This document shows, piece by piece, positions 1 through 40,450 of a stretch of 40,450 bases of DNA; the first letter of the stretch is position 1; every line of letters starts with the position of its first letter. A model generated the notes under the pieces. The model was not told where the DNA came from. It made no database searches and worked only from the letters and a program-made list of their open reading frames with translations. The DNA comes from a virus (taxonomy: Duplodnaviria; Caudoviricetes): positions 1 to 40,450 of the IMG/VR virus record IMGVR_UViG_3300031965_000080. One strand, 5' to 3'. The translations under genes and the position numbers were made by a program.

Positions 1-127
1 TCCACCTCGGAGAGGGTGTCGTCATCCACTCCGCCGAAGGGTCTTACGCTTCCGCGATGGCCGTCCTCGCGGGCCCGAGGGAGGCGTCGTGGCACTTCTT
101 TGTCTGCAAGGACGGGACTGTTTACCA
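1..127. repeat. Terminal direct repeat, left copy (identical to 40324-40450); circular assembly overlap
   Basis: Exact 127-bp identity of the two window ends, falling inside a gene; 127 is a common assembler k-mer length. Confidence 0.95.
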
Positions 128-611
128 GCACATCGACTCCGCGAACATAGCGTGGACGAACGGCTCTTTCGAGGCCAACAAGAAGTTCTGGGGGATAGAG
201 AATGAGGGGATGGCCGGTGAGCCGCTGACCGATCCGCAGTTCGAGTCCCTTGCTTTGTTGGTGAAGTGGCTGCTCGGAGCCCTGAAACCTGTCAGGAAGC
301 AAACGCTCTGGGAGCACAATGAAATGACCGCTTACGGGGCTGCGCCCACGGCGTGCCCCTCTAACCGTATTCCGTGGACGCGATTGATAGCAGCACTGGA
401 GGACGATATGACACCAGCGGAACTGTTCGCGCAGCTAAAGAAGGACCCGGGCTTCGCGTCTTACCTGACTCTCATCGAGCAACTGAGGAGGGCGCAGGGA
501 ACCTTGGAGGCGCAGCTTGGCACCCACGCCGGCGACGCCGCCAAGCACGCGGGCGGCAAGCACAATCATGGGCTCCAGGCCACCATCACCGGCCAGACGG
601 AGGAGAACTAG
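1..611 (+). CDS. Endolysin amidase, 3' part
   Basis: ASWHF..DGTVYQ, AWTNG..N..GIENEG, H-N-E and TACPS motifs typical of Amidase_2; lies upstream of holin-like genes. Confidence 0.85.
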   Translation, partial: HLGEGVVIHSAEGSYASAMAVLAGPREASWHFFVCKDGTVYQHIDSANIAWTNGSFEANKKFWGIENEGMAGEPLTDPQFESLALLVKWLLGALKPVRKQTLWEHNEMTAYGAAPTACPSNRIPWTRLIAALEDDMTPAELFAQLKKDPGFASYLTLIEQLRRAQGTLEAQLGTHAGDAAKHAGGKHNHGLQATITGQTEEN

Positions 612-680
612 TTGGGGAGTACGAGTTCCGCCGCTACGTACCGTGCGGGAAAGGGCACATCACAGCGGAAGGTGAGCCGT

Positions 681-761
681 GTGGAAGATGCATTTATCGC
701 AGGCGCAGCGATCGCGCTGATGCTGTTAGGCGTCTACTTCGCAAGTTGGCCCAGAAAGTGA
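681..761 (+). CDS. Putative 26-aa single-TM peptide (MEDAFIAGAAIALMLLGVYFASWPRK)
   Basis: GTG preceded by GGAAGGTG; hydrophobic core and basic C-terminus; not in the ORF track. Confidence 0.4.
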   Translation: MEDAFIAGAAIALMLLGVYFASWPRK

Positions 762-768
762 GGAAGCT

Positions 769-990
769 ATGAGCGATGTGAAAGTTGTTTGTGATCGCTG
801 TCACGCTTTTCGTGACGGGCTAGAAACTCCTGGCCTAGGGACTGGAGGATTTTACAAAGTGGGCAAGGGGACTCCGTGGGAGCAATTCGCACGCTCCGGT
901 GAAAGTATCGTCTGTGATGAGTGTATGCATTCGGACGAATCTTACCGCAAGGCATATCCACCTCCTGTTTCGACTTTAGCATCCAAGTAG
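769..990 (+). CDS. Small Cys-rich protein (CDRC...CDEC)
   Basis: GAGGAAG RBS; two CxxC pairs. Confidence 0.6.
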   Translation: MSDVKVVCDRCHAFRDGLETPGLGTGGFYKVGKGTPWEQFARSGESIVCDECMHSDESYRKAYPPPVSTLASK

Positions 991-1023
991 GCAGATATTG
1001 CACTCAACTACCCAGGAGAAGAA

Positions 1024-1224
1024 ATGAAGCTAAGCAGTTCCTGGAAAATCGCCGCAGGCAGGGCGGTGCTGAGCGCCGTTATCGTGGGCGGGCTCGGCTT
1101 CCTCGCGGTGTGGGCGACGACGACAGACCCTAGAACGCTTGTGATTGCCGCTCTGACACCGGCTCTTACTAGCTTCGCTCTTCGCCTGGGCGTTGAGGGA
1201 ACGCTCGATAGGCCCCGCGAGTGA
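1024..1224 (+). CDS. Putative holin (2 TM helices)
   Basis: AGGAG RBS; two hydrophobic segments; near the endolysin. Confidence 0.65.
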   Translation: MKLSSSWKIAAGRAVLSAVIVGGLGFLAVWATTTDPRTLVIAALTPALTSFALRLGVEGTLDRPRE

Positions 1225-1520
1225 GCCCGTCCCCCGCCGAAATCGCTGAGACCCTGCTACGCCTTGAGCGGCTGGCGATGAAGAACGCAGAGGTCATCGG
1301 CATCGTCAACGAGCGCCAACTGGCAATGCGTGAGGACATGACCGAGCTCAAGGACCACCAGAAGGAAGCGAACGGGCGGATGGCGGAGGTCAGCCGCGAA
1401 CAGCACGAACAGCGCGGCGGTCTGGTGGTGCTGCGCTGGATGGTGGCGACGCTGCTGGCCAGCATGGGCGTCGGCGTCGGGCTGGCGGGGGTGATTCTTG
1501 CGGTCGTGAGCGGGGGCTAG
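1221..1520 (+). CDS. Lysis-associated membrane protein (coiled coil plus C-terminal TM)
   Basis: GTGA overlap with the holin stop; NG-containing coiled coil followed by a long hydrophobic tail. Confidence 0.6.
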   Translation: MSPSPAEIAETLLRLERLAMKNAEVIGIVNERQLAMREDMTELKDHQKEANGRMAEVSREQHEQRGGLVVLRWMVATLLASMGVGVGLAGVILAVVSGG

Positions 1521-2062
1521 CCCAGCCTGTCCACGGCACCCTGTAAGCGTTCGGGGCAGGAATGGAGATAGATGCTCGTGGTGGCAAGGCTTGAGTGGCG
1601 CATCAGGTCTCGGACTTCAACCAGGTCGGCCCCCGCTCTCAGTAGGTGCGTGGCGAACGAATGCCGCAGCGCATGGGGGTGCGCCTTCACCTGCGCGATC
1701 CCCGCTCGCTCACAGGCCCTCACCATCCAGTAGCGGGCCTGCCGGTCTACGATATGACCATTGTAGCCAGGGAACAGCCAGCCCCGTTTCTCAGGCTCCG
1801 TGAAGTCTCTCAGCGCCACTCTGAGCCTCATCCCTAGAGGCAACAATGCCTCCTTGTCGTTCTTGCCGATGACGTGGAGGATGACCGGCCACTCGTCCCG
1901 CCAAATGATGTCTTCGTGCCTGACCTTCACCGACTCCGCGACCCGCAGCCCAGCGCGCGCCCACAACAGGAAGCATAATCGGTGGCAGGGCGGCGACACG
2001 GCCAGCAGGCGCTCCATCTCCTCAGGCTCCATGTAGGTCGGCAACCGTTTCCCGTTCTTCAC
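1517..2062 (-). CDS. Tyrosine recombinase, catalytic domain only (181 aa)
   Basis: All catalytic motifs present: GLRVAE (R), GKNDK (K), HALRHSFAT (HxxR), MRHSS (H), TSIYL (Y); no N-terminal core-binding or arm-binding domain. Confidence 0.9.
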   Translation of the reverse strand: MKNGKRLPTYMEPEEMERLLAVSPPCHRLCFLLWARAGLRVAESVKVRHEDIIWRDEWPVILHVIGKNDKEALLPLGMRLRVALRDFTEPEKRGWLFPGYNGHIVDRQARYWMVRACERAGIAQVKAHPHALRHSFATHLLRAGADLVEVRDLMRHSSLATTSIYLHSCPERLQGAVDRLG

Positions 2063-2134
2063 AACTTTCCCCGCAAGTTGACCCCTTATTGCTTGACAGC
2101 CAATCGCGGGGGTGTGGTAGGATGCGCGCTAGGG

Positions 2135-2163
2135 TTGACTTAGTGGTTACTACAGTATACGTT
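2135..2163 (+). promoter_or_regulatory. Sigma70-type promoter of the early rightward operon
   Basis: TTGACT-17 bp-TACGTT; a second TTGACA...TAGGAT (19-bp spacer) lies just upstream; ATG 2173 is only 10 nt after the -10, so the mRNA is nearly leaderless. Confidence 0.6.
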
Positions 2164-2172
2164 AGAGAAGCA

Positions 2173-2328
2173 ATGCCGTCAAGGATTCGGCTCCCCAAGT
2201 TCAAGTGTCTCCGCTGCGATTGGGAGTGGCACCCGCGTAAGCCGGAGACACCACGATGCTGCGCGAACTGCAAAAGCCGGTACTGGGACAGGCCCCGTAA
2301 GGCCCCGAAAGCAGAGCCCGCCGAATGA
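2173..2328 (+). CDS. Zinc-ribbon mini-protein (CLRCxxxW.PR...P..CxxCKS..W.RPR)
   Basis: Two CxxC pairs; paralog at 15413-15541; stop overlaps the next ATG. Confidence 0.75.
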   Translation: MPSRIRLPKFKCLRCDWEWHPRKPETPRCCANCKSRYWDRPRKAPKAEPAE

Positions 2329-2705
2329 AGCGTGAGGAGCGGACAGCAGCTATAATGACGGCACTCAACCTTCAAGCATCTGGGTTGAATACATCCGAAG
2401 TTGCGGCAAGCATGAACGTTTGGTGGCAGGAAGCCGATTGGCTGCTAGGTCTTGGCCGGTATCGCGCTCGGGTCGCCGTGAGGGAGGCAGTGCGGAGCGG
2501 GCAAATAGAGAGACGGACGGCCTGCGAAGAGTGTTCTGTTGAGGTGCCGTCCCTGCACCGCCACCACTCAGACTATCGCCAGCCGTTGGATGTACGGTGG
2601 CTATGCCCACCCTGCCACAGAGCCGAACACACCCGCAGCAACCGCGAGGCGGCGCGTCGGTATCGGGAGCGCCACCCAGAGAAGCCCAAGCCGAAAGAGG
2701 AGTAG
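2325..2705 (+). CDS. HNH-like endonuclease / DNA-binding protein
   Basis: CEEC..HRHHSDY..PLDVRWLCPPCH..H motif. Confidence 0.7.
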   Translation: MKREERTAAIMTALNLQASGLNTSEVAASMNVWWQEADWLLGLGRYRARVAVREAVRSGQIERRTACEECSVEVPSLHRHHSDYRQPLDVRWLCPPCHRAEHTRSNREAARRYRERHPEKPKPKEE

Positions 2706-2710
2706 CCGGA

Positions 2711-2953
2711 ATGACGCAGGTGTGGACGGAGCGACTGACGGCGGAGGAGCGGGCGTGGTTGTTTAAGGAGCACATTGCATCAAACCCTTGCTACTACGCA
2801 GTTGAGGAACTGCTCCACACCATCAGCCTCCTGCGGGCGCTGGTGGAGGAGCTGAGAAGAGAGCTAGAAGCTGGTGGGATGCATGCCATGACTCGTGCCC
2901 TCACCCTCACCGAAGCCTCAATGCGGGAACGGCTGGAGGAGCAGCCGGAATGA
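2711..2953 (+). CDS. Hypothetical protein (paralog of 2950-3237)
   Basis: GAGGAG RBS; shares MTQV..WTERLTAEER and LRALVEEL with the next gene. Confidence 0.7.
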   Translation: MTQVWTERLTAEERAWLFKEHIASNPCYYAVEELLHTISLLRALVEELRRELEAGGMHAMTRALTLTEASMRERLEEQPE

Positions 2954-3237
2954 CGCAGGTAAAGGACTGGACGGAGCGGCTCACGGCGGAGGAGCGGGAA
3001 GCTCTTCACGCAGCCGATACTTACGTGGATTACGACGGGCGTAGTGATGTTGAGACGCTTTCCCGCACCATCGCCACCCTGCGGGCGCTGGTGGAGGAGC
3101 TGAAGGCCGGTCTCGAAGACAAATGTAACTGGGCCGACTCCTTGAAGGAGCCCTTTCGTGGGTTGCTTACGACAACGATGGTTAGGGAGGTTTGCGCCCT
3201 CAACGAAGACGCCCTCCGCTCGCGGCTTAGCCAATGA
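2950..3237 (+). CDS. Hypothetical protein (paralog of 2711-2953)
   Basis: ATGA overlap; shared sequence blocks. Confidence 0.7.
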   Translation: MTQVKDWTERLTAEEREALHAADTYVDYDGRSDVETLSRTIATLRALVEELKAGLEDKCNWADSLKEPFRGLLTTTMVREVCALNEDALRSRLSQ

Positions 3238-3551
3238 CTTCCGATTCGGGCGCTTGTAGGAATATGACCCTCCAACTCGGCTTCGACCTGCGCGACCAGG
3301 CACTTGAGCGGCTGGAGTCCAACCGCGCTCACTGGATCGCCACGGCCCGCCGCGTGGCCCGGCAGGTCTGCGAGGAGGAGGGATTTGTGACCGCCGATGC
3401 CGTGCGCGCACGGCTCCCGATACCCCCGGAGTATGACGGGCGGGTCATGGGGGCGGTGTTCTGCAAGTCCCTGTTCCAGAAGATCGGCTATCAAGCAACG
3501 ATGATTCCCACGTCTCACGGCAGGCCGATAGCCGTGTTTAAGGTGAAATGA
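3234..3551 (+). CDS. Phage hypothetical protein (possible winged helix)
   Basis: Coupled by ATGA overlaps at both ends; GFVTADAVR..GAVF..IGY..SHGRPI pattern resembles a common phage family. Confidence 0.65.
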   Translation: MTSDSGACRNMTLQLGFDLRDQALERLESNRAHWIATARRVARQVCEEEGFVTADAVRARLPIPPEYDGRVMGAVFCKSLFQKIGYQATMIPTSHGRPIAVFKVK

Positions 3552-4432
3552 CTGGACAGCATCGGGCGGCTTCCTCCCTTGGCCGCACCCCATTCGCGGC
3601 TGCCGTCCCGTACGGCGGCCGCCCCGTGCTGCTCAGCCACGCCATCGGTCAACGGGCGCTGGAGTCTCGAAGAGTCGACCCTTCGGGCAGTTGCCTGGCG
3701 TCTTTCTTGACCGATGGCGTGGGGGCTGGAATCGCATCTAAGGCGCAGCAGCCAACGGGTGCAGTTCCAGCCCTCTCCTGCGATGGGGCGAGCATAGCGG
3801 GTGTGTCGCGCCTCGCAAGGGCGTGTGACGGTTCGAGTCCGTCCGCCCCATCGCAGGCCGCACCCGCAAGGGCTGGGGGGTCGAGCCCGACCTTCGGCGA
3901 CCCCCGCCTGCCCGCCCGCTTCTGGGCGAAGGTCAACCCCAACGGCTCCGTTCCCGCTCACCGGCCCGACCTCGGGCCGTGCTGGCTCTGGATGGGAGCT
4001 CACAACCCAAAAGGCTATGGGCGGTTCGTGGCAGTCAGCCGCAATAGGGGGATGGTTTATCCCCACCGCTTGGCCCGCGAGACGTTGATTGGGCCGATTC
4101 CTTCGGGCTTCCAGTGCGACCATCTTTGCTTGAATCCCAGCTGCGCCAATCCGAATCACATCGAAGTGGTTACCTCGCAGATCAATACCCTTCGGGGAGT
4201 TAGCCCCAGCGCCATTAACGCTAGCAAAACCCACTGCCCGCAGGGACATCCTTATGCTGGGCCGAACCTTTATCAAGGCCCTTCGGGTTGGCGGCAATGC
4301 CGCCAGTGTCAAATCATTCGCCGGAAGGCGAGCCAAGATAGCGGTTTGGCTCGCCTTCCGGCCGGTGGAGTCGATGGCATCCCGATATCGGGGCGCGTGC
4401 TAGGCTCCACCGGCCCTAAGGGGGCGAGATGA
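3548..4432 (+). CDS. HNH endonuclease (HNH_3-like core about 3895-4320) with extensions that read through structured RNA
   Basis: RFWAKV..CWLW.G..GYG..HR..DHLC.N..C.NP.H.E.VT..N plus KTHCPQGHPY..RQCRQC zinc domain. Confidence 0.8.
   Translation: MTGQHRAASSLGRTPFAAAVPYGGRPVLLSHAIGQRALESRRVDPSGSCLASFLTDGVGAGIASKAQQPTGAVPALSCDGASIAGVSRLARACDGSSPSAPSQAAPARAGGSSPTFGDPRLPARFWAKVNPNGSVPAHRPDLGPCWLWMGAHNPKGYGRFVAVSRNRGMVYPHRLARETLIGPIPSGFQCDHLCLNPSCANPNHIEVVTSQINTLRGVSPSAINASKTHCPQGHPYAGPNLYQGPSGWRQCRQCQIIRRKASQDSGLARLPAGGVDGIPISGRVLGSTGPKGAR
3563..3908 (+). ncRNA. Candidate structured RNA: five consecutive GC-rich stem-loop domains
   Basis: 16-bp perfect inverted repeat 3637-3652/3707-3722; GGGCTGGAA/TTCCAGCCC; GGGGGTCG/CGACCCCC; UUCG and GCAA tetraloops. 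Confidence 0.45.
3784..3851 (+). tRNA. Miniature or degenerate tRNA-like cloverleaf, anticodon-position GCA (Cys); probably not a canonical tRNA
   Basis: Acceptor TGGGGCG/CGCCCCA; D-stem CATA/TGTG with 5-nt loop; stem CGCGCC/GGCGTG with loop TCGCAAG; canonical T-arm GACGG-TTCGAGT-CCGTC; no CCA after the discriminator; C instead of U33. Confidence 0.4.
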
Positions 4433-4659
4433 GGGACTGGACCTGCCGCGATTGTGCCGGAGACCCATGCCTCTGCCGAATCGGAGACCACTGCGACTAC
4501 AAGGGGCCGTCCTGTTCTTGTTGCCGTTTCGTCAACTATCGCTGGCTCGGCTACCTCGGTGCGCGGGCGCGGTGGGCGAAGGCGTGGGGCATCTCAGAAG
4601 ATGCTGTTGAGGAACGATGGCAAGAAGAACCGGCCAGCGCCACAGACGCCAGCCGGTAA
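4429..4659 (+). CDS. Small Cys-rich protein
   Basis: ATGA overlap; eight Cys in the first 33 aa. Confidence 0.55.
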   Translation: MRDWTCRDCAGDPCLCRIGDHCDYKGPSCSCCRFVNYRWLGYLGARARWAKAWGISEDAVEERWQEEPASATDASR

Positions 4660-4685
4660 AGCACCGAACAAGGAGGACTTGACCG

Positions 4686-4949
4686 ATGCACGAGGACATC
4701 ATACAACACCTAACCGAACTCGGAGCCCAGCGCAGGGCCGAGGGGAAGGTCTCGCGGGAGGCCGAGCGCATCCTTCAGGGGCTCGAAGACAGAGCGCGCA
4801 GGGAGGGGCACGCTTCGTACTACATCGGAGTGGATCGGGCGATCATGGTGTCCCGCCGATGGGGAAGGGTCTGGTACGCGCTTATCGTGGCCGGCGTCTA
4901 TCGCATCGACAGGACTGAGGCGCTGCTTTACCTGGAGGATGCGCTATGA
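4686..4949 (+). CDS. Hypothetical protein
   Basis: AAGGAGGA RBS; coupled to the next gene. Confidence 0.65.
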   Translation: MHEDIIQHLTELGAQRRAEGKVSREAERILQGLEDRARREGHASYYIGVDRAIMVSRRWGRVWYALIVAGVYRIDRTEALLYLEDAL

Positions 4950-5161
4950 GCGACCCCATCTACGTAGACAGCATCAAGGTGAGCGCGGGTCCGTTCACTG
5001 TCAAGACCAGCACAGCGATTGTTGGCCGGACGGTAGGGAAGGTGCAAATTGAGAAGCGGGCTGGTAAGAACTCTTCTTCTCTCGGCAGTATGACGCTCGA
5101 AGAACTGGAACTGTTGGCCGGTGCCATCGGTGAGTACCTGCACATGAGGAGTATGGAGTGA
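4946..5161 (+). CDS. Hypothetical protein
   Basis: GGAGG RBS; ATGA overlap. Confidence 0.65.
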   Translation: MSDPIYVDSIKVSAGPFTVKTSTAIVGRTVGKVQIEKRAGKNSSSLGSMTLEELELLAGAIGEYLHMRSME

Positions 5162-5508
5162 CCCCCCAACTCGTCTCCGTCCAGAACCGCGAGGGCCATT
5201 CTCCAGTGAGGGTCTACAGGTACGAGTGCGGTCACGAGCGCCAGACCGTGCTCCTGGTCCCGCCCGAAGAGTGCGTGACATGCCGGGGGGAGCGCTATAC
5301 GCGGGAAACAGAGGAGCAGAAGGCCCACTGGCTCCGCATCCTGAATCGCCGCACAGCCATTGAGCAGGCTAACAGCGCCCACGACTATGGCAAACGCCAC
5401 ATGATATGCGATTACTGCATCGAGTCCATCAAGGCCGATATGTACGCCTTTGGTGAGAGGATGGCGGACATGTTCTCGCCGGAGCCGGTAAGGGGGTTTC
5501 AGGCATGA
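5158..5508 (+). CDS. Cys-containing hypothetical protein
   Basis: GTGA overlap; ECGH..CVTC..CDYC. Confidence 0.6.
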   Translation: MTPQLVSVQNREGHSPVRVYRYECGHERQTVLLVPPEECVTCRGERYTRETEEQKAHWLRILNRRTAIEQANSAHDYGKRHMICDYCIESIKADMYAFGERMADMFSPEPVRGFQA

Positions 5509-5597
5509 CGAACTCGTGGCTGGTGGTCATCCTCGGCACCGCTGTTCTTTTGGCCGCGATGGGCGCAGCCGAGCTTGTGAGCAGGGTACTAACGTGA
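5505..5597 (+). CDS. 30-aa single-TM peptide (MTNSWLVVILGTAVLLAAMGAAELVSRVLT)
   Basis: ATGA overlap with the upstream stop; hydrophobic; not in the ORF track. Confidence 0.55.
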   Translation: MTNSWLVVILGTAVLLAAMGAAELVSRVLT

Positions 5598-5634
5598 GCC
5601 CGCTAGTCAAGTACGTTCCCCGCTGTCCCTGCGG

Positions 5635-5946
5635 GTGGGGGGGTGTGAACTGATGCATGAATGCTGCGAACCCGATGGATGTTGCCGCGACAGCATGGAT
5701 GACTATGAACGCGGCTACAATCAAGCCCACTCATTGCTTGACGCGCTCCGCGCCACCGACACGACGTTACTAGAGAGATGCAGGGAGCGCCTAGAGAGTG
5801 CCGCCGAAAAGCTGTGTGGCGGGTGTATGCAGTATCCCCGTATCGGGGCTGACCATGACTACGGGGATGTTCTTAGTCCTTGTTATGCCTTGGCTGAGCG
5901 GGAACTTCTCACCGTCCTCAACCTGCGGCTGGAAGCGAACCTATGA
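5635..5946 (+). CDS. Cys-rich hypothetical protein (may start at 5594 via a shift in a G7 run)
   Basis: Operon position; coupled to 5943. Confidence 0.55.
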   Translation: MGGCELMHECCEPDGCCRDSMDDYERGYNQAHSLLDALRATDTTLLERCRERLESAAEKLCGGCMQYPRIGADHDYGDVLSPCYALAERELLTVLNLRLEANL

Positions 5947-6194
5947 CCGACAGCTACCCCCCGGGCGTCACTGGCAACGAGTACGCCATCGCGGGGCCAG
6001 ACTACGAGAAGGAGTCTGATGAGCGCTGCCCCAAGTGCGATGAGGAACTGATGGAGCTGGGCTACCGAGGCGAGCGATGGCTGGCCTGCTACAGCACGTG
6101 CGGTTACACGATGGACTTGCCGCCTATTGAGCCTGACCCTGACCGCGCCTATGACGAGGCGCGTGACCGGCAGATGTTCGGGGAGGATGTATGA
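5943..6194 (+). CDS. Zinc-ribbon protein (CPKC...C...C; PDPDRAYDEARDR tail)
   Basis: ATGA overlaps; motif common in phage early genes. Confidence 0.65.
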   Translation: MTDSYPPGVTGNEYAIAGPDYEKESDERCPKCDEELMELGYRGERWLACYSTCGYTMDLPPIEPDPDRAYDEARDRQMFGEDV

Positions 6195-6385
6195 GCCACT
6201 ACGTAGGAGATGAGGAGATGGGGAAACTGAAGGCAACTCACGGCATGGAGCGGCCAATTGGGGGGTCACGCTCGATTGTCCTCCTGATGGCCGACCTGGA
6301 ACGGGCGCGCGAGCTGCTGCGGATGATTCAAAGAGGCGAGTGGGACGACACGGCTATCGACACCTACCTGGAGGAGACAGAATGA
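6191..6385 (+). CDS. Hypothetical protein sharing its C-terminus with 6382-6732
   Basis: GGAGG RBS; ADLERARELLR...DTYLEETE. Confidence 0.65.
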   Translation: MSHYVGDEEMGKLKATHGMERPIGGSRSIVLLMADLERARELLRMIQRGEWDDTAIDTYLEETE

Positions 6386-6732
6386 AGCCCGAAGAGATTG
6401 CCGCCATCAAGGCGCTGGCGGAGGCCGCGACGGCGGGGCCGTGGACATCCCACCATCGAGCTAGCGACAGAACTTCAGACGATGACGAATGCGCTGGGGG
6501 GCTTGGCTTGCAGGTGGATGGCCCTCCAGAGGCATGGGGTAAGGGACAGTTTCACCTTGCCGCCGATGCCGCCTTCATCGCCGCCGCCCGCGAAGCCGTC
6601 CCCGCCCTGATCGCCGACCTGGAACGGGCGCGCGAGCTGCTGCGGGTCGGGCAGGGCTATGGTGATCTGTCCAACAGTGAGTTCAATCGCCTTGCTGACG
6701 ATACCGACACCTACCTGGAGGAGACGGAATGA
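6382..6732 (+). CDS. Ead/Ea22-like protein
   Basis: LAEAATAGPW...ADAAFIAAAREAVPALIADLE signature. Confidence 0.7.
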   Translation: MKPEEIAAIKALAEAATAGPWTSHHRASDRTSDDDECAGGLGLQVDGPPEAWGKGQFHLAADAAFIAAAREAVPALIADLERARELLRVGQGYGDLSNSEFNRLADDTDTYLEETE

Positions 6733-6965
6733 ACGACATCGCCGTAAGCGGGGCCATCCGGCGCAAGGATGTGGAAACGATGCGCCAAGCACTGGAAGCG
6801 CTGCCCGACCCGCAGCAGCTCGAACTCTTGGCTGAGTGGTTTGACATTGAGGCTTGGGGGCGCGGTTCTCAGCCTGACGGCCAGGTCCAGGACACGCTAA
6901 GGCGTTGGGCGGCACTCAGCAGGGATGCCGCTGCCGCGCTGAACGAACGGCTACTAGCTGAGTGA
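6729..6965 (+). CDS. Hypothetical protein
   Basis: GGAGGAG RBS; ATGA overlap. Confidence 0.6.
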   Translation: MNDIAVSGAIRRKDVETMRQALEALPDPQQLELLAEWFDIEAWGRGSQPDGQVQDTLRRWAALSRDAAAALNERLLAE

Positions 6966-6975
6966 GGAGATAACG

Positions 6976-7452
6976 ATGCCTAAACCAGCATCCCTGCCGA
7001 TGATGGGCAAGGTCACGGCTCGCAGCCCCTACGGGATCAAACTCGATGACATGGAGGAGTGGATCAATTTCTCTAAGCCGGAATACCGCGATGAGCCGTG
7101 GGAATGGGAGGATGTGCAGAAAGGCGACTGGGTGCAGATCACCCGCTCCGGTAACTTCTTCAAGTCCATCTGCCTCGTTGAGCCGCCGGCTGGCGAGCCA
7201 ATGGTGCGCGGTCCAGAGGAGGGCTACCGTGCAGAGCTGGGTGAGGGAGCCCCGTTCGAGGGGGTGGAGACGACGCGCAACCCCATCATCACCGACCGCG
7301 AGCAGTCCATCCAGAATCAGGTCGCGCTCAAGTGCGCGGTGGAGCTGGTCATTGGTATGGCTGGGCCGCGAGATCAAGGGGCGCTGGCGTTGCCCGCCGC
7401 TGACCAAGTAGTGCAAGTCTACCGGAAGTTCGCGGCGGCGCTTAACGAATGA
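6976..7452 (+). CDS. Putative ssDNA-binding (OB-fold-like) protein
   Basis: GAGGAG RBS; beta-rich N-terminus (GKVT..GIKL..W..GDWVQI), acidic linker and helical R..SI..Q.ALK.AVE C-terminus; function tentative. Confidence 0.45.
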   Translation: MPKPASLPMMGKVTARSPYGIKLDDMEEWINFSKPEYRDEPWEWEDVQKGDWVQITRSGNFFKSICLVEPPAGEPMVRGPEEGYRAELGEGAPFEGVETTRNPIITDREQSIQNQVALKCAVELVIGMAGPRDQGALALPAADQVVQVYRKFAAALNE

Positions 7453-7688
7453 CCGTCCGCACGAGGTTCCGCTGTCCTTGCCGAACGTGCCCTAACTGCG
7501 GGGCGCGTCAATACGGCGAGCACCCCGAAGACGGGCTCGCTTACTGCCACGATTGCGCCCATCCTACGTCAGTCATCGAATGGTGGGTGTCGGCGGGGCC
7601 GCATAGAGACGGGCGGCACCCCAAGACCAATGAGGAATTGCTTGCCTGGCAAGAACATGACAGCGCGGTGTTGCGAGGGGAAATATGA
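7449..7688 (+). CDS. Cys-rich zinc-finger protein
   Basis: CPC..CPNC..CHDC. Confidence 0.6.
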   Translation: MTVRTRFRCPCRTCPNCGARQYGEHPEDGLAYCHDCAHPTSVIEWWVSAGPHRDGRHPKTNEELLAWQEHDSAVLRGEI

Positions 7689-8518
7689 CCGTTCGCACCC
7701 CGCTTTGCACCGTTCGCGGCTGTCCGCATCCGAGCGACCCTGACTTCCACGTCCCCATCTGCGGCCATGGCCTCGAAGGGCATCATCATCATGTCAAGAA
7801 GCGCTCTCATGGCGGCACCAAAGGCCCGCAGGTGTTCATCTGCCCAAGCTGCCACGAGAAGATAGATGCTGGTCCCTGGGGCAACGCCGTCCTTGACCTG
7901 GGTAATGGGACGAAGCTGTACAGAATCTTCGACTACAAGAACGCGACGATACTGGAGCGAGCCATGAGTGCGGGTGACGTTCCTGCGGCCCCGTCGGAGG
8001 AACTGACAACGTTGCCCGCGCTCATGGACGGGGAAGGGGTGCGGTCTACCGATCGCTCTCCTACTCCTTCCCCGTTCTCCCTCGCATCATGGCTCAGCGA
8101 GGGGGAGAGATTACTGACCGCCGGGCTCAAGCTCAAGGGGCTGACGGACGAATGGCGGTATGAGATGGGCGACTGGGTGGCCACGGGTGAGAAACATCTG
8201 CACGAGGAAGCATACGGTCACTTCTCGCGGTTCGAGGACGCGTTCGGGGCCAGTCATCTCCGCGCCCTGGGGTGGGTCGCGGCGTCTGTTACGCGCGAAA
8301 CACGGCAAATGGCAACGTCATGGAGCGCGGCACGGACTGTCGCTGCGCTGCCTGAGAGCGACCAGCGTGCCGCCCTGATCACTGCGCGGGAGGAAGGGCT
8401 GTCCACGCGGGAGCTAGCGGTTCTCGTGCGTCCTGCGGCCCCTGAGCGTGAGCGGCATCGGTGTCCGTTGTGTATGCACGAGCACTACGCGGTAGTGGAA
8501 AGCGAGTGGAAGGCGTGA
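7685..8518 (+). CDS. HNH-domain protein fused to a helical DNA-binding-like domain and a C-terminal CPLC knuckle
   Basis: HHHVKKRSHGG..ICPSCH; W.Y.MGDW helical segment. Confidence 0.65.
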   Translation: MTVRTPLCTVRGCPHPSDPDFHVPICGHGLEGHHHHVKKRSHGGTKGPQVFICPSCHEKIDAGPWGNAVLDLGNGTKLYRIFDYKNATILERAMSAGDVPAAPSEELTTLPALMDGEGVRSTDRSPTPSPFSLASWLSEGERLLTAGLKLKGLTDEWRYEMGDWVATGEKHLHEEAYGHFSRFEDAFGASHLRALGWVAASVTRETRQMATSWSAARTVAALPESDQRAALITAREEGLSTRELAVLVRPAAPERERHRCPLCMHEHYAVVESEWKA

Positions 8519-8694
8519 AAGATAGCCTAACGTTCAGCATCACGATTGAAGACGAGGCCGGAAACACGCTGCGTATTGAGGAGGCGGGGACGGAAATCAG
8601 TATCGATTCCGAGACTCTAATCCTTGAGCTTGGGGCGAGGACTGTGGTCCGTCTGCCCATCCTCTACGTGCGGAAGGTAGAACTGCCGAAATGA
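8515..8694 (+). CDS. Hypothetical protein
   Basis: GTGA overlap. Confidence 0.55.
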   Translation: MKDSLTFSITIEDEAGNTLRIEEAGTEISIDSETLILELGARTVVRLPILYVRKVELPK

Positions 8695-8882
8695 GCTGCC
8701 TTCCCATGACCCAGGAACGGCAGGTCGCTGTAGACATATTCCATCGGCAGAAGGTCAGGGAAGCTGAGTTGCTTCTAGCCAGGGCCACGGAGCGGCTGCT
8801 ATTGGCGAAACAAGAACTCCAGCGCGGGGACGACCCACTAGAGGCACTGCTTATCGCTCATTACTCGGAGTGGAAGTCGTGA
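8691..8882 (+). CDS. Hypothetical protein
   Basis: ATGA overlap. Confidence 0.55.
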   Translation: MSCLPMTQERQVAVDIFHRQKVREAELLLARATERLLLAKQELQRGDDPLEALLIAHYSEWKS

Positions 8883-9073
8883 GCAAGACCCTCAAGACCG
8901 ATAAAGGCGAAATTGAAATGCAGCCAATCGATATCTGGGAGTGGTTGAGCTTCCAGTTTGGGGGTGGGATGACGCAGTACCCGAAGCGCTGCGGTATTTG
9001 CGGCACCCCAACGCGAGGCAATCGGTTCACTGGCTACAAGATGGGTTGTAACCCGCATGAGGCGAAGGCTTGA
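8879..9073 (+). CDS. Small Cys-containing protein
   Basis: GTGA overlap; CGIC. Confidence 0.5.
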   Translation: MSKTLKTDKGEIEMQPIDIWEWLSFQFGGGMTQYPKRCGICGTPTRGNRFTGYKMGCNPHEAKA

Positions 9074-9110
9074 CCACCGAAATCGCAGACCTGCACCAGC
9101 TGGAGCAGCA

Positions 9111-9467
9111 GTGAGCATCCGCATCATGACGGCGGTGTGGGAGCTAGGGCACTCCGATGCCTTTCACCCGGATGGACGTGAGGGCTGCGAGCACTGCCAG
9201 GAGATGATTGCCGCCTTCGGGGAGATGCCACCAGTTGAGACGATCCGCGCCATGCAGGCCCCGACCCGAAGAGACTTAAAGACGGCAATCCCCGACTCTC
9301 TTCGCTGGGGGATTTGGGAGCGGGATGATTTCACTTGCCAGCACTGCGGAACTCGCCGGTATCTTTCGGTTGACCACGTAACACCCGAAATCAAGGGAGG
9401 CACCACAACAGCCGACAACCTTCAGACTCTCTGCCGCCGCTGCAACTCCTCAAAGGGTGCGCGGTGA
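9111..9467 (+). CDS. HNH endonuclease
   Basis: GGAG RBS; IWERDDFTCQHCG..LSVDHV.P..GG..NLQTLC..CNSSKG. Confidence 0.85.
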   Translation: MSIRIMTAVWELGHSDAFHPDGREGCEHCQEMIAAFGEMPPVETIRAMQAPTRRDLKTAIPDSLRWGIWERDDFTCQHCGTRRYLSVDHVTPEIKGGTTTADNLQTLCRRCNSSKGAR

Positions 9468-9919
9468 GCTGGCAGGCCACGTCGCTGGTAAAGGGGATGC
9501 GCGAGAACCTGACGCGCACTGAGAAATTCCTGTTGCTGATTCTGGCTGACTACCACAACGATGAGACGGGGCAGTGCGACCCATCGCTGGAGCGATTGGC
9601 GGCTGACACCCTCACATCGCGTCGGCAGGTTGTGAACGCGCTCCAGTCCCTTGCCAAGAAGGGGTTCATCTCCATCGAGCGGCGTCGGGAGGACGGAAAG
9701 CAGGGCAGCAACCAGTACCATCTCCCTTGTTTACAGAGTGCAATCATTGCACTCAGGCAGAGTGCAATTCAGGGTGCAGAGCAGAGTGCAAAGCAGAGTG
9801 CAATGGCTGCACCCAATCCCTTATATAGAACCGTAAATAAGAACCGTAAAAGAGAACCGCAATATGTAGACACACACTTCCTCGAAAAGCGCTACTCACG
9901 CGGAAAGGAAACTGTATGA
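9464..9919 (+). CDS. Replication initiator, N-terminal winged HTH (HTH_36-like)
   Basis: EKFLLLILADY..G.CDPS..RLA.DT..SRRQV...L..L...GFI...SNQY; iterons inside the gene. Confidence 0.8.
   Translation: MSWQATSLVKGMRENLTRTEKFLLLILADYHNDETGQCDPSLERLAADTLTSRRQVVNALQSLAKKGFISIERRREDGKQGSNQYHLPCLQSAIIALRQSAIQGAEQSAKQSAMAAPNPLYRTVNKNRKREPQYVDTHFLEKRYSRGKETV
9734..9870. promoter_or_regulatory. Putative replication origin (iterons plus AT-rich tract)
   Basis: CAGAGTGCAA at 9734, 9758, 9782 and 9794, variant at 9770 (12-bp period), inverted copy at 9747; followed by an AT-rich tract with three AGAACCG repeats. Confidence 0.75.
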
Positions 9920-10179
9920 CACCCCGCGACCGCGCGATCCTAACGCACCTTTGGCGGCACCCGCACGCCAGCATTCGTGAGATAGAACGGTTCTGCCTCA
10001 TCTCCAAGGCTGAGGTCCACCGGCACCTTGAGGGGCTGAATCACCTGGGCTACATCAGCCCGCGCCGCAAGGGCTCTGACCGGACCCGCACGCTGACGCC
10101 GAGGGGTCTGTTGGCCGCTCAGGGCTTCGAGGTGATTTACACCGTCGGCGAGGGCGGGGAATTGAGGTTTGGGGAGTGA
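9916..10179 (+). CDS. LexA-like winged-HTH DNA-binding protein without a peptidase domain
   Basis: MTPRDRAIL..ASIREI...S...V..HL..L...GYI.....RT. Confidence 0.7.
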   Translation: MTPRDRAILTHLWRHPHASIREIERFCLISKAEVHRHLEGLNHLGYISPRRKGSDRTRTLTPRGLLAAQGFEVIYTVGEGGELRFGE

Positions 10180-10724
10180 CCCGGGACGCCATCATCGAGG
10201 CCGTGAAGCCGTCAGCATCCGACATCTTGGCTGCGATTCGCCGCATTCACACAAACCACGGCCTTGGTGACCGCTGGTCCTTCTTCGAGGAGCTCCGCCT
10301 CGGCACCGGCTACGGCCACGGCGTTGAGCAGCGCATCGATGCCTTCGCCTTTGGGCTTTGGTCGAAGAACTGGGGCAGTGCGGCGTATGAGGTCAAGGTG
10401 TCACGGGCCGACTTCTTGGGCGAACTGCGAAAGCCGCTGAAGCGACGGATGGCCCTGCGCTACTCGAATCTCTTCTGGTTCGTGACACCACCGGGGCTCG
10501 TAAAGCCGGAGGAACTGCCTATCGAAGCTGGTCTGATGGAGGCGCGCTGGCGGGTGGTGCAGACCTACCCGGAGCGAATTGAGGGCTGGGGGGCGGAGGT
10601 CGTAGTCCCTGCTCCGTGGCGCGACATTCCGCCGCCCACGTGGATGCTCTTCGCCGCCGTCGCTAGGCGTGTCGCTCGCATTGAGGACGCCAAGAGGATG
10701 GCGCAGTCGGTGATGGCGCTATGA
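10176..10724 (+). CDS. PD-(D/E)XK nuclease, MmcB-like
   Basis: RIDAF...YEVKVSRADFL.E..KP.K...FWFVTP.GL. Confidence 0.7.
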   Translation: MTRDAIIEAVKPSASDILAAIRRIHTNHGLGDRWSFFEELRLGTGYGHGVEQRIDAFAFGLWSKNWGSAAYEVKVSRADFLGELRKPLKRRMALRYSNLFWFVTPPGLVKPEELPIEAGLMEARWRVVQTYPERIEGWGAEVVVPAPWRDIPPPTWMLFAAVARRVARIEDAKRMAQSVMAL

Positions 10725-11098
10725 GGCTAGAGCTTCTGTTTCAGGAAGCGTGCATCGCCTGTCCGCGAGCGCGGGTTCGCCGGGGTCAGGGCGGCCACTA
10801 TCCCGACCGCTACACCCAATGGCGGGAGCGGATGCAGGTCGCTTTGATGGAGGCGTGTAGTAACCAACTCGGCAGCCTACGGCCTTTGTGGGATGGCGAT
10901 GTGAGGCTCGAAGTCCACTGTCACGGGGCGCGGAAGAACGCGGACGTGGACAACCTCTTGAAGAGTGTCATGGACGCTTTGCAGGGAACCGTCATCGTGG
11001 ACGATAAGCAAGTCCGCCAGGCGGAGATAGCGAGGGTGGATGGGATGGCGAAGCAGACATTTGTGATCGTGGAGCCACTAGCGAAGGGAGACGGATGA
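10721..11098 (+). CDS. rusA: RusA-family Holliday junction resolvase (copy 1)
   Basis: ADVDNLLKSVMDAL.G....DDKQV. Confidence 0.9.
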   Translation: MRLELLFQEACIACPRARVRRGQGGHYPDRYTQWRERMQVALMEACSNQLGSLRPLWDGDVRLEVHCHGARKNADVDNLLKSVMDALQGTVIVDDKQVRQAEIARVDGMAKQTFVIVEPLAKGDG

Positions 11099-11165
11099 TG
11101 ACTCCTAATCGAACGGCACAACCTGGAGCGGGAGGATAACTTGCCTGCGAGCCACGGCGCTAACG

Positions 11166-11720
11166 GTGGGGATTGGGTTGGTGCTGGGCGTCGTGGCGTT
11201 GGGTTTGAGCGCTGTAGGAGGGAACGATGGCGCATTGGAAATGCCGCGCCTGCGGGAAGCTAACATACGCGAACAGGGCCATAAAGTGCGTCTGCGGACA
11301 CTCCTCGTTCGTGAGGGTGGACTAGATGCGCTGGCTACACCTTCGCTGCCCGCATCAGGACGTACATCGGCTGCCGGAGCCGAGGTGGGCGTTCTACAGG
11401 ATGGGGCCAAATCCTTCCGAGGGGACGATTCAGACGGGGCGGTATCTCGACCTGTGGTTTCGGAATTGGAGACCCTTATCCGCGCCGTCTTCGGGGAGCA
11501 CGGAGAAGAGGCCATGAGCGTTATGTGGTGCGAATCCGGCGGCGATCCGAACGCTGTCTCATGGACGGGGGAATCATTCGGCCTCTTCCAAATTAACAGC
11601 ATCCACCGCTTTGAGGGATTTGGGGAGCGGTGGATGATACCGGAGCACAATATCGCCTGGGCATACGAGCTGTGGAGCGAGCAAGGCAATTCCTGGAGTG
11701 CATGGGCGTGCAAGCCGTGA
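11166..11720 (+). CDS. Secreted or membrane-anchored lytic transglycosylase (SLT/lysozyme-like)
   Basis: N-terminal hydrophobic segment; CESGG.PNA..SFGLFQIN..NI..AY.L....W..WAC; may start at CTG 11145 behind GGAGGA. Confidence 0.8.
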   Translation: MGIGLVLGVVALGLSAVGGNDGALEMPRLREANIREQGHKVRLRTLLVREGGLDALATPSLPASGRTSAAGAEVGVLQDGAKSFRGDDSDGAVSRPVVSELETLIRAVFGEHGEEAMSVMWCESGGDPNAVSWTGESFGLFQINSIHRFEGFGERWMIPEHNIAWAYELWSEQGNSWSAWACKP

Positions 11721-11823
11721 GTTTTTATCTGTTGGCGGCCCCAGGATGTGTAATCTCGCAAGCAAATACGGCGGGGTCGTTCTGGCTCTGCCCGCATCTA
11801 GGATGGGGAACATGGAGGAAGCC

Positions 11824-12180
11824 ATGAACGCATCCCAACTGGCGGCGCTGACGGAGCAAGAGCGGGTGCAGGTTACGCACATCTCCGCCGGCACGAGGCC
11901 CAACACGCTGGTAGAGATGGTGCAGGACTTCGCCACCGCCCTAGCCGACGCCCGGCTTGAGGTCGCACGGCTCACAGAGGAGCGGGACAATTGGCGCGCC
12001 AACTGCGATGCGCTTGCCAACGATGCAACCCGCGAATACCAGAACTGGGCGCGCCGGCACCGGAAGGCCGGCGGGGGAGAAGCCAGCCCGAAACTCCGCG
12101 CTGAGTGGCTGCGCCTGATCTACCGCCTGCACCGAGCCTCCGATGCCGCCATCAAACAAGTCGCCAAGGAGACGAAGTGA
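11824..12180 (+). CDS. Coiled-coil hypothetical protein (paralog of 13903-14274)
   Basis: GGAGG RBS; about 140 bp nearly identical to 13898-14036. Confidence 0.7.
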   Translation: MNASQLAALTEQERVQVTHISAGTRPNTLVEMVQDFATALADARLEVARLTEERDNWRANCDALANDATREYQNWARRHRKAGGGEASPKLRAEWLRLIYRLHRASDAAIKQVAKETK

Positions 12181-13493
12181 GCGAGCCGACGATCATCTGC
12201 GGCGACGCGCGGGAGGCGCTGCGCGGGTTGGCGGAGCGCTCGGTGCACTGTGTCGTCAGTTCCCCGCCATATTGGGGCTTAAGGGACTATGGGCTGGAGC
12301 CGGTCGTCTGGGGCGGCGACCTCGCGGGCTGTCCGCACGAGTGGGGCGACTGGCAGGAGAACCACGACGAACGGGAGAGTATGAAGGCCGGCAAGACGCG
12401 GACGACAGACCGGCACTACGGTGAGGAGAGCCGCCGCTTCGATGGCAACCATCAGAGGCACATGGCTGGCGCCTTCTGCCGCCGCTGCGGCGCGTGGCGC
12501 GGCTCGCTGGGGCTGGAGCCGACGCCGGAGCTGTTCGTGGAGCACATCGTGGAGGTGATGCGCGAGGTCCGGCGGGTACTCCGCGATGACGGGACGCTCT
12601 GGCTGAACATGGGCGACGGGTACGCGGCGAACAGAGGCTATCAAGTTCGGGATACCAAGCACACGGATGTTGGTAATGAGATGGGCATGGCCGTGCCGCC
12701 CGGCCTGAAGCCGAAGGACCTGCTGCTGATGCCGGCGCGGGTCGCGCTGGCGCTACAGGCGGACGGCTGGTGGCTGCGGTCGGACATCGTGTGGTCGAAG
12801 CCGAACCCGATGCCGGAGTCGGTGACGGACCGGCCCACGCGGAGCCATGAGTACGTCTTCCTGCTGGCGAAGAGCGCGAGGTACTTCTACGACGCCGACG
12901 CGATACGGGAGCCGAATGTCAACGTTGTGCGTGACCGTGAACGGCCCAACGGCGCTCCTACTGAGGCCAGCTTTGGATTCAATACTTCATGCGGACAGAA
13001 CCCCGCTGGCCGCAACAAGCGCTCCGTGTGGGAGATCGCCACGCAGCCGTACCCCGAAGCGCACTTCGCCACGTTCCCGGAGAAGCTTGTGGAGCCGTGC
13101 ATCCTCGCGGGCACGTCGGAGTGGGGCTGCTGCCCGGAGTGCGGCGCACCGTGGGAGCGGTGCGTGGAGAAGGAGCGTTCGTTCGAGAGCGGATCCGGCC
13201 GCAGTGGGAGTCCTCCGGCTGGCAAGAACGGCGCGAAAGTGCAAGGTGGCGGTGAGACGCTCGACGTGCGACGTGGCCCGACCCTCCGCACATCGACCAC
13301 CGGCTGGCGGCCCACCTGCGACCACGAGGGCGAGCCGGTGGCGGCCGTCGTCTGCGACCCTTTTGCTGGCAGCGGCACGGTGGGCGTCGTGGCGGCGCGT
13401 CTCGGACGGCGGGCCGTGCTGATCGACGCGAACCCCGACTACTGCGAGATGGCGCGGCACCGGACGGCGCAGATGGGGCTGATGGTCACGTGA
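12177..13493 (+). CDS. DNA N4-cytosine/N6-adenine methyltransferase (beta arrangement) with Cys-rich inserts
   Basis: SSPPY catalytic motif, then HEYVFLL, HFATFP and C-terminal DPFAGSGT; GTGA overlap start. Confidence 0.92.
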   Translation: MSEPTIICGDAREALRGLAERSVHCVVSSPPYWGLRDYGLEPVVWGGDLAGCPHEWGDWQENHDERESMKAGKTRTTDRHYGEESRRFDGNHQRHMAGAFCRRCGAWRGSLGLEPTPELFVEHIVEVMREVRRVLRDDGTLWLNMGDGYAANRGYQVRDTKHTDVGNEMGMAVPPGLKPKDLLLMPARVALALQADGWWLRSDIVWSKPNPMPESVTDRPTRSHEYVFLLAKSARYFYDADAIREPNVNVVRDRERPNGAPTEASFGFNTSCGQNPAGRNKRSVWEIATQPYPEAHFATFPEKLVEPCILAGTSEWGCCPECGAPWERCVEKERSFESGSGRSGSPPAGKNGAKVQGGGETLDVRRGPTLRTSTTGWRPTCDHEGEPVAAVVCDPFAGSGTVGVVAARLGRRAVLIDANPDYCEMARHRTAQMGLMVT

Positions 13494-13906
13494 GCTCCTG
13501 GTCGTTCTCCGTGAAGGGCGAGCCCCAGCCCAAAGGCAGTACGCGCAGCTTCCGCCTGCCGAACGGCCGGATCGCCACGACGTCCGACAACCCCGCAGTC
13601 AAGACGTGGGAGGACACGATCCGGTTCGTGCTACAGGACTGGCCGCACGGCGTCCTGGCCGGCCCCATCGCGCTGGACATGACGTTCACGATCGCGCGCC
13701 CGCCCAGCGTGTCGGCGAAGCGCAGGCCGCAGCCCACGGTGAAGCCGGACCTATCGAAGCTCTACCGAGCGGCGGAGGACGCCATGACGGGCATCGTGTT
13801 CGTGGACGACGCGCAGGTTACGGACGCCCACGTGCGGAAGGTCTACGGAGAGACGCCGGGGCTGGCGTGCGAGGTCCGGTGGGCGATGACGGAGGTGAAG
13901 CCATGA
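13490..13906 (+). CDS. rusA: RusA-family resolvase (copy 2)
   Basis: V.GEPQPKGS...KPDLSKLYRAAEDAMTG....DDAQV. Confidence 0.88.
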   Translation: MSSWSFSVKGEPQPKGSTRSFRLPNGRIATTSDNPAVKTWEDTIRFVLQDWPHGVLAGPIALDMTFTIARPPSVSAKRRPQPTVKPDLSKLYRAAEDAMTGIVFVDDAQVTDAHVRKVYGETPGLACEVRWAMTEVKP

Positions 13907-14274
13907 ACGCAAAACAACTGGCGGCGCTAACGGAGCGCGAGCGGGTGCAGGTTACGCACATCTCCACCAGGACGAGGCCCAACACGTTGGTAGAGATGGT
14001 GCAGGACTTTGCCACCGCCCTTGCCGACGCCCGGCTGGCACTCAAGGACGCCGTCACCGTGCTGATGGAGCACCGCGACCAAGCTGAGCGCTGGGATTTG
14101 CGGGAGCGCGAACTGGAGACTGAGGTCGCACGGCTCACAGAGGAGCGCGCCCACTGGAAGGCCAATCACGATTCACAGGTAGCCAAGAAGAACTCAGGAG
14201 CCGCGAAGATGAAGGCCCACTATGAGGCTGAGGTCGCACGGCTCAACGAGCGGCTTGGTATAATCCAAGAATGA
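13903..14274 (+). CDS. Coiled-coil hypothetical protein (paralog of 11824-12180)
   Basis: GGAGGTG RBS; duplicated N-terminus. Confidence 0.7.
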   Translation: MNAKQLAALTERERVQVTHISTRTRPNTLVEMVQDFATALADARLALKDAVTVLMEHRDQAERWDLRERELETEVARLTEERAHWKANHDSQVAKKNSGAAKMKAHYEAEVARLNERLGIIQE

Positions 14275-14570
14275 GGCGGGTCCGCGAAGACGCATTACCG
14301 GAGAACAAGACCTACTCCGATGATGGGTGCCGGTACGCTGCGAGGTGCCTAGAGTGCCCGTTCAGTGTTTGCGTGACGCACGATCTGGGGCGCGGCGGGA
14401 TAATGGCCTACTTCAACGAGCCGCGCAACGAGACTATCCGTGCGCTGAAGGCTGCGGGCGCCCCCGTAGAGGCCATCACGCGCGAGTTCGGGGTCAGTGA
14501 GCGCACGGTGTTCAGGATAACGTCAGAATCAACGTACAGTGCGTCTAGTAAGGCTGTGATACGCGGGTAA
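14271..14570 (+). CDS. Cys-cluster plus HTH regulator (candidate late activator)
   Basis: LPE...Y.DDGC....CLECP...C followed by an HTH (I.REFGVSERTVFRI); last gene of the early operon. Confidence 0.75.
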   Translation: MRRVREDALPENKTYSDDGCRYAARCLECPFSVCVTHDLGRGGIMAYFNEPRNETIRALKAAGAPVEAITREFGVSERTVFRITSESTYSASSKAVIRG

Positions 14571-14615
14571 TGGAAAGCGGACGGACGATAGCGGGCAGGA
14601 GCACGGGGTCAAGCG

Positions 14616-14792
14616 CTAGCGACAGCTAGGGCAGTTGCAGTCGTCAACCTCTTGGTGCTCTAGCCATTCGTGGTAAGCCAGCGGGTCACCAAACCGCCAA
14701 TCATCGTATCCCCTGGGGTCTACGCATTTAGCGCAGAGGCAGTCCGTGTAGCAAGGGCCGTGCGCCCCGCAGGACCAGCATCCCTTGAACAT
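14616..14792 (-). CDS. 58-aa Cys-rich protein (9 Cys)
   Basis: ATG overlaps the stop of 14792-14926. Confidence 0.55.
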   Translation of the reverse strand: MFKGCWSCGAHGPCYTDCLCAKCVDPRGYDDWRFGDPLAYHEWLEHQEVDDCNCPSCR

Positions 14793-14926
14793 CAGCGCCA
14801 GCCCTGCCTTCGTTCCCACCTCTTGAATCGATGCCAACGATAAGCCTGCTGTAGGCGTCTCTGCAGCCGACGGCATCGCGGCAAGGCTTCGTACTTACCG
14901 AAGAGATTCCTTTGGTTGCAACTCAT
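14792..14926 (-). CDS. 44-aa Arg-rich peptide (MSCNQRNLFGK...RRQGWR)
   Basis: TAAGGAGG RBS; AT-rich promoter-like region upstream; not in the ORF track. Confidence 0.55.
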   Translation of the reverse strand: MSCNQRNLFGKYEALPRCRRLQRRLQQAYRWHRFKRWERRQGWR

Positions 14927-15045
14927 TCGGTGGGCCTCCTTAAGAAGAAATACTGATTCTAATTTAACTACTGGCTAATTGAAAGAGTCAACCCTGGATG
15001 CACTGCGCTCACGGCGACTGCTGCAGACTCGAAGCGACGGCAATG

Positions 15046-15075
15046 GACGCATACAGACGCATACAGACGCACACC
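15046..15075. repeat. 10-bp tandem repeat GACGCATACA, about three copies
   Basis: gacgcataca-gacgcataca-gacgcacacc in intergenic DNA. Confidence 0.7.
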
Positions 15076-15139
15076 GTTCACTATAGAATTGTTGTGAATG
15101 TTTTCGGGGCGAAATAGATGCGTTCTATAGGCGGATAGC

Positions 15140-15163
15140 GAAAGCGGCCCCGAAGGGCCGCTC
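15140..15163 (-). terminator. Hairpin terminator of the leftward operon
   Basis: Minus strand AGCGGCCC-TTCG-GGGCCGCT followed by a short T run, just after the stop at 15180. Confidence 0.65.
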
Positions 15164-15179
15164 GTATGTCGCGTGACGC

Positions 15180-15416
15180 TCAGGGTTTGGCCCTGGCGAT
15201 AGCGGCGCGGGCCTGCTCAATGAGGGTGAACATTTCGGGCGTCACCTTTACCATCCCGTGCCAGAACTCGCTTTTGATTAACCCTTCCAGCGCTGCGAGC
15301 AGTTCAGCGTTGCGGGCTTCGAGCGAGCCGACTTGGTTACGCAGGCTGGTTTCAAGGATGCGTATCTGTCGCAGGTCTGCGACAGTAATGCGCTCGTAGT
15401 CTGTGTCCTTGCTCAC
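15180..15416 (-). CDS. Hypothetical protein (ELLAALE...ARAAIARA family)
   Basis: AAGGAGGA RBS; GTGA overlap. Confidence 0.65.
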   Translation of the reverse strand: MSKDTDYERITVADLRQIRILETSLRNQVGSLEARNAELLAALEGLIKSEFWHGMVKVTPEMFTLIEQARAAIARAKP

Positions 15417-15541
15417 TTCGTCCTCCTTGGCCTTTGCCACGCCGTCGAGCTACATTTCGGGCATCGTACAGGCTGAGAGCCGTGTTGCTGGGAGGGTCTA
15501 GGCTCCCAAGTGTGGTTGCAGCGGAGACACGTGTAGGTCAT
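15413..15541 (-). CDS. 42-aa zinc-ribbon mini-protein (paralog of 2173-2328)
   Basis: MTYTCLRCNHTWEPRPSQQHGSQPVRCPKCSSTAWQRPRRTK; fills the gap between two co-oriented genes; not in the ORF track. Confidence 0.75.
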   Translation of the reverse strand: MTYTCLRCNHTWEPRPSQQHGSQPVRCPKCSSTAWQRPRRTK

Positions 15542-15544
15542 GAC

Positions 15545-15916
15545 TTAGCCTGGGCCAATGGTGGCGCGACAGCTTGCGGCGGCGCTTGCTATCTCAAGGA
15601 CTGTGGGCTCATCGAGGAACCTTATCTCCCCGCCTCCGATGTCCTCCAGCCATGCCGTAGCCTGCTTCAGCGCCGCCAGTAGATTGCGGTTCTGAGTTCG
15701 GAGGGTTGTTTCGAGTTCATTCTGAACGCTGGATTTTGCTTTCCACAGGGCGAGTTGGGTTTCCAGGCTTTCAATCTGGGTCTCTTCGGGGAATGCTTGT
15801 CGGTGCAGCCGCCGCTCTGCTTTTCTTGCCTCCTCACTCATCCTTGGCCCATCGAACACTTGTCGCTGTTGTGGTGTTTCCTTGTCGAGTCCTGCGAAGT
15901 ACGCATCGAATGGCAT
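15545..15916 (-). CDS. Hypothetical coiled-coil protein
   Basis: AAGGAGGA RBS; first gene after a strong promoter. Confidence 0.7.
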   Translation of the reverse strand: MPFDAYFAGLDKETPQQRQVFDGPRMSEEARKAERRLHRQAFPEETQIESLETQLALWKAKSSVQNELETTLRTQNRNLLAALKQATAWLEDIGGGEIRFLDEPTVLEIASAAASCRATIGPG

Positions 15917-15950
15917 CGTGTCCTCCTTGCTACTCCCGTTCGACAGTCAC

Positions 15951-15979
15951 AACATACACCACCACTACCACCATGTCAA
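15951..15979 (-). promoter_or_regulatory. Strong sigma70-type promoter
   Basis: TTGACA-17 bp (TGGTGGTAGTGGTGGTG)-TATGTT on the minus strand. Confidence 0.75.
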
Positions 15980-16041
15980 AGGGGTGTATGGTGAAGTTTC
16001 TTAGCCGTGGTTGGCGCTACACGGTACCGGATAGACGTTTG

Positions 16042-16050
16042 TGCTAGAAT
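16042..16050 (+). promoter_or_regulatory. Extended -10 promoter (candidate late/packaging promoter)
   Basis: TGCTAGAAT 10 nt before ATG 16061. Confidence 0.5.
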
Positions 16051-16060
16051 AGGTGCCAAG

Positions 16061-16264
16061 ATGTGCCCCCGATGTGGTGGCGTTCTGTTCAAGGAGTATG
16101 GTGACATTGTCTGCCTCCCTTGTGGATGGCGCGAGATCACCCTGAAGCCCTGGCCCGTCAGGGTGGGTGTCTACCGGCGGAGTCCCGGTAGCGGCCGCTG
16201 CCGCGATTGTGGTGGGGGCTCACGGTCGTTCAAGCACCGCGATCAGTGTGTGGTGATGGTATGA
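16061..16264 (+). CDS. Small zinc-finger protein
   Basis: MCPRCGG.L..EYGDIVCLPCGW...CRDC. Confidence 0.65.
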   Translation: MCPRCGGVLFKEYGDIVCLPCGWREITLKPWPVRVGVYRRSPGSGRCRDCGGGSRSFKHRDQCVVMV

Positions 16265-16298
16265 GCATGGACGCAGCTCCGGCGATGGCGGCGATGAA

Positions 16299-16580
16299 GT
16301 GAGGATACATGTCGACATCGACCCGTGGGCCATCGGGTGTCGCGTCTATCTCAATGGCGCTGACATCTCGCGCTGGTGCAAAGGTGCCGATGACGAGACG
16401 GGCACGGTCATTGTGGCCAGGGATGTACATATGCTCGGCCTGCCGGAGATAGGGCCGGAGCGAACCGTCACCACTGTATTAGGCGAGCCTTATGAGGAGG
16501 AATGGGAAGTTGCTGTCAATGGCGTGCTGGAGATACGCGGGGTAGAGAAGGCACGCGAGAGCTTCGATGGCGGGCGGTGA
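16299..16580 (+). CDS. Hypothetical protein
   Basis: Fills the operon upstream of terS. Confidence 0.5.
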   Translation: MRIHVDIDPWAIGCRVYLNGADISRWCKGADDETGTVIVARDVHMLGLPEIGPERTVTTVLGEPYEEEWEVAVNGVLEIRGVEKARESFDGGR

Positions 16581-16584
16581 AGTA

Positions 16585-17106
16585 ATGGCGCATAAGAACG
16601 GCGCGAAGCCGAAGGGCCGTCAGCGCAAGTACACAGCCCCTGAACGCTTGGGGTATATGATGCTGGCTCTTCAGACCAGCTCGGAGCAGGTGGAGGCTGA
16701 ATACAAGGTTCCAGCACGCACGATCCGCCAATGGTTCGATGCTGCTGGCGGTATAGCCGAATGCCGCCGCTGGCTCGAAGCGGAAGTGCTGACTTCCTAC
16801 CTCCAATCGCGGCGCGCAGTTTTCCAGGCCGTAATGGACCGCGCCCCCGATCTTGGCGAAGAGCAGTTGATGGAGACATATCGCAAGATGGTGACGCCTG
16901 CCGAATCTCATGGCGTGAACATCAACCTAACCCAGCAGCAGGCACAGGGGGTCGATGGCCGCAACCTCAGCGCAGCCGAATCAGCTTACGTTGCCGCCCT
17001 TAGAGGGCAGCCGTCTACTGAGAGTGGGGAGGATGTTTCCCTTCCCGCTCTACCGCTACCAAGCAACGGTACTGGCGGACCGCTCCCCTCTGAGGATAGT
17101 GAATAA
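16585..17106 (+). CDS. terS: Terminase small subunit (HTH)
   Basis: RKYT.......EYKVPARTIRQW HTH; directly upstream of terL. Confidence 0.65.
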   Translation: MAHKNGAKPKGRQRKYTAPERLGYMMLALQTSSEQVEAEYKVPARTIRQWFDAAGGIAECRRWLEAEVLTSYLQSRRAVFQAVMDRAPDLGEEQLMETYRKMVTPAESHGVNINLTQQQAQGVDGRNLSAAESAYVAALRGQPSTESGEDVSLPALPLPSNGTGGPLPSEDSE

Positions 17107-18187
17107 GGCCCGTCAAACCGGCCTCTCGACAATTATGATGGGTGAGGCGGTGGATGCCGCCTTCACTGAGCCCGGCACCCTTTCCCTGTTCGTCTCCCGC
17201 AACATGGACGCCGCCGTCCACCTTCTGTCTTACGGCTATCGTGTCATGCGTCGTCTGAACCTAATGGGCGAACTGACTAAAGCCAACGAGATGGAGATGG
17301 CCCTGACCAATGGCTCCAGGCTAAAGTCCCTGGCTTCTTCTCGTGATACAGGCCGAGGCTTCGATGCGAACAAGGTTTACGTGGACGAGCAGGCTCACCA
17401 GCTATACGGTGACGAAATCTATGAGTCGGTGGGGCCGACAATCGCTAGGGGCGGGACATTCACGATTCTCAGCACCCCGAAGGGCCGCCGCAACCTGTTC
17501 TATCGCATCTGGGCAGGGCTAGAAGGCGGGAGATGGTCTCGCCATACTATCGATTGGCGTAAGTGCCCTGTCTACGACCAGGCGTGGTACGAACGCGAAC
17601 GCCCCAAGTACACAGCCCAGCAGTGGGCGCAGGAGTTTGATTGCGACTTCATTGAATCGGGGCTGACGCGCTTCCGTGTTGGTGACATCGAGGCGGCACA
17701 TGAGGGGGCGATAGGACTACACGAACCGAAGGAAGGCAGGCGCTACCTGAACGCCTGGGACATTGGCCGGCACCATGACGCGACAGTCGGGATAACGCTT
17801 GACGTGACCGAGGAGCCGTACCAGGTCGCCGCCTTTCAGCGCCATCAAGGATTGCCCTATCCGCGCCAAATATCGCTAATCGATGCCCACGGCGAATGGT
17901 ACAAAGGCGATACCGTGATTGATTCCACGGGCCTCGGAGATGTAATGCTGGAAAACCTGAACTGCCGAGCGGACGGGTTTCACTTTAGCGCCAAGTCCAA
18001 ACAACAGGCACTGGATGCGCTATCATTGCTGCTGGAGCAGAGGCGTCTCAAGTTCCCGTACATCCGGGAGCTAGAGGAGGAGCTATTGGGCTACGAGGAT
18101 AACGACCAGGGCATCATGCAGGACTGCGTGATGGCGCTGGCGATGGGGGCGTACAAGGTCTCAGGAGTGGGTCTGTGGGCGCTGTGA
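17033..18187 (+). CDS. terL: Terminase large subunit
   Basis: YQ motif, Walker A KARQTGLS, Walker B VYVDE, STPKG coupling motif, nuclease WDIG and DCVMALA; start codon uncertain. Confidence 0.93.
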   Translation: MFPFPLYRYQATVLADRSPLRIVNKARQTGLSTIMMGEAVDAAFTEPGTLSLFVSRNMDAAVHLLSYGYRVMRRLNLMGELTKANEMEMALTNGSRLKSLASSRDTGRGFDANKVYVDEQAHQLYGDEIYESVGPTIARGGTFTILSTPKGRRNLFYRIWAGLEGGRWSRHTIDWRKCPVYDQAWYERERPKYTAQQWAQEFDCDFIESGLTRFRVGDIEAAHEGAIGLHEPKEGRRYLNAWDIGRHHDATVGITLDVTEEPYQVAAFQRHQGLPYPRQISLIDAHGEWYKGDTVIDSTGLGDVMLENLNCRADGFHFSAKSKQQALDALSLLLEQRRLKFPYIRELEEELLGYEDNDQGIMQDCVMALAMGAYKVSGVGLWAL

Positions 18188-18288
18188 GGCGGTTGGCGAT
18201 GCTCACTGTGACCGTCGTGGCGCTGATCGGGATGGCGCTCGGTAGCGGGCTGGCGTTGCGCCTGTTCATGTGGGCGGCGGGGATATGA
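18184..18288 (+). CDS. 34-aa single-TM peptide
   Basis: GTGA overlap with the terL stop; MRRLAMLTVTVVALIGMALGSGLALRLFMWAAGI. Confidence 0.55.
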   Translation: MRRLAMLTVTVVALIGMALGSGLALRLFMWAAGI

Positions 18289-18292
18289 AGGT

Positions 18293-18829
18293 TTATGTTG
18301 GTGGCTGCGTAGACAAGACGCGATCATTCTTGCCGATGTTGCATTCTTGGCAGGCGGTCACGAGATTGACGGAATCAGATGTTCCGCCCTTGGATAAAGG
18401 ATAGACGTGATCAACGTGCAACTTCACCCCATCTTCGCGGGCAGAGCGGCCACAGTAGCGGCAGCGGAAGCCATCCCGCTCAAGAATGGAGAAGCGGTCA
18501 GTTCGAGCCTGCTTCGCTTTAGGGCGGATGCCACGTCTCCATGCAGTTACTTTACAGTTAGCCGAGCAATAGATACGGCTATCTGGTCCCACGAATGGTT
18601 GATTGCACCAGTGGCAAAGCTGTTCGTAGCGGGTTCGTTGCTTGGTGAGCGGGGATCGCGGCTTTTCCTGTGGTCTGTCGTAATGAGTCCATCCCACCGC
18701 TGTATCGGCCTTCGCTCTGTCTTGCGCTTCGGTTCGGCACTCAAGGCAGCAATAATCGCTGCCTGTGCCCAAATCTTCATCGACTTCATTCCCACAGGTT
18801 TCATTTGCGCACTGTCGCGGTATCATCAT
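18293..18829 (-). CDS. Free-standing HNH endonuclease with N-terminal zinc fingers
   Basis: RFSILERDGFRCRYCG..LHVDHV.P.SKGG...NLVTAC.ECNIGK; own promoter-like TTGGCG-18-TACCAT 6 nt before the ATG (leaderless). Confidence 0.85.
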   Translation of the reverse strand: MMIPRQCANETCGNEVDEDLGTGSDYCCLECRTEAQDRAKADTAVGWTHYDRPQEKPRSPLTKQRTRYEQLCHWCNQPFVGPDSRIYCSANCKVTAWRRGIRPKAKQARTDRFSILERDGFRCRYCGRSAREDGVKLHVDHVYPLSKGGTSDSVNLVTACQECNIGKNDRVLSTQPPT

Positions 18830-18962
18830 AGTTACATGGTAACACGTCGGTATCACGCCCGCCAAAGGGCCTACCGGCAGAGGAAGCGATGACGTTTTCT
18901 CGGACACGTTCACGGCGCCCGCGCCGCAACGAAGAGCGATCTAGCAGCAGAAGGAGAAGGAC

Positions 18963-19511
18963 ATGGGCAAGAATGACATCGTAGTCGTGAGGCCGTTCGC
19001 GCCGGCGGCCGCGCTGGAGCTGTTCACGAAGCGGCTGAAGAAGGCTCTCCTAGCGCATGGCCTGAAGCCGATGGGCGGCGGCGCCGCTGGCGCCTGGACG
19101 TTCACCGACGTAGGGCTCACGAAGCTTGTAGACGGTACGTTCGACATCGACACCGACTCCTTCAAGATGGCCCTGTTCCTGAGCACGTCAAACATCGGGG
19201 CTGCGTCCACCACCTACGCTGCCGTGACCGGCGAGCACGCCAACGGCAACGGCTACACGACCGGCGGCATCGCCGTCGCGCTAACTCTGGCGGGCACGAC
19301 CACGGTGACGGTGGACATCACCACCGACCCCGTGTGGACAGCCTCCGGCGGTTCCATCGTGGCCAGGTTCGCGGTGATCTACGAGGTTGGCGGCAACGTT
19401 CTGTGCTACTGCCTGCTGGACTCAACGCCTGCCGATGTCACGGCCACAGACGGCAACACCCTCACAGTCGCGGCCCACGCGAGCGGAGTCTTCACCCTAA
19501 CCGCAGCCTAG
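18963..19511 (+). CDS. Virion structural protein (fibre or decoration-like, beta-rich)
   Basis: AAGGAGAAGG RBS; DTDSFKMALF..GYTTGG..DPVWTA....ARFAVIY pattern resembles a widespread phage structural family. Confidence 0.65.
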   Translation: MGKNDIVVVRPFAPAAALELFTKRLKKALLAHGLKPMGGGAAGAWTFTDVGLTKLVDGTFDIDTDSFKMALFLSTSNIGAASTTYAAVTGEHANGNGYTTGGIAVALTLAGTTTVTVDITTDPVWTASGGSIVARFAVIYEVGGNVLCYCLLDSTPADVTATDGNTLTVAAHASGVFTLTAA

Positions 19512-19533
19512 AGGGCGTGGGGGGCGCGTGTAG

Positions 19534-20874
19534 ATGAGTTTCTTCGAAGACACCTTCACCGTCGACGCGCTGACCAACCTGGATGACCACCCTCCAGACG
19601 TTGGCACGTCGTGGACGGCGCTGTGGCAGACGACGGCGGGCCAAGGCTTCGAGATCACCGCCGCCAACGACAACTGCCGCCAGCAGAACCGTGCCAGCAA
19701 GGGTACCATCCACACCGCCGATGCTACCTACCCGTCCGCTGACTACGAACTGGTAGTAAGCGACCTCCACCTCAATCGGGGGGCGGCCGTGGACGACCCA
19801 CTCTATCTCCTCGTCCGCATTCAGGACGAGGAGAACATGTACGCCGTCCGATTGATAGACAATACGGATACGGGCAACGAGTGCCAGCTCTACAAGAAGG
19901 TGGCAGGCACCTGGACGGCGTTGGGCTCTGCGTTCGCGCCGCCTGCCGACGGCTCCCTCTGCAAGCTGGAGATTATCGGCAGCGCCCTGAAGTTCTACGA
20001 CGACGGCGTAGAGGTCGCCAGCGCCACGGACACCGCAATCACGGCGGCGGGCAAGGCCGGTCTCGGTGGCGGAGGCGGCACGGAGCTGGTCGTATCGACC
20101 GATGACCTCAACAACGCCAACTACGTCGATACGCTGTCAATCAATGACCTGGCAACGGGGGGGGTCACCGTCACCCCCACCACGGCCGCTCTGACGCTGA
20201 CCACCTTCGCTCCCACGGTTCTGACGCCCCGCCTGGTCACGCCTGGGGTGGTCGCCCTCGCCCTCACCACCTTTGCCCCCACCGTCGGAATTGGCGTAGT
20301 CGTTACCCCGACGACGGCGGTTCTGACCCTGACGTCGTTCAACCCTACCGTCCAGACGCCGGTAGTGGTGACGCTGGGGGTGCTGGCGTTGACGCTGACG
20401 ACGTTCGCCCCGACCGTCACGGCAGGCGGCAACGTTGTCGTCACCCCGACGACGTTGGCGCTGACGCTCACCACCTTCGCGCCCACCGTCACCGTCTCCG
20501 GCGATGTCGTTGTCACGCCGACGACGCTCGCCCTCACGTTGACCACGTTCGCCCCTACCGTCCTTACGCCCAGGCTGGTCACTCCCGGCGTTCTCAGCCT
20601 CACCCTGACCATGTTCGCGCCCACCGTCCAGATCGGCATCATCGTGACGCCGGGCACCCTGGCCCTCGTCCTGACGCTGTTCGCTCCCACCGTTCTGACC
20701 CCTCGTCTACTCACGCCGGGTACGCTGACCTTGATCCTGACCACGTTCGCGCCTACCCTCGACAACCTATCAATTACGGAGGCTTCCGTTCAGGCCCGCA
20801 AGACCCATCCTCCACGGGGTCATCATGGACATCTGCTAGAGTCTAGTGGACTCTTGCGAGGGAGAAGGATATGA
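19534..20874 (+). CDS. Putative virion fibre: N-terminal lectin-like beta domain plus 9 Thr-rich repeats
   Basis: Nine copies of VTP.T.ALTLTTFAPTV at about 20165-20760. Confidence 0.7.
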   Translation: MSFFEDTFTVDALTNLDDHPPDVGTSWTALWQTTAGQGFEITAANDNCRQQNRASKGTIHTADATYPSADYELVVSDLHLNRGAAVDDPLYLLVRIQDEENMYAVRLIDNTDTGNECQLYKKVAGTWTALGSAFAPPADGSLCKLEIIGSALKFYDDGVEVASATDTAITAAGKAGLGGGGGTELVVSTDDLNNANYVDTLSINDLATGGVTVTPTTAALTLTTFAPTVLTPRLVTPGVVALALTTFAPTVGIGVVVTPTTAVLTLTSFNPTVQTPVVVTLGVLALTLTTFAPTVTAGGNVVVTPTTLALTLTTFAPTVTVSGDVVVTPTTLALTLTTFAPTVLTPRLVTPGVLSLTLTMFAPTVQIGIIVTPGTLALVLTLFAPTVLTPRLLTPGTLTLILTTFAPTLDNLSITEASVQARKTHPPRGHHGHLLESSGLLRGRRI

Positions 20875-22949
20875 GCATCTTCGAGGCTTGGGCTGCCCCG
20901 GTCCGGTACAAGGGGCTCGATCTGATCCCGACCTGGCAAAAGCAGACCCCCCAGGAGACAGGCCAGGAGCTAAGGAACTGGATCGATGAGGGGTACAGCA
21001 AGAACTCACTGATCTACGCCTGCATTGAGGAGATTGCCACGTCCTTTGCGGAACTGCCCCCCCAACTGCTACTGCCCGGCGGCGATGGGTTGGAGGAGGC
21101 GGAGAGTCATGAGATTCTTGACCTCTTGGCTGACCCTAACGAGAGCATGGACGGTTATGAGTTCCTGGCGACGATGGCGACACAGCACCGTGCAGCGGGG
21201 AACGTCTACATTCACAAGGTCCGGCGGTCGGACGTGCCAGATCGCAACCGCTCATTCAGGGCTATCAAGGAGCTTCAGCTTATCCGGCCCGATTACGTCC
21301 AGATAAAGCCCGCGAAGCGCCGCGAGGATGACGTGTTCGAGGTCAGCGTGGACGGGAACGTAAGGGCACGGCTCCCCCGGCGTGATGTAATCCACTGGCG
21401 CACCCGCAACCTGATAAACGACTTCTATGGGCTCTCGCCTGTGGCTCTTCTGGTCTTTGAGGGGAACGTCGACTCGGAGATGACCAAGTTCGACTGGGCA
21501 TTCTTCCGTAACGCCGGTGTCCCGCTGGGCATCCTCAGGACCACCAAGAAGCCGACGCCCGACGAGACGAAGGAGATCAAGGGTGCGTTTCGGCGGATGT
21601 TCAGTGGGATGCGTAAGTGGTTTGAGGTGATGATTCTCCCCGCTGAGGGTGCCGATTACCAGCAGTTGGGTTTGCCAATCAAGGATATGGAGATGCCGGG
21701 AACGCGGGCTCACGTTGAGTCGCGAATCTGCTCCGTGTTCGGGGTGCCGCCTATCCTTGTTGGGGCCAGGGTCGGCCTGGAGGCCGCTGGGGGGCTCACA
21801 ACGACGTCGATTGAGGGATCGCAGTTCTCCTTCTGGTCGGAGACGATGAGCCCGCTAGGTCGCTCCTGGGCATCTCGGATGACGCAGGAACTGTTCAGCG
21901 AGTACAGGACACCACAGCAGCGGGGTGCCGTACTGGGGCTGGACCTGTCCCGCGTCAAGGCTCTCCAGGAGGACAACAGCGACCGGCTCAAGGTAGCGGA
22001 CACCCTGATTCGCAGCGGTGGTTTCACGGTGAACGAAGCACTGGCGCAGGTGGGGCTTCCCGCCATCGACGGGGCGGACTTCTATGTCCGTGCGCTGAAC
22101 CAGGTGGTTGAGACGCCGGTGATGGCTAGCATCAACGGACGCAGGGCCGCTGCCATGCTCATTGAGCCGGAGGTCAAGCGGTTGACGCCACGGGAGCGGC
22201 TGGCCGAGCGCGCCGAGGATGCATTCGCGGATTTCTTCGAGGCACAGGGCCAGAGAGTCGCGGCCCGCTTGCCGAAGAAGGCGCTGGACGTGGGAGACCT
22301 GCTTCCTTCGGAGGAAGAGGAGCTTTTGCGCCGGGCGATACTGGGCTACTGGCAGGAGGCGATAGAGCAGGGTTGGGAGATCGGGGCTGCTGAGGTGGGG
22401 CTGCCGCCGGGGATAGATCACGGCGACCCCCGCGTCGTGCGGCTTTTGGCGGACGGCGGGGAGCGCATCGGTGGTATCACGGAGGAAACCCGCCGCCAGG
22501 TACAACAGGCGCTCTTGACGGCGCGCAACGAGGGGCTGTCGGTGCGCCAGACATCCAGGCTGCTCCAGGACCTCCCCGCGTTCTCACGCGCTAGGGCGCA
22601 GATGGTGGCTAGGACGGAGCTAGGCACGGCGGATAACCTTGCCGCCGCCGCCCGGTATCGTGAGGCTGGCCTAACCCATGTTCAGGTCTTTGATGGTGAC
22701 GGCGATCCTGGGTGCGCTGCGGCGAACGGTGCGATCTGGACGATTGAGGAGTTTGAGGCGAACCCGCTGGAGCATCCGAACTGTGTCCGGTCGCGGGCTC
22801 CGGTGATTCAGGAAGCGGGGAACGGGGCGCACGAAATCAAGGAAGCTCGCTGCCCTGAGTGCAACCGGCTGCTGGCGAAGGACGTTAGGGGGGCGACGAT
22901 CCGCTGCCCGAAGTGCAAGAACGAGGCGCGATTCGGGGTGACGGTATGA
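20871..22949 (+). CDS. HK97-type portal fused to a MuF/gp7-like minor head domain and a C-terminal Com-like zinc finger
   Basis: IYACI..IA, P..V, VIHWR...DFYGLSP, FF.NAG.P, I..VFGVPP, T.NE; then RAQMVARTE...HPNC.R; then RCPECNRLLAK.....IRCPKCK. Confidence 0.88.
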   Translation: MSIFEAWAAPVRYKGLDLIPTWQKQTPQETGQELRNWIDEGYSKNSLIYACIEEIATSFAELPPQLLLPGGDGLEEAESHEILDLLADPNESMDGYEFLATMATQHRAAGNVYIHKVRRSDVPDRNRSFRAIKELQLIRPDYVQIKPAKRREDDVFEVSVDGNVRARLPRRDVIHWRTRNLINDFYGLSPVALLVFEGNVDSEMTKFDWAFFRNAGVPLGILRTTKKPTPDETKEIKGAFRRMFSGMRKWFEVMILPAEGADYQQLGLPIKDMEMPGTRAHVESRICSVFGVPPILVGARVGLEAAGGLTTTSIEGSQFSFWSETMSPLGRSWASRMTQELFSEYRTPQQRGAVLGLDLSRVKALQEDNSDRLKVADTLIRSGGFTVNEALAQVGLPAIDGADFYVRALNQVVETPVMASINGRRAAAMLIEPEVKRLTPRERLAERAEDAFADFFEAQGQRVAARLPKKALDVGDLLPSEEEELLRRAILGYWQEAIEQGWEIGAAEVGLPPGIDHGDPRVVRLLADGGERIGGITEETRRQVQQALLTARNEGLSVRQTSRLLQDLPAFSRARAQMVARTELGTADNLAAAARYREAGLTHVQVFDGDGDPGCAAANGAIWTIEEFEANPLEHPNCVRSRAPVIQEAGNGAHEIKEARCPECNRLLAKDVRGATIRCPKCKNEARFGVTV

Positions 22950-23113
22950 AATTGCGGCACAATCCTGAGAATATCCACGCTTGTTACTGTGCCTGCCATA
23001 ATGGAACTCCAGGCCTCCGTGACGACCCCGCCTGCCTGGACTGCGGGGTCTTGATTTGTCCAACATGTACCCAGGTCGTCCCGCCAAGGCTGCTGAGTGT
23101 GGTGCGCTCGTGA
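22946..23113 (+). CDS. 55-aa Cys/His-rich protein
   Basis: ATGA overlap; HACYCACH..CLDC..CPTC. Confidence 0.55.
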   Translation: MKLRHNPENIHACYCACHNGTPGLRDDPACLDCGVLICPTCTQVVPPRLLSVVRS

Positions 23114-23238
23114 GCAAGCGTAGCCGCGCCCAGAATAAGAAGCGCCAGAAGAGCGAGGGGCGCGAGCGGCAGAAGCAGCGCAACGAGCGGAAGCAGAGCG
23201 CCAAGAAGTCGCGGGCGGAGCACGGGATTAAGCGTTAG
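23110..23238 (+). CDS. 42-aa highly basic peptide
   Basis: GTGA overlap; MSKRSRAQNKKRQKSEGRERQKQRNERKQSAKKSRAEHGIKR. Confidence 0.55.
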   Translation: MSKRSRAQNKKRQKSEGRERQKQRNERKQSAKKSRAEHGIKR

Positions 23239-23242
23239 AACC

Positions 23243-23272
23243 TTGACATCCTGAACCGTTCACCCGCATAAT
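23243..23272 (+). promoter_or_regulatory. Promoter of the capsid/tail operon
   Basis: TTGACA-18 bp-CATAAT; palindrome TGAAC-C-GTTCA in the spacer. Confidence 0.75.
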
Positions 23273-23318
23273 CTAGCCAACAACTGAATACAGGGCCACA
23301 GAGTTCTTCGGAACCAGA

Positions 23319-23367
23319 GCCCGTTTCTAGAGCGTCTTAAGACGCCCGGAAGCGGGCTTTTTGTTTT
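23319..23367 (+). terminator. Intrinsic terminator (attenuator) in the 5' leader of the protease/capsid operon
   Basis: GCCCGTTTC...GAAGCGGGC stem with inner palindrome GCGTCTTAAGACGC, followed by TTTTTGTTTT, ahead of the RBS. Confidence 0.75.
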
Positions 23368-23381
23368 GCCCTGGAGGAAAC

Positions 23382-24017
23382 ATGGATAAGTGGATTAAGG
23401 CAGACCTGGAGGTCAAGGACGACGCTACGGGGACCGTCCAGGCCGCTTTCAGCGTCTTCAACACCATCGACTCTGACGGCGACGTGGTGAAGCCCTCCGC
23501 GTTCAAGGACGGCCAAGAAGTGCCGATGGTCTGGTCGCACATGTGGGACAACCCCGTCGGCAAGGGCACCGTGAAGGTGAGCCGTAAGCAGGCGACGTTT
23601 GACGGGCACTTCTTCCTAGACACGCAGGCCGGTATGGAAGCCTACAAGACGGTCAAGAACATGGGCTCGCTCCAGGAGTGGAGCTTCGGCTTCCGCGTCC
23701 TGGAGGACGAGGAGGGCGACTTCGACGGCCAGCGCGTCCGCTTCTTGAAGGGGCTGGAGTTGTTCGAGGTCAGCCCCGTCTTGGTCGGGGCCAACCGTGA
23801 GACGCGGACGCTGGCGATCAAGGGCGCTGCCCCAGTTATCGCCATCTCTGACCCCGACGCCATGCTCGCTAACGCCCGTGCGATGGTGGCTTATCTGGAG
23901 GGCGCTGAATCTGAATCTGAACCGGAGGGCGGAAAGCAGCCTTTCGAGGAAGAGATCGAACGAGTACGGCGCGAGGAGTTGAGACAGGCGATGCGCCGCG
24001 TATTGGCAAGAGCATAA
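23382..24017 (+). CDS. HK97-family prohead protease
   Basis: GGAGG RBS; DSDGDVV...AF, VPM.WSH, EWSFGF, LFEVSPVLVGAN. Confidence 0.92.
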   Translation: MDKWIKADLEVKDDATGTVQAAFSVFNTIDSDGDVVKPSAFKDGQEVPMVWSHMWDNPVGKGTVKVSRKQATFDGHFFLDTQAGMEAYKTVKNMGSLQEWSFGFRVLEDEEGDFDGQRVRFLKGLELFEVSPVLVGANRETRTLAIKGAAPVIAISDPDAMLANARAMVAYLEGAESESEPEGGKQPFEEEIERVRREELRQAMRRVLARA

Positions 24018-24028
24018 GGAGGGCAACT

Positions 24029-25444
24029 GTGGCAACAGCCACCGATCTAAGAAACGAGGCCCGTGACCTGTTGGGCCGGGCGATGAAGGCCTTGGAGGAG
24101 AAGGACGGCGAATCCTATAGCGCGATCTTCTCCGAGTACCAGGCAAAGGACAAGGAGGCCGATGAGGCCGAGCAGCAGGAAGCGACTCTCAAGGCGGCGA
24201 TGGAGAAGTACGAGCCCGCCAGCGAAGTCCGCAACCTGACTGACGCGTTGGTCAAGGGCCAGGACCCGTCCACGGCGCGCACAGGGGTGTATCTCCACAA
24301 GGAAGGCGCGACGGGCGACTCTTCGGGTAGCTTCGAGGTTATCCCGTTCGCCGATGACAAGACCGAGGGCTGGATCAAGGGCTACCCAGCCTCCGTCCAG
24401 CACCCGGCCATCATCCGGCGGCTGACCCCCGACCTCAAGGTCGCGGCCCAGCAGGAGAACGACGCTTTCTGCAAGTATATCCGCTTCGGCATCCGGTCGC
24501 TCAGTGCAGAGGACCGCAAGGCCCTTATGCGGCTGCGCGACTCAGAGCGGAAGGCGCTGCAGGAGGACACGGACAGCGAGGGCGGCTTCCTGGTTCCGAC
24601 TGATCAGCGCACATCAATCATTCTGGCGAAGGGCGCGATCGGCGGCGTGACCCGCCCGATCTCTACCGTCCTGACCACGACCCGTGACGCCGGCACGATG
24701 CCGGCCTCCACGGACGATGTGACTTGGGCGGCGGTGGCCGAAGAGGCGACGTCATCCGAGAGCAACCCGACGTTCTCTGAGGTCGCGTTCACGATCAAGA
24801 AGTTCATGCGTATCAACAAGGTGTCCGCTGAGCTTCTTGAGGACTCGGCTGTTGACATCGGCTCCCTGTTGACGGGGATGTTCACCCGTTCGCTGGGGAG
24901 GTACGAGGACCAGCAGGCGGTTGAGGGCGACAACTCTACCGAACCGCTGGGCCTTCGCACGACCGGCGCGGCGCAGGGCAACGTTGGGGACATCACCGAC
25001 CTCCTGACCCTGGCCTACCCGACAGCGGTGGAGGTCATCGCCGCGTTCTATGAACTCCCCGCGCAGTGGCGGGCGAACGCGACCTGGCACACCACCAGCT
25101 CCTTCATGGGCTTGCTGGCAGGCATCGGATCGACTGCCGCCGGCATTCACACCTTCTCGGAGCTGATGAACTCCGAGCCCACCCCGCGTCTTCTCGGCCG
25201 CCCCATCGTCTTCTTCGACGGCACCGGGTGGGATAACGGCGCGGCGGTGGCGGCGAACGAAGAGGTGGGGGCTATCGGCGACTTCTCCATGTACTACTTC
25301 GTTGACCGCGTGGGCATGAGCATCCGGCGGCTTGACGAGCTGTATGCGGGGAACGACCAGGTGGGCTTCGCGGCGCGGGTGCGCTACGACTCCCTGTTCG
25401 CCGAGAACGACGCTTTCCGCATCTTGAAGGGCGCCGCCAGCTAG
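24029..25444 (+). CDS. Major capsid protein (HK97 fold with delta domain)
   Basis: AAGGAGG RBS; EGGFLVP, VSAELLEDS, G....P.G, LLGRPI, GDFS.Y, DQVGF..R.R.D. Confidence 0.93.
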   Translation: MATATDLRNEARDLLGRAMKALEEKDGESYSAIFSEYQAKDKEADEAEQQEATLKAAMEKYEPASEVRNLTDALVKGQDPSTARTGVYLHKEGATGDSSGSFEVIPFADDKTEGWIKGYPASVQHPAIIRRLTPDLKVAAQQENDAFCKYIRFGIRSLSAEDRKALMRLRDSERKALQEDTDSEGGFLVPTDQRTSIILAKGAIGGVTRPISTVLTTTRDAGTMPASTDDVTWAAVAEEATSSESNPTFSEVAFTIKKFMRINKVSAELLEDSAVDIGSLLTGMFTRSLGRYEDQQAVEGDNSTEPLGLRTTGAAQGNVGDITDLLTLAYPTAVEVIAAFYELPAQWRANATWHTTSSFMGLLAGIGSTAAGIHTFSELMNSEPTPRLLGRPIVFFDGTGWDNGAAVAANEEVGAIGDFSMYYFVDRVGMSIRRLDELYAGNDQVGFAARVRYDSLFAENDAFRILKGAAS

Positions 25445-25454
25445 TTGACCGAAA

Positions 25455-25476
25455 GGGGGCCGGTCACCCGGCCCCC
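25455..25476 (+). terminator. GC hairpin after the capsid gene (no U tract)
   Basis: GGGGGCCGG-TCAC-CCGGCCCCC. Confidence 0.45.
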
Positions 25477-25500
25477 GCCAACCTTGAATAAGGAGGAAAC

Positions 25501-25890
25501 ATGGGCGCAAGAATGAGCCCAGCGCATAACCCGGTAGGAGCGTTGACGGCTGTTGAGGTGAACGTTCCGAAGTCCGACACCACAGGCACCACCCGTGACG
25601 GGCTGGGGGTAGACCTGGCGGGCAAGCGGGGCTGCTACTTCGTGGTGGCGACGGGAGCCCTAACCGGGCTGGCCACGGTAGCGGCCTACGTTCAGGAGTC
25701 CACGGACAACACCAACTTCACCAACGTCAACGTCACCACGTACCCCGACGCGACACTGGCGGCCTCCAACGCTGCCTCTGGAGTTCGGGAGATGTGGGTC
25801 AGGCGTGACCAGGTAGCCCAGTATGTCCGCGTGCAGCTGGTGATCGCTGCCAACACCGCTCTCACAAGCTGCGTGGCGGTGGCGTACTAG
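25501..25890 (+). CDS. Capsid decoration / cement-like protein
   Basis: Directly after the capsid gene; VQES.DNT.F..V...YVRV jelly-roll-like pattern. Confidence 0.6.
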   Translation: MGARMSPAHNPVGALTAVEVNVPKSDTTGTTRDGLGVDLAGKRGCYFVVATGALTGLATVAAYVQESTDNTNFTNVNVTTYPDATLAASNAASGVREMWVRRDQVAQYVRVQLVIAANTALTSCVAVAY

Positions 25891-26147
25891 TGCGGGTACG
25901 GCTTCTGGTACAGACCGACGTCCGCGTAGCTGGCGAGCGAAAGGCGCTGTTCGACGGGCAGGCGTATAACCTGCCCGTCGAACTTGCCGAAGAGCTGATC
26001 GCAACGGGTAAGGCGGTGAGCTTGGAGCCTACGTTTCAAGAAGCTCCTGTTTATCAGCCTGAGCGGATTGAGGAGAAGGCCGTCCACGGGCCGCCGGAAG
26101 ACAAGGCGCTGAAACCAGCCAAACGCAAGTACAGAAGGCGAGGGTAG
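25890..26147 (+). CDS. Small head-associated protein
   Basis: A.ELIA.GKA motif and basic tail typical of post-capsid genes. Confidence 0.55.
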   Translation: MRVRLLVQTDVRVAGERKALFDGQAYNLPVELAEELIATGKAVSLEPTFQEAPVYQPERIEEKAVHGPPEDKALKPAKRKYRRRG

Positions 26148-26166
26148 CTATACGCCGCTCACATAC

Positions 26167-27000
26167 TTGGCCACCCCGATCTGGCGATACTACGACGTTC
26201 GCGCAGCGCAGGCGATGGTCGCCGCAATCGCCACCCGTGCCCCAGTTGACGACATGTACTGGGAGGCGCTGGATGGCGACGCCCTGATCTTCCGCTCGCG
26301 CTCCATCCTGGCGACCAAGATGCTCAGGGAGCCGATGCTGGAAGGTGCGGATATCATGGTCATTCTTGACGATGATGTTCAGTTCCTTCCCGACGACCTG
26401 GAGAGGATCATCCGTCAGGCGCGAGAACTACAGGAACCCGTGGGCGGGATGTACGTCACTCGTTCCCGTGAGCCACACATCGCGTCCCTGCTCTGGCCGA
26501 ACCAGTCCATCCTCTTCGGCCCCGGCCAAGAACTTGTGAATGTGCGGTATCTGGCGACGGGTTTCATGGCGATCCCCCGTGTGGTGCTGGAGAAGATGCT
26601 GGCGCATCCCGGCTTCCAGACGGTTCACGGAACGGAGCCGCTGGTCTTCTATGAGCAGGGCGTGGGCGACAATCCCCTCTGGGACTTCTTCCGGCCCTTC
26701 GGCATCAGGGAGGGCGACACGCTCCGGGCGGCAGGCTACGAGAACGCCGACGAACGCAACCATATTCTCTCAGAAGACTGGGCCTTCTGCGAACGCGCCC
26801 GGCAGTGCGGCTTTCAGATATGGGCCGACCCGACGATCATCCTTCAGCACCGCGCCATCGTCTCGGTGACGGTGAACGACCTCGGCGTCAAGCACGGGAT
26901 GTTGAGCACGGAAGGGGCTCCGGCGCAGGGGAGGTCTGTTCTCGCGGTCGCCGGTCAAGAGGTAGGCAGCCATCAGGAAGCATTGGTGACGAAGACGTGA
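26167..27000 (+). CDS. GT-A fold glycosyltransferase
   Basis: ILDDDVQF (DxD), ATGFMAI.R.V, SEDWAFCERAR..GFQIWAD....L.H. Confidence 0.85.
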   Translation: MATPIWRYYDVRAAQAMVAAIATRAPVDDMYWEALDGDALIFRSRSILATKMLREPMLEGADIMVILDDDVQFLPDDLERIIRQARELQEPVGGMYVTRSREPHIASLLWPNQSILFGPGQELVNVRYLATGFMAIPRVVLEKMLAHPGFQTVHGTEPLVFYEQGVGDNPLWDFFRPFGIREGDTLRAAGYENADERNHILSEDWAFCERARQCGFQIWADPTIILQHRAIVSVTVNDLGVKHGMLSTEGAPAQGRSVLAVAGQEVGSHQEALVTKT

Positions 27001-27602
27001 GTCTGAACACGAAGAACGCTGGGGCTCTAACCCGTTCGCGGAGCCGGTTTGCGGACATGCAGGAGGCGGAGTTCGCCTGGTGGAAGAACTACCTCCGGCA
27101 CCCAACGGCGAAACAGCGGATGCTCGCCCTCTACGGGACGCGATATTACCCGTACCTTTTCGCTGAGATGATGGACGCTGGCCGCACGGTTGAGATCGGG
27201 TCGGGGCCGCTGCCGGTGATGGAGACAATGCTCTACGACCGGGGCGTGGCCATCGACACGCTGGGCCCGCGCTACAAGGCGGAGCAGCTGACGACATGGG
27301 AGATTCTGCCTAACCACGAGGCCATTGAGTCCGAGTGGGCCGATACCGTGCTCCTGCTGAACGTGCTGGACCACACCGACCAGCCGGAGGCCCTGGTAGC
27401 GCAGGCCCACCGCCTACTCCGTGACGGCGGCAGAGCGCTGGTGTTCGTCCACCTGGGTCCTGGAGACGATAAGCATATCCCGATTAGCGCGGAGCAGGTC
27501 ACGGCCTGGCTAGGCGCTTTCACCGTGGAACGCGCTGCTGTGCTCCCGGCGACTTCGTATGACCCCCCTGCCTATGTAGCCGTGGCGGTGAAGCATGGGT
27601 AA
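26997..27602 (+). CDS. Class I SAM-dependent methyltransferase
   Basis: VEIGSGP (motif I), AID, D.V.LLNVLDH, RLLRDGG. Confidence 0.82.
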   Translation: MSLNTKNAGALTRSRSRFADMQEAEFAWWKNYLRHPTAKQRMLALYGTRYYPYLFAEMMDAGRTVEIGSGPLPVMETMLYDRGVAIDTLGPRYKAEQLTTWEILPNHEAIESEWADTVLLLNVLDHTDQPEALVAQAHRLLRDGGRALVFVHLGPGDDKHIPISAEQVTAWLGAFTVERAAVLPATSYDPPAYVAVAVKHG

Positions 27603-28689
27603 CTGGTACGCAACCCGCGAACAGCTAAAGCGCGCTGCCGAGATCAAGGGCTCCGACCAGGACACGCAAGTTGACCGCCATATTGAGGCGGCGTCGCGGC
27701 ACATCGATAGAGTGCTGGGGTTGCGCGGGGGTGTGTTCATTCCCAAGACGCAGACGCGCAACTTTGAATGGCCACAGGATACTGACGTTGAGGGCCGTCA
27801 CCGCAACGGCTACACGCTGTTCCTTGACGAACACCTAATCTCCATCTCAGGCGTGACTCGTGACGGGGACACAGCGACGGCTATTCCGACTGCTGACATC
27901 TTCCTTGAGCCTGCGAACGAGGGGCCGCCCTACACCCGTTTGGAGCTTGACCGTTCCTCCACCGACGCTGACGCGACGTTCGCCTCCACGATTAGCACGA
28001 CGAACCAGCGCGCCGTGCGCGTGGCCGGTTCCTGGGGCTACAACAGCGCGACGGAGGCGGCGGGGACCGTCTCTTCGGGGTTGGCCTCGGACGCCGCGGC
28101 AACCTCAATGGTCTGCTCGAACGCAGCGCTGATTGACGTGGGCGACACCCTCCTCATTGAGAGCGAGCAGGTGTTCGTCTCTGAGCGGGCGTTCGCCGCG
28201 CTGGGCGCGATCCTTGTTAGCGACGCCGCTATCACGGCGGATATGACTGACAACACGATCACCGTGGACGGCTCGCACGGCTTGGTGGCCGGGGAGATTA
28301 TCAAGCTGGACTCAGAGGAAATCTACATCACCAGCGTCGCCACGAACGTACTCTCTGTCATCCGCGCCTACAACGGCACCGCATTGGCGGCGCACGCTGA
28401 TGATACCGCCGTTCAGGTGGCGCGGACCTTGACCATTGTGCGGGCACAGAACGGCACTACAGGGGCGACGCACGCCAACGCCACGGCAATCAACAAGTAC
28501 GCCGTGCCGAAGGACGTTAACGAATACGCCGTCGCCAGGTCGCTCCATGCTTTCACGCAGGACGAGGGGCGATGGACGGGCGTTGTCGGCGCGGGGGACT
28601 CTGCCGTGGAGCTGCGCGGGCGGATTCTCAACCAGATGGAGGCCGCGCTAATGGTCAAGTACGACCGGCCTCTGGCGAGGGTGCTGTGA
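27595..28689 (+). CDS. Head-tail adaptor (gp6/gp15-like) with inserted beta domains
   Basis: YAT..QLK..IEAASR.ID, V.V.G.WGY, VP.DV; two G..I.I.SE...V.RA.NGT..A.HA units inserted. Confidence 0.75.
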   Translation: MGNWYATREQLKRAAEIKGSDQDTQVDRHIEAASRHIDRVLGLRGGVFIPKTQTRNFEWPQDTDVEGRHRNGYTLFLDEHLISISGVTRDGDTATAIPTADIFLEPANEGPPYTRLELDRSSTDADATFASTISTTNQRAVRVAGSWGYNSATEAAGTVSSGLASDAAATSMVCSNAALIDVGDTLLIESEQVFVSERAFAALGAILVSDAAITADMTDNTITVDGSHGLVAGEIIKLDSEEIYITSVATNVLSVIRAYNGTALAAHADDTAVQVARTLTIVRAQNGTTGATHANATAINKYAVPKDVNEYAVARSLHAFTQDEGRWTGVVGAGDSAVELRGRILNQMEAALMVKYDRPLARVL

Positions 28690-29108
28690 ACCTGAATGTG
28701 AAGGTGTCGGGGCCGTTCTTCAGCCTGGGGCCGAAGCCTGTTCTCGACTCACTCCATGCCGCCATTCAGGAAACGGTGCTCACGGGCGAGGGCTTGGCTG
28801 TGGCGATGGCGCAGCCGCGAGAGCGCGGCGGGGTGTTCCATTCGGGTGCCTACGCCGCTGCCCATGGCTACCGCCACACGGGGCACTACGCCCGCTCAAT
28901 CAATGGCCGGATGGTGGGCTCCCTGAACGGCGTTATTAGCGACTCAGGCGTCGTATACGGTCCCTGGCTTGAAGGCGTGGGCAGCCGCAACGAGACGACT
29001 CGGTTCAAGGGGTACGCGATATTCCGCCGCACCCGTGACAAGCTTCAGAAGCTCGGCGGCGAGATACTAAACCGTCACGTCAGGAAAGCACTGGACAGGT
29101 TGCGCTAG
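28686..29108 (+). CDS. Tail completion protein (HK97 gp10-like)
   Basis: TG.Y.RSI...VYGPWLEG.G. Confidence 0.65.
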   Translation: MNLNVKVSGPFFSLGPKPVLDSLHAAIQETVLTGEGLAVAMAQPRERGGVFHSGAYAAAHGYRHTGHYARSINGRMVGSLNGVISDSGVVYGPWLEGVGSRNETTRFKGYAIFRRTRDKLQKLGGEILNRHVRKALDRLR

Positions 29109-29555
29109 ATGGCGTTCAATCCCCAGGGCCTGCTCCAGAAGACGCACAGCTTCCTGGCGGCATCTGCTCGCTTCCCTGGCGGTGCCTTTATCGGGGAGCC
29201 TAAAGCCCCGCCAACGGCCTTAGCCGCTGCCGTCATGCTGGCCTCGGTCGGCATCCCTGAGATAACGCTGACTCATGCGCAGGGGCTCTTGAACCTGAGC
29301 GTCAGGCTCTACCATGACGCCTTCGCTACGCCGCTTGAGGATACGGAGATAGTGATGGCGCAGGCCGTCTTCGAGTTGATTGAGGACTTCTGCGGCGACT
29401 TCAATTTCAGCGACGCGAACGTGCGGAATCTGAAACCCACGGACTTGACGGTCACGTTCGGCTATCAGCAGATCGGCGGGGACGCAGGCAAGATGTTCCG
29501 CATTGCGGACATCTCAATCCCGCTCCTCGTCAACGATGTGGCGGTGTTCGGCTAG
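29109..29555 (+). CDS. Tail terminator protein (putative)
   Basis: Position and size before the tail tube genes. Confidence 0.55.
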   Translation: MAFNPQGLLQKTHSFLAASARFPGGAFIGEPKAPPTALAAAVMLASVGIPEITLTHAQGLLNLSVRLYHDAFATPLEDTEIVMAQAVFELIEDFCGDFNFSDANVRNLKPTDLTVTFGYQQIGGDAGKMFRIADISIPLLVNDVAVFG

Positions 29556-29564
29556 GAGGCGACT

Positions 29565-30314
29565 ATGGCCAAGCAATCTGGACTCGGCGACAACTTCTAT
29601 GTAGGCGGCTCAGACCTGTCCGGCGACGTGGGGGCGGTGCAGACTATCCGCTCCTCGGTGAACCCGCTCGTCGTGACGGGGCTCGACAAGAGCGCCCACG
29701 AGCGCATCTTCGGCCAGTACGACGGCGAGATTTCGTTCAACAGCTTCTTTAACGACGCCGCCCTTGCCGAACACGCAGAACTCAAGCTCTTACCCAGGAC
29801 GGACACGCTTGTTTCCTACTTCCGGGGTACGGCGCTGGGCGGTGAGTCCGCCTGCCTCACGGGGAAGCAGATCAACTATGACCCGTCACGCACAGCGGAT
29901 GGCGGGCTGATCTTCAGCGTTCAGGCGCTGTCCAACGCCTACGGGCTGGAGTGGGGAAAGTCGCTTACGGCCGGCAAGCGGACGGACACGGTGGCCACCG
30001 CGCCGGCCACAGGCGTTGATTTCACGGACGTATCAACCGCGTTCGGGATGGCGGCGTACCTGCACGTTTTCTCATTCACCGGAACGTCCGTAACCATGCG
30101 GATACAGGACTCCGCTGACAACTCAACGTTTGCCAACATCACGGGGCTAGGCGCGTTCCCTGCTGCAACGGGTTCAACCTTTGAGCGGCAGGAGACAGAC
30201 ACGCTAGCGCGTACCATCCGTCGCTACCTCAAGGTCAACACGACGGGAACATTCAGCGAATGCACGTTCGCGGTGGTGGCGGTTCGCTACTACGCAGCGG
30301 ACAGGGCTTTGTAA
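29565..30314 (+). CDS. Tail tube-like protein with a C-terminal decoration domain
   Basis: DLSGDV......VTGLDKS..ERI.G..DG.I...FFND; C-terminus resembles 25501-25890. Confidence 0.7.
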   Translation: MAKQSGLGDNFYVGGSDLSGDVGAVQTIRSSVNPLVVTGLDKSAHERIFGQYDGEISFNSFFNDAALAEHAELKLLPRTDTLVSYFRGTALGGESACLTGKQINYDPSRTADGGLIFSVQALSNAYGLEWGKSLTAGKRTDTVATAPATGVDFTDVSTAFGMAAYLHVFSFTGTSVTMRIQDSADNSTFANITGLGAFPAATGSTFERQETDTLARTIRRYLKVNTTGTFSECTFAVVAVRYYAADRAL

Positions 30315-30340
30315 ACGGGTTAGTAAAGGAGGGTTAGCAA

Positions 30341-30757
30341 TTGGCTAAGGAAAGTGGTCTTCCGTCCACGCTCTCGGTGGATGACAGCGGCGGCACGCTC
30401 AGGGACATCTCTAACGATGTCACGTCCGTCACGATCAACACCCCATCGGGTGTTCAGGACGTGACAGGGCTGGACAAGAGCGGGATGGAGCGTTTGCTGT
30501 TGCTGGCCGACGGGTCCGGCACCATCAACGGCGTGTTCAACGACGCCGCCACCACGGGCTCGCACACCGTCCTGAAGAACTACCGGACGATTCTGGCGGG
30601 CCAGGTGGGGCGGACGCTGACATTCGCCGTCAGCGGGCAGACGCTAACGATGGAGGTCATCTTCACGAGCTATGACCTGAACCGGGCGGCGGACGGCTCG
30701 TTGACGTTCTCAGCGCCGTTCCAGCTCTCGAATGGGACTGTTCCGGCCTGGAGCTAG
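30341..30757 (+). CDS. Major tail tube protein
   Basis: AAAGGAGG RBS; DISNDV...DVTGLDKSGMER....DG.......FND. Confidence 0.75.
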   Translation: MAKESGLPSTLSVDDSGGTLRDISNDVTSVTINTPSGVQDVTGLDKSGMERLLLLADGSGTINGVFNDAATTGSHTVLKNYRTILAGQVGRTLTFAVSGQTLTMEVIFTSYDLNRAADGSLTFSAPFQLSNGTVPAWS

Positions 30758-31107
30758 CGGTCATCGTAATACGGAGAAAAAGGCGGTGAGTCGCCCAGAT
30801 ATCCGGCCTCAGCGCAGGCATCGCCCATTGCGAATTGAATCAGGGCCTTGTCGCTGGCCGTGGCATTGGGCACGAGTTCTGATACCACGAGCCAATAGTC
30901 CGGCTCGCAGAACAAGTCTGGGTCCGCAGCGCCAATATCGGACTGAGCTTGGCGCAGAAAGGCGTTGTAAAGCTGCTGCCGGATATCTGGAGGGGCTGAT
31001 GATGCCGGTGTTGCGGATTCATTGCTGGAACCGAGAGCGGCGATGACAACAACCATGATCATTAGGCCCGCTCCCACAAATGCGGCAACCCGCCAATTGT
31101 TAAGCAT
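30754..31107 (-). CDS. Membrane-anchored moron protein, antisense within the tail operon
   Basis: AAAGGAGG RBS; extended -10 TGCTATACT; N-terminal TM, Ser/Pro linker, two Cys. Confidence 0.65.
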   Translation of the reverse strand: MLNNWRVAAFVGAGLMIMVVVIAALGSSNESATPASSAPPDIRQQLYNAFLRQAQSDIGAADPDLFCEPDYWLVVSELVPNATASDKALIQFAMGDACAEAGYLGDSPPFSPYYDDR

Positions 31108-31152
31108 GACATCCCCTCCTTTCGGGGATATCAGTATAGCACCGGAGTCAAG

Positions 31153-31557
31153 ATGGTGACGAAAGCGAAGCGGCCAGCGGTAGACAACGGCCACGGCCTC
31201 AAGATGCCGGTCAAGGTCGTCCGCCTGTCATTTGACGAGGATGGGTACGAGGGTTTCCTCTGCGACCGGCGCACGAACCTGCCTATCGGCACGAACCGGC
31301 AGCTTGCCGAAGCCGCCGACGGCAGCGAAGAGGCCGTCTATCGGGGCTTGCTCTTGCAGGTCTACCCCTGGTGGAACTTCGCGGACGAAGACGGGGAGCC
31401 GATACCGCATAGCGTGGAAGGCTTTGACTTTATCCCTGATGACCTTCTGATCGCTATGTTCCGCCGTGGAGCCGAGGCTCTGCGAGAGGCGGTGATGCCT
31501 GTCCCTTTAGGAACCGGATCATCGGACGCGCACAGCGAGAGCGAGCTGGAGTCCTGA
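31153..31557 (+). CDS. Tail assembly chaperone (gpG-like)
   Basis: WNF.DEDGEPIP motif; located before the tape measure gene. Confidence 0.8.
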   Translation: MVTKAKRPAVDNGHGLKMPVKVVRLSFDEDGYEGFLCDRRTNLPIGTNRQLAEAADGSEEAVYRGLLLQVYPWWNFADEDGEPIPHSVEGFDFIPDDLLIAMFRRGAEALREAVMPVPLGTGSSDAHSESELES

Positions 31558-31742
31558 CCGATGCGGACCAGGACGTTTTCGGCTGCTATCCGGAATGGGC
31601 GCTCCGCAAGGTGGCGGCGCACTATAACCGCCCCTGGTGGGAGCTGTTAGACGTGAGGGAGGACTGGATGGCGGAGGAAGCGGAGCTGCTGGACGTGCGA
31701 CAAGAGATAGCGGCGATGGAGCGGGATAAGTGGCGAACGTAG
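31503..31742 (+). CDS. Tail chaperone -1 frameshift extension (gpGT-like)
   Basis: In-frame slippery heptamer C CCT TTA at 31503-31509; the -1 frame is open for 77 codons to TAG 31740-31742 and contains RPWWELL. Confidence 0.75.
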   Translation, partial: PFRNRIIGRAQRERAGVLTDADQDVFGCYPEWALRKVAAHYNRPWWELLDVREDWMAEEAELLDVRQEIAAMERDKWRT

Positions 31743-34006
31743 TCCAGATACTTGTTCAGGGCCAGGACCAGTTTTCGGGGACGGCCCAGAAGGTCAGCAC
31801 GGAGGCGCGGGGCTTGGGCGGAGCAATGGGCGGTCTGAAGACAACGATGATCGGTGTCGCGGCTGGCTTCATTGCGGCCCAGGTCGGGATGATGAGCGTT
31901 CAGAAAGTGCTCTCTTCCACCGTGGGGGCGGCGACGGCCTACGAGCACCAGCTAGCGGTGATCCGTGCCCTGACCGGGGCAACGAAGGGCGACACCGATA
32001 CCCTCAAAGTTGCCATCAAGGAAATGCAGAAGACCCTCCCGAAGAGCGCTGCTGAACTGGGGGCTGGCGCGTACTTCATCCTATCGTCTGGCATCAACGA
32101 TGTAGCCACCGCCACGAAGGTTCTGGAGCTCTCGGCGAAGGCGTCCACGATCGGCCTGGGCGAGACAGGCGTAGTGGCCAGCGTCCTTACCTCCATTATG
32201 AACGCCTACCAGCTCCAGGCGAAGGACGCGGCGAAGGCGACGGACACGCTGGTCAACATCGTCAAGTTGGGCAAGGGCGAGCCGACGGAGTTCGCAGGGG
32301 CGCTTGGCCGCGTCATTCCCATCGCGGCTCAGATGGGTATTGAATTTGAGCAGGTAGGCGCGGTGCTGGCGACGCTGACGAACACCGGCCTCTCTGCCGA
32401 GGAATCGGTAGTTGCCCTGCGCGGCATCATGGTACAAATCCTCAAGCCCACGGACGAGGCGCGGGAGGCGTTCGCCGCAATGGGCTTCGACGTTGTGGCG
32501 TTCCGCAAGGAACTTGATGAGAACTTCGTCGGGGCGATGGCGCGGCTCTCCCGATCTGTGGGTGATAACGAAGAGGCGTGGTCAACCCTGTTCCCTGAAG
32601 TGCGGGGCATGGTCGGCGTTATGGCGGCGTTCGGCAATCAGCTCCCGCAGACCGAGCAAAATCTAAAGGGCATAACCGACGGCGCGGGGGCACTGGAACA
32701 GGGATTCAAGGAAGTCTCTGAGACGACACAGTTCAAGCTCCAGAAGGCGATGAACGACCTGAACGTTCAGCTTCAAGAGTTGGGCACTACGGCGCTCCCT
32801 GCGGTGGGGGCACTGGTAAGTATCATTAATGATCTGGCAGTTGCGGCGGATGCTGCTGTTCATCCTGTGCGGTCACTCGGTGTAGCAATCGAATCAATCC
32901 CTGAGCGGGCACATAAGCCGTTCCTCGGCCTGTTCAGGGATGTGGAGATGACGGCGGAGAGCTTGGTCAACATGGGGCGTGACGCCCACCTGTCCCGGCA
33001 GGAGATTATGGAGTGGGGGGCGGAGGTTGGCCTAAGTGCCGAAGAAGTGCGTGAGGCGATGGGGGAAACCGGGGTGGCGAGCAGCAATTCCTTGCTGAAC
33101 ATGACGCGCGCCTCCGAAGAGGCGGGCTTTGCATGGAAGCAGATGGCGGGAATCGGGCGGCGTGAGGTCGTTCCTGGCCTAGAGGACATCGGGGTCGCCG
33201 CCGGGCAAACAAGCCAACTGTTTAAGGACTTTACTGGGGATGTCCGGGGTGGTCTGCGCTCCGTGATGCCGGAGGTAAACGAAAGTTTCAATGAGTGGAC
33301 GACACGGCTGACCGATCTAGGGCAGGACTACTCCACGATGGAGGGGAACCTGCAAACGATCATGGACGCCCTGGTCGGGCAGCATGTGCGCGGCGTCGAC
33401 GACATCATGGCCGTCGTGCGGGGCCAGGGGCCGGAGTTCGCCGCCGACTTCGCGCAGTGGTTCCGCGACGACCCCATCGCCGCGGCGCAGACGCTGCAGC
33501 AGGTGATGCCCGGCATCATGCGTCAGGCGGCGACGGAGGCGATCACCAACGTCGTGGCGGCCACCTCGCGGTTCAACGAGGAGTGGCAGAAGAACGTCAT
33601 CGGAGCCCTGAATAAACTGCCAGAGGAAAAGCGCATCAACATCATCGCCGACGTGGACCCGGAGCTGTGGCAGGCGGCGGCGATGGTGGAGCTCATGAAG
33701 ACGGGCCAGATACCGGTAGACGTTCTAGCTCTTGCGAGGGCGACGCCCCACGCCGCCGGCGGCACGGTGCGCTCGGCCCTCCAGATCGTCGGCGAGGAGG
33801 GGCCGGAGCTGGCCGCGCTGCCGATGGGGACGCGCATCTTCGACGCCGGGCAGACTCAGCAGATGCTTTCGGACGCAGGCGGCGGATCGGCCAGCGGTGG
33901 CAACACTTACGTCTTCAATTTCAGCGGCCCCGTCCTCGGCGACCAGTCGCAGGCGAACCAGCTTGTGCAGTGGATTCTCCCCTCGCTCAGGGGGGCGCTG
34001 CGGTGA
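31730..34006 (+). CDS. Tape measure protein (TP901-like core), 758 aa
   Basis: Helical Ala-rich; A....D.L...V..GK, GL.AE......R; C-terminal A.GG....VGEEGPEL. Confidence 0.92.
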   Translation: MANVVQILVQGQDQFSGTAQKVSTEARGLGGAMGGLKTTMIGVAAGFIAAQVGMMSVQKVLSSTVGAATAYEHQLAVIRALTGATKGDTDTLKVAIKEMQKTLPKSAAELGAGAYFILSSGINDVATATKVLELSAKASTIGLGETGVVASVLTSIMNAYQLQAKDAAKATDTLVNIVKLGKGEPTEFAGALGRVIPIAAQMGIEFEQVGAVLATLTNTGLSAEESVVALRGIMVQILKPTDEAREAFAAMGFDVVAFRKELDENFVGAMARLSRSVGDNEEAWSTLFPEVRGMVGVMAAFGNQLPQTEQNLKGITDGAGALEQGFKEVSETTQFKLQKAMNDLNVQLQELGTTALPAVGALVSIINDLAVAADAAVHPVRSLGVAIESIPERAHKPFLGLFRDVEMTAESLVNMGRDAHLSRQEIMEWGAEVGLSAEEVREAMGETGVASSNSLLNMTRASEEAGFAWKQMAGIGRREVVPGLEDIGVAAGQTSQLFKDFTGDVRGGLRSVMPEVNESFNEWTTRLTDLGQDYSTMEGNLQTIMDALVGQHVRGVDDIMAVVRGQGPEFAADFAQWFRDDPIAAAQTLQQVMPGIMRQAATEAITNVVAATSRFNEEWQKNVIGALNKLPEEKRINIIADVDPELWQAAAMVELMKTGQIPVDVLALARATPHAAGGTVRSALQIVGEEGPELAALPMGTRIFDAGQTQQMLSDAGGGSASGGNTYVFNFSGPVLGDQSQANQLVQWILPSLRGALR

Positions 34007-35889
34007 GCTTGATTTCCACGGTTAAATTCGACTCTACCAACGACGGCACTTACGAGATCGATGCCACCAGCAAGGTCATCTCCGGCCCCACAGTGGCGCT
34101 AGGACCAGGCCGTGGCACCTGTAGCCTCGTGCTGAACAACAGCGCTGGGACGTACAGCCCTCGCGGGGCGGGTACGCCTATACGCCCGCTCATGGGCGTA
34201 CAGGTCATCTCCGAGTCGCAGAACATCTATCACGGGTTTGTTTCCCGCGTATTCCAGGACCCGCGCGTCCCCGGGACGCTGACGGTGGAGTGCAAGGACT
34301 GGATGTGGGCGCTCTCGCGCATCGACGTGAGTATGCCGATGTCCCGCAACATCCGCTCGGACATCCTCGCGCACCGGATTGCGGACCTGGCCGAAGAAGG
34401 CGAGCTCGTCACCAACCCGCTGTTCAAGGAAGATCTGACTAACTGGTCGGGGATGCTGGGGGCGAGCCCCACGCGGGAAACGGATAGCCCGGAGTTCCAT
34501 GAGCCTGCCTGCATGGAAATCGATCTGGGGGCTGCTGATGCACCCTTCATGCGTGGGGCCACGAACTCAACGTGGGACGATATCGCTGAACTGCAGGGGA
34601 AGACGATAACAGCAGTCTGCTACATCATCGCGCCGCGCTCCAGCGATGTCGGCGAAACGTGGGAGCTGGAGATAGATGAGGGTGGTCCAGGTAGTGGCGA
34701 GACGGCCACGAGCGTGGTCCTCACCGCTGACTGGGAACGGGTCACGGTTAGCCGAAGCATTAATGCGGCTGCGACAAATGTCGGCATCCAGATACAGAGC
34801 GACACTGCCCCTGCCAATGCTCGCGCCCGTGTTGGCGTTGTCCATGCCTCGGCCAATGCGATCCCGCGTTCATTCGCCGTCCCCGGTAGCAGCGCCTTTG
34901 CTTATGTCGCGCCGCGCCGGGTGAAGGCCGCTGACGCTCTCAAGGAAGTGGCTGACAACGAACTGGGCGGGCTGATGTACGTGGACGAGTCGGGCAACCT
35001 GACCTTCGACACCCACACGCATCGCTGGGGTCAATCGGCTTCACTCACGTCACAGACGACGGTAGACGAATCAATGGTGGACTTGAGGTTGGAGGAGGAC
35101 GCTGAGGATTTGGTCGGTGAGGTGGAGATCGGTTACTCCAAGTGGGAGGTGGGCGAAGCGGGCTCCACCGTCTTCGAGCTGTTCCCGGTGCCGCGAGCTA
35201 TCGGCCCCAACGCGACTATCGTCATCGACATTGATTATGGGGCGCTGGTCAGGGACCACATCGTTCCCGTGGCGAACACGGACTACTTCATCCGTTCCCA
35301 GCCGCAGAGCGATAGCGCTGGGGCTGACGAGTCCGGCAACGTCACCCTGACCTTTGAGGACTTCGGGGAAGGCGCGCAAGCAACACTAGTCAACACCGTG
35401 GCTCGCACCGTCCACCTGACCAGCTTCGCGGTGCGCGGCACTCCCGTAAGGCTATCGAGCGACACGTCTCAGGAGACGTACACGCCGACGGGGGCACCCG
35501 CAGTCGTCTCGAAGTTGACCTATCGCTACGACTACCTGAGCAGCGCGGCGGCGGCGGAAACGTGGGCGCAGTACCTCGGAGACCGCTACGTCACCCAGCG
35601 GGAGCGGATTCCCGTCACGCTGGTCAACAAGACGGCGGCGCTCCAGACGCAGCAGACCACGCGGAAGATTTCGGACCGCGTGACGGTCACGAACAACAAC
35701 TCGGACCAGTCCACAAAACTGAACGGCGACTACTACATCGACTCGATCAGGCAGGAGTTCGCGTTCGGGGCGATGAGCCTGCGAACGATATGGGAGTGTT
35801 CGCCGGTAGATTCATTGTTCTGGATTCTGGGCACTGGCGAGTTGGAGGATGCCCAGACCCTAGCGACGACAACGGCGCTGGCCGCATAG
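34003..35889 (+). CDS. Tail hub/baseplate protein with an inserted carbohydrate-binding-like domain
   Basis: GTGA overlap; L.LNN..G.YSP, VTNPLFKEDL..W...LTADWERVTV insert, G.MYVDESGNLTF. Confidence 0.7.
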   Translation: MSLISTVKFDSTNDGTYEIDATSKVISGPTVALGPGRGTCSLVLNNSAGTYSPRGAGTPIRPLMGVQVISESQNIYHGFVSRVFQDPRVPGTLTVECKDWMWALSRIDVSMPMSRNIRSDILAHRIADLAEEGELVTNPLFKEDLTNWSGMLGASPTRETDSPEFHEPACMEIDLGAADAPFMRGATNSTWDDIAELQGKTITAVCYIIAPRSSDVGETWELEIDEGGPGSGETATSVVLTADWERVTVSRSINAAATNVGIQIQSDTAPANARARVGVVHASANAIPRSFAVPGSSAFAYVAPRRVKAADALKEVADNELGGLMYVDESGNLTFDTHTHRWGQSASLTSQTTVDESMVDLRLEEDAEDLVGEVEIGYSKWEVGEAGSTVFELFPVPRAIGPNATIVIDIDYGALVRDHIVPVANTDYFIRSQPQSDSAGADESGNVTLTFEDFGEGAQATLVNTVARTVHLTSFAVRGTPVRLSSDTSQETYTPTGAPAVVSKLTYRYDYLSSAAAAETWAQYLGDRYVTQRERIPVTLVNKTAALQTQQTTRKISDRVTVTNNNSDQSTKLNGDYYIDSIRQEFAFGAMSLRTIWECSPVDSLFWILGTGELEDAQTLATTTALAA

Positions 35890-35896
35890 GAGAGAC

Positions 35897-36397
35897 ATGG
35901 CTAACGATACCTGGACGGCCCCCGGCGACTGGACAACGAATGAAGTTGTCACCGCCGCCAAGCTCAACCAGCAGCTCCGCGATAACCTCTACGCTCTCTG
36001 GCTGGCGATCACCACTGGCAGCACTGCCATCACGGAGCGGTTCAGTTCTGGGGTCTACACGCCGACATTGACCAACGGTACGAACGTCGCTGCGTCCGGC
36101 GCTTATGAGTGCCAGTGGATGCGGATCGGGTCTGTGGTCGCCGTGAGCGGGAAGGCGGACATTGACCCCACCGCCTCTGCGACGATCACGAGCCTGGGCA
36201 TCGAGCTTCCCGTCGCCAGCAACTTCGCGGCCGGTCAGGACTGCGGTGGGGTGGGCGCGAGCTACAACTTGGGTACTGCCGGAGCCTTCGGCGCGATAGT
36301 GGCAGACCCCGACAATGACCGCGCGCTGTTGAACTTCTACGCTAACTCTCTGGCAAATCAGGGATGGTTCTTCACCTTCCAGTATCAGGTGATCTAA
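35897..36397 (+). CDS. Minor tail protein
   Basis: W...EVVTAAKLNQ..RDNL; YTPTLT...W.RIG.VV. Confidence 0.7.
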   Translation: MANDTWTAPGDWTTNEVVTAAKLNQQLRDNLYALWLAITTGSTAITERFSSGVYTPTLTNGTNVAASGAYECQWMRIGSVVAVSGKADIDPTASATITSLGIELPVASNFAAGQDCGGVGASYNLGTAGAFGAIVADPDNDRALLNFYANSLANQGWFFTFQYQVI

Positions 36398-37633
36398 TTG
36401 GCTGTGCCTAAACCCGACCCGTTCAAGCCTCAACCTGCGCGCAGGGAGTCTGGGGCTCGTAGCATTCGCGGCTCCAAGCTGGCTGAAGACCTGACTGCCA
36501 CCCCAGCGGCGCACACGCTGGACGGCCACACGGGCTCACTCACCAAGTCGCGCCTGAACAGCACAACTCTTGTTGAGGACGGTTCCGGGGTCCCGACCTA
36601 TGCCGCCGAGCAGAACACCCAGTACCGGGACATCGACACGGATAAGGTCTACATCAACACGGACGGCGTCACGACGTGGGCGGAGATCGGGACGGGCGCC
36701 GCTGCCACTACCTTCCTCGGCCTGACCGATACTCCCGCGTCCTACGCTGGGGAGACGGGCAAGGTAGCGGCGGTCAACGCGGGCGAGACGGCGCTGGAGT
36801 TCATCGCTGCGGGCGGCGGCGTCACAGACCACGGGGCGCTCACCGGCCTCACCGACGACGACCACACACAGTACCAGAAGGAGTCCGAGAAGGACGCGGC
36901 CAGCGGCTACGCTGGCCTGACCGCGGGCACCAAGCTCAACCTCGCCCAGATGCAGGAGGTCATGGCCCACGCCGACCTGACGGACGCTCCCGCCGACGCC
37001 CACCACGTCGCATATGTGGCTGCTGACCACGCCGCGCTGGGCGACTCTTCGCCCCACCACGCCGCCGCTACAGCATCAGGGGCTCATTCAGTGTTAGCAC
37101 AGGACATCCTTGCCGCCGCCGCCAGCGCAACGCTGGCCGCTCACGTCGAACTCGCCACCATCGCGGAGACGGACACCGGCACCGATGCGGTCAGGGTCGT
37201 GACGCCCGACGGTTTGGCGGGCTCCAACTACGGGGAGCGTGTCATCGGGATACTGGTCTCAGACCCCGGCGGCGACGCGCTCACGACAGGGGATACCAAG
37301 GCGATGGTGCGAATACCCTCGTCAATGACGGGGTTCTCGTTAGTAGAGGCCAACGCCTGCGTAACGACTGTTTCCTCGTCGGGGGCGGTGACGATTCAGG
37401 TGGCGAAATCCAGCAGGTCGTCGGCCACCGCAAGGGCGGCAAGTGTCGATATGCTGACCACCCCGATAACCATCGACGTATCTGAATTCGATAGCCTGGA
37501 CGCCGCAGGAGAAGCCGTGAAAAGCGATGGGTCGGAGGATGTGGTAACGGGGGATCAAATCCGTATTGACGTTGACGCTGCGGGGACAGGCGTAAAGGGC
37601 TTGTTCGTAGAACTCATCTTCAGGTTGCCGTAA
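36398..37633 (+). CDS. Tail fibre protein
   Basis: FLGLTDTPASY, DHGALTGLTDDDHTQY, VELAT.AET..GTD..R.VTP, GDQIRIDVD..GT..KGL.V. Confidence 0.75.
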   Translation: MAVPKPDPFKPQPARRESGARSIRGSKLAEDLTATPAAHTLDGHTGSLTKSRLNSTTLVEDGSGVPTYAAEQNTQYRDIDTDKVYINTDGVTTWAEIGTGAAATTFLGLTDTPASYAGETGKVAAVNAGETALEFIAAGGGVTDHGALTGLTDDDHTQYQKESEKDAASGYAGLTAGTKLNLAQMQEVMAHADLTDAPADAHHVAYVAADHAALGDSSPHHAAATASGAHSVLAQDILAAAASATLAAHVELATIAETDTGTDAVRVVTPDGLAGSNYGERVIGILVSDPGGDALTTGDTKAMVRIPSSMTGFSLVEANACVTTVSSSGAVTIQVAKSSRSSATARAASVDMLTTPITIDVSEFDSLDAAGEAVKSDGSEDVVTGDQIRIDVDAAGTGVKGLFVELIFRLP

Positions 37634-37809
37634 TGAAGTCTACTCGCAAGTACCGGCGCAACTGTCAACGTTGCGGGCACATCTACTGGTCGCCCGACGT
37701 GTTCGCTGGCGGCTCTTTCTGCTTCGTCCCCACCAAGGGGATCGGCTGGTGCTTGCACTGCCGCGAAGCGCATCCAAATGAGGCTGAGGAACTGGCGACA
37801 TGCGCCTGA
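37633..37809 (+). CDS. 58-aa zinc-finger protein (CQRC...CLHC)
   Basis: TAATG coupling to the fibre gene; not in the ORF track. Confidence 0.55.
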   Translation: MKSTRKYRRNCQRCGHIYWSPDVFAGGSFCFVPTKGIGWCLHCREAHPNEAEELATCA

Positions 37810-38567
37810 CCAACCTAGACCTCAGCGGCCGGACCATCGCGGGAGTCCCTTTCTCCTATGTAGGTGAATGCACCGGCACCGACATCAAGTGGGTCGGAGA
37901 TTGGCGGTTCGTCTCGTATTACAAAAACGACTTCCTTAGACCCGACTGGAGCGGGGCCCAGACCCGCCATTCGTACTCGCGATTCAACACGTTCACAGAC
38001 ATTACGGCCTCGCCGGACGTGGAGCTGTTAGACCATGAGCTGATAGCCGCGCTACTGGAGAAGGGCGTCTCCAGCCTGCCCCGAACTCACCGGCCAAAGG
38101 CGCAGCGCTTGATAGACGCGCTTGCGGTGGACAGGGCGCAGGGTCTTTACCTGGTGTCCTGGGGGAACCTCATCCCTGGTTACGTGGATTCGTTCTCGTC
38201 CAGGACCTTGGCTGCGAGCACGTTCCGCACCCTGGTAGGGGGTAGGGAGCACCTGGTAAAGCACCTCCTCAACACGGCGGACTCCGACCCCGCGATACCG
38301 AGCTGGCAGGAGGGCGAGCCCCTGACGGTGGAACGGGGGGTGAAGGTCTCCGAGTGGGGCATCGCTGCGGGAAGCCGCAAGGGAAGGTATCTGCGCCACT
38401 GGTCGCAGCTCCCTTCCACGAACCATGACCGCTTTGCGCTGGCCGCGATTCTGGAGGCTGAGATTCTGGCCGCTACGGGGCTGGAGATAACCCTCTACGT
38501 CCAGAGCATCCTCCCATGGCGGTGCAGCGTCATGGGGGGTAGGGGTGACAGGGGGAGGCTGGCGTGA
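37800..38567 (+). CDS. Hypothetical protein
   Basis: GAGG RBS; coupled to the next gene. Confidence 0.55.
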   Translation: MRLTNLDLSGRTIAGVPFSYVGECTGTDIKWVGDWRFVSYYKNDFLRPDWSGAQTRHSYSRFNTFTDITASPDVELLDHELIAALLEKGVSSLPRTHRPKAQRLIDALAVDRAQGLYLVSWGNLIPGYVDSFSSRTLAASTFRTLVGGREHLVKHLLNTADSDPAIPSWQEGEPLTVERGVKVSEWGIAAGSRKGRYLRHWSQLPSTNHDRFALAAILEAEILAATGLEITLYVQSILPWRCSVMGGRGDRGRLA

Positions 38568-40021
38568 CGATGAAGGGCGCGTGCGGGGGCGAGGAGAGCG
38601 TGATCGACAACTCTCTCGGAGCGGGGATGTGGTCTGGCATCGCCGGCGTCACCATCAGCGGCCTTGCGGGTAATCGTTTTACGGGGAACTACGGCTTTAT
38701 CACCAGCAGGGGGGCGGCCGCTGGAACCGCCCCCGGCGGGGATGGCCCGAACACCTCATGGGGTATGTGGAGCTACTGGTCTAAGCCCTGGCCTGGGAAC
38801 AACGGCACCTTCCACGAGGAGTTTCTACTGGCCTCCGACGGCGCGGGGCAGCAGCGCATTGCGGGCTGGAAGAAGAACGGGACTGCCTACTCTCTTGTCC
38901 TGTTCAGCGAAGCTATCAACGGCGTCATCCTCGCCGAGTCCACGAACACCTGCGCCTTTAACACTGGGGTCATGGTCAAGTGGGAGTTCGACAACGGCGT
39001 GTGGAACCTCTGGTCGGACATCGGCACTCCTGGAACAATCGCCCTGGAAATCAACGCCTATGACGACAGCGCCGTATTCGGCACTACCATGACCAACGGC
39101 CCTTTGATGGACCTCGCCTCCCGCACTAACGAGAGCAAGGGCACCAGCGGCCCCATCTTCGACGACTGCCTGTTCTGGGACGACACGGGCGACAACTGGA
39201 ACAGCCGGATAGCGATGGCGGACTTCCCGCGCATCTCCGCCGCCCACATGCCGGACGGGACAGACGACTCAGAGGGCGGCATCTACGACGCCGAGATAGA
39301 TGAGGTGCCCGCTGAGGCTCGATTTGACAGCAGCAACGCCAGCGCAACGCCGACGTTCACGGCTACCACGATGACGGACACGCAGGAGGGGTGGGGGGTG
39401 GACGCCATGATTGGGAAGGTCGTACACGCTCAGAGCACAGGCGGGGCCGAGTCCATGCTGATTACGAGCAACACCGCCGACACCCTCACGGGCACGGCGG
39501 GGTGGAAGGGTACGGGGGGCACTCCCACGAACGGTAATGCGTGGGTTATGACGGAGACCGCCAAGAACGCCGCCGAGGTTACGGGCTACTGGGCGACCTA
39601 CCCCTCTTTGGACACGGCCTGCCCCATCGAGGGAGGGACGGTAGACCTCACGACTCAGTTCATACAGGCGTTGATGATAACCCACGGCGCCGTCTACTCG
39701 CCCTCCTCTGTCTCGCTCTCCGTCTACAACATCTACGAGGGCGGTGTTCTGTACGCCGATTCCGAGGATGCGGTAGTGCAGATAGGCGCAACCTCGGCGA
39801 GCATCCCCACCTTCGCCAACTACGCGGGGTACTTCCCCTGGACGCCTGGGGCGGAGGCCAACTGGACTCCCACCAACTTCGCGGCCTGTCACTACGGGTC
39901 TAACCTCAACCCTTACTACCGCACCGACCAGCAGACCGTACAGGTCATCTTTTTCGGCTCAGCCTTTGAGTGGACTGCGCCGGCGGCTTCGACGTTCAAG
40001 CCGCGCGTGATATGTTTCTAG
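38564..40021 (+). CDS. Putative receptor-binding / structural protein (lectin-like beta domains)
   Basis: Gly/Thr/Trp-rich; IFDD..FWD, ITSNTADTLT, P.....WT motifs seen in virion proteins. Confidence 0.55.
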   Translation: MTMKGACGGEESVIDNSLGAGMWSGIAGVTISGLAGNRFTGNYGFITSRGAAAGTAPGGDGPNTSWGMWSYWSKPWPGNNGTFHEEFLLASDGAGQQRIAGWKKNGTAYSLVLFSEAINGVILAESTNTCAFNTGVMVKWEFDNGVWNLWSDIGTPGTIALEINAYDDSAVFGTTMTNGPLMDLASRTNESKGTSGPIFDDCLFWDDTGDNWNSRIAMADFPRISAAHMPDGTDDSEGGIYDAEIDEVPAEARFDSSNASATPTFTATTMTDTQEGWGVDAMIGKVVHAQSTGGAESMLITSNTADTLTGTAGWKGTGGTPTNGNAWVMTETAKNAAEVTGYWATYPSLDTACPIEGGTVDLTTQFIQALMITHGAVYSPSSVSLSVYNIYEGGVLYADSEDAVVQIGATSASIPTFANYAGYFPWTPGAEANWTPTNFAACHYGSNLNPYYRTDQQTVQVIFFGSAFEWTAPAASTFKPRVICF

Positions 40022-40029
40022 GAGGAACC

Positions 40030-40260
40030 ATGTGCCGTAATCTCTGGACTCTGTGGGCCCTGTCAGTGGCCTTTGGCTGCCTGGTGGGGCTAGCGGTGGC
40101 CAATCGCATCCTGTTGGCCCTTGACGCGCAGCAGGAGGCCGCACGGAGGCGCACAGAGGAGGATGTTACGCGCGAAACAGCCTGGCTCGTGGCGGACTCT
40201 GCGCGGAATGGTATCGTGTTTGAGCGCGACGGCGGGGCCTACGTCGCGGAGCGAAATTAA
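40030..40260 (+). CDS. Single-TM protein preceding the endolysin
   Basis: AGGAGG RBS; N-terminal hydrophobic helix. Confidence 0.6.
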   Translation: MCRNLWTLWALSVAFGCLVGLAVANRILLALDAQQEAARRRTEEDVTRETAWLVADSARNGIVFERDGGAYVAERN

Positions 40261-40450
40261 TGTCAAAGTATCCCGACGCCATCTGGCAGCCCACCCCCAA
40301 GATGGGCTACCCATCCACCAACATCCACCTCGGAGAGGGTGTCGTCATCCACTCCGCCGAAGGGTCTTACGCTTCCGCGATGGCCGTCCTCGCGGGCCCG
40401 AGGGAGGCGTCGTGGCACTTCTTTGTCTGCAAGGACGGGACTGTTTACCA
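40260..40450 (+). CDS. Endolysin, N-acetylmuramoyl-L-alanine amidase (Amidase_2-like), 5' part; continues across the junction to 611
   Basis: ATG 40260 overlaps the upstream TAA and reads MSKYPDAIWQPTPKMGYPSTNIHLGEGVVIHSAEG, in frame with ORF 57..611; VVIH is the first Zn-ligand motif. Confidence 0.85.
   Translation, partial: MSKYPDAIWQPTPKMGYPSTNIHLGEGVVIHSAEGSYASAMAVLAGPREASWHFFVCKDGTVY
40324..40450. repeat. Terminal direct repeat, right copy
   Basis: Identical to 1-127. Confidence 0.95.

Follow-up and report, generated by a model that had tools for sequence, protein, structure and literature searches.

The window, i.e., the whole stretch of 40,450 nucleotides of Caudoviricetes DNA analyzed here, carries a portal gene that is followed by a promoter, a structured leader and the prohead protease and capsid genes. 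The features of this region are the following:

20871..22949, + strand: portal-MuF-finger fusion ORF of 692 aa, with a reading frame unbroken through all three domains
21012..22046, + strand: HK97-type portal domain, aa 48-392 (Phage_portal PF04860, E 2.9e-53)
22497..22784, + strand: MuF domain, aa 543-638 (Phage_Mu_F PF04233, E 1.2e-7)
22833..22934, + strand: Com-like C4 zinc ribbon, aa 655-688, predicted RNA-binding regulator (PF10122, PHROG, structure model)
22946..23113, + strand: 55-aa Cys-rich ORF, a variable filler of the finger-to-promoter gap, found in the related locus L003 and absent from L001 and L004
23110..23238, + strand: 42-aa basic ORF, shared by several relatives
23243..23272, + strand: sigma-70-type promoter TTGACA-18-CATAAT, consensus score 11/12
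23282..23290, + strand: AACTGAATA box close to where the RNA is predicted to start, one exact copy in the window
23293..23322, + strand: predicted antiterminator, in which a GGGC/GCCC helix closes an internal loop around the hairpin 23303-23314
23319..23367, + strand: predicted intrinsic terminator (stem 23319-23357, inner hairpin 23332-23345, U-tract 23358-23367)
23368..23384, + strand: conserved GCCCTG, Shine-Dalgarno GGAGG (23373-23377) and protease ATG (23382)
23382..24017, + strand: prohead protease, first gene past the terminator (PF04586, E 2.7e-20)
24029..25444, + strand: major capsid protein (PF05065, E 1.4e-37)

The adaptor, tail tube and tape measure genes lie downstream of the major capsid gene, on the + strand too. 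The two small ORFs of the finger-promoter gap are missing from the preliminary description of this DNA; in the related locus L066 the gap measures 78 nt, which is too short for either of them, yet the leader is retained.

The portal reading frame had been described as running without a stop through MuF into a zinc finger, and it is indeed open across all 692 aa, with the first Cys codon of the C4 finger at 22851. The PF04860 and PF04233 matches share one ORF between the terminase and the protease, as in HK97-type portal-MuF fusions. In the predicted structure, portal, MuF and finger are separate domains, with low-confidence linkers at aa 408-434 and 648-653. A single contig of sequencing run X1, which may be the source of the same DNA, covers 22300-23700 with 0 differences. 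None of the 8 runs listed is of RNA, and the short contigs of X2, X3 and X5 were not counted here. A sequencing artefact or a chance read-through was ruled out as the cause of the fusion, since MuF runs in frame into the finger in 17 of 19 related loci, the other two being truncated by contig ends.

Scanned alone (last 49 aa), the finger passes the cut-off of the Com family PF10122 with 23.5 against 22.9 bits, in agreement with the suspected kinship to phage Mu Com. Within the whole 692-aa protein it scores 17.4 bits, and in the genome scan, where it is the sole Com-like match in the record, 20 bits, both below this cut-off. Its PHROG matches are 6417 (translational regulator) and 13819 (gpCom), and it is modelled as a four-strand ribbon (pLDDT 86). 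Fold searches with this model were uninformative, with nothing at E≤0.001 (best Z 2.5), and a tblastn comparison of the finger with annotated phages returned 10 weak matches, none informative.

The promoter is the only promoter-like site of the + strand within 20001-40000, and it is retained in relatives despite finger-promoter gaps of 78 to 1686 nt. The leader (23279-23385) has a folding energy of -44.3 kcal/mol (z -4.2). Its other proposed elements were recovered as well: the strong terminator is predicted ahead of the protease RBS, hence between the promoter and the first gene, as in RAT-type antitermination; the GTTC-TTCG-GAAC hairpin is the one enclosed by the antiterminator loop; and the four AG(A/G)G(C/T) repeats start exactly at 23292, 23300, 23316 and 23329, and among 4036 tiles of 103 nt taken from the window, 0.27% reach this number. 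The alternative pairing of the leader 5' strand is also predicted, GGGC pairing with 23319-23322 in transcripts ending at 23325-23352, or with 23368-23373 in the full leader. The antiterminator contains CC-N3-GAG at 23296-23303 and CC-N1-GAG at 23314-23319; its predicted energy is -24.1 kcal/mol, against -33.7 kcal/mol for the terminator. The Rfam scan of the window and 10 related loci gave 0 matches (best E for the leader, 5.1).

We consider it probable that the portal-borne finger clamps the antiterminator and thereby lets transcription proceed into the protease, capsid and tail genes. Being made within the portal polypeptide, the finger likely attaches to the CC-N-GAG loops as the leader is transcribed. 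Without the protein, the terminator would win, its stem displacing the 4-bp GGGC/GCCC helix. A bound finger would block this helix exchange and keep the antiterminator folded; RNA polymerase would then likely enter the protease, capsid and tail genes only after portal protein has been made. The two or three sites per leader would suit a multimeric carrier.

A Com-type finger at the portal end occurs in this phage and in dozens of relatives, a set that includes many near-copies. In a second lineage, with MuF-less portals (L343-L376), it ends 33 of 33 complete portals. Portal or MuF proteins account for 40 of the 58 long profile matches (HK97 portal, 13; portal-MuF, 14; MuF, 12; Mu-type portal, 1), and on a quick portal tree, from which P0065 was left out, the fused state needs at least 5 changes. 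Pattern searches were of uneven yield. The pattern AATACAGGGCCA..AGAG found 36 stretches in viral contigs, with 1 true relative, while AACTGAATA..GAGNNCC found 120 loci, mostly by chance, 6 of them with an upstream Cys pattern; one of these 120 loci, L174, led to the second lineage. With the RBS pattern, 7/120 loci pass a start and T-tract filter, and 6 are true leaders. L005-L021 and L081-L091 were dropped as relatives, their match being confined to residues 1-25. Overall, a Com-like nature of the finger and a real, recurrent fusion are supported by these comparisons.

Five sister loci (L377, L378, L382, L404, and L405) carry a stand-alone finger in the same slot, at or directly past the portal or MuF stop. 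The fusion is thus dispensable for the switch. With the finger as a gene of its own in these loci, the fusion may be incidental: a translationally coupled finger gene would have been joined to its neighbour by loss of the intervening stop, and the finger would act free or clipped, without assembly feedback. We give this explanation, which qualifies the preferred one, slightly less than an even chance. It agrees with the fact that 74 of the best 150 profile matches are shorter than 100 aa, and that the finger is joined to whatever gene precedes it, be it an HK97 portal, portal-MuF, MuF or a Mu-type portal. Furthermore, 8/25 fused ORFs have a strong in-frame SD and start before the finger, against a background of 8.9%, which counts against the antitermination reading. 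On the other hand, the fusion is kept in all the complete portals of one clade even where the finger has been swapped; the finger-promoter gap has taken up insertions as long as 1.7 kb that leave the finger in frame with MuF; HTH-like tails are also joined to portals; 4/25 fused ORFs lack any in-frame start with SD pairing ahead of the finger; and the strongest internal start in the window that could yield a separate finger is weak (-3.0 kcal/mol), which counts for the preferred reading.

A terminator-like hairpin with a U-tract precedes the protease in 34/34 fused loci examined (31 selected by rule, plus L070, located at a contig end, L345 and L353). Structure conservation, one of the expectations raised earlier, is borne out by compensatory changes in both inner hairpins of related leaders (2/4 pairs in the antiterminator, 2/5 in the terminator). 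The terminator main stem is paired in 99% of alignment cells, and the outer GGGC/GCCC helix is invariant in the 9 sequences, so that covariation is uninformative on it. Pair counts from a 13-sequence alignment were discarded since the second leader variant was misregistered. The AACTGAATA box recurs in both lineages, and leader length and fold vary widely among loci.

The published Com RNA motif is CC(N2-3)GAG (PMC6483171). It occurs 24 times in the leaders against a shuffled mean of 9.4 (0/500 shuffles as high); reverse-complement controls are not enriched, which places the enrichment on the RNA strand, and the reversed control is also raised (17 vs 9.3, 4/500 shuffles). The motif is present in 14/25 leaders and absent from 11/25; the window leader has one site, at 23296. 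Sites counted by geometry (48 vs 16.7) were left out of account, since the last position is not letter-specific (48/40/42 for A/C/G). Com favours hairpin loops over duplex forms (PMC6483171). The only candidate in the window for the canonical hairpin form, with the motif in a loop closed by C-G, is at 23292-23307; it is compatible with the terminator fold and competes with the covarying inner hairpin; the antiterminator fold puts the motif in an internal loop. Sequestration of the terminator 5' arm is weakly raised, averaging 0.65 in 25 leaders vs 0.53 after shuffling (7/25 at p≤0.1; window p 0.08); the control terminator set for this test (n=10) includes a true leader, L345.

The position of the hairpin-form site within the terminator fold would also suit a finger that binds the leader but controls translation, as Mu Com does, or represses via the terminator. 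The pairing of the full-leader 5' strand with the GCCCTG adjoining the SD, a CC-N-GAG that overlaps this SD as well, and L080, which has no terminator by rule and a leader resembling the SD-blocking type, point in the same direction. We regard this alternative as unlikely, given the U-tract terminator ahead of the RBS in every fused locus examined and the many second-lineage leaders in which the 3' arm of the motif hairpin is the 5' arm of the terminator. L080 has a stand-alone finger and an exact bipartite SELEX motif ahead of a capsid-like gene, which counts for the preferred reading.

The expected co-occurrence of leader and finger types was also found: leader similarity follows finger similarity (partial rho 0.265, p 0.015), with values of 0.004 for the portal and -0.17 for the protease (19/20 loci). 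In the pairs L362/L364 and L360/L361, portals are near-identical and finger and leader differ jointly; since finger and leader adjoin, one recombination tract could move both. Four portals have an HTH-like tail instead of the finger and 0/4 have the leader (by rule), with DNA repeats in its place; one of them, L379, nests within the fused portals on the quick tree. These data bear on the idea of a finger that occupies the MuF cargo slot as a tail with a structural or DNA-binding role, the leader being controlled by another factor, such as the predicted late activator or one that would use AACTGAATA like a boxA. The C-terminal extension of MuF is known as a slot for variable cargo (PMC5576092), a weak late-activator match lies at 14271-14570 (E 7.6e-5), and AACTGAATA precedes terminators in some loci with no finger nearby. 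Two mismatches between finger and leader speak for it and count against the preferred reading: L399 has promoter, terminator and motif, and no finger in the locus, and L067 has its clade's finger but a differing leader without the published motif. Nevertheless, the enrichment of that motif, the covariation of leader with finger, the loss of the leader where HTH replaces the finger, and the MuF-less portals that end in a finger too make this explanation improbable.

The portal of phi29 binds a packaging RNA, the pRNA. A similar role, as packaging or decoy RNA bound by portal fingers, could be imagined for the ~85-nt terminated RNA, which has its own strong promoter and terminator and a conserved structure; the portal, moreover, bears an RNA-binding-type domain. 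We consider it very improbable that this RNA is itself the product: the leader invariably adjoins the protease RBS, its length and fold are variable, and close relatives have either no leader (HTH portals) or a free finger gene.

In the BglG/LicT RAT and ANTAR systems, a protein-bound hairpin or internal loop overlaps the terminator 5' arm, and each leader has two sites. A comparable arrangement is proposed here for antitermination by the finger; the binding domain is unrelated (CAT_RBD/PRD and ANTAR had no Pfam match at E≤1 in the 692-aa protein), a sensory input domain is lacking, and the carrier is a virion structural protein. Autoregulation by P22 scaffolding protein is a further parallel, as is ribosomal-protein attenuation, with L10(L12)4 as an example (PMC4538822). 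In our proposal an unassembled structural protein would likewise bind leader RNA and report the assembly state; whereas those systems repress their own operon, the portal would activate a downstream one.

Phage Mu Com resembles the finger described here in its C4 type, in the CC(N2-3)GAG of the downstream leader, and in a finger gene directly upstream of the likely target (PMC6483171). However, Mu Com, with its 62 aa, is a protein on its own and activates the translation of a gene for DNA modification, whereas the finger of the window is fused to portal-MuF and its target would be the prohead protease and head genes behind an intrinsic terminator. According to excerpts of two reports, com-like genes precede Pseudomonas L-type bacteriocins, tailocin cargo and levansucrase (PMC6240691), and Mu-like methyltransferases (PMC3299994). 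Com fingers are reused before other late or phage-derived genes; in these excerpts they are stand-alone, with a role stated as unexplored, and no portal, MuF or terminator switch appears. MuF proteins behind the portal can bear an extra C-terminal domain, either a toxin or uncharacterised (PMC5576092, whose main text has 0 occurrences of "zinc"); in the family studied here, the finger is also found on MuF-less portals. GP20-a, GP20-b and six further candidate RNAs sit upstream of phage GP20 genes and are, like this leader, candidate cis-regulatory RNAs directly before head-module genes; the excerpt names no protein partner for them (PMC10690425), and our loci have no Rfam match. Literature searches, within the portions of text available, found neither a portal-finger fusion nor Com antitermination.

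Beyond the switch itself, feedback from unassembled portal on the capsid operon can be proposed only tentatively. More speculatively, once the portal is in the prohead, its C-terminal finger would lie inside the shell and the signal would go off; we take the portal C-terminus, and hence the finger, to face the prohead interior. It is conceivable, if rather doubtful, that regulators were repeatedly grafted to the portal C-terminus (Com finger with terminator leader; HTH with DNA repeats), free portal licensing capsid and tail transcription and burial in the prohead ending it.

If true, an assembly checkpoint would be built into the first-laid part of the virion. Portals are regarded as having structural and packaging roles only; if one of them also switched on the head-tail operon, tailed phages would have a link between gene expression and assembly of the capsid. 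A finger gene that is common in head modules, and unannotated, would thereby gain a function, the role of Com would widen from translation to antitermination, and finger-leader pairs differing in sequence would represent a natural compact RNA-protein switch.

All features named in the preliminary description were located where it had placed them. Two of these are:

20871–22949, + strand: portal-MuF-finger ORF of 692 aa with Phage_portal and Phage_Mu_F domains and a terminal C4 finger
23243–23272, + strand: promoter, 11/12 consensus match, the only + strand site within 20001–40000

The proposed kinship of the finger with Com, the RNA-binding C4 finger of phage Mu, is borne out by the last 49 aa alone, which score 23.5 bits against PF10122 (cut-off 22.9; top of 44 families); when the whole 692-aa protein is scanned, the score drops to 17.4 bits. 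The top PHROG matches of the finger are a translational regulator and gpCom. As the window ORF lacks a strong internal start from which a free finger could be translated, and the predicted structure places the finger as its own ribbon after a short, low-confidence linker, the finger is likely made as part of the portal polypeptide. Among fused ORFs, 8 of 25 contain strong internal starts against a background of 8.9%, a count that Glu-rich linkers may have inflated. Immediately 5′ of the portal lies a gene for a 446-aa protein (19534–20874, + strand) that contains some ten Thr-rich repeats and matches nothing in Pfam or PHROG, and an HNH gene (18293–18913, − strand) sits between the terminase and the portal.

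On the sequence evidence, the fusion is real and recurrent. A search with residues 560–692 returned 34 proteins, four of them finger-ended (the window's included) and 30 portal-MuF relatives that end after MuF. MuF runs into the finger in one frame in 17 of 19 related loci, several of which are near-copies, and the other two are truncated by contig ends. The window-type leader is found in 10 loci, 78–1686 nt past the fusion stop; L067 has a different leader and protease, and six loci end ahead of the protease. Through a DNA pattern a further lineage of 34 loci came to light, the second, in which MuF-less HK97 portals with ~30% identity to the window portal are followed by a ClpP-type protease; all 33 complete loci are finger-ended, with His and short-knuckle variants among them, and two loci lie within Dehalococcoidia MAGs. 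A finger profile, biased towards fusions because 8 of its 9 source fingers are fused, gave 272 matches among 1.84 billion representatives (E ≤ 0.001). The best 150 comprise 74 proteins under 100 aa and 59 of at least 150 aa, and a portal or MuF domain is present in 40 of the 58 long matches scanned (HK97 portal 13, portal-MuF 14, MuF 12, Mu-type portal 1). When 84 portal domains are placed on a quick tree, which includes 29 unfused database proteins taken without genomic context, the fused label requires 7 changes, at least 5 of them by well-supported branches. Three MuF or portal-MuF proteins (P0075, P0091 and P0092) contain an intein domain and retain the terminal finger.

The finger is a separate gene in five sister loci (L377, L378, L382, L404 and L405), with a terminator that is clear in two, likely or weak in two and not seen in one. 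A fusion that arose incidentally from coupled genes is slightly less likely than not, and about as plausible as a signal that ends on burial of the portal in proheads. Possibly related to portal-borne control are four loci whose portals end in HTH-like tails, three of which were scanned and gave weak Pfam matches below cut-offs:

L379:3994–4290, HTH-like tail and repeat region
L380:3621–3745, HTH-like tail and repeat region
L381:5455–5535, HTH-like tail and repeat region
L401:3965–4050, HTH-like tail and repeat region

The gaps contain short direct repeats spaced 11–12 nt, one repeat being common to L379 and L401 and others occurring in L380 and L381. The hairpin/U-tract rule found a leader in 0 of these 4 loci; in L401 there is a weak hairpin followed by a run of just four T. 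L379 is nested within the fused portals in the quick tree, and HTH-like tails with DNA repeats are possibly a DNA-level form of portal-borne control. A stand-alone Com finger with an exact bipartite SELEX motif lies upstream of a capsid-like gene at L080:1008–1220; an arm of the motif could pair with the SD in a Mu-like translational form.

In the window, the head-tail block appears to be positioned behind the terminator (23319–23367), since the protease, capsid, adaptor, tail tube and tape measure genes follow the leader on the + strand. Folding of the growing transcript gives a GGGC/GCCC helix around the 23303–23314 hairpin at ends 23325–23352 and the terminator afterwards, with computed energies of −24.1 and −33.7 kcal/mol, respectively. 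The finger-to-promoter gap (22946–23238) is an insertion hot spot among relatives (78–1686 nt), with small Cys-rich, basic and HNH-like ORFs; the first 14 bases of one inserted ORF (L001:3459–3480) are identical to the 5′ end of the window leader. Further upstream, 14271–14570 (+ strand) has a weak match to phrog_836, a family of late transcriptional activators (E 7.6e-5), and its product could form a tier above the portal switch.

The leader structure described for the window is kept in relatives. Across nine window-variant sequences, compensatory changes are seen in each of the two inner hairpins, at 4 pairs and in 8 cells, and 0/500 shuffles reach that number of cells. Pairing in the terminator stem stands at 99%, and the antiterminator helix is invariant. 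A second variant has exchanged the lengths of two loop strands, with C...GA kept on each, and a hairpin with U-tract precedes the protease in 34/34 fused loci examined. According to PMC6483171, the Com site is a hairpin loop that bears CC(N)2-3GAG, duplex forms being bound weakly. In 25 leaders (34 located, minus 8 near-copies and one false pick), 24 copies of this motif compare with a mean of 9.4 after shuffling (0/500 as high), and 14 leaders have it; the reverse-complement controls are not enriched and the reversed control is somewhat raised. A relaxed motif, fitted post hoc, covers 22/25 leaders. In the window variant, the sole hairpin-form site falls within the terminator fold, and the finger may there favour either read-through or termination. 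A direct test for capture of the terminator arm by upstream RNA gave a weak result (mean 0.65 vs 0.53; p ≤ 0.1 in 7/25). AACTGAATA was seen 5′ of terminator hairpins in phage loci L113, L122, L136 and L187, with no finger nearby.

Leader similarity tracks finger similarity once portal and protease are removed (partial rho 0.265, p 0.015) and follows neither of those two (portal 0.004, protease −0.17). This comparison covers 19 of the 20 loci taken from the second lineage, L366 being omitted as its protease was unparsed. In the pairs L362/L364 and L360/L361, portals are near-identical and fingers differ, and each leader resembles those that accompany its finger type at other loci. Physical linkage could produce the same association, and there are two counter-examples: L067, with a clade finger and no published motif, and L399, with a leader and no finger within the locus.

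The mechanism proposed from the sequence, somewhat more probable than not, is termination by default ahead of the head-tail genes; the finger would bind the leader loops and block invasion of the 4-bp helix, so that polymerase would proceed into those genes. What the sequences themselves show is the fusion, the consensus promoter, the competing folds, conservation, motif enrichment and co-variation. A doubtful extension is that burial of the portal in proheads would end the signal. The proposed switch would work like RAT or ANTAR antitermination with a Com-type domain, and it is not an instance of com-mom. Published work describes stand-alone com-like genes upstream of other cargo (PMC6240691, PMC3299994), MuF proteins with cargo tails (PMC5576092) and candidate RNAs 5′ of GP20 genes (PMC10690425), whose supplement has one ClpP-linked candidate, DNAVirus_3201. 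The main text of PMC5737381 gave 0 matches, and that paper may contain a related motif. A portal-finger fusion was not found in the literature searched, a coverage that excludes most subscription papers. The portal-borne regulator would be the new part.
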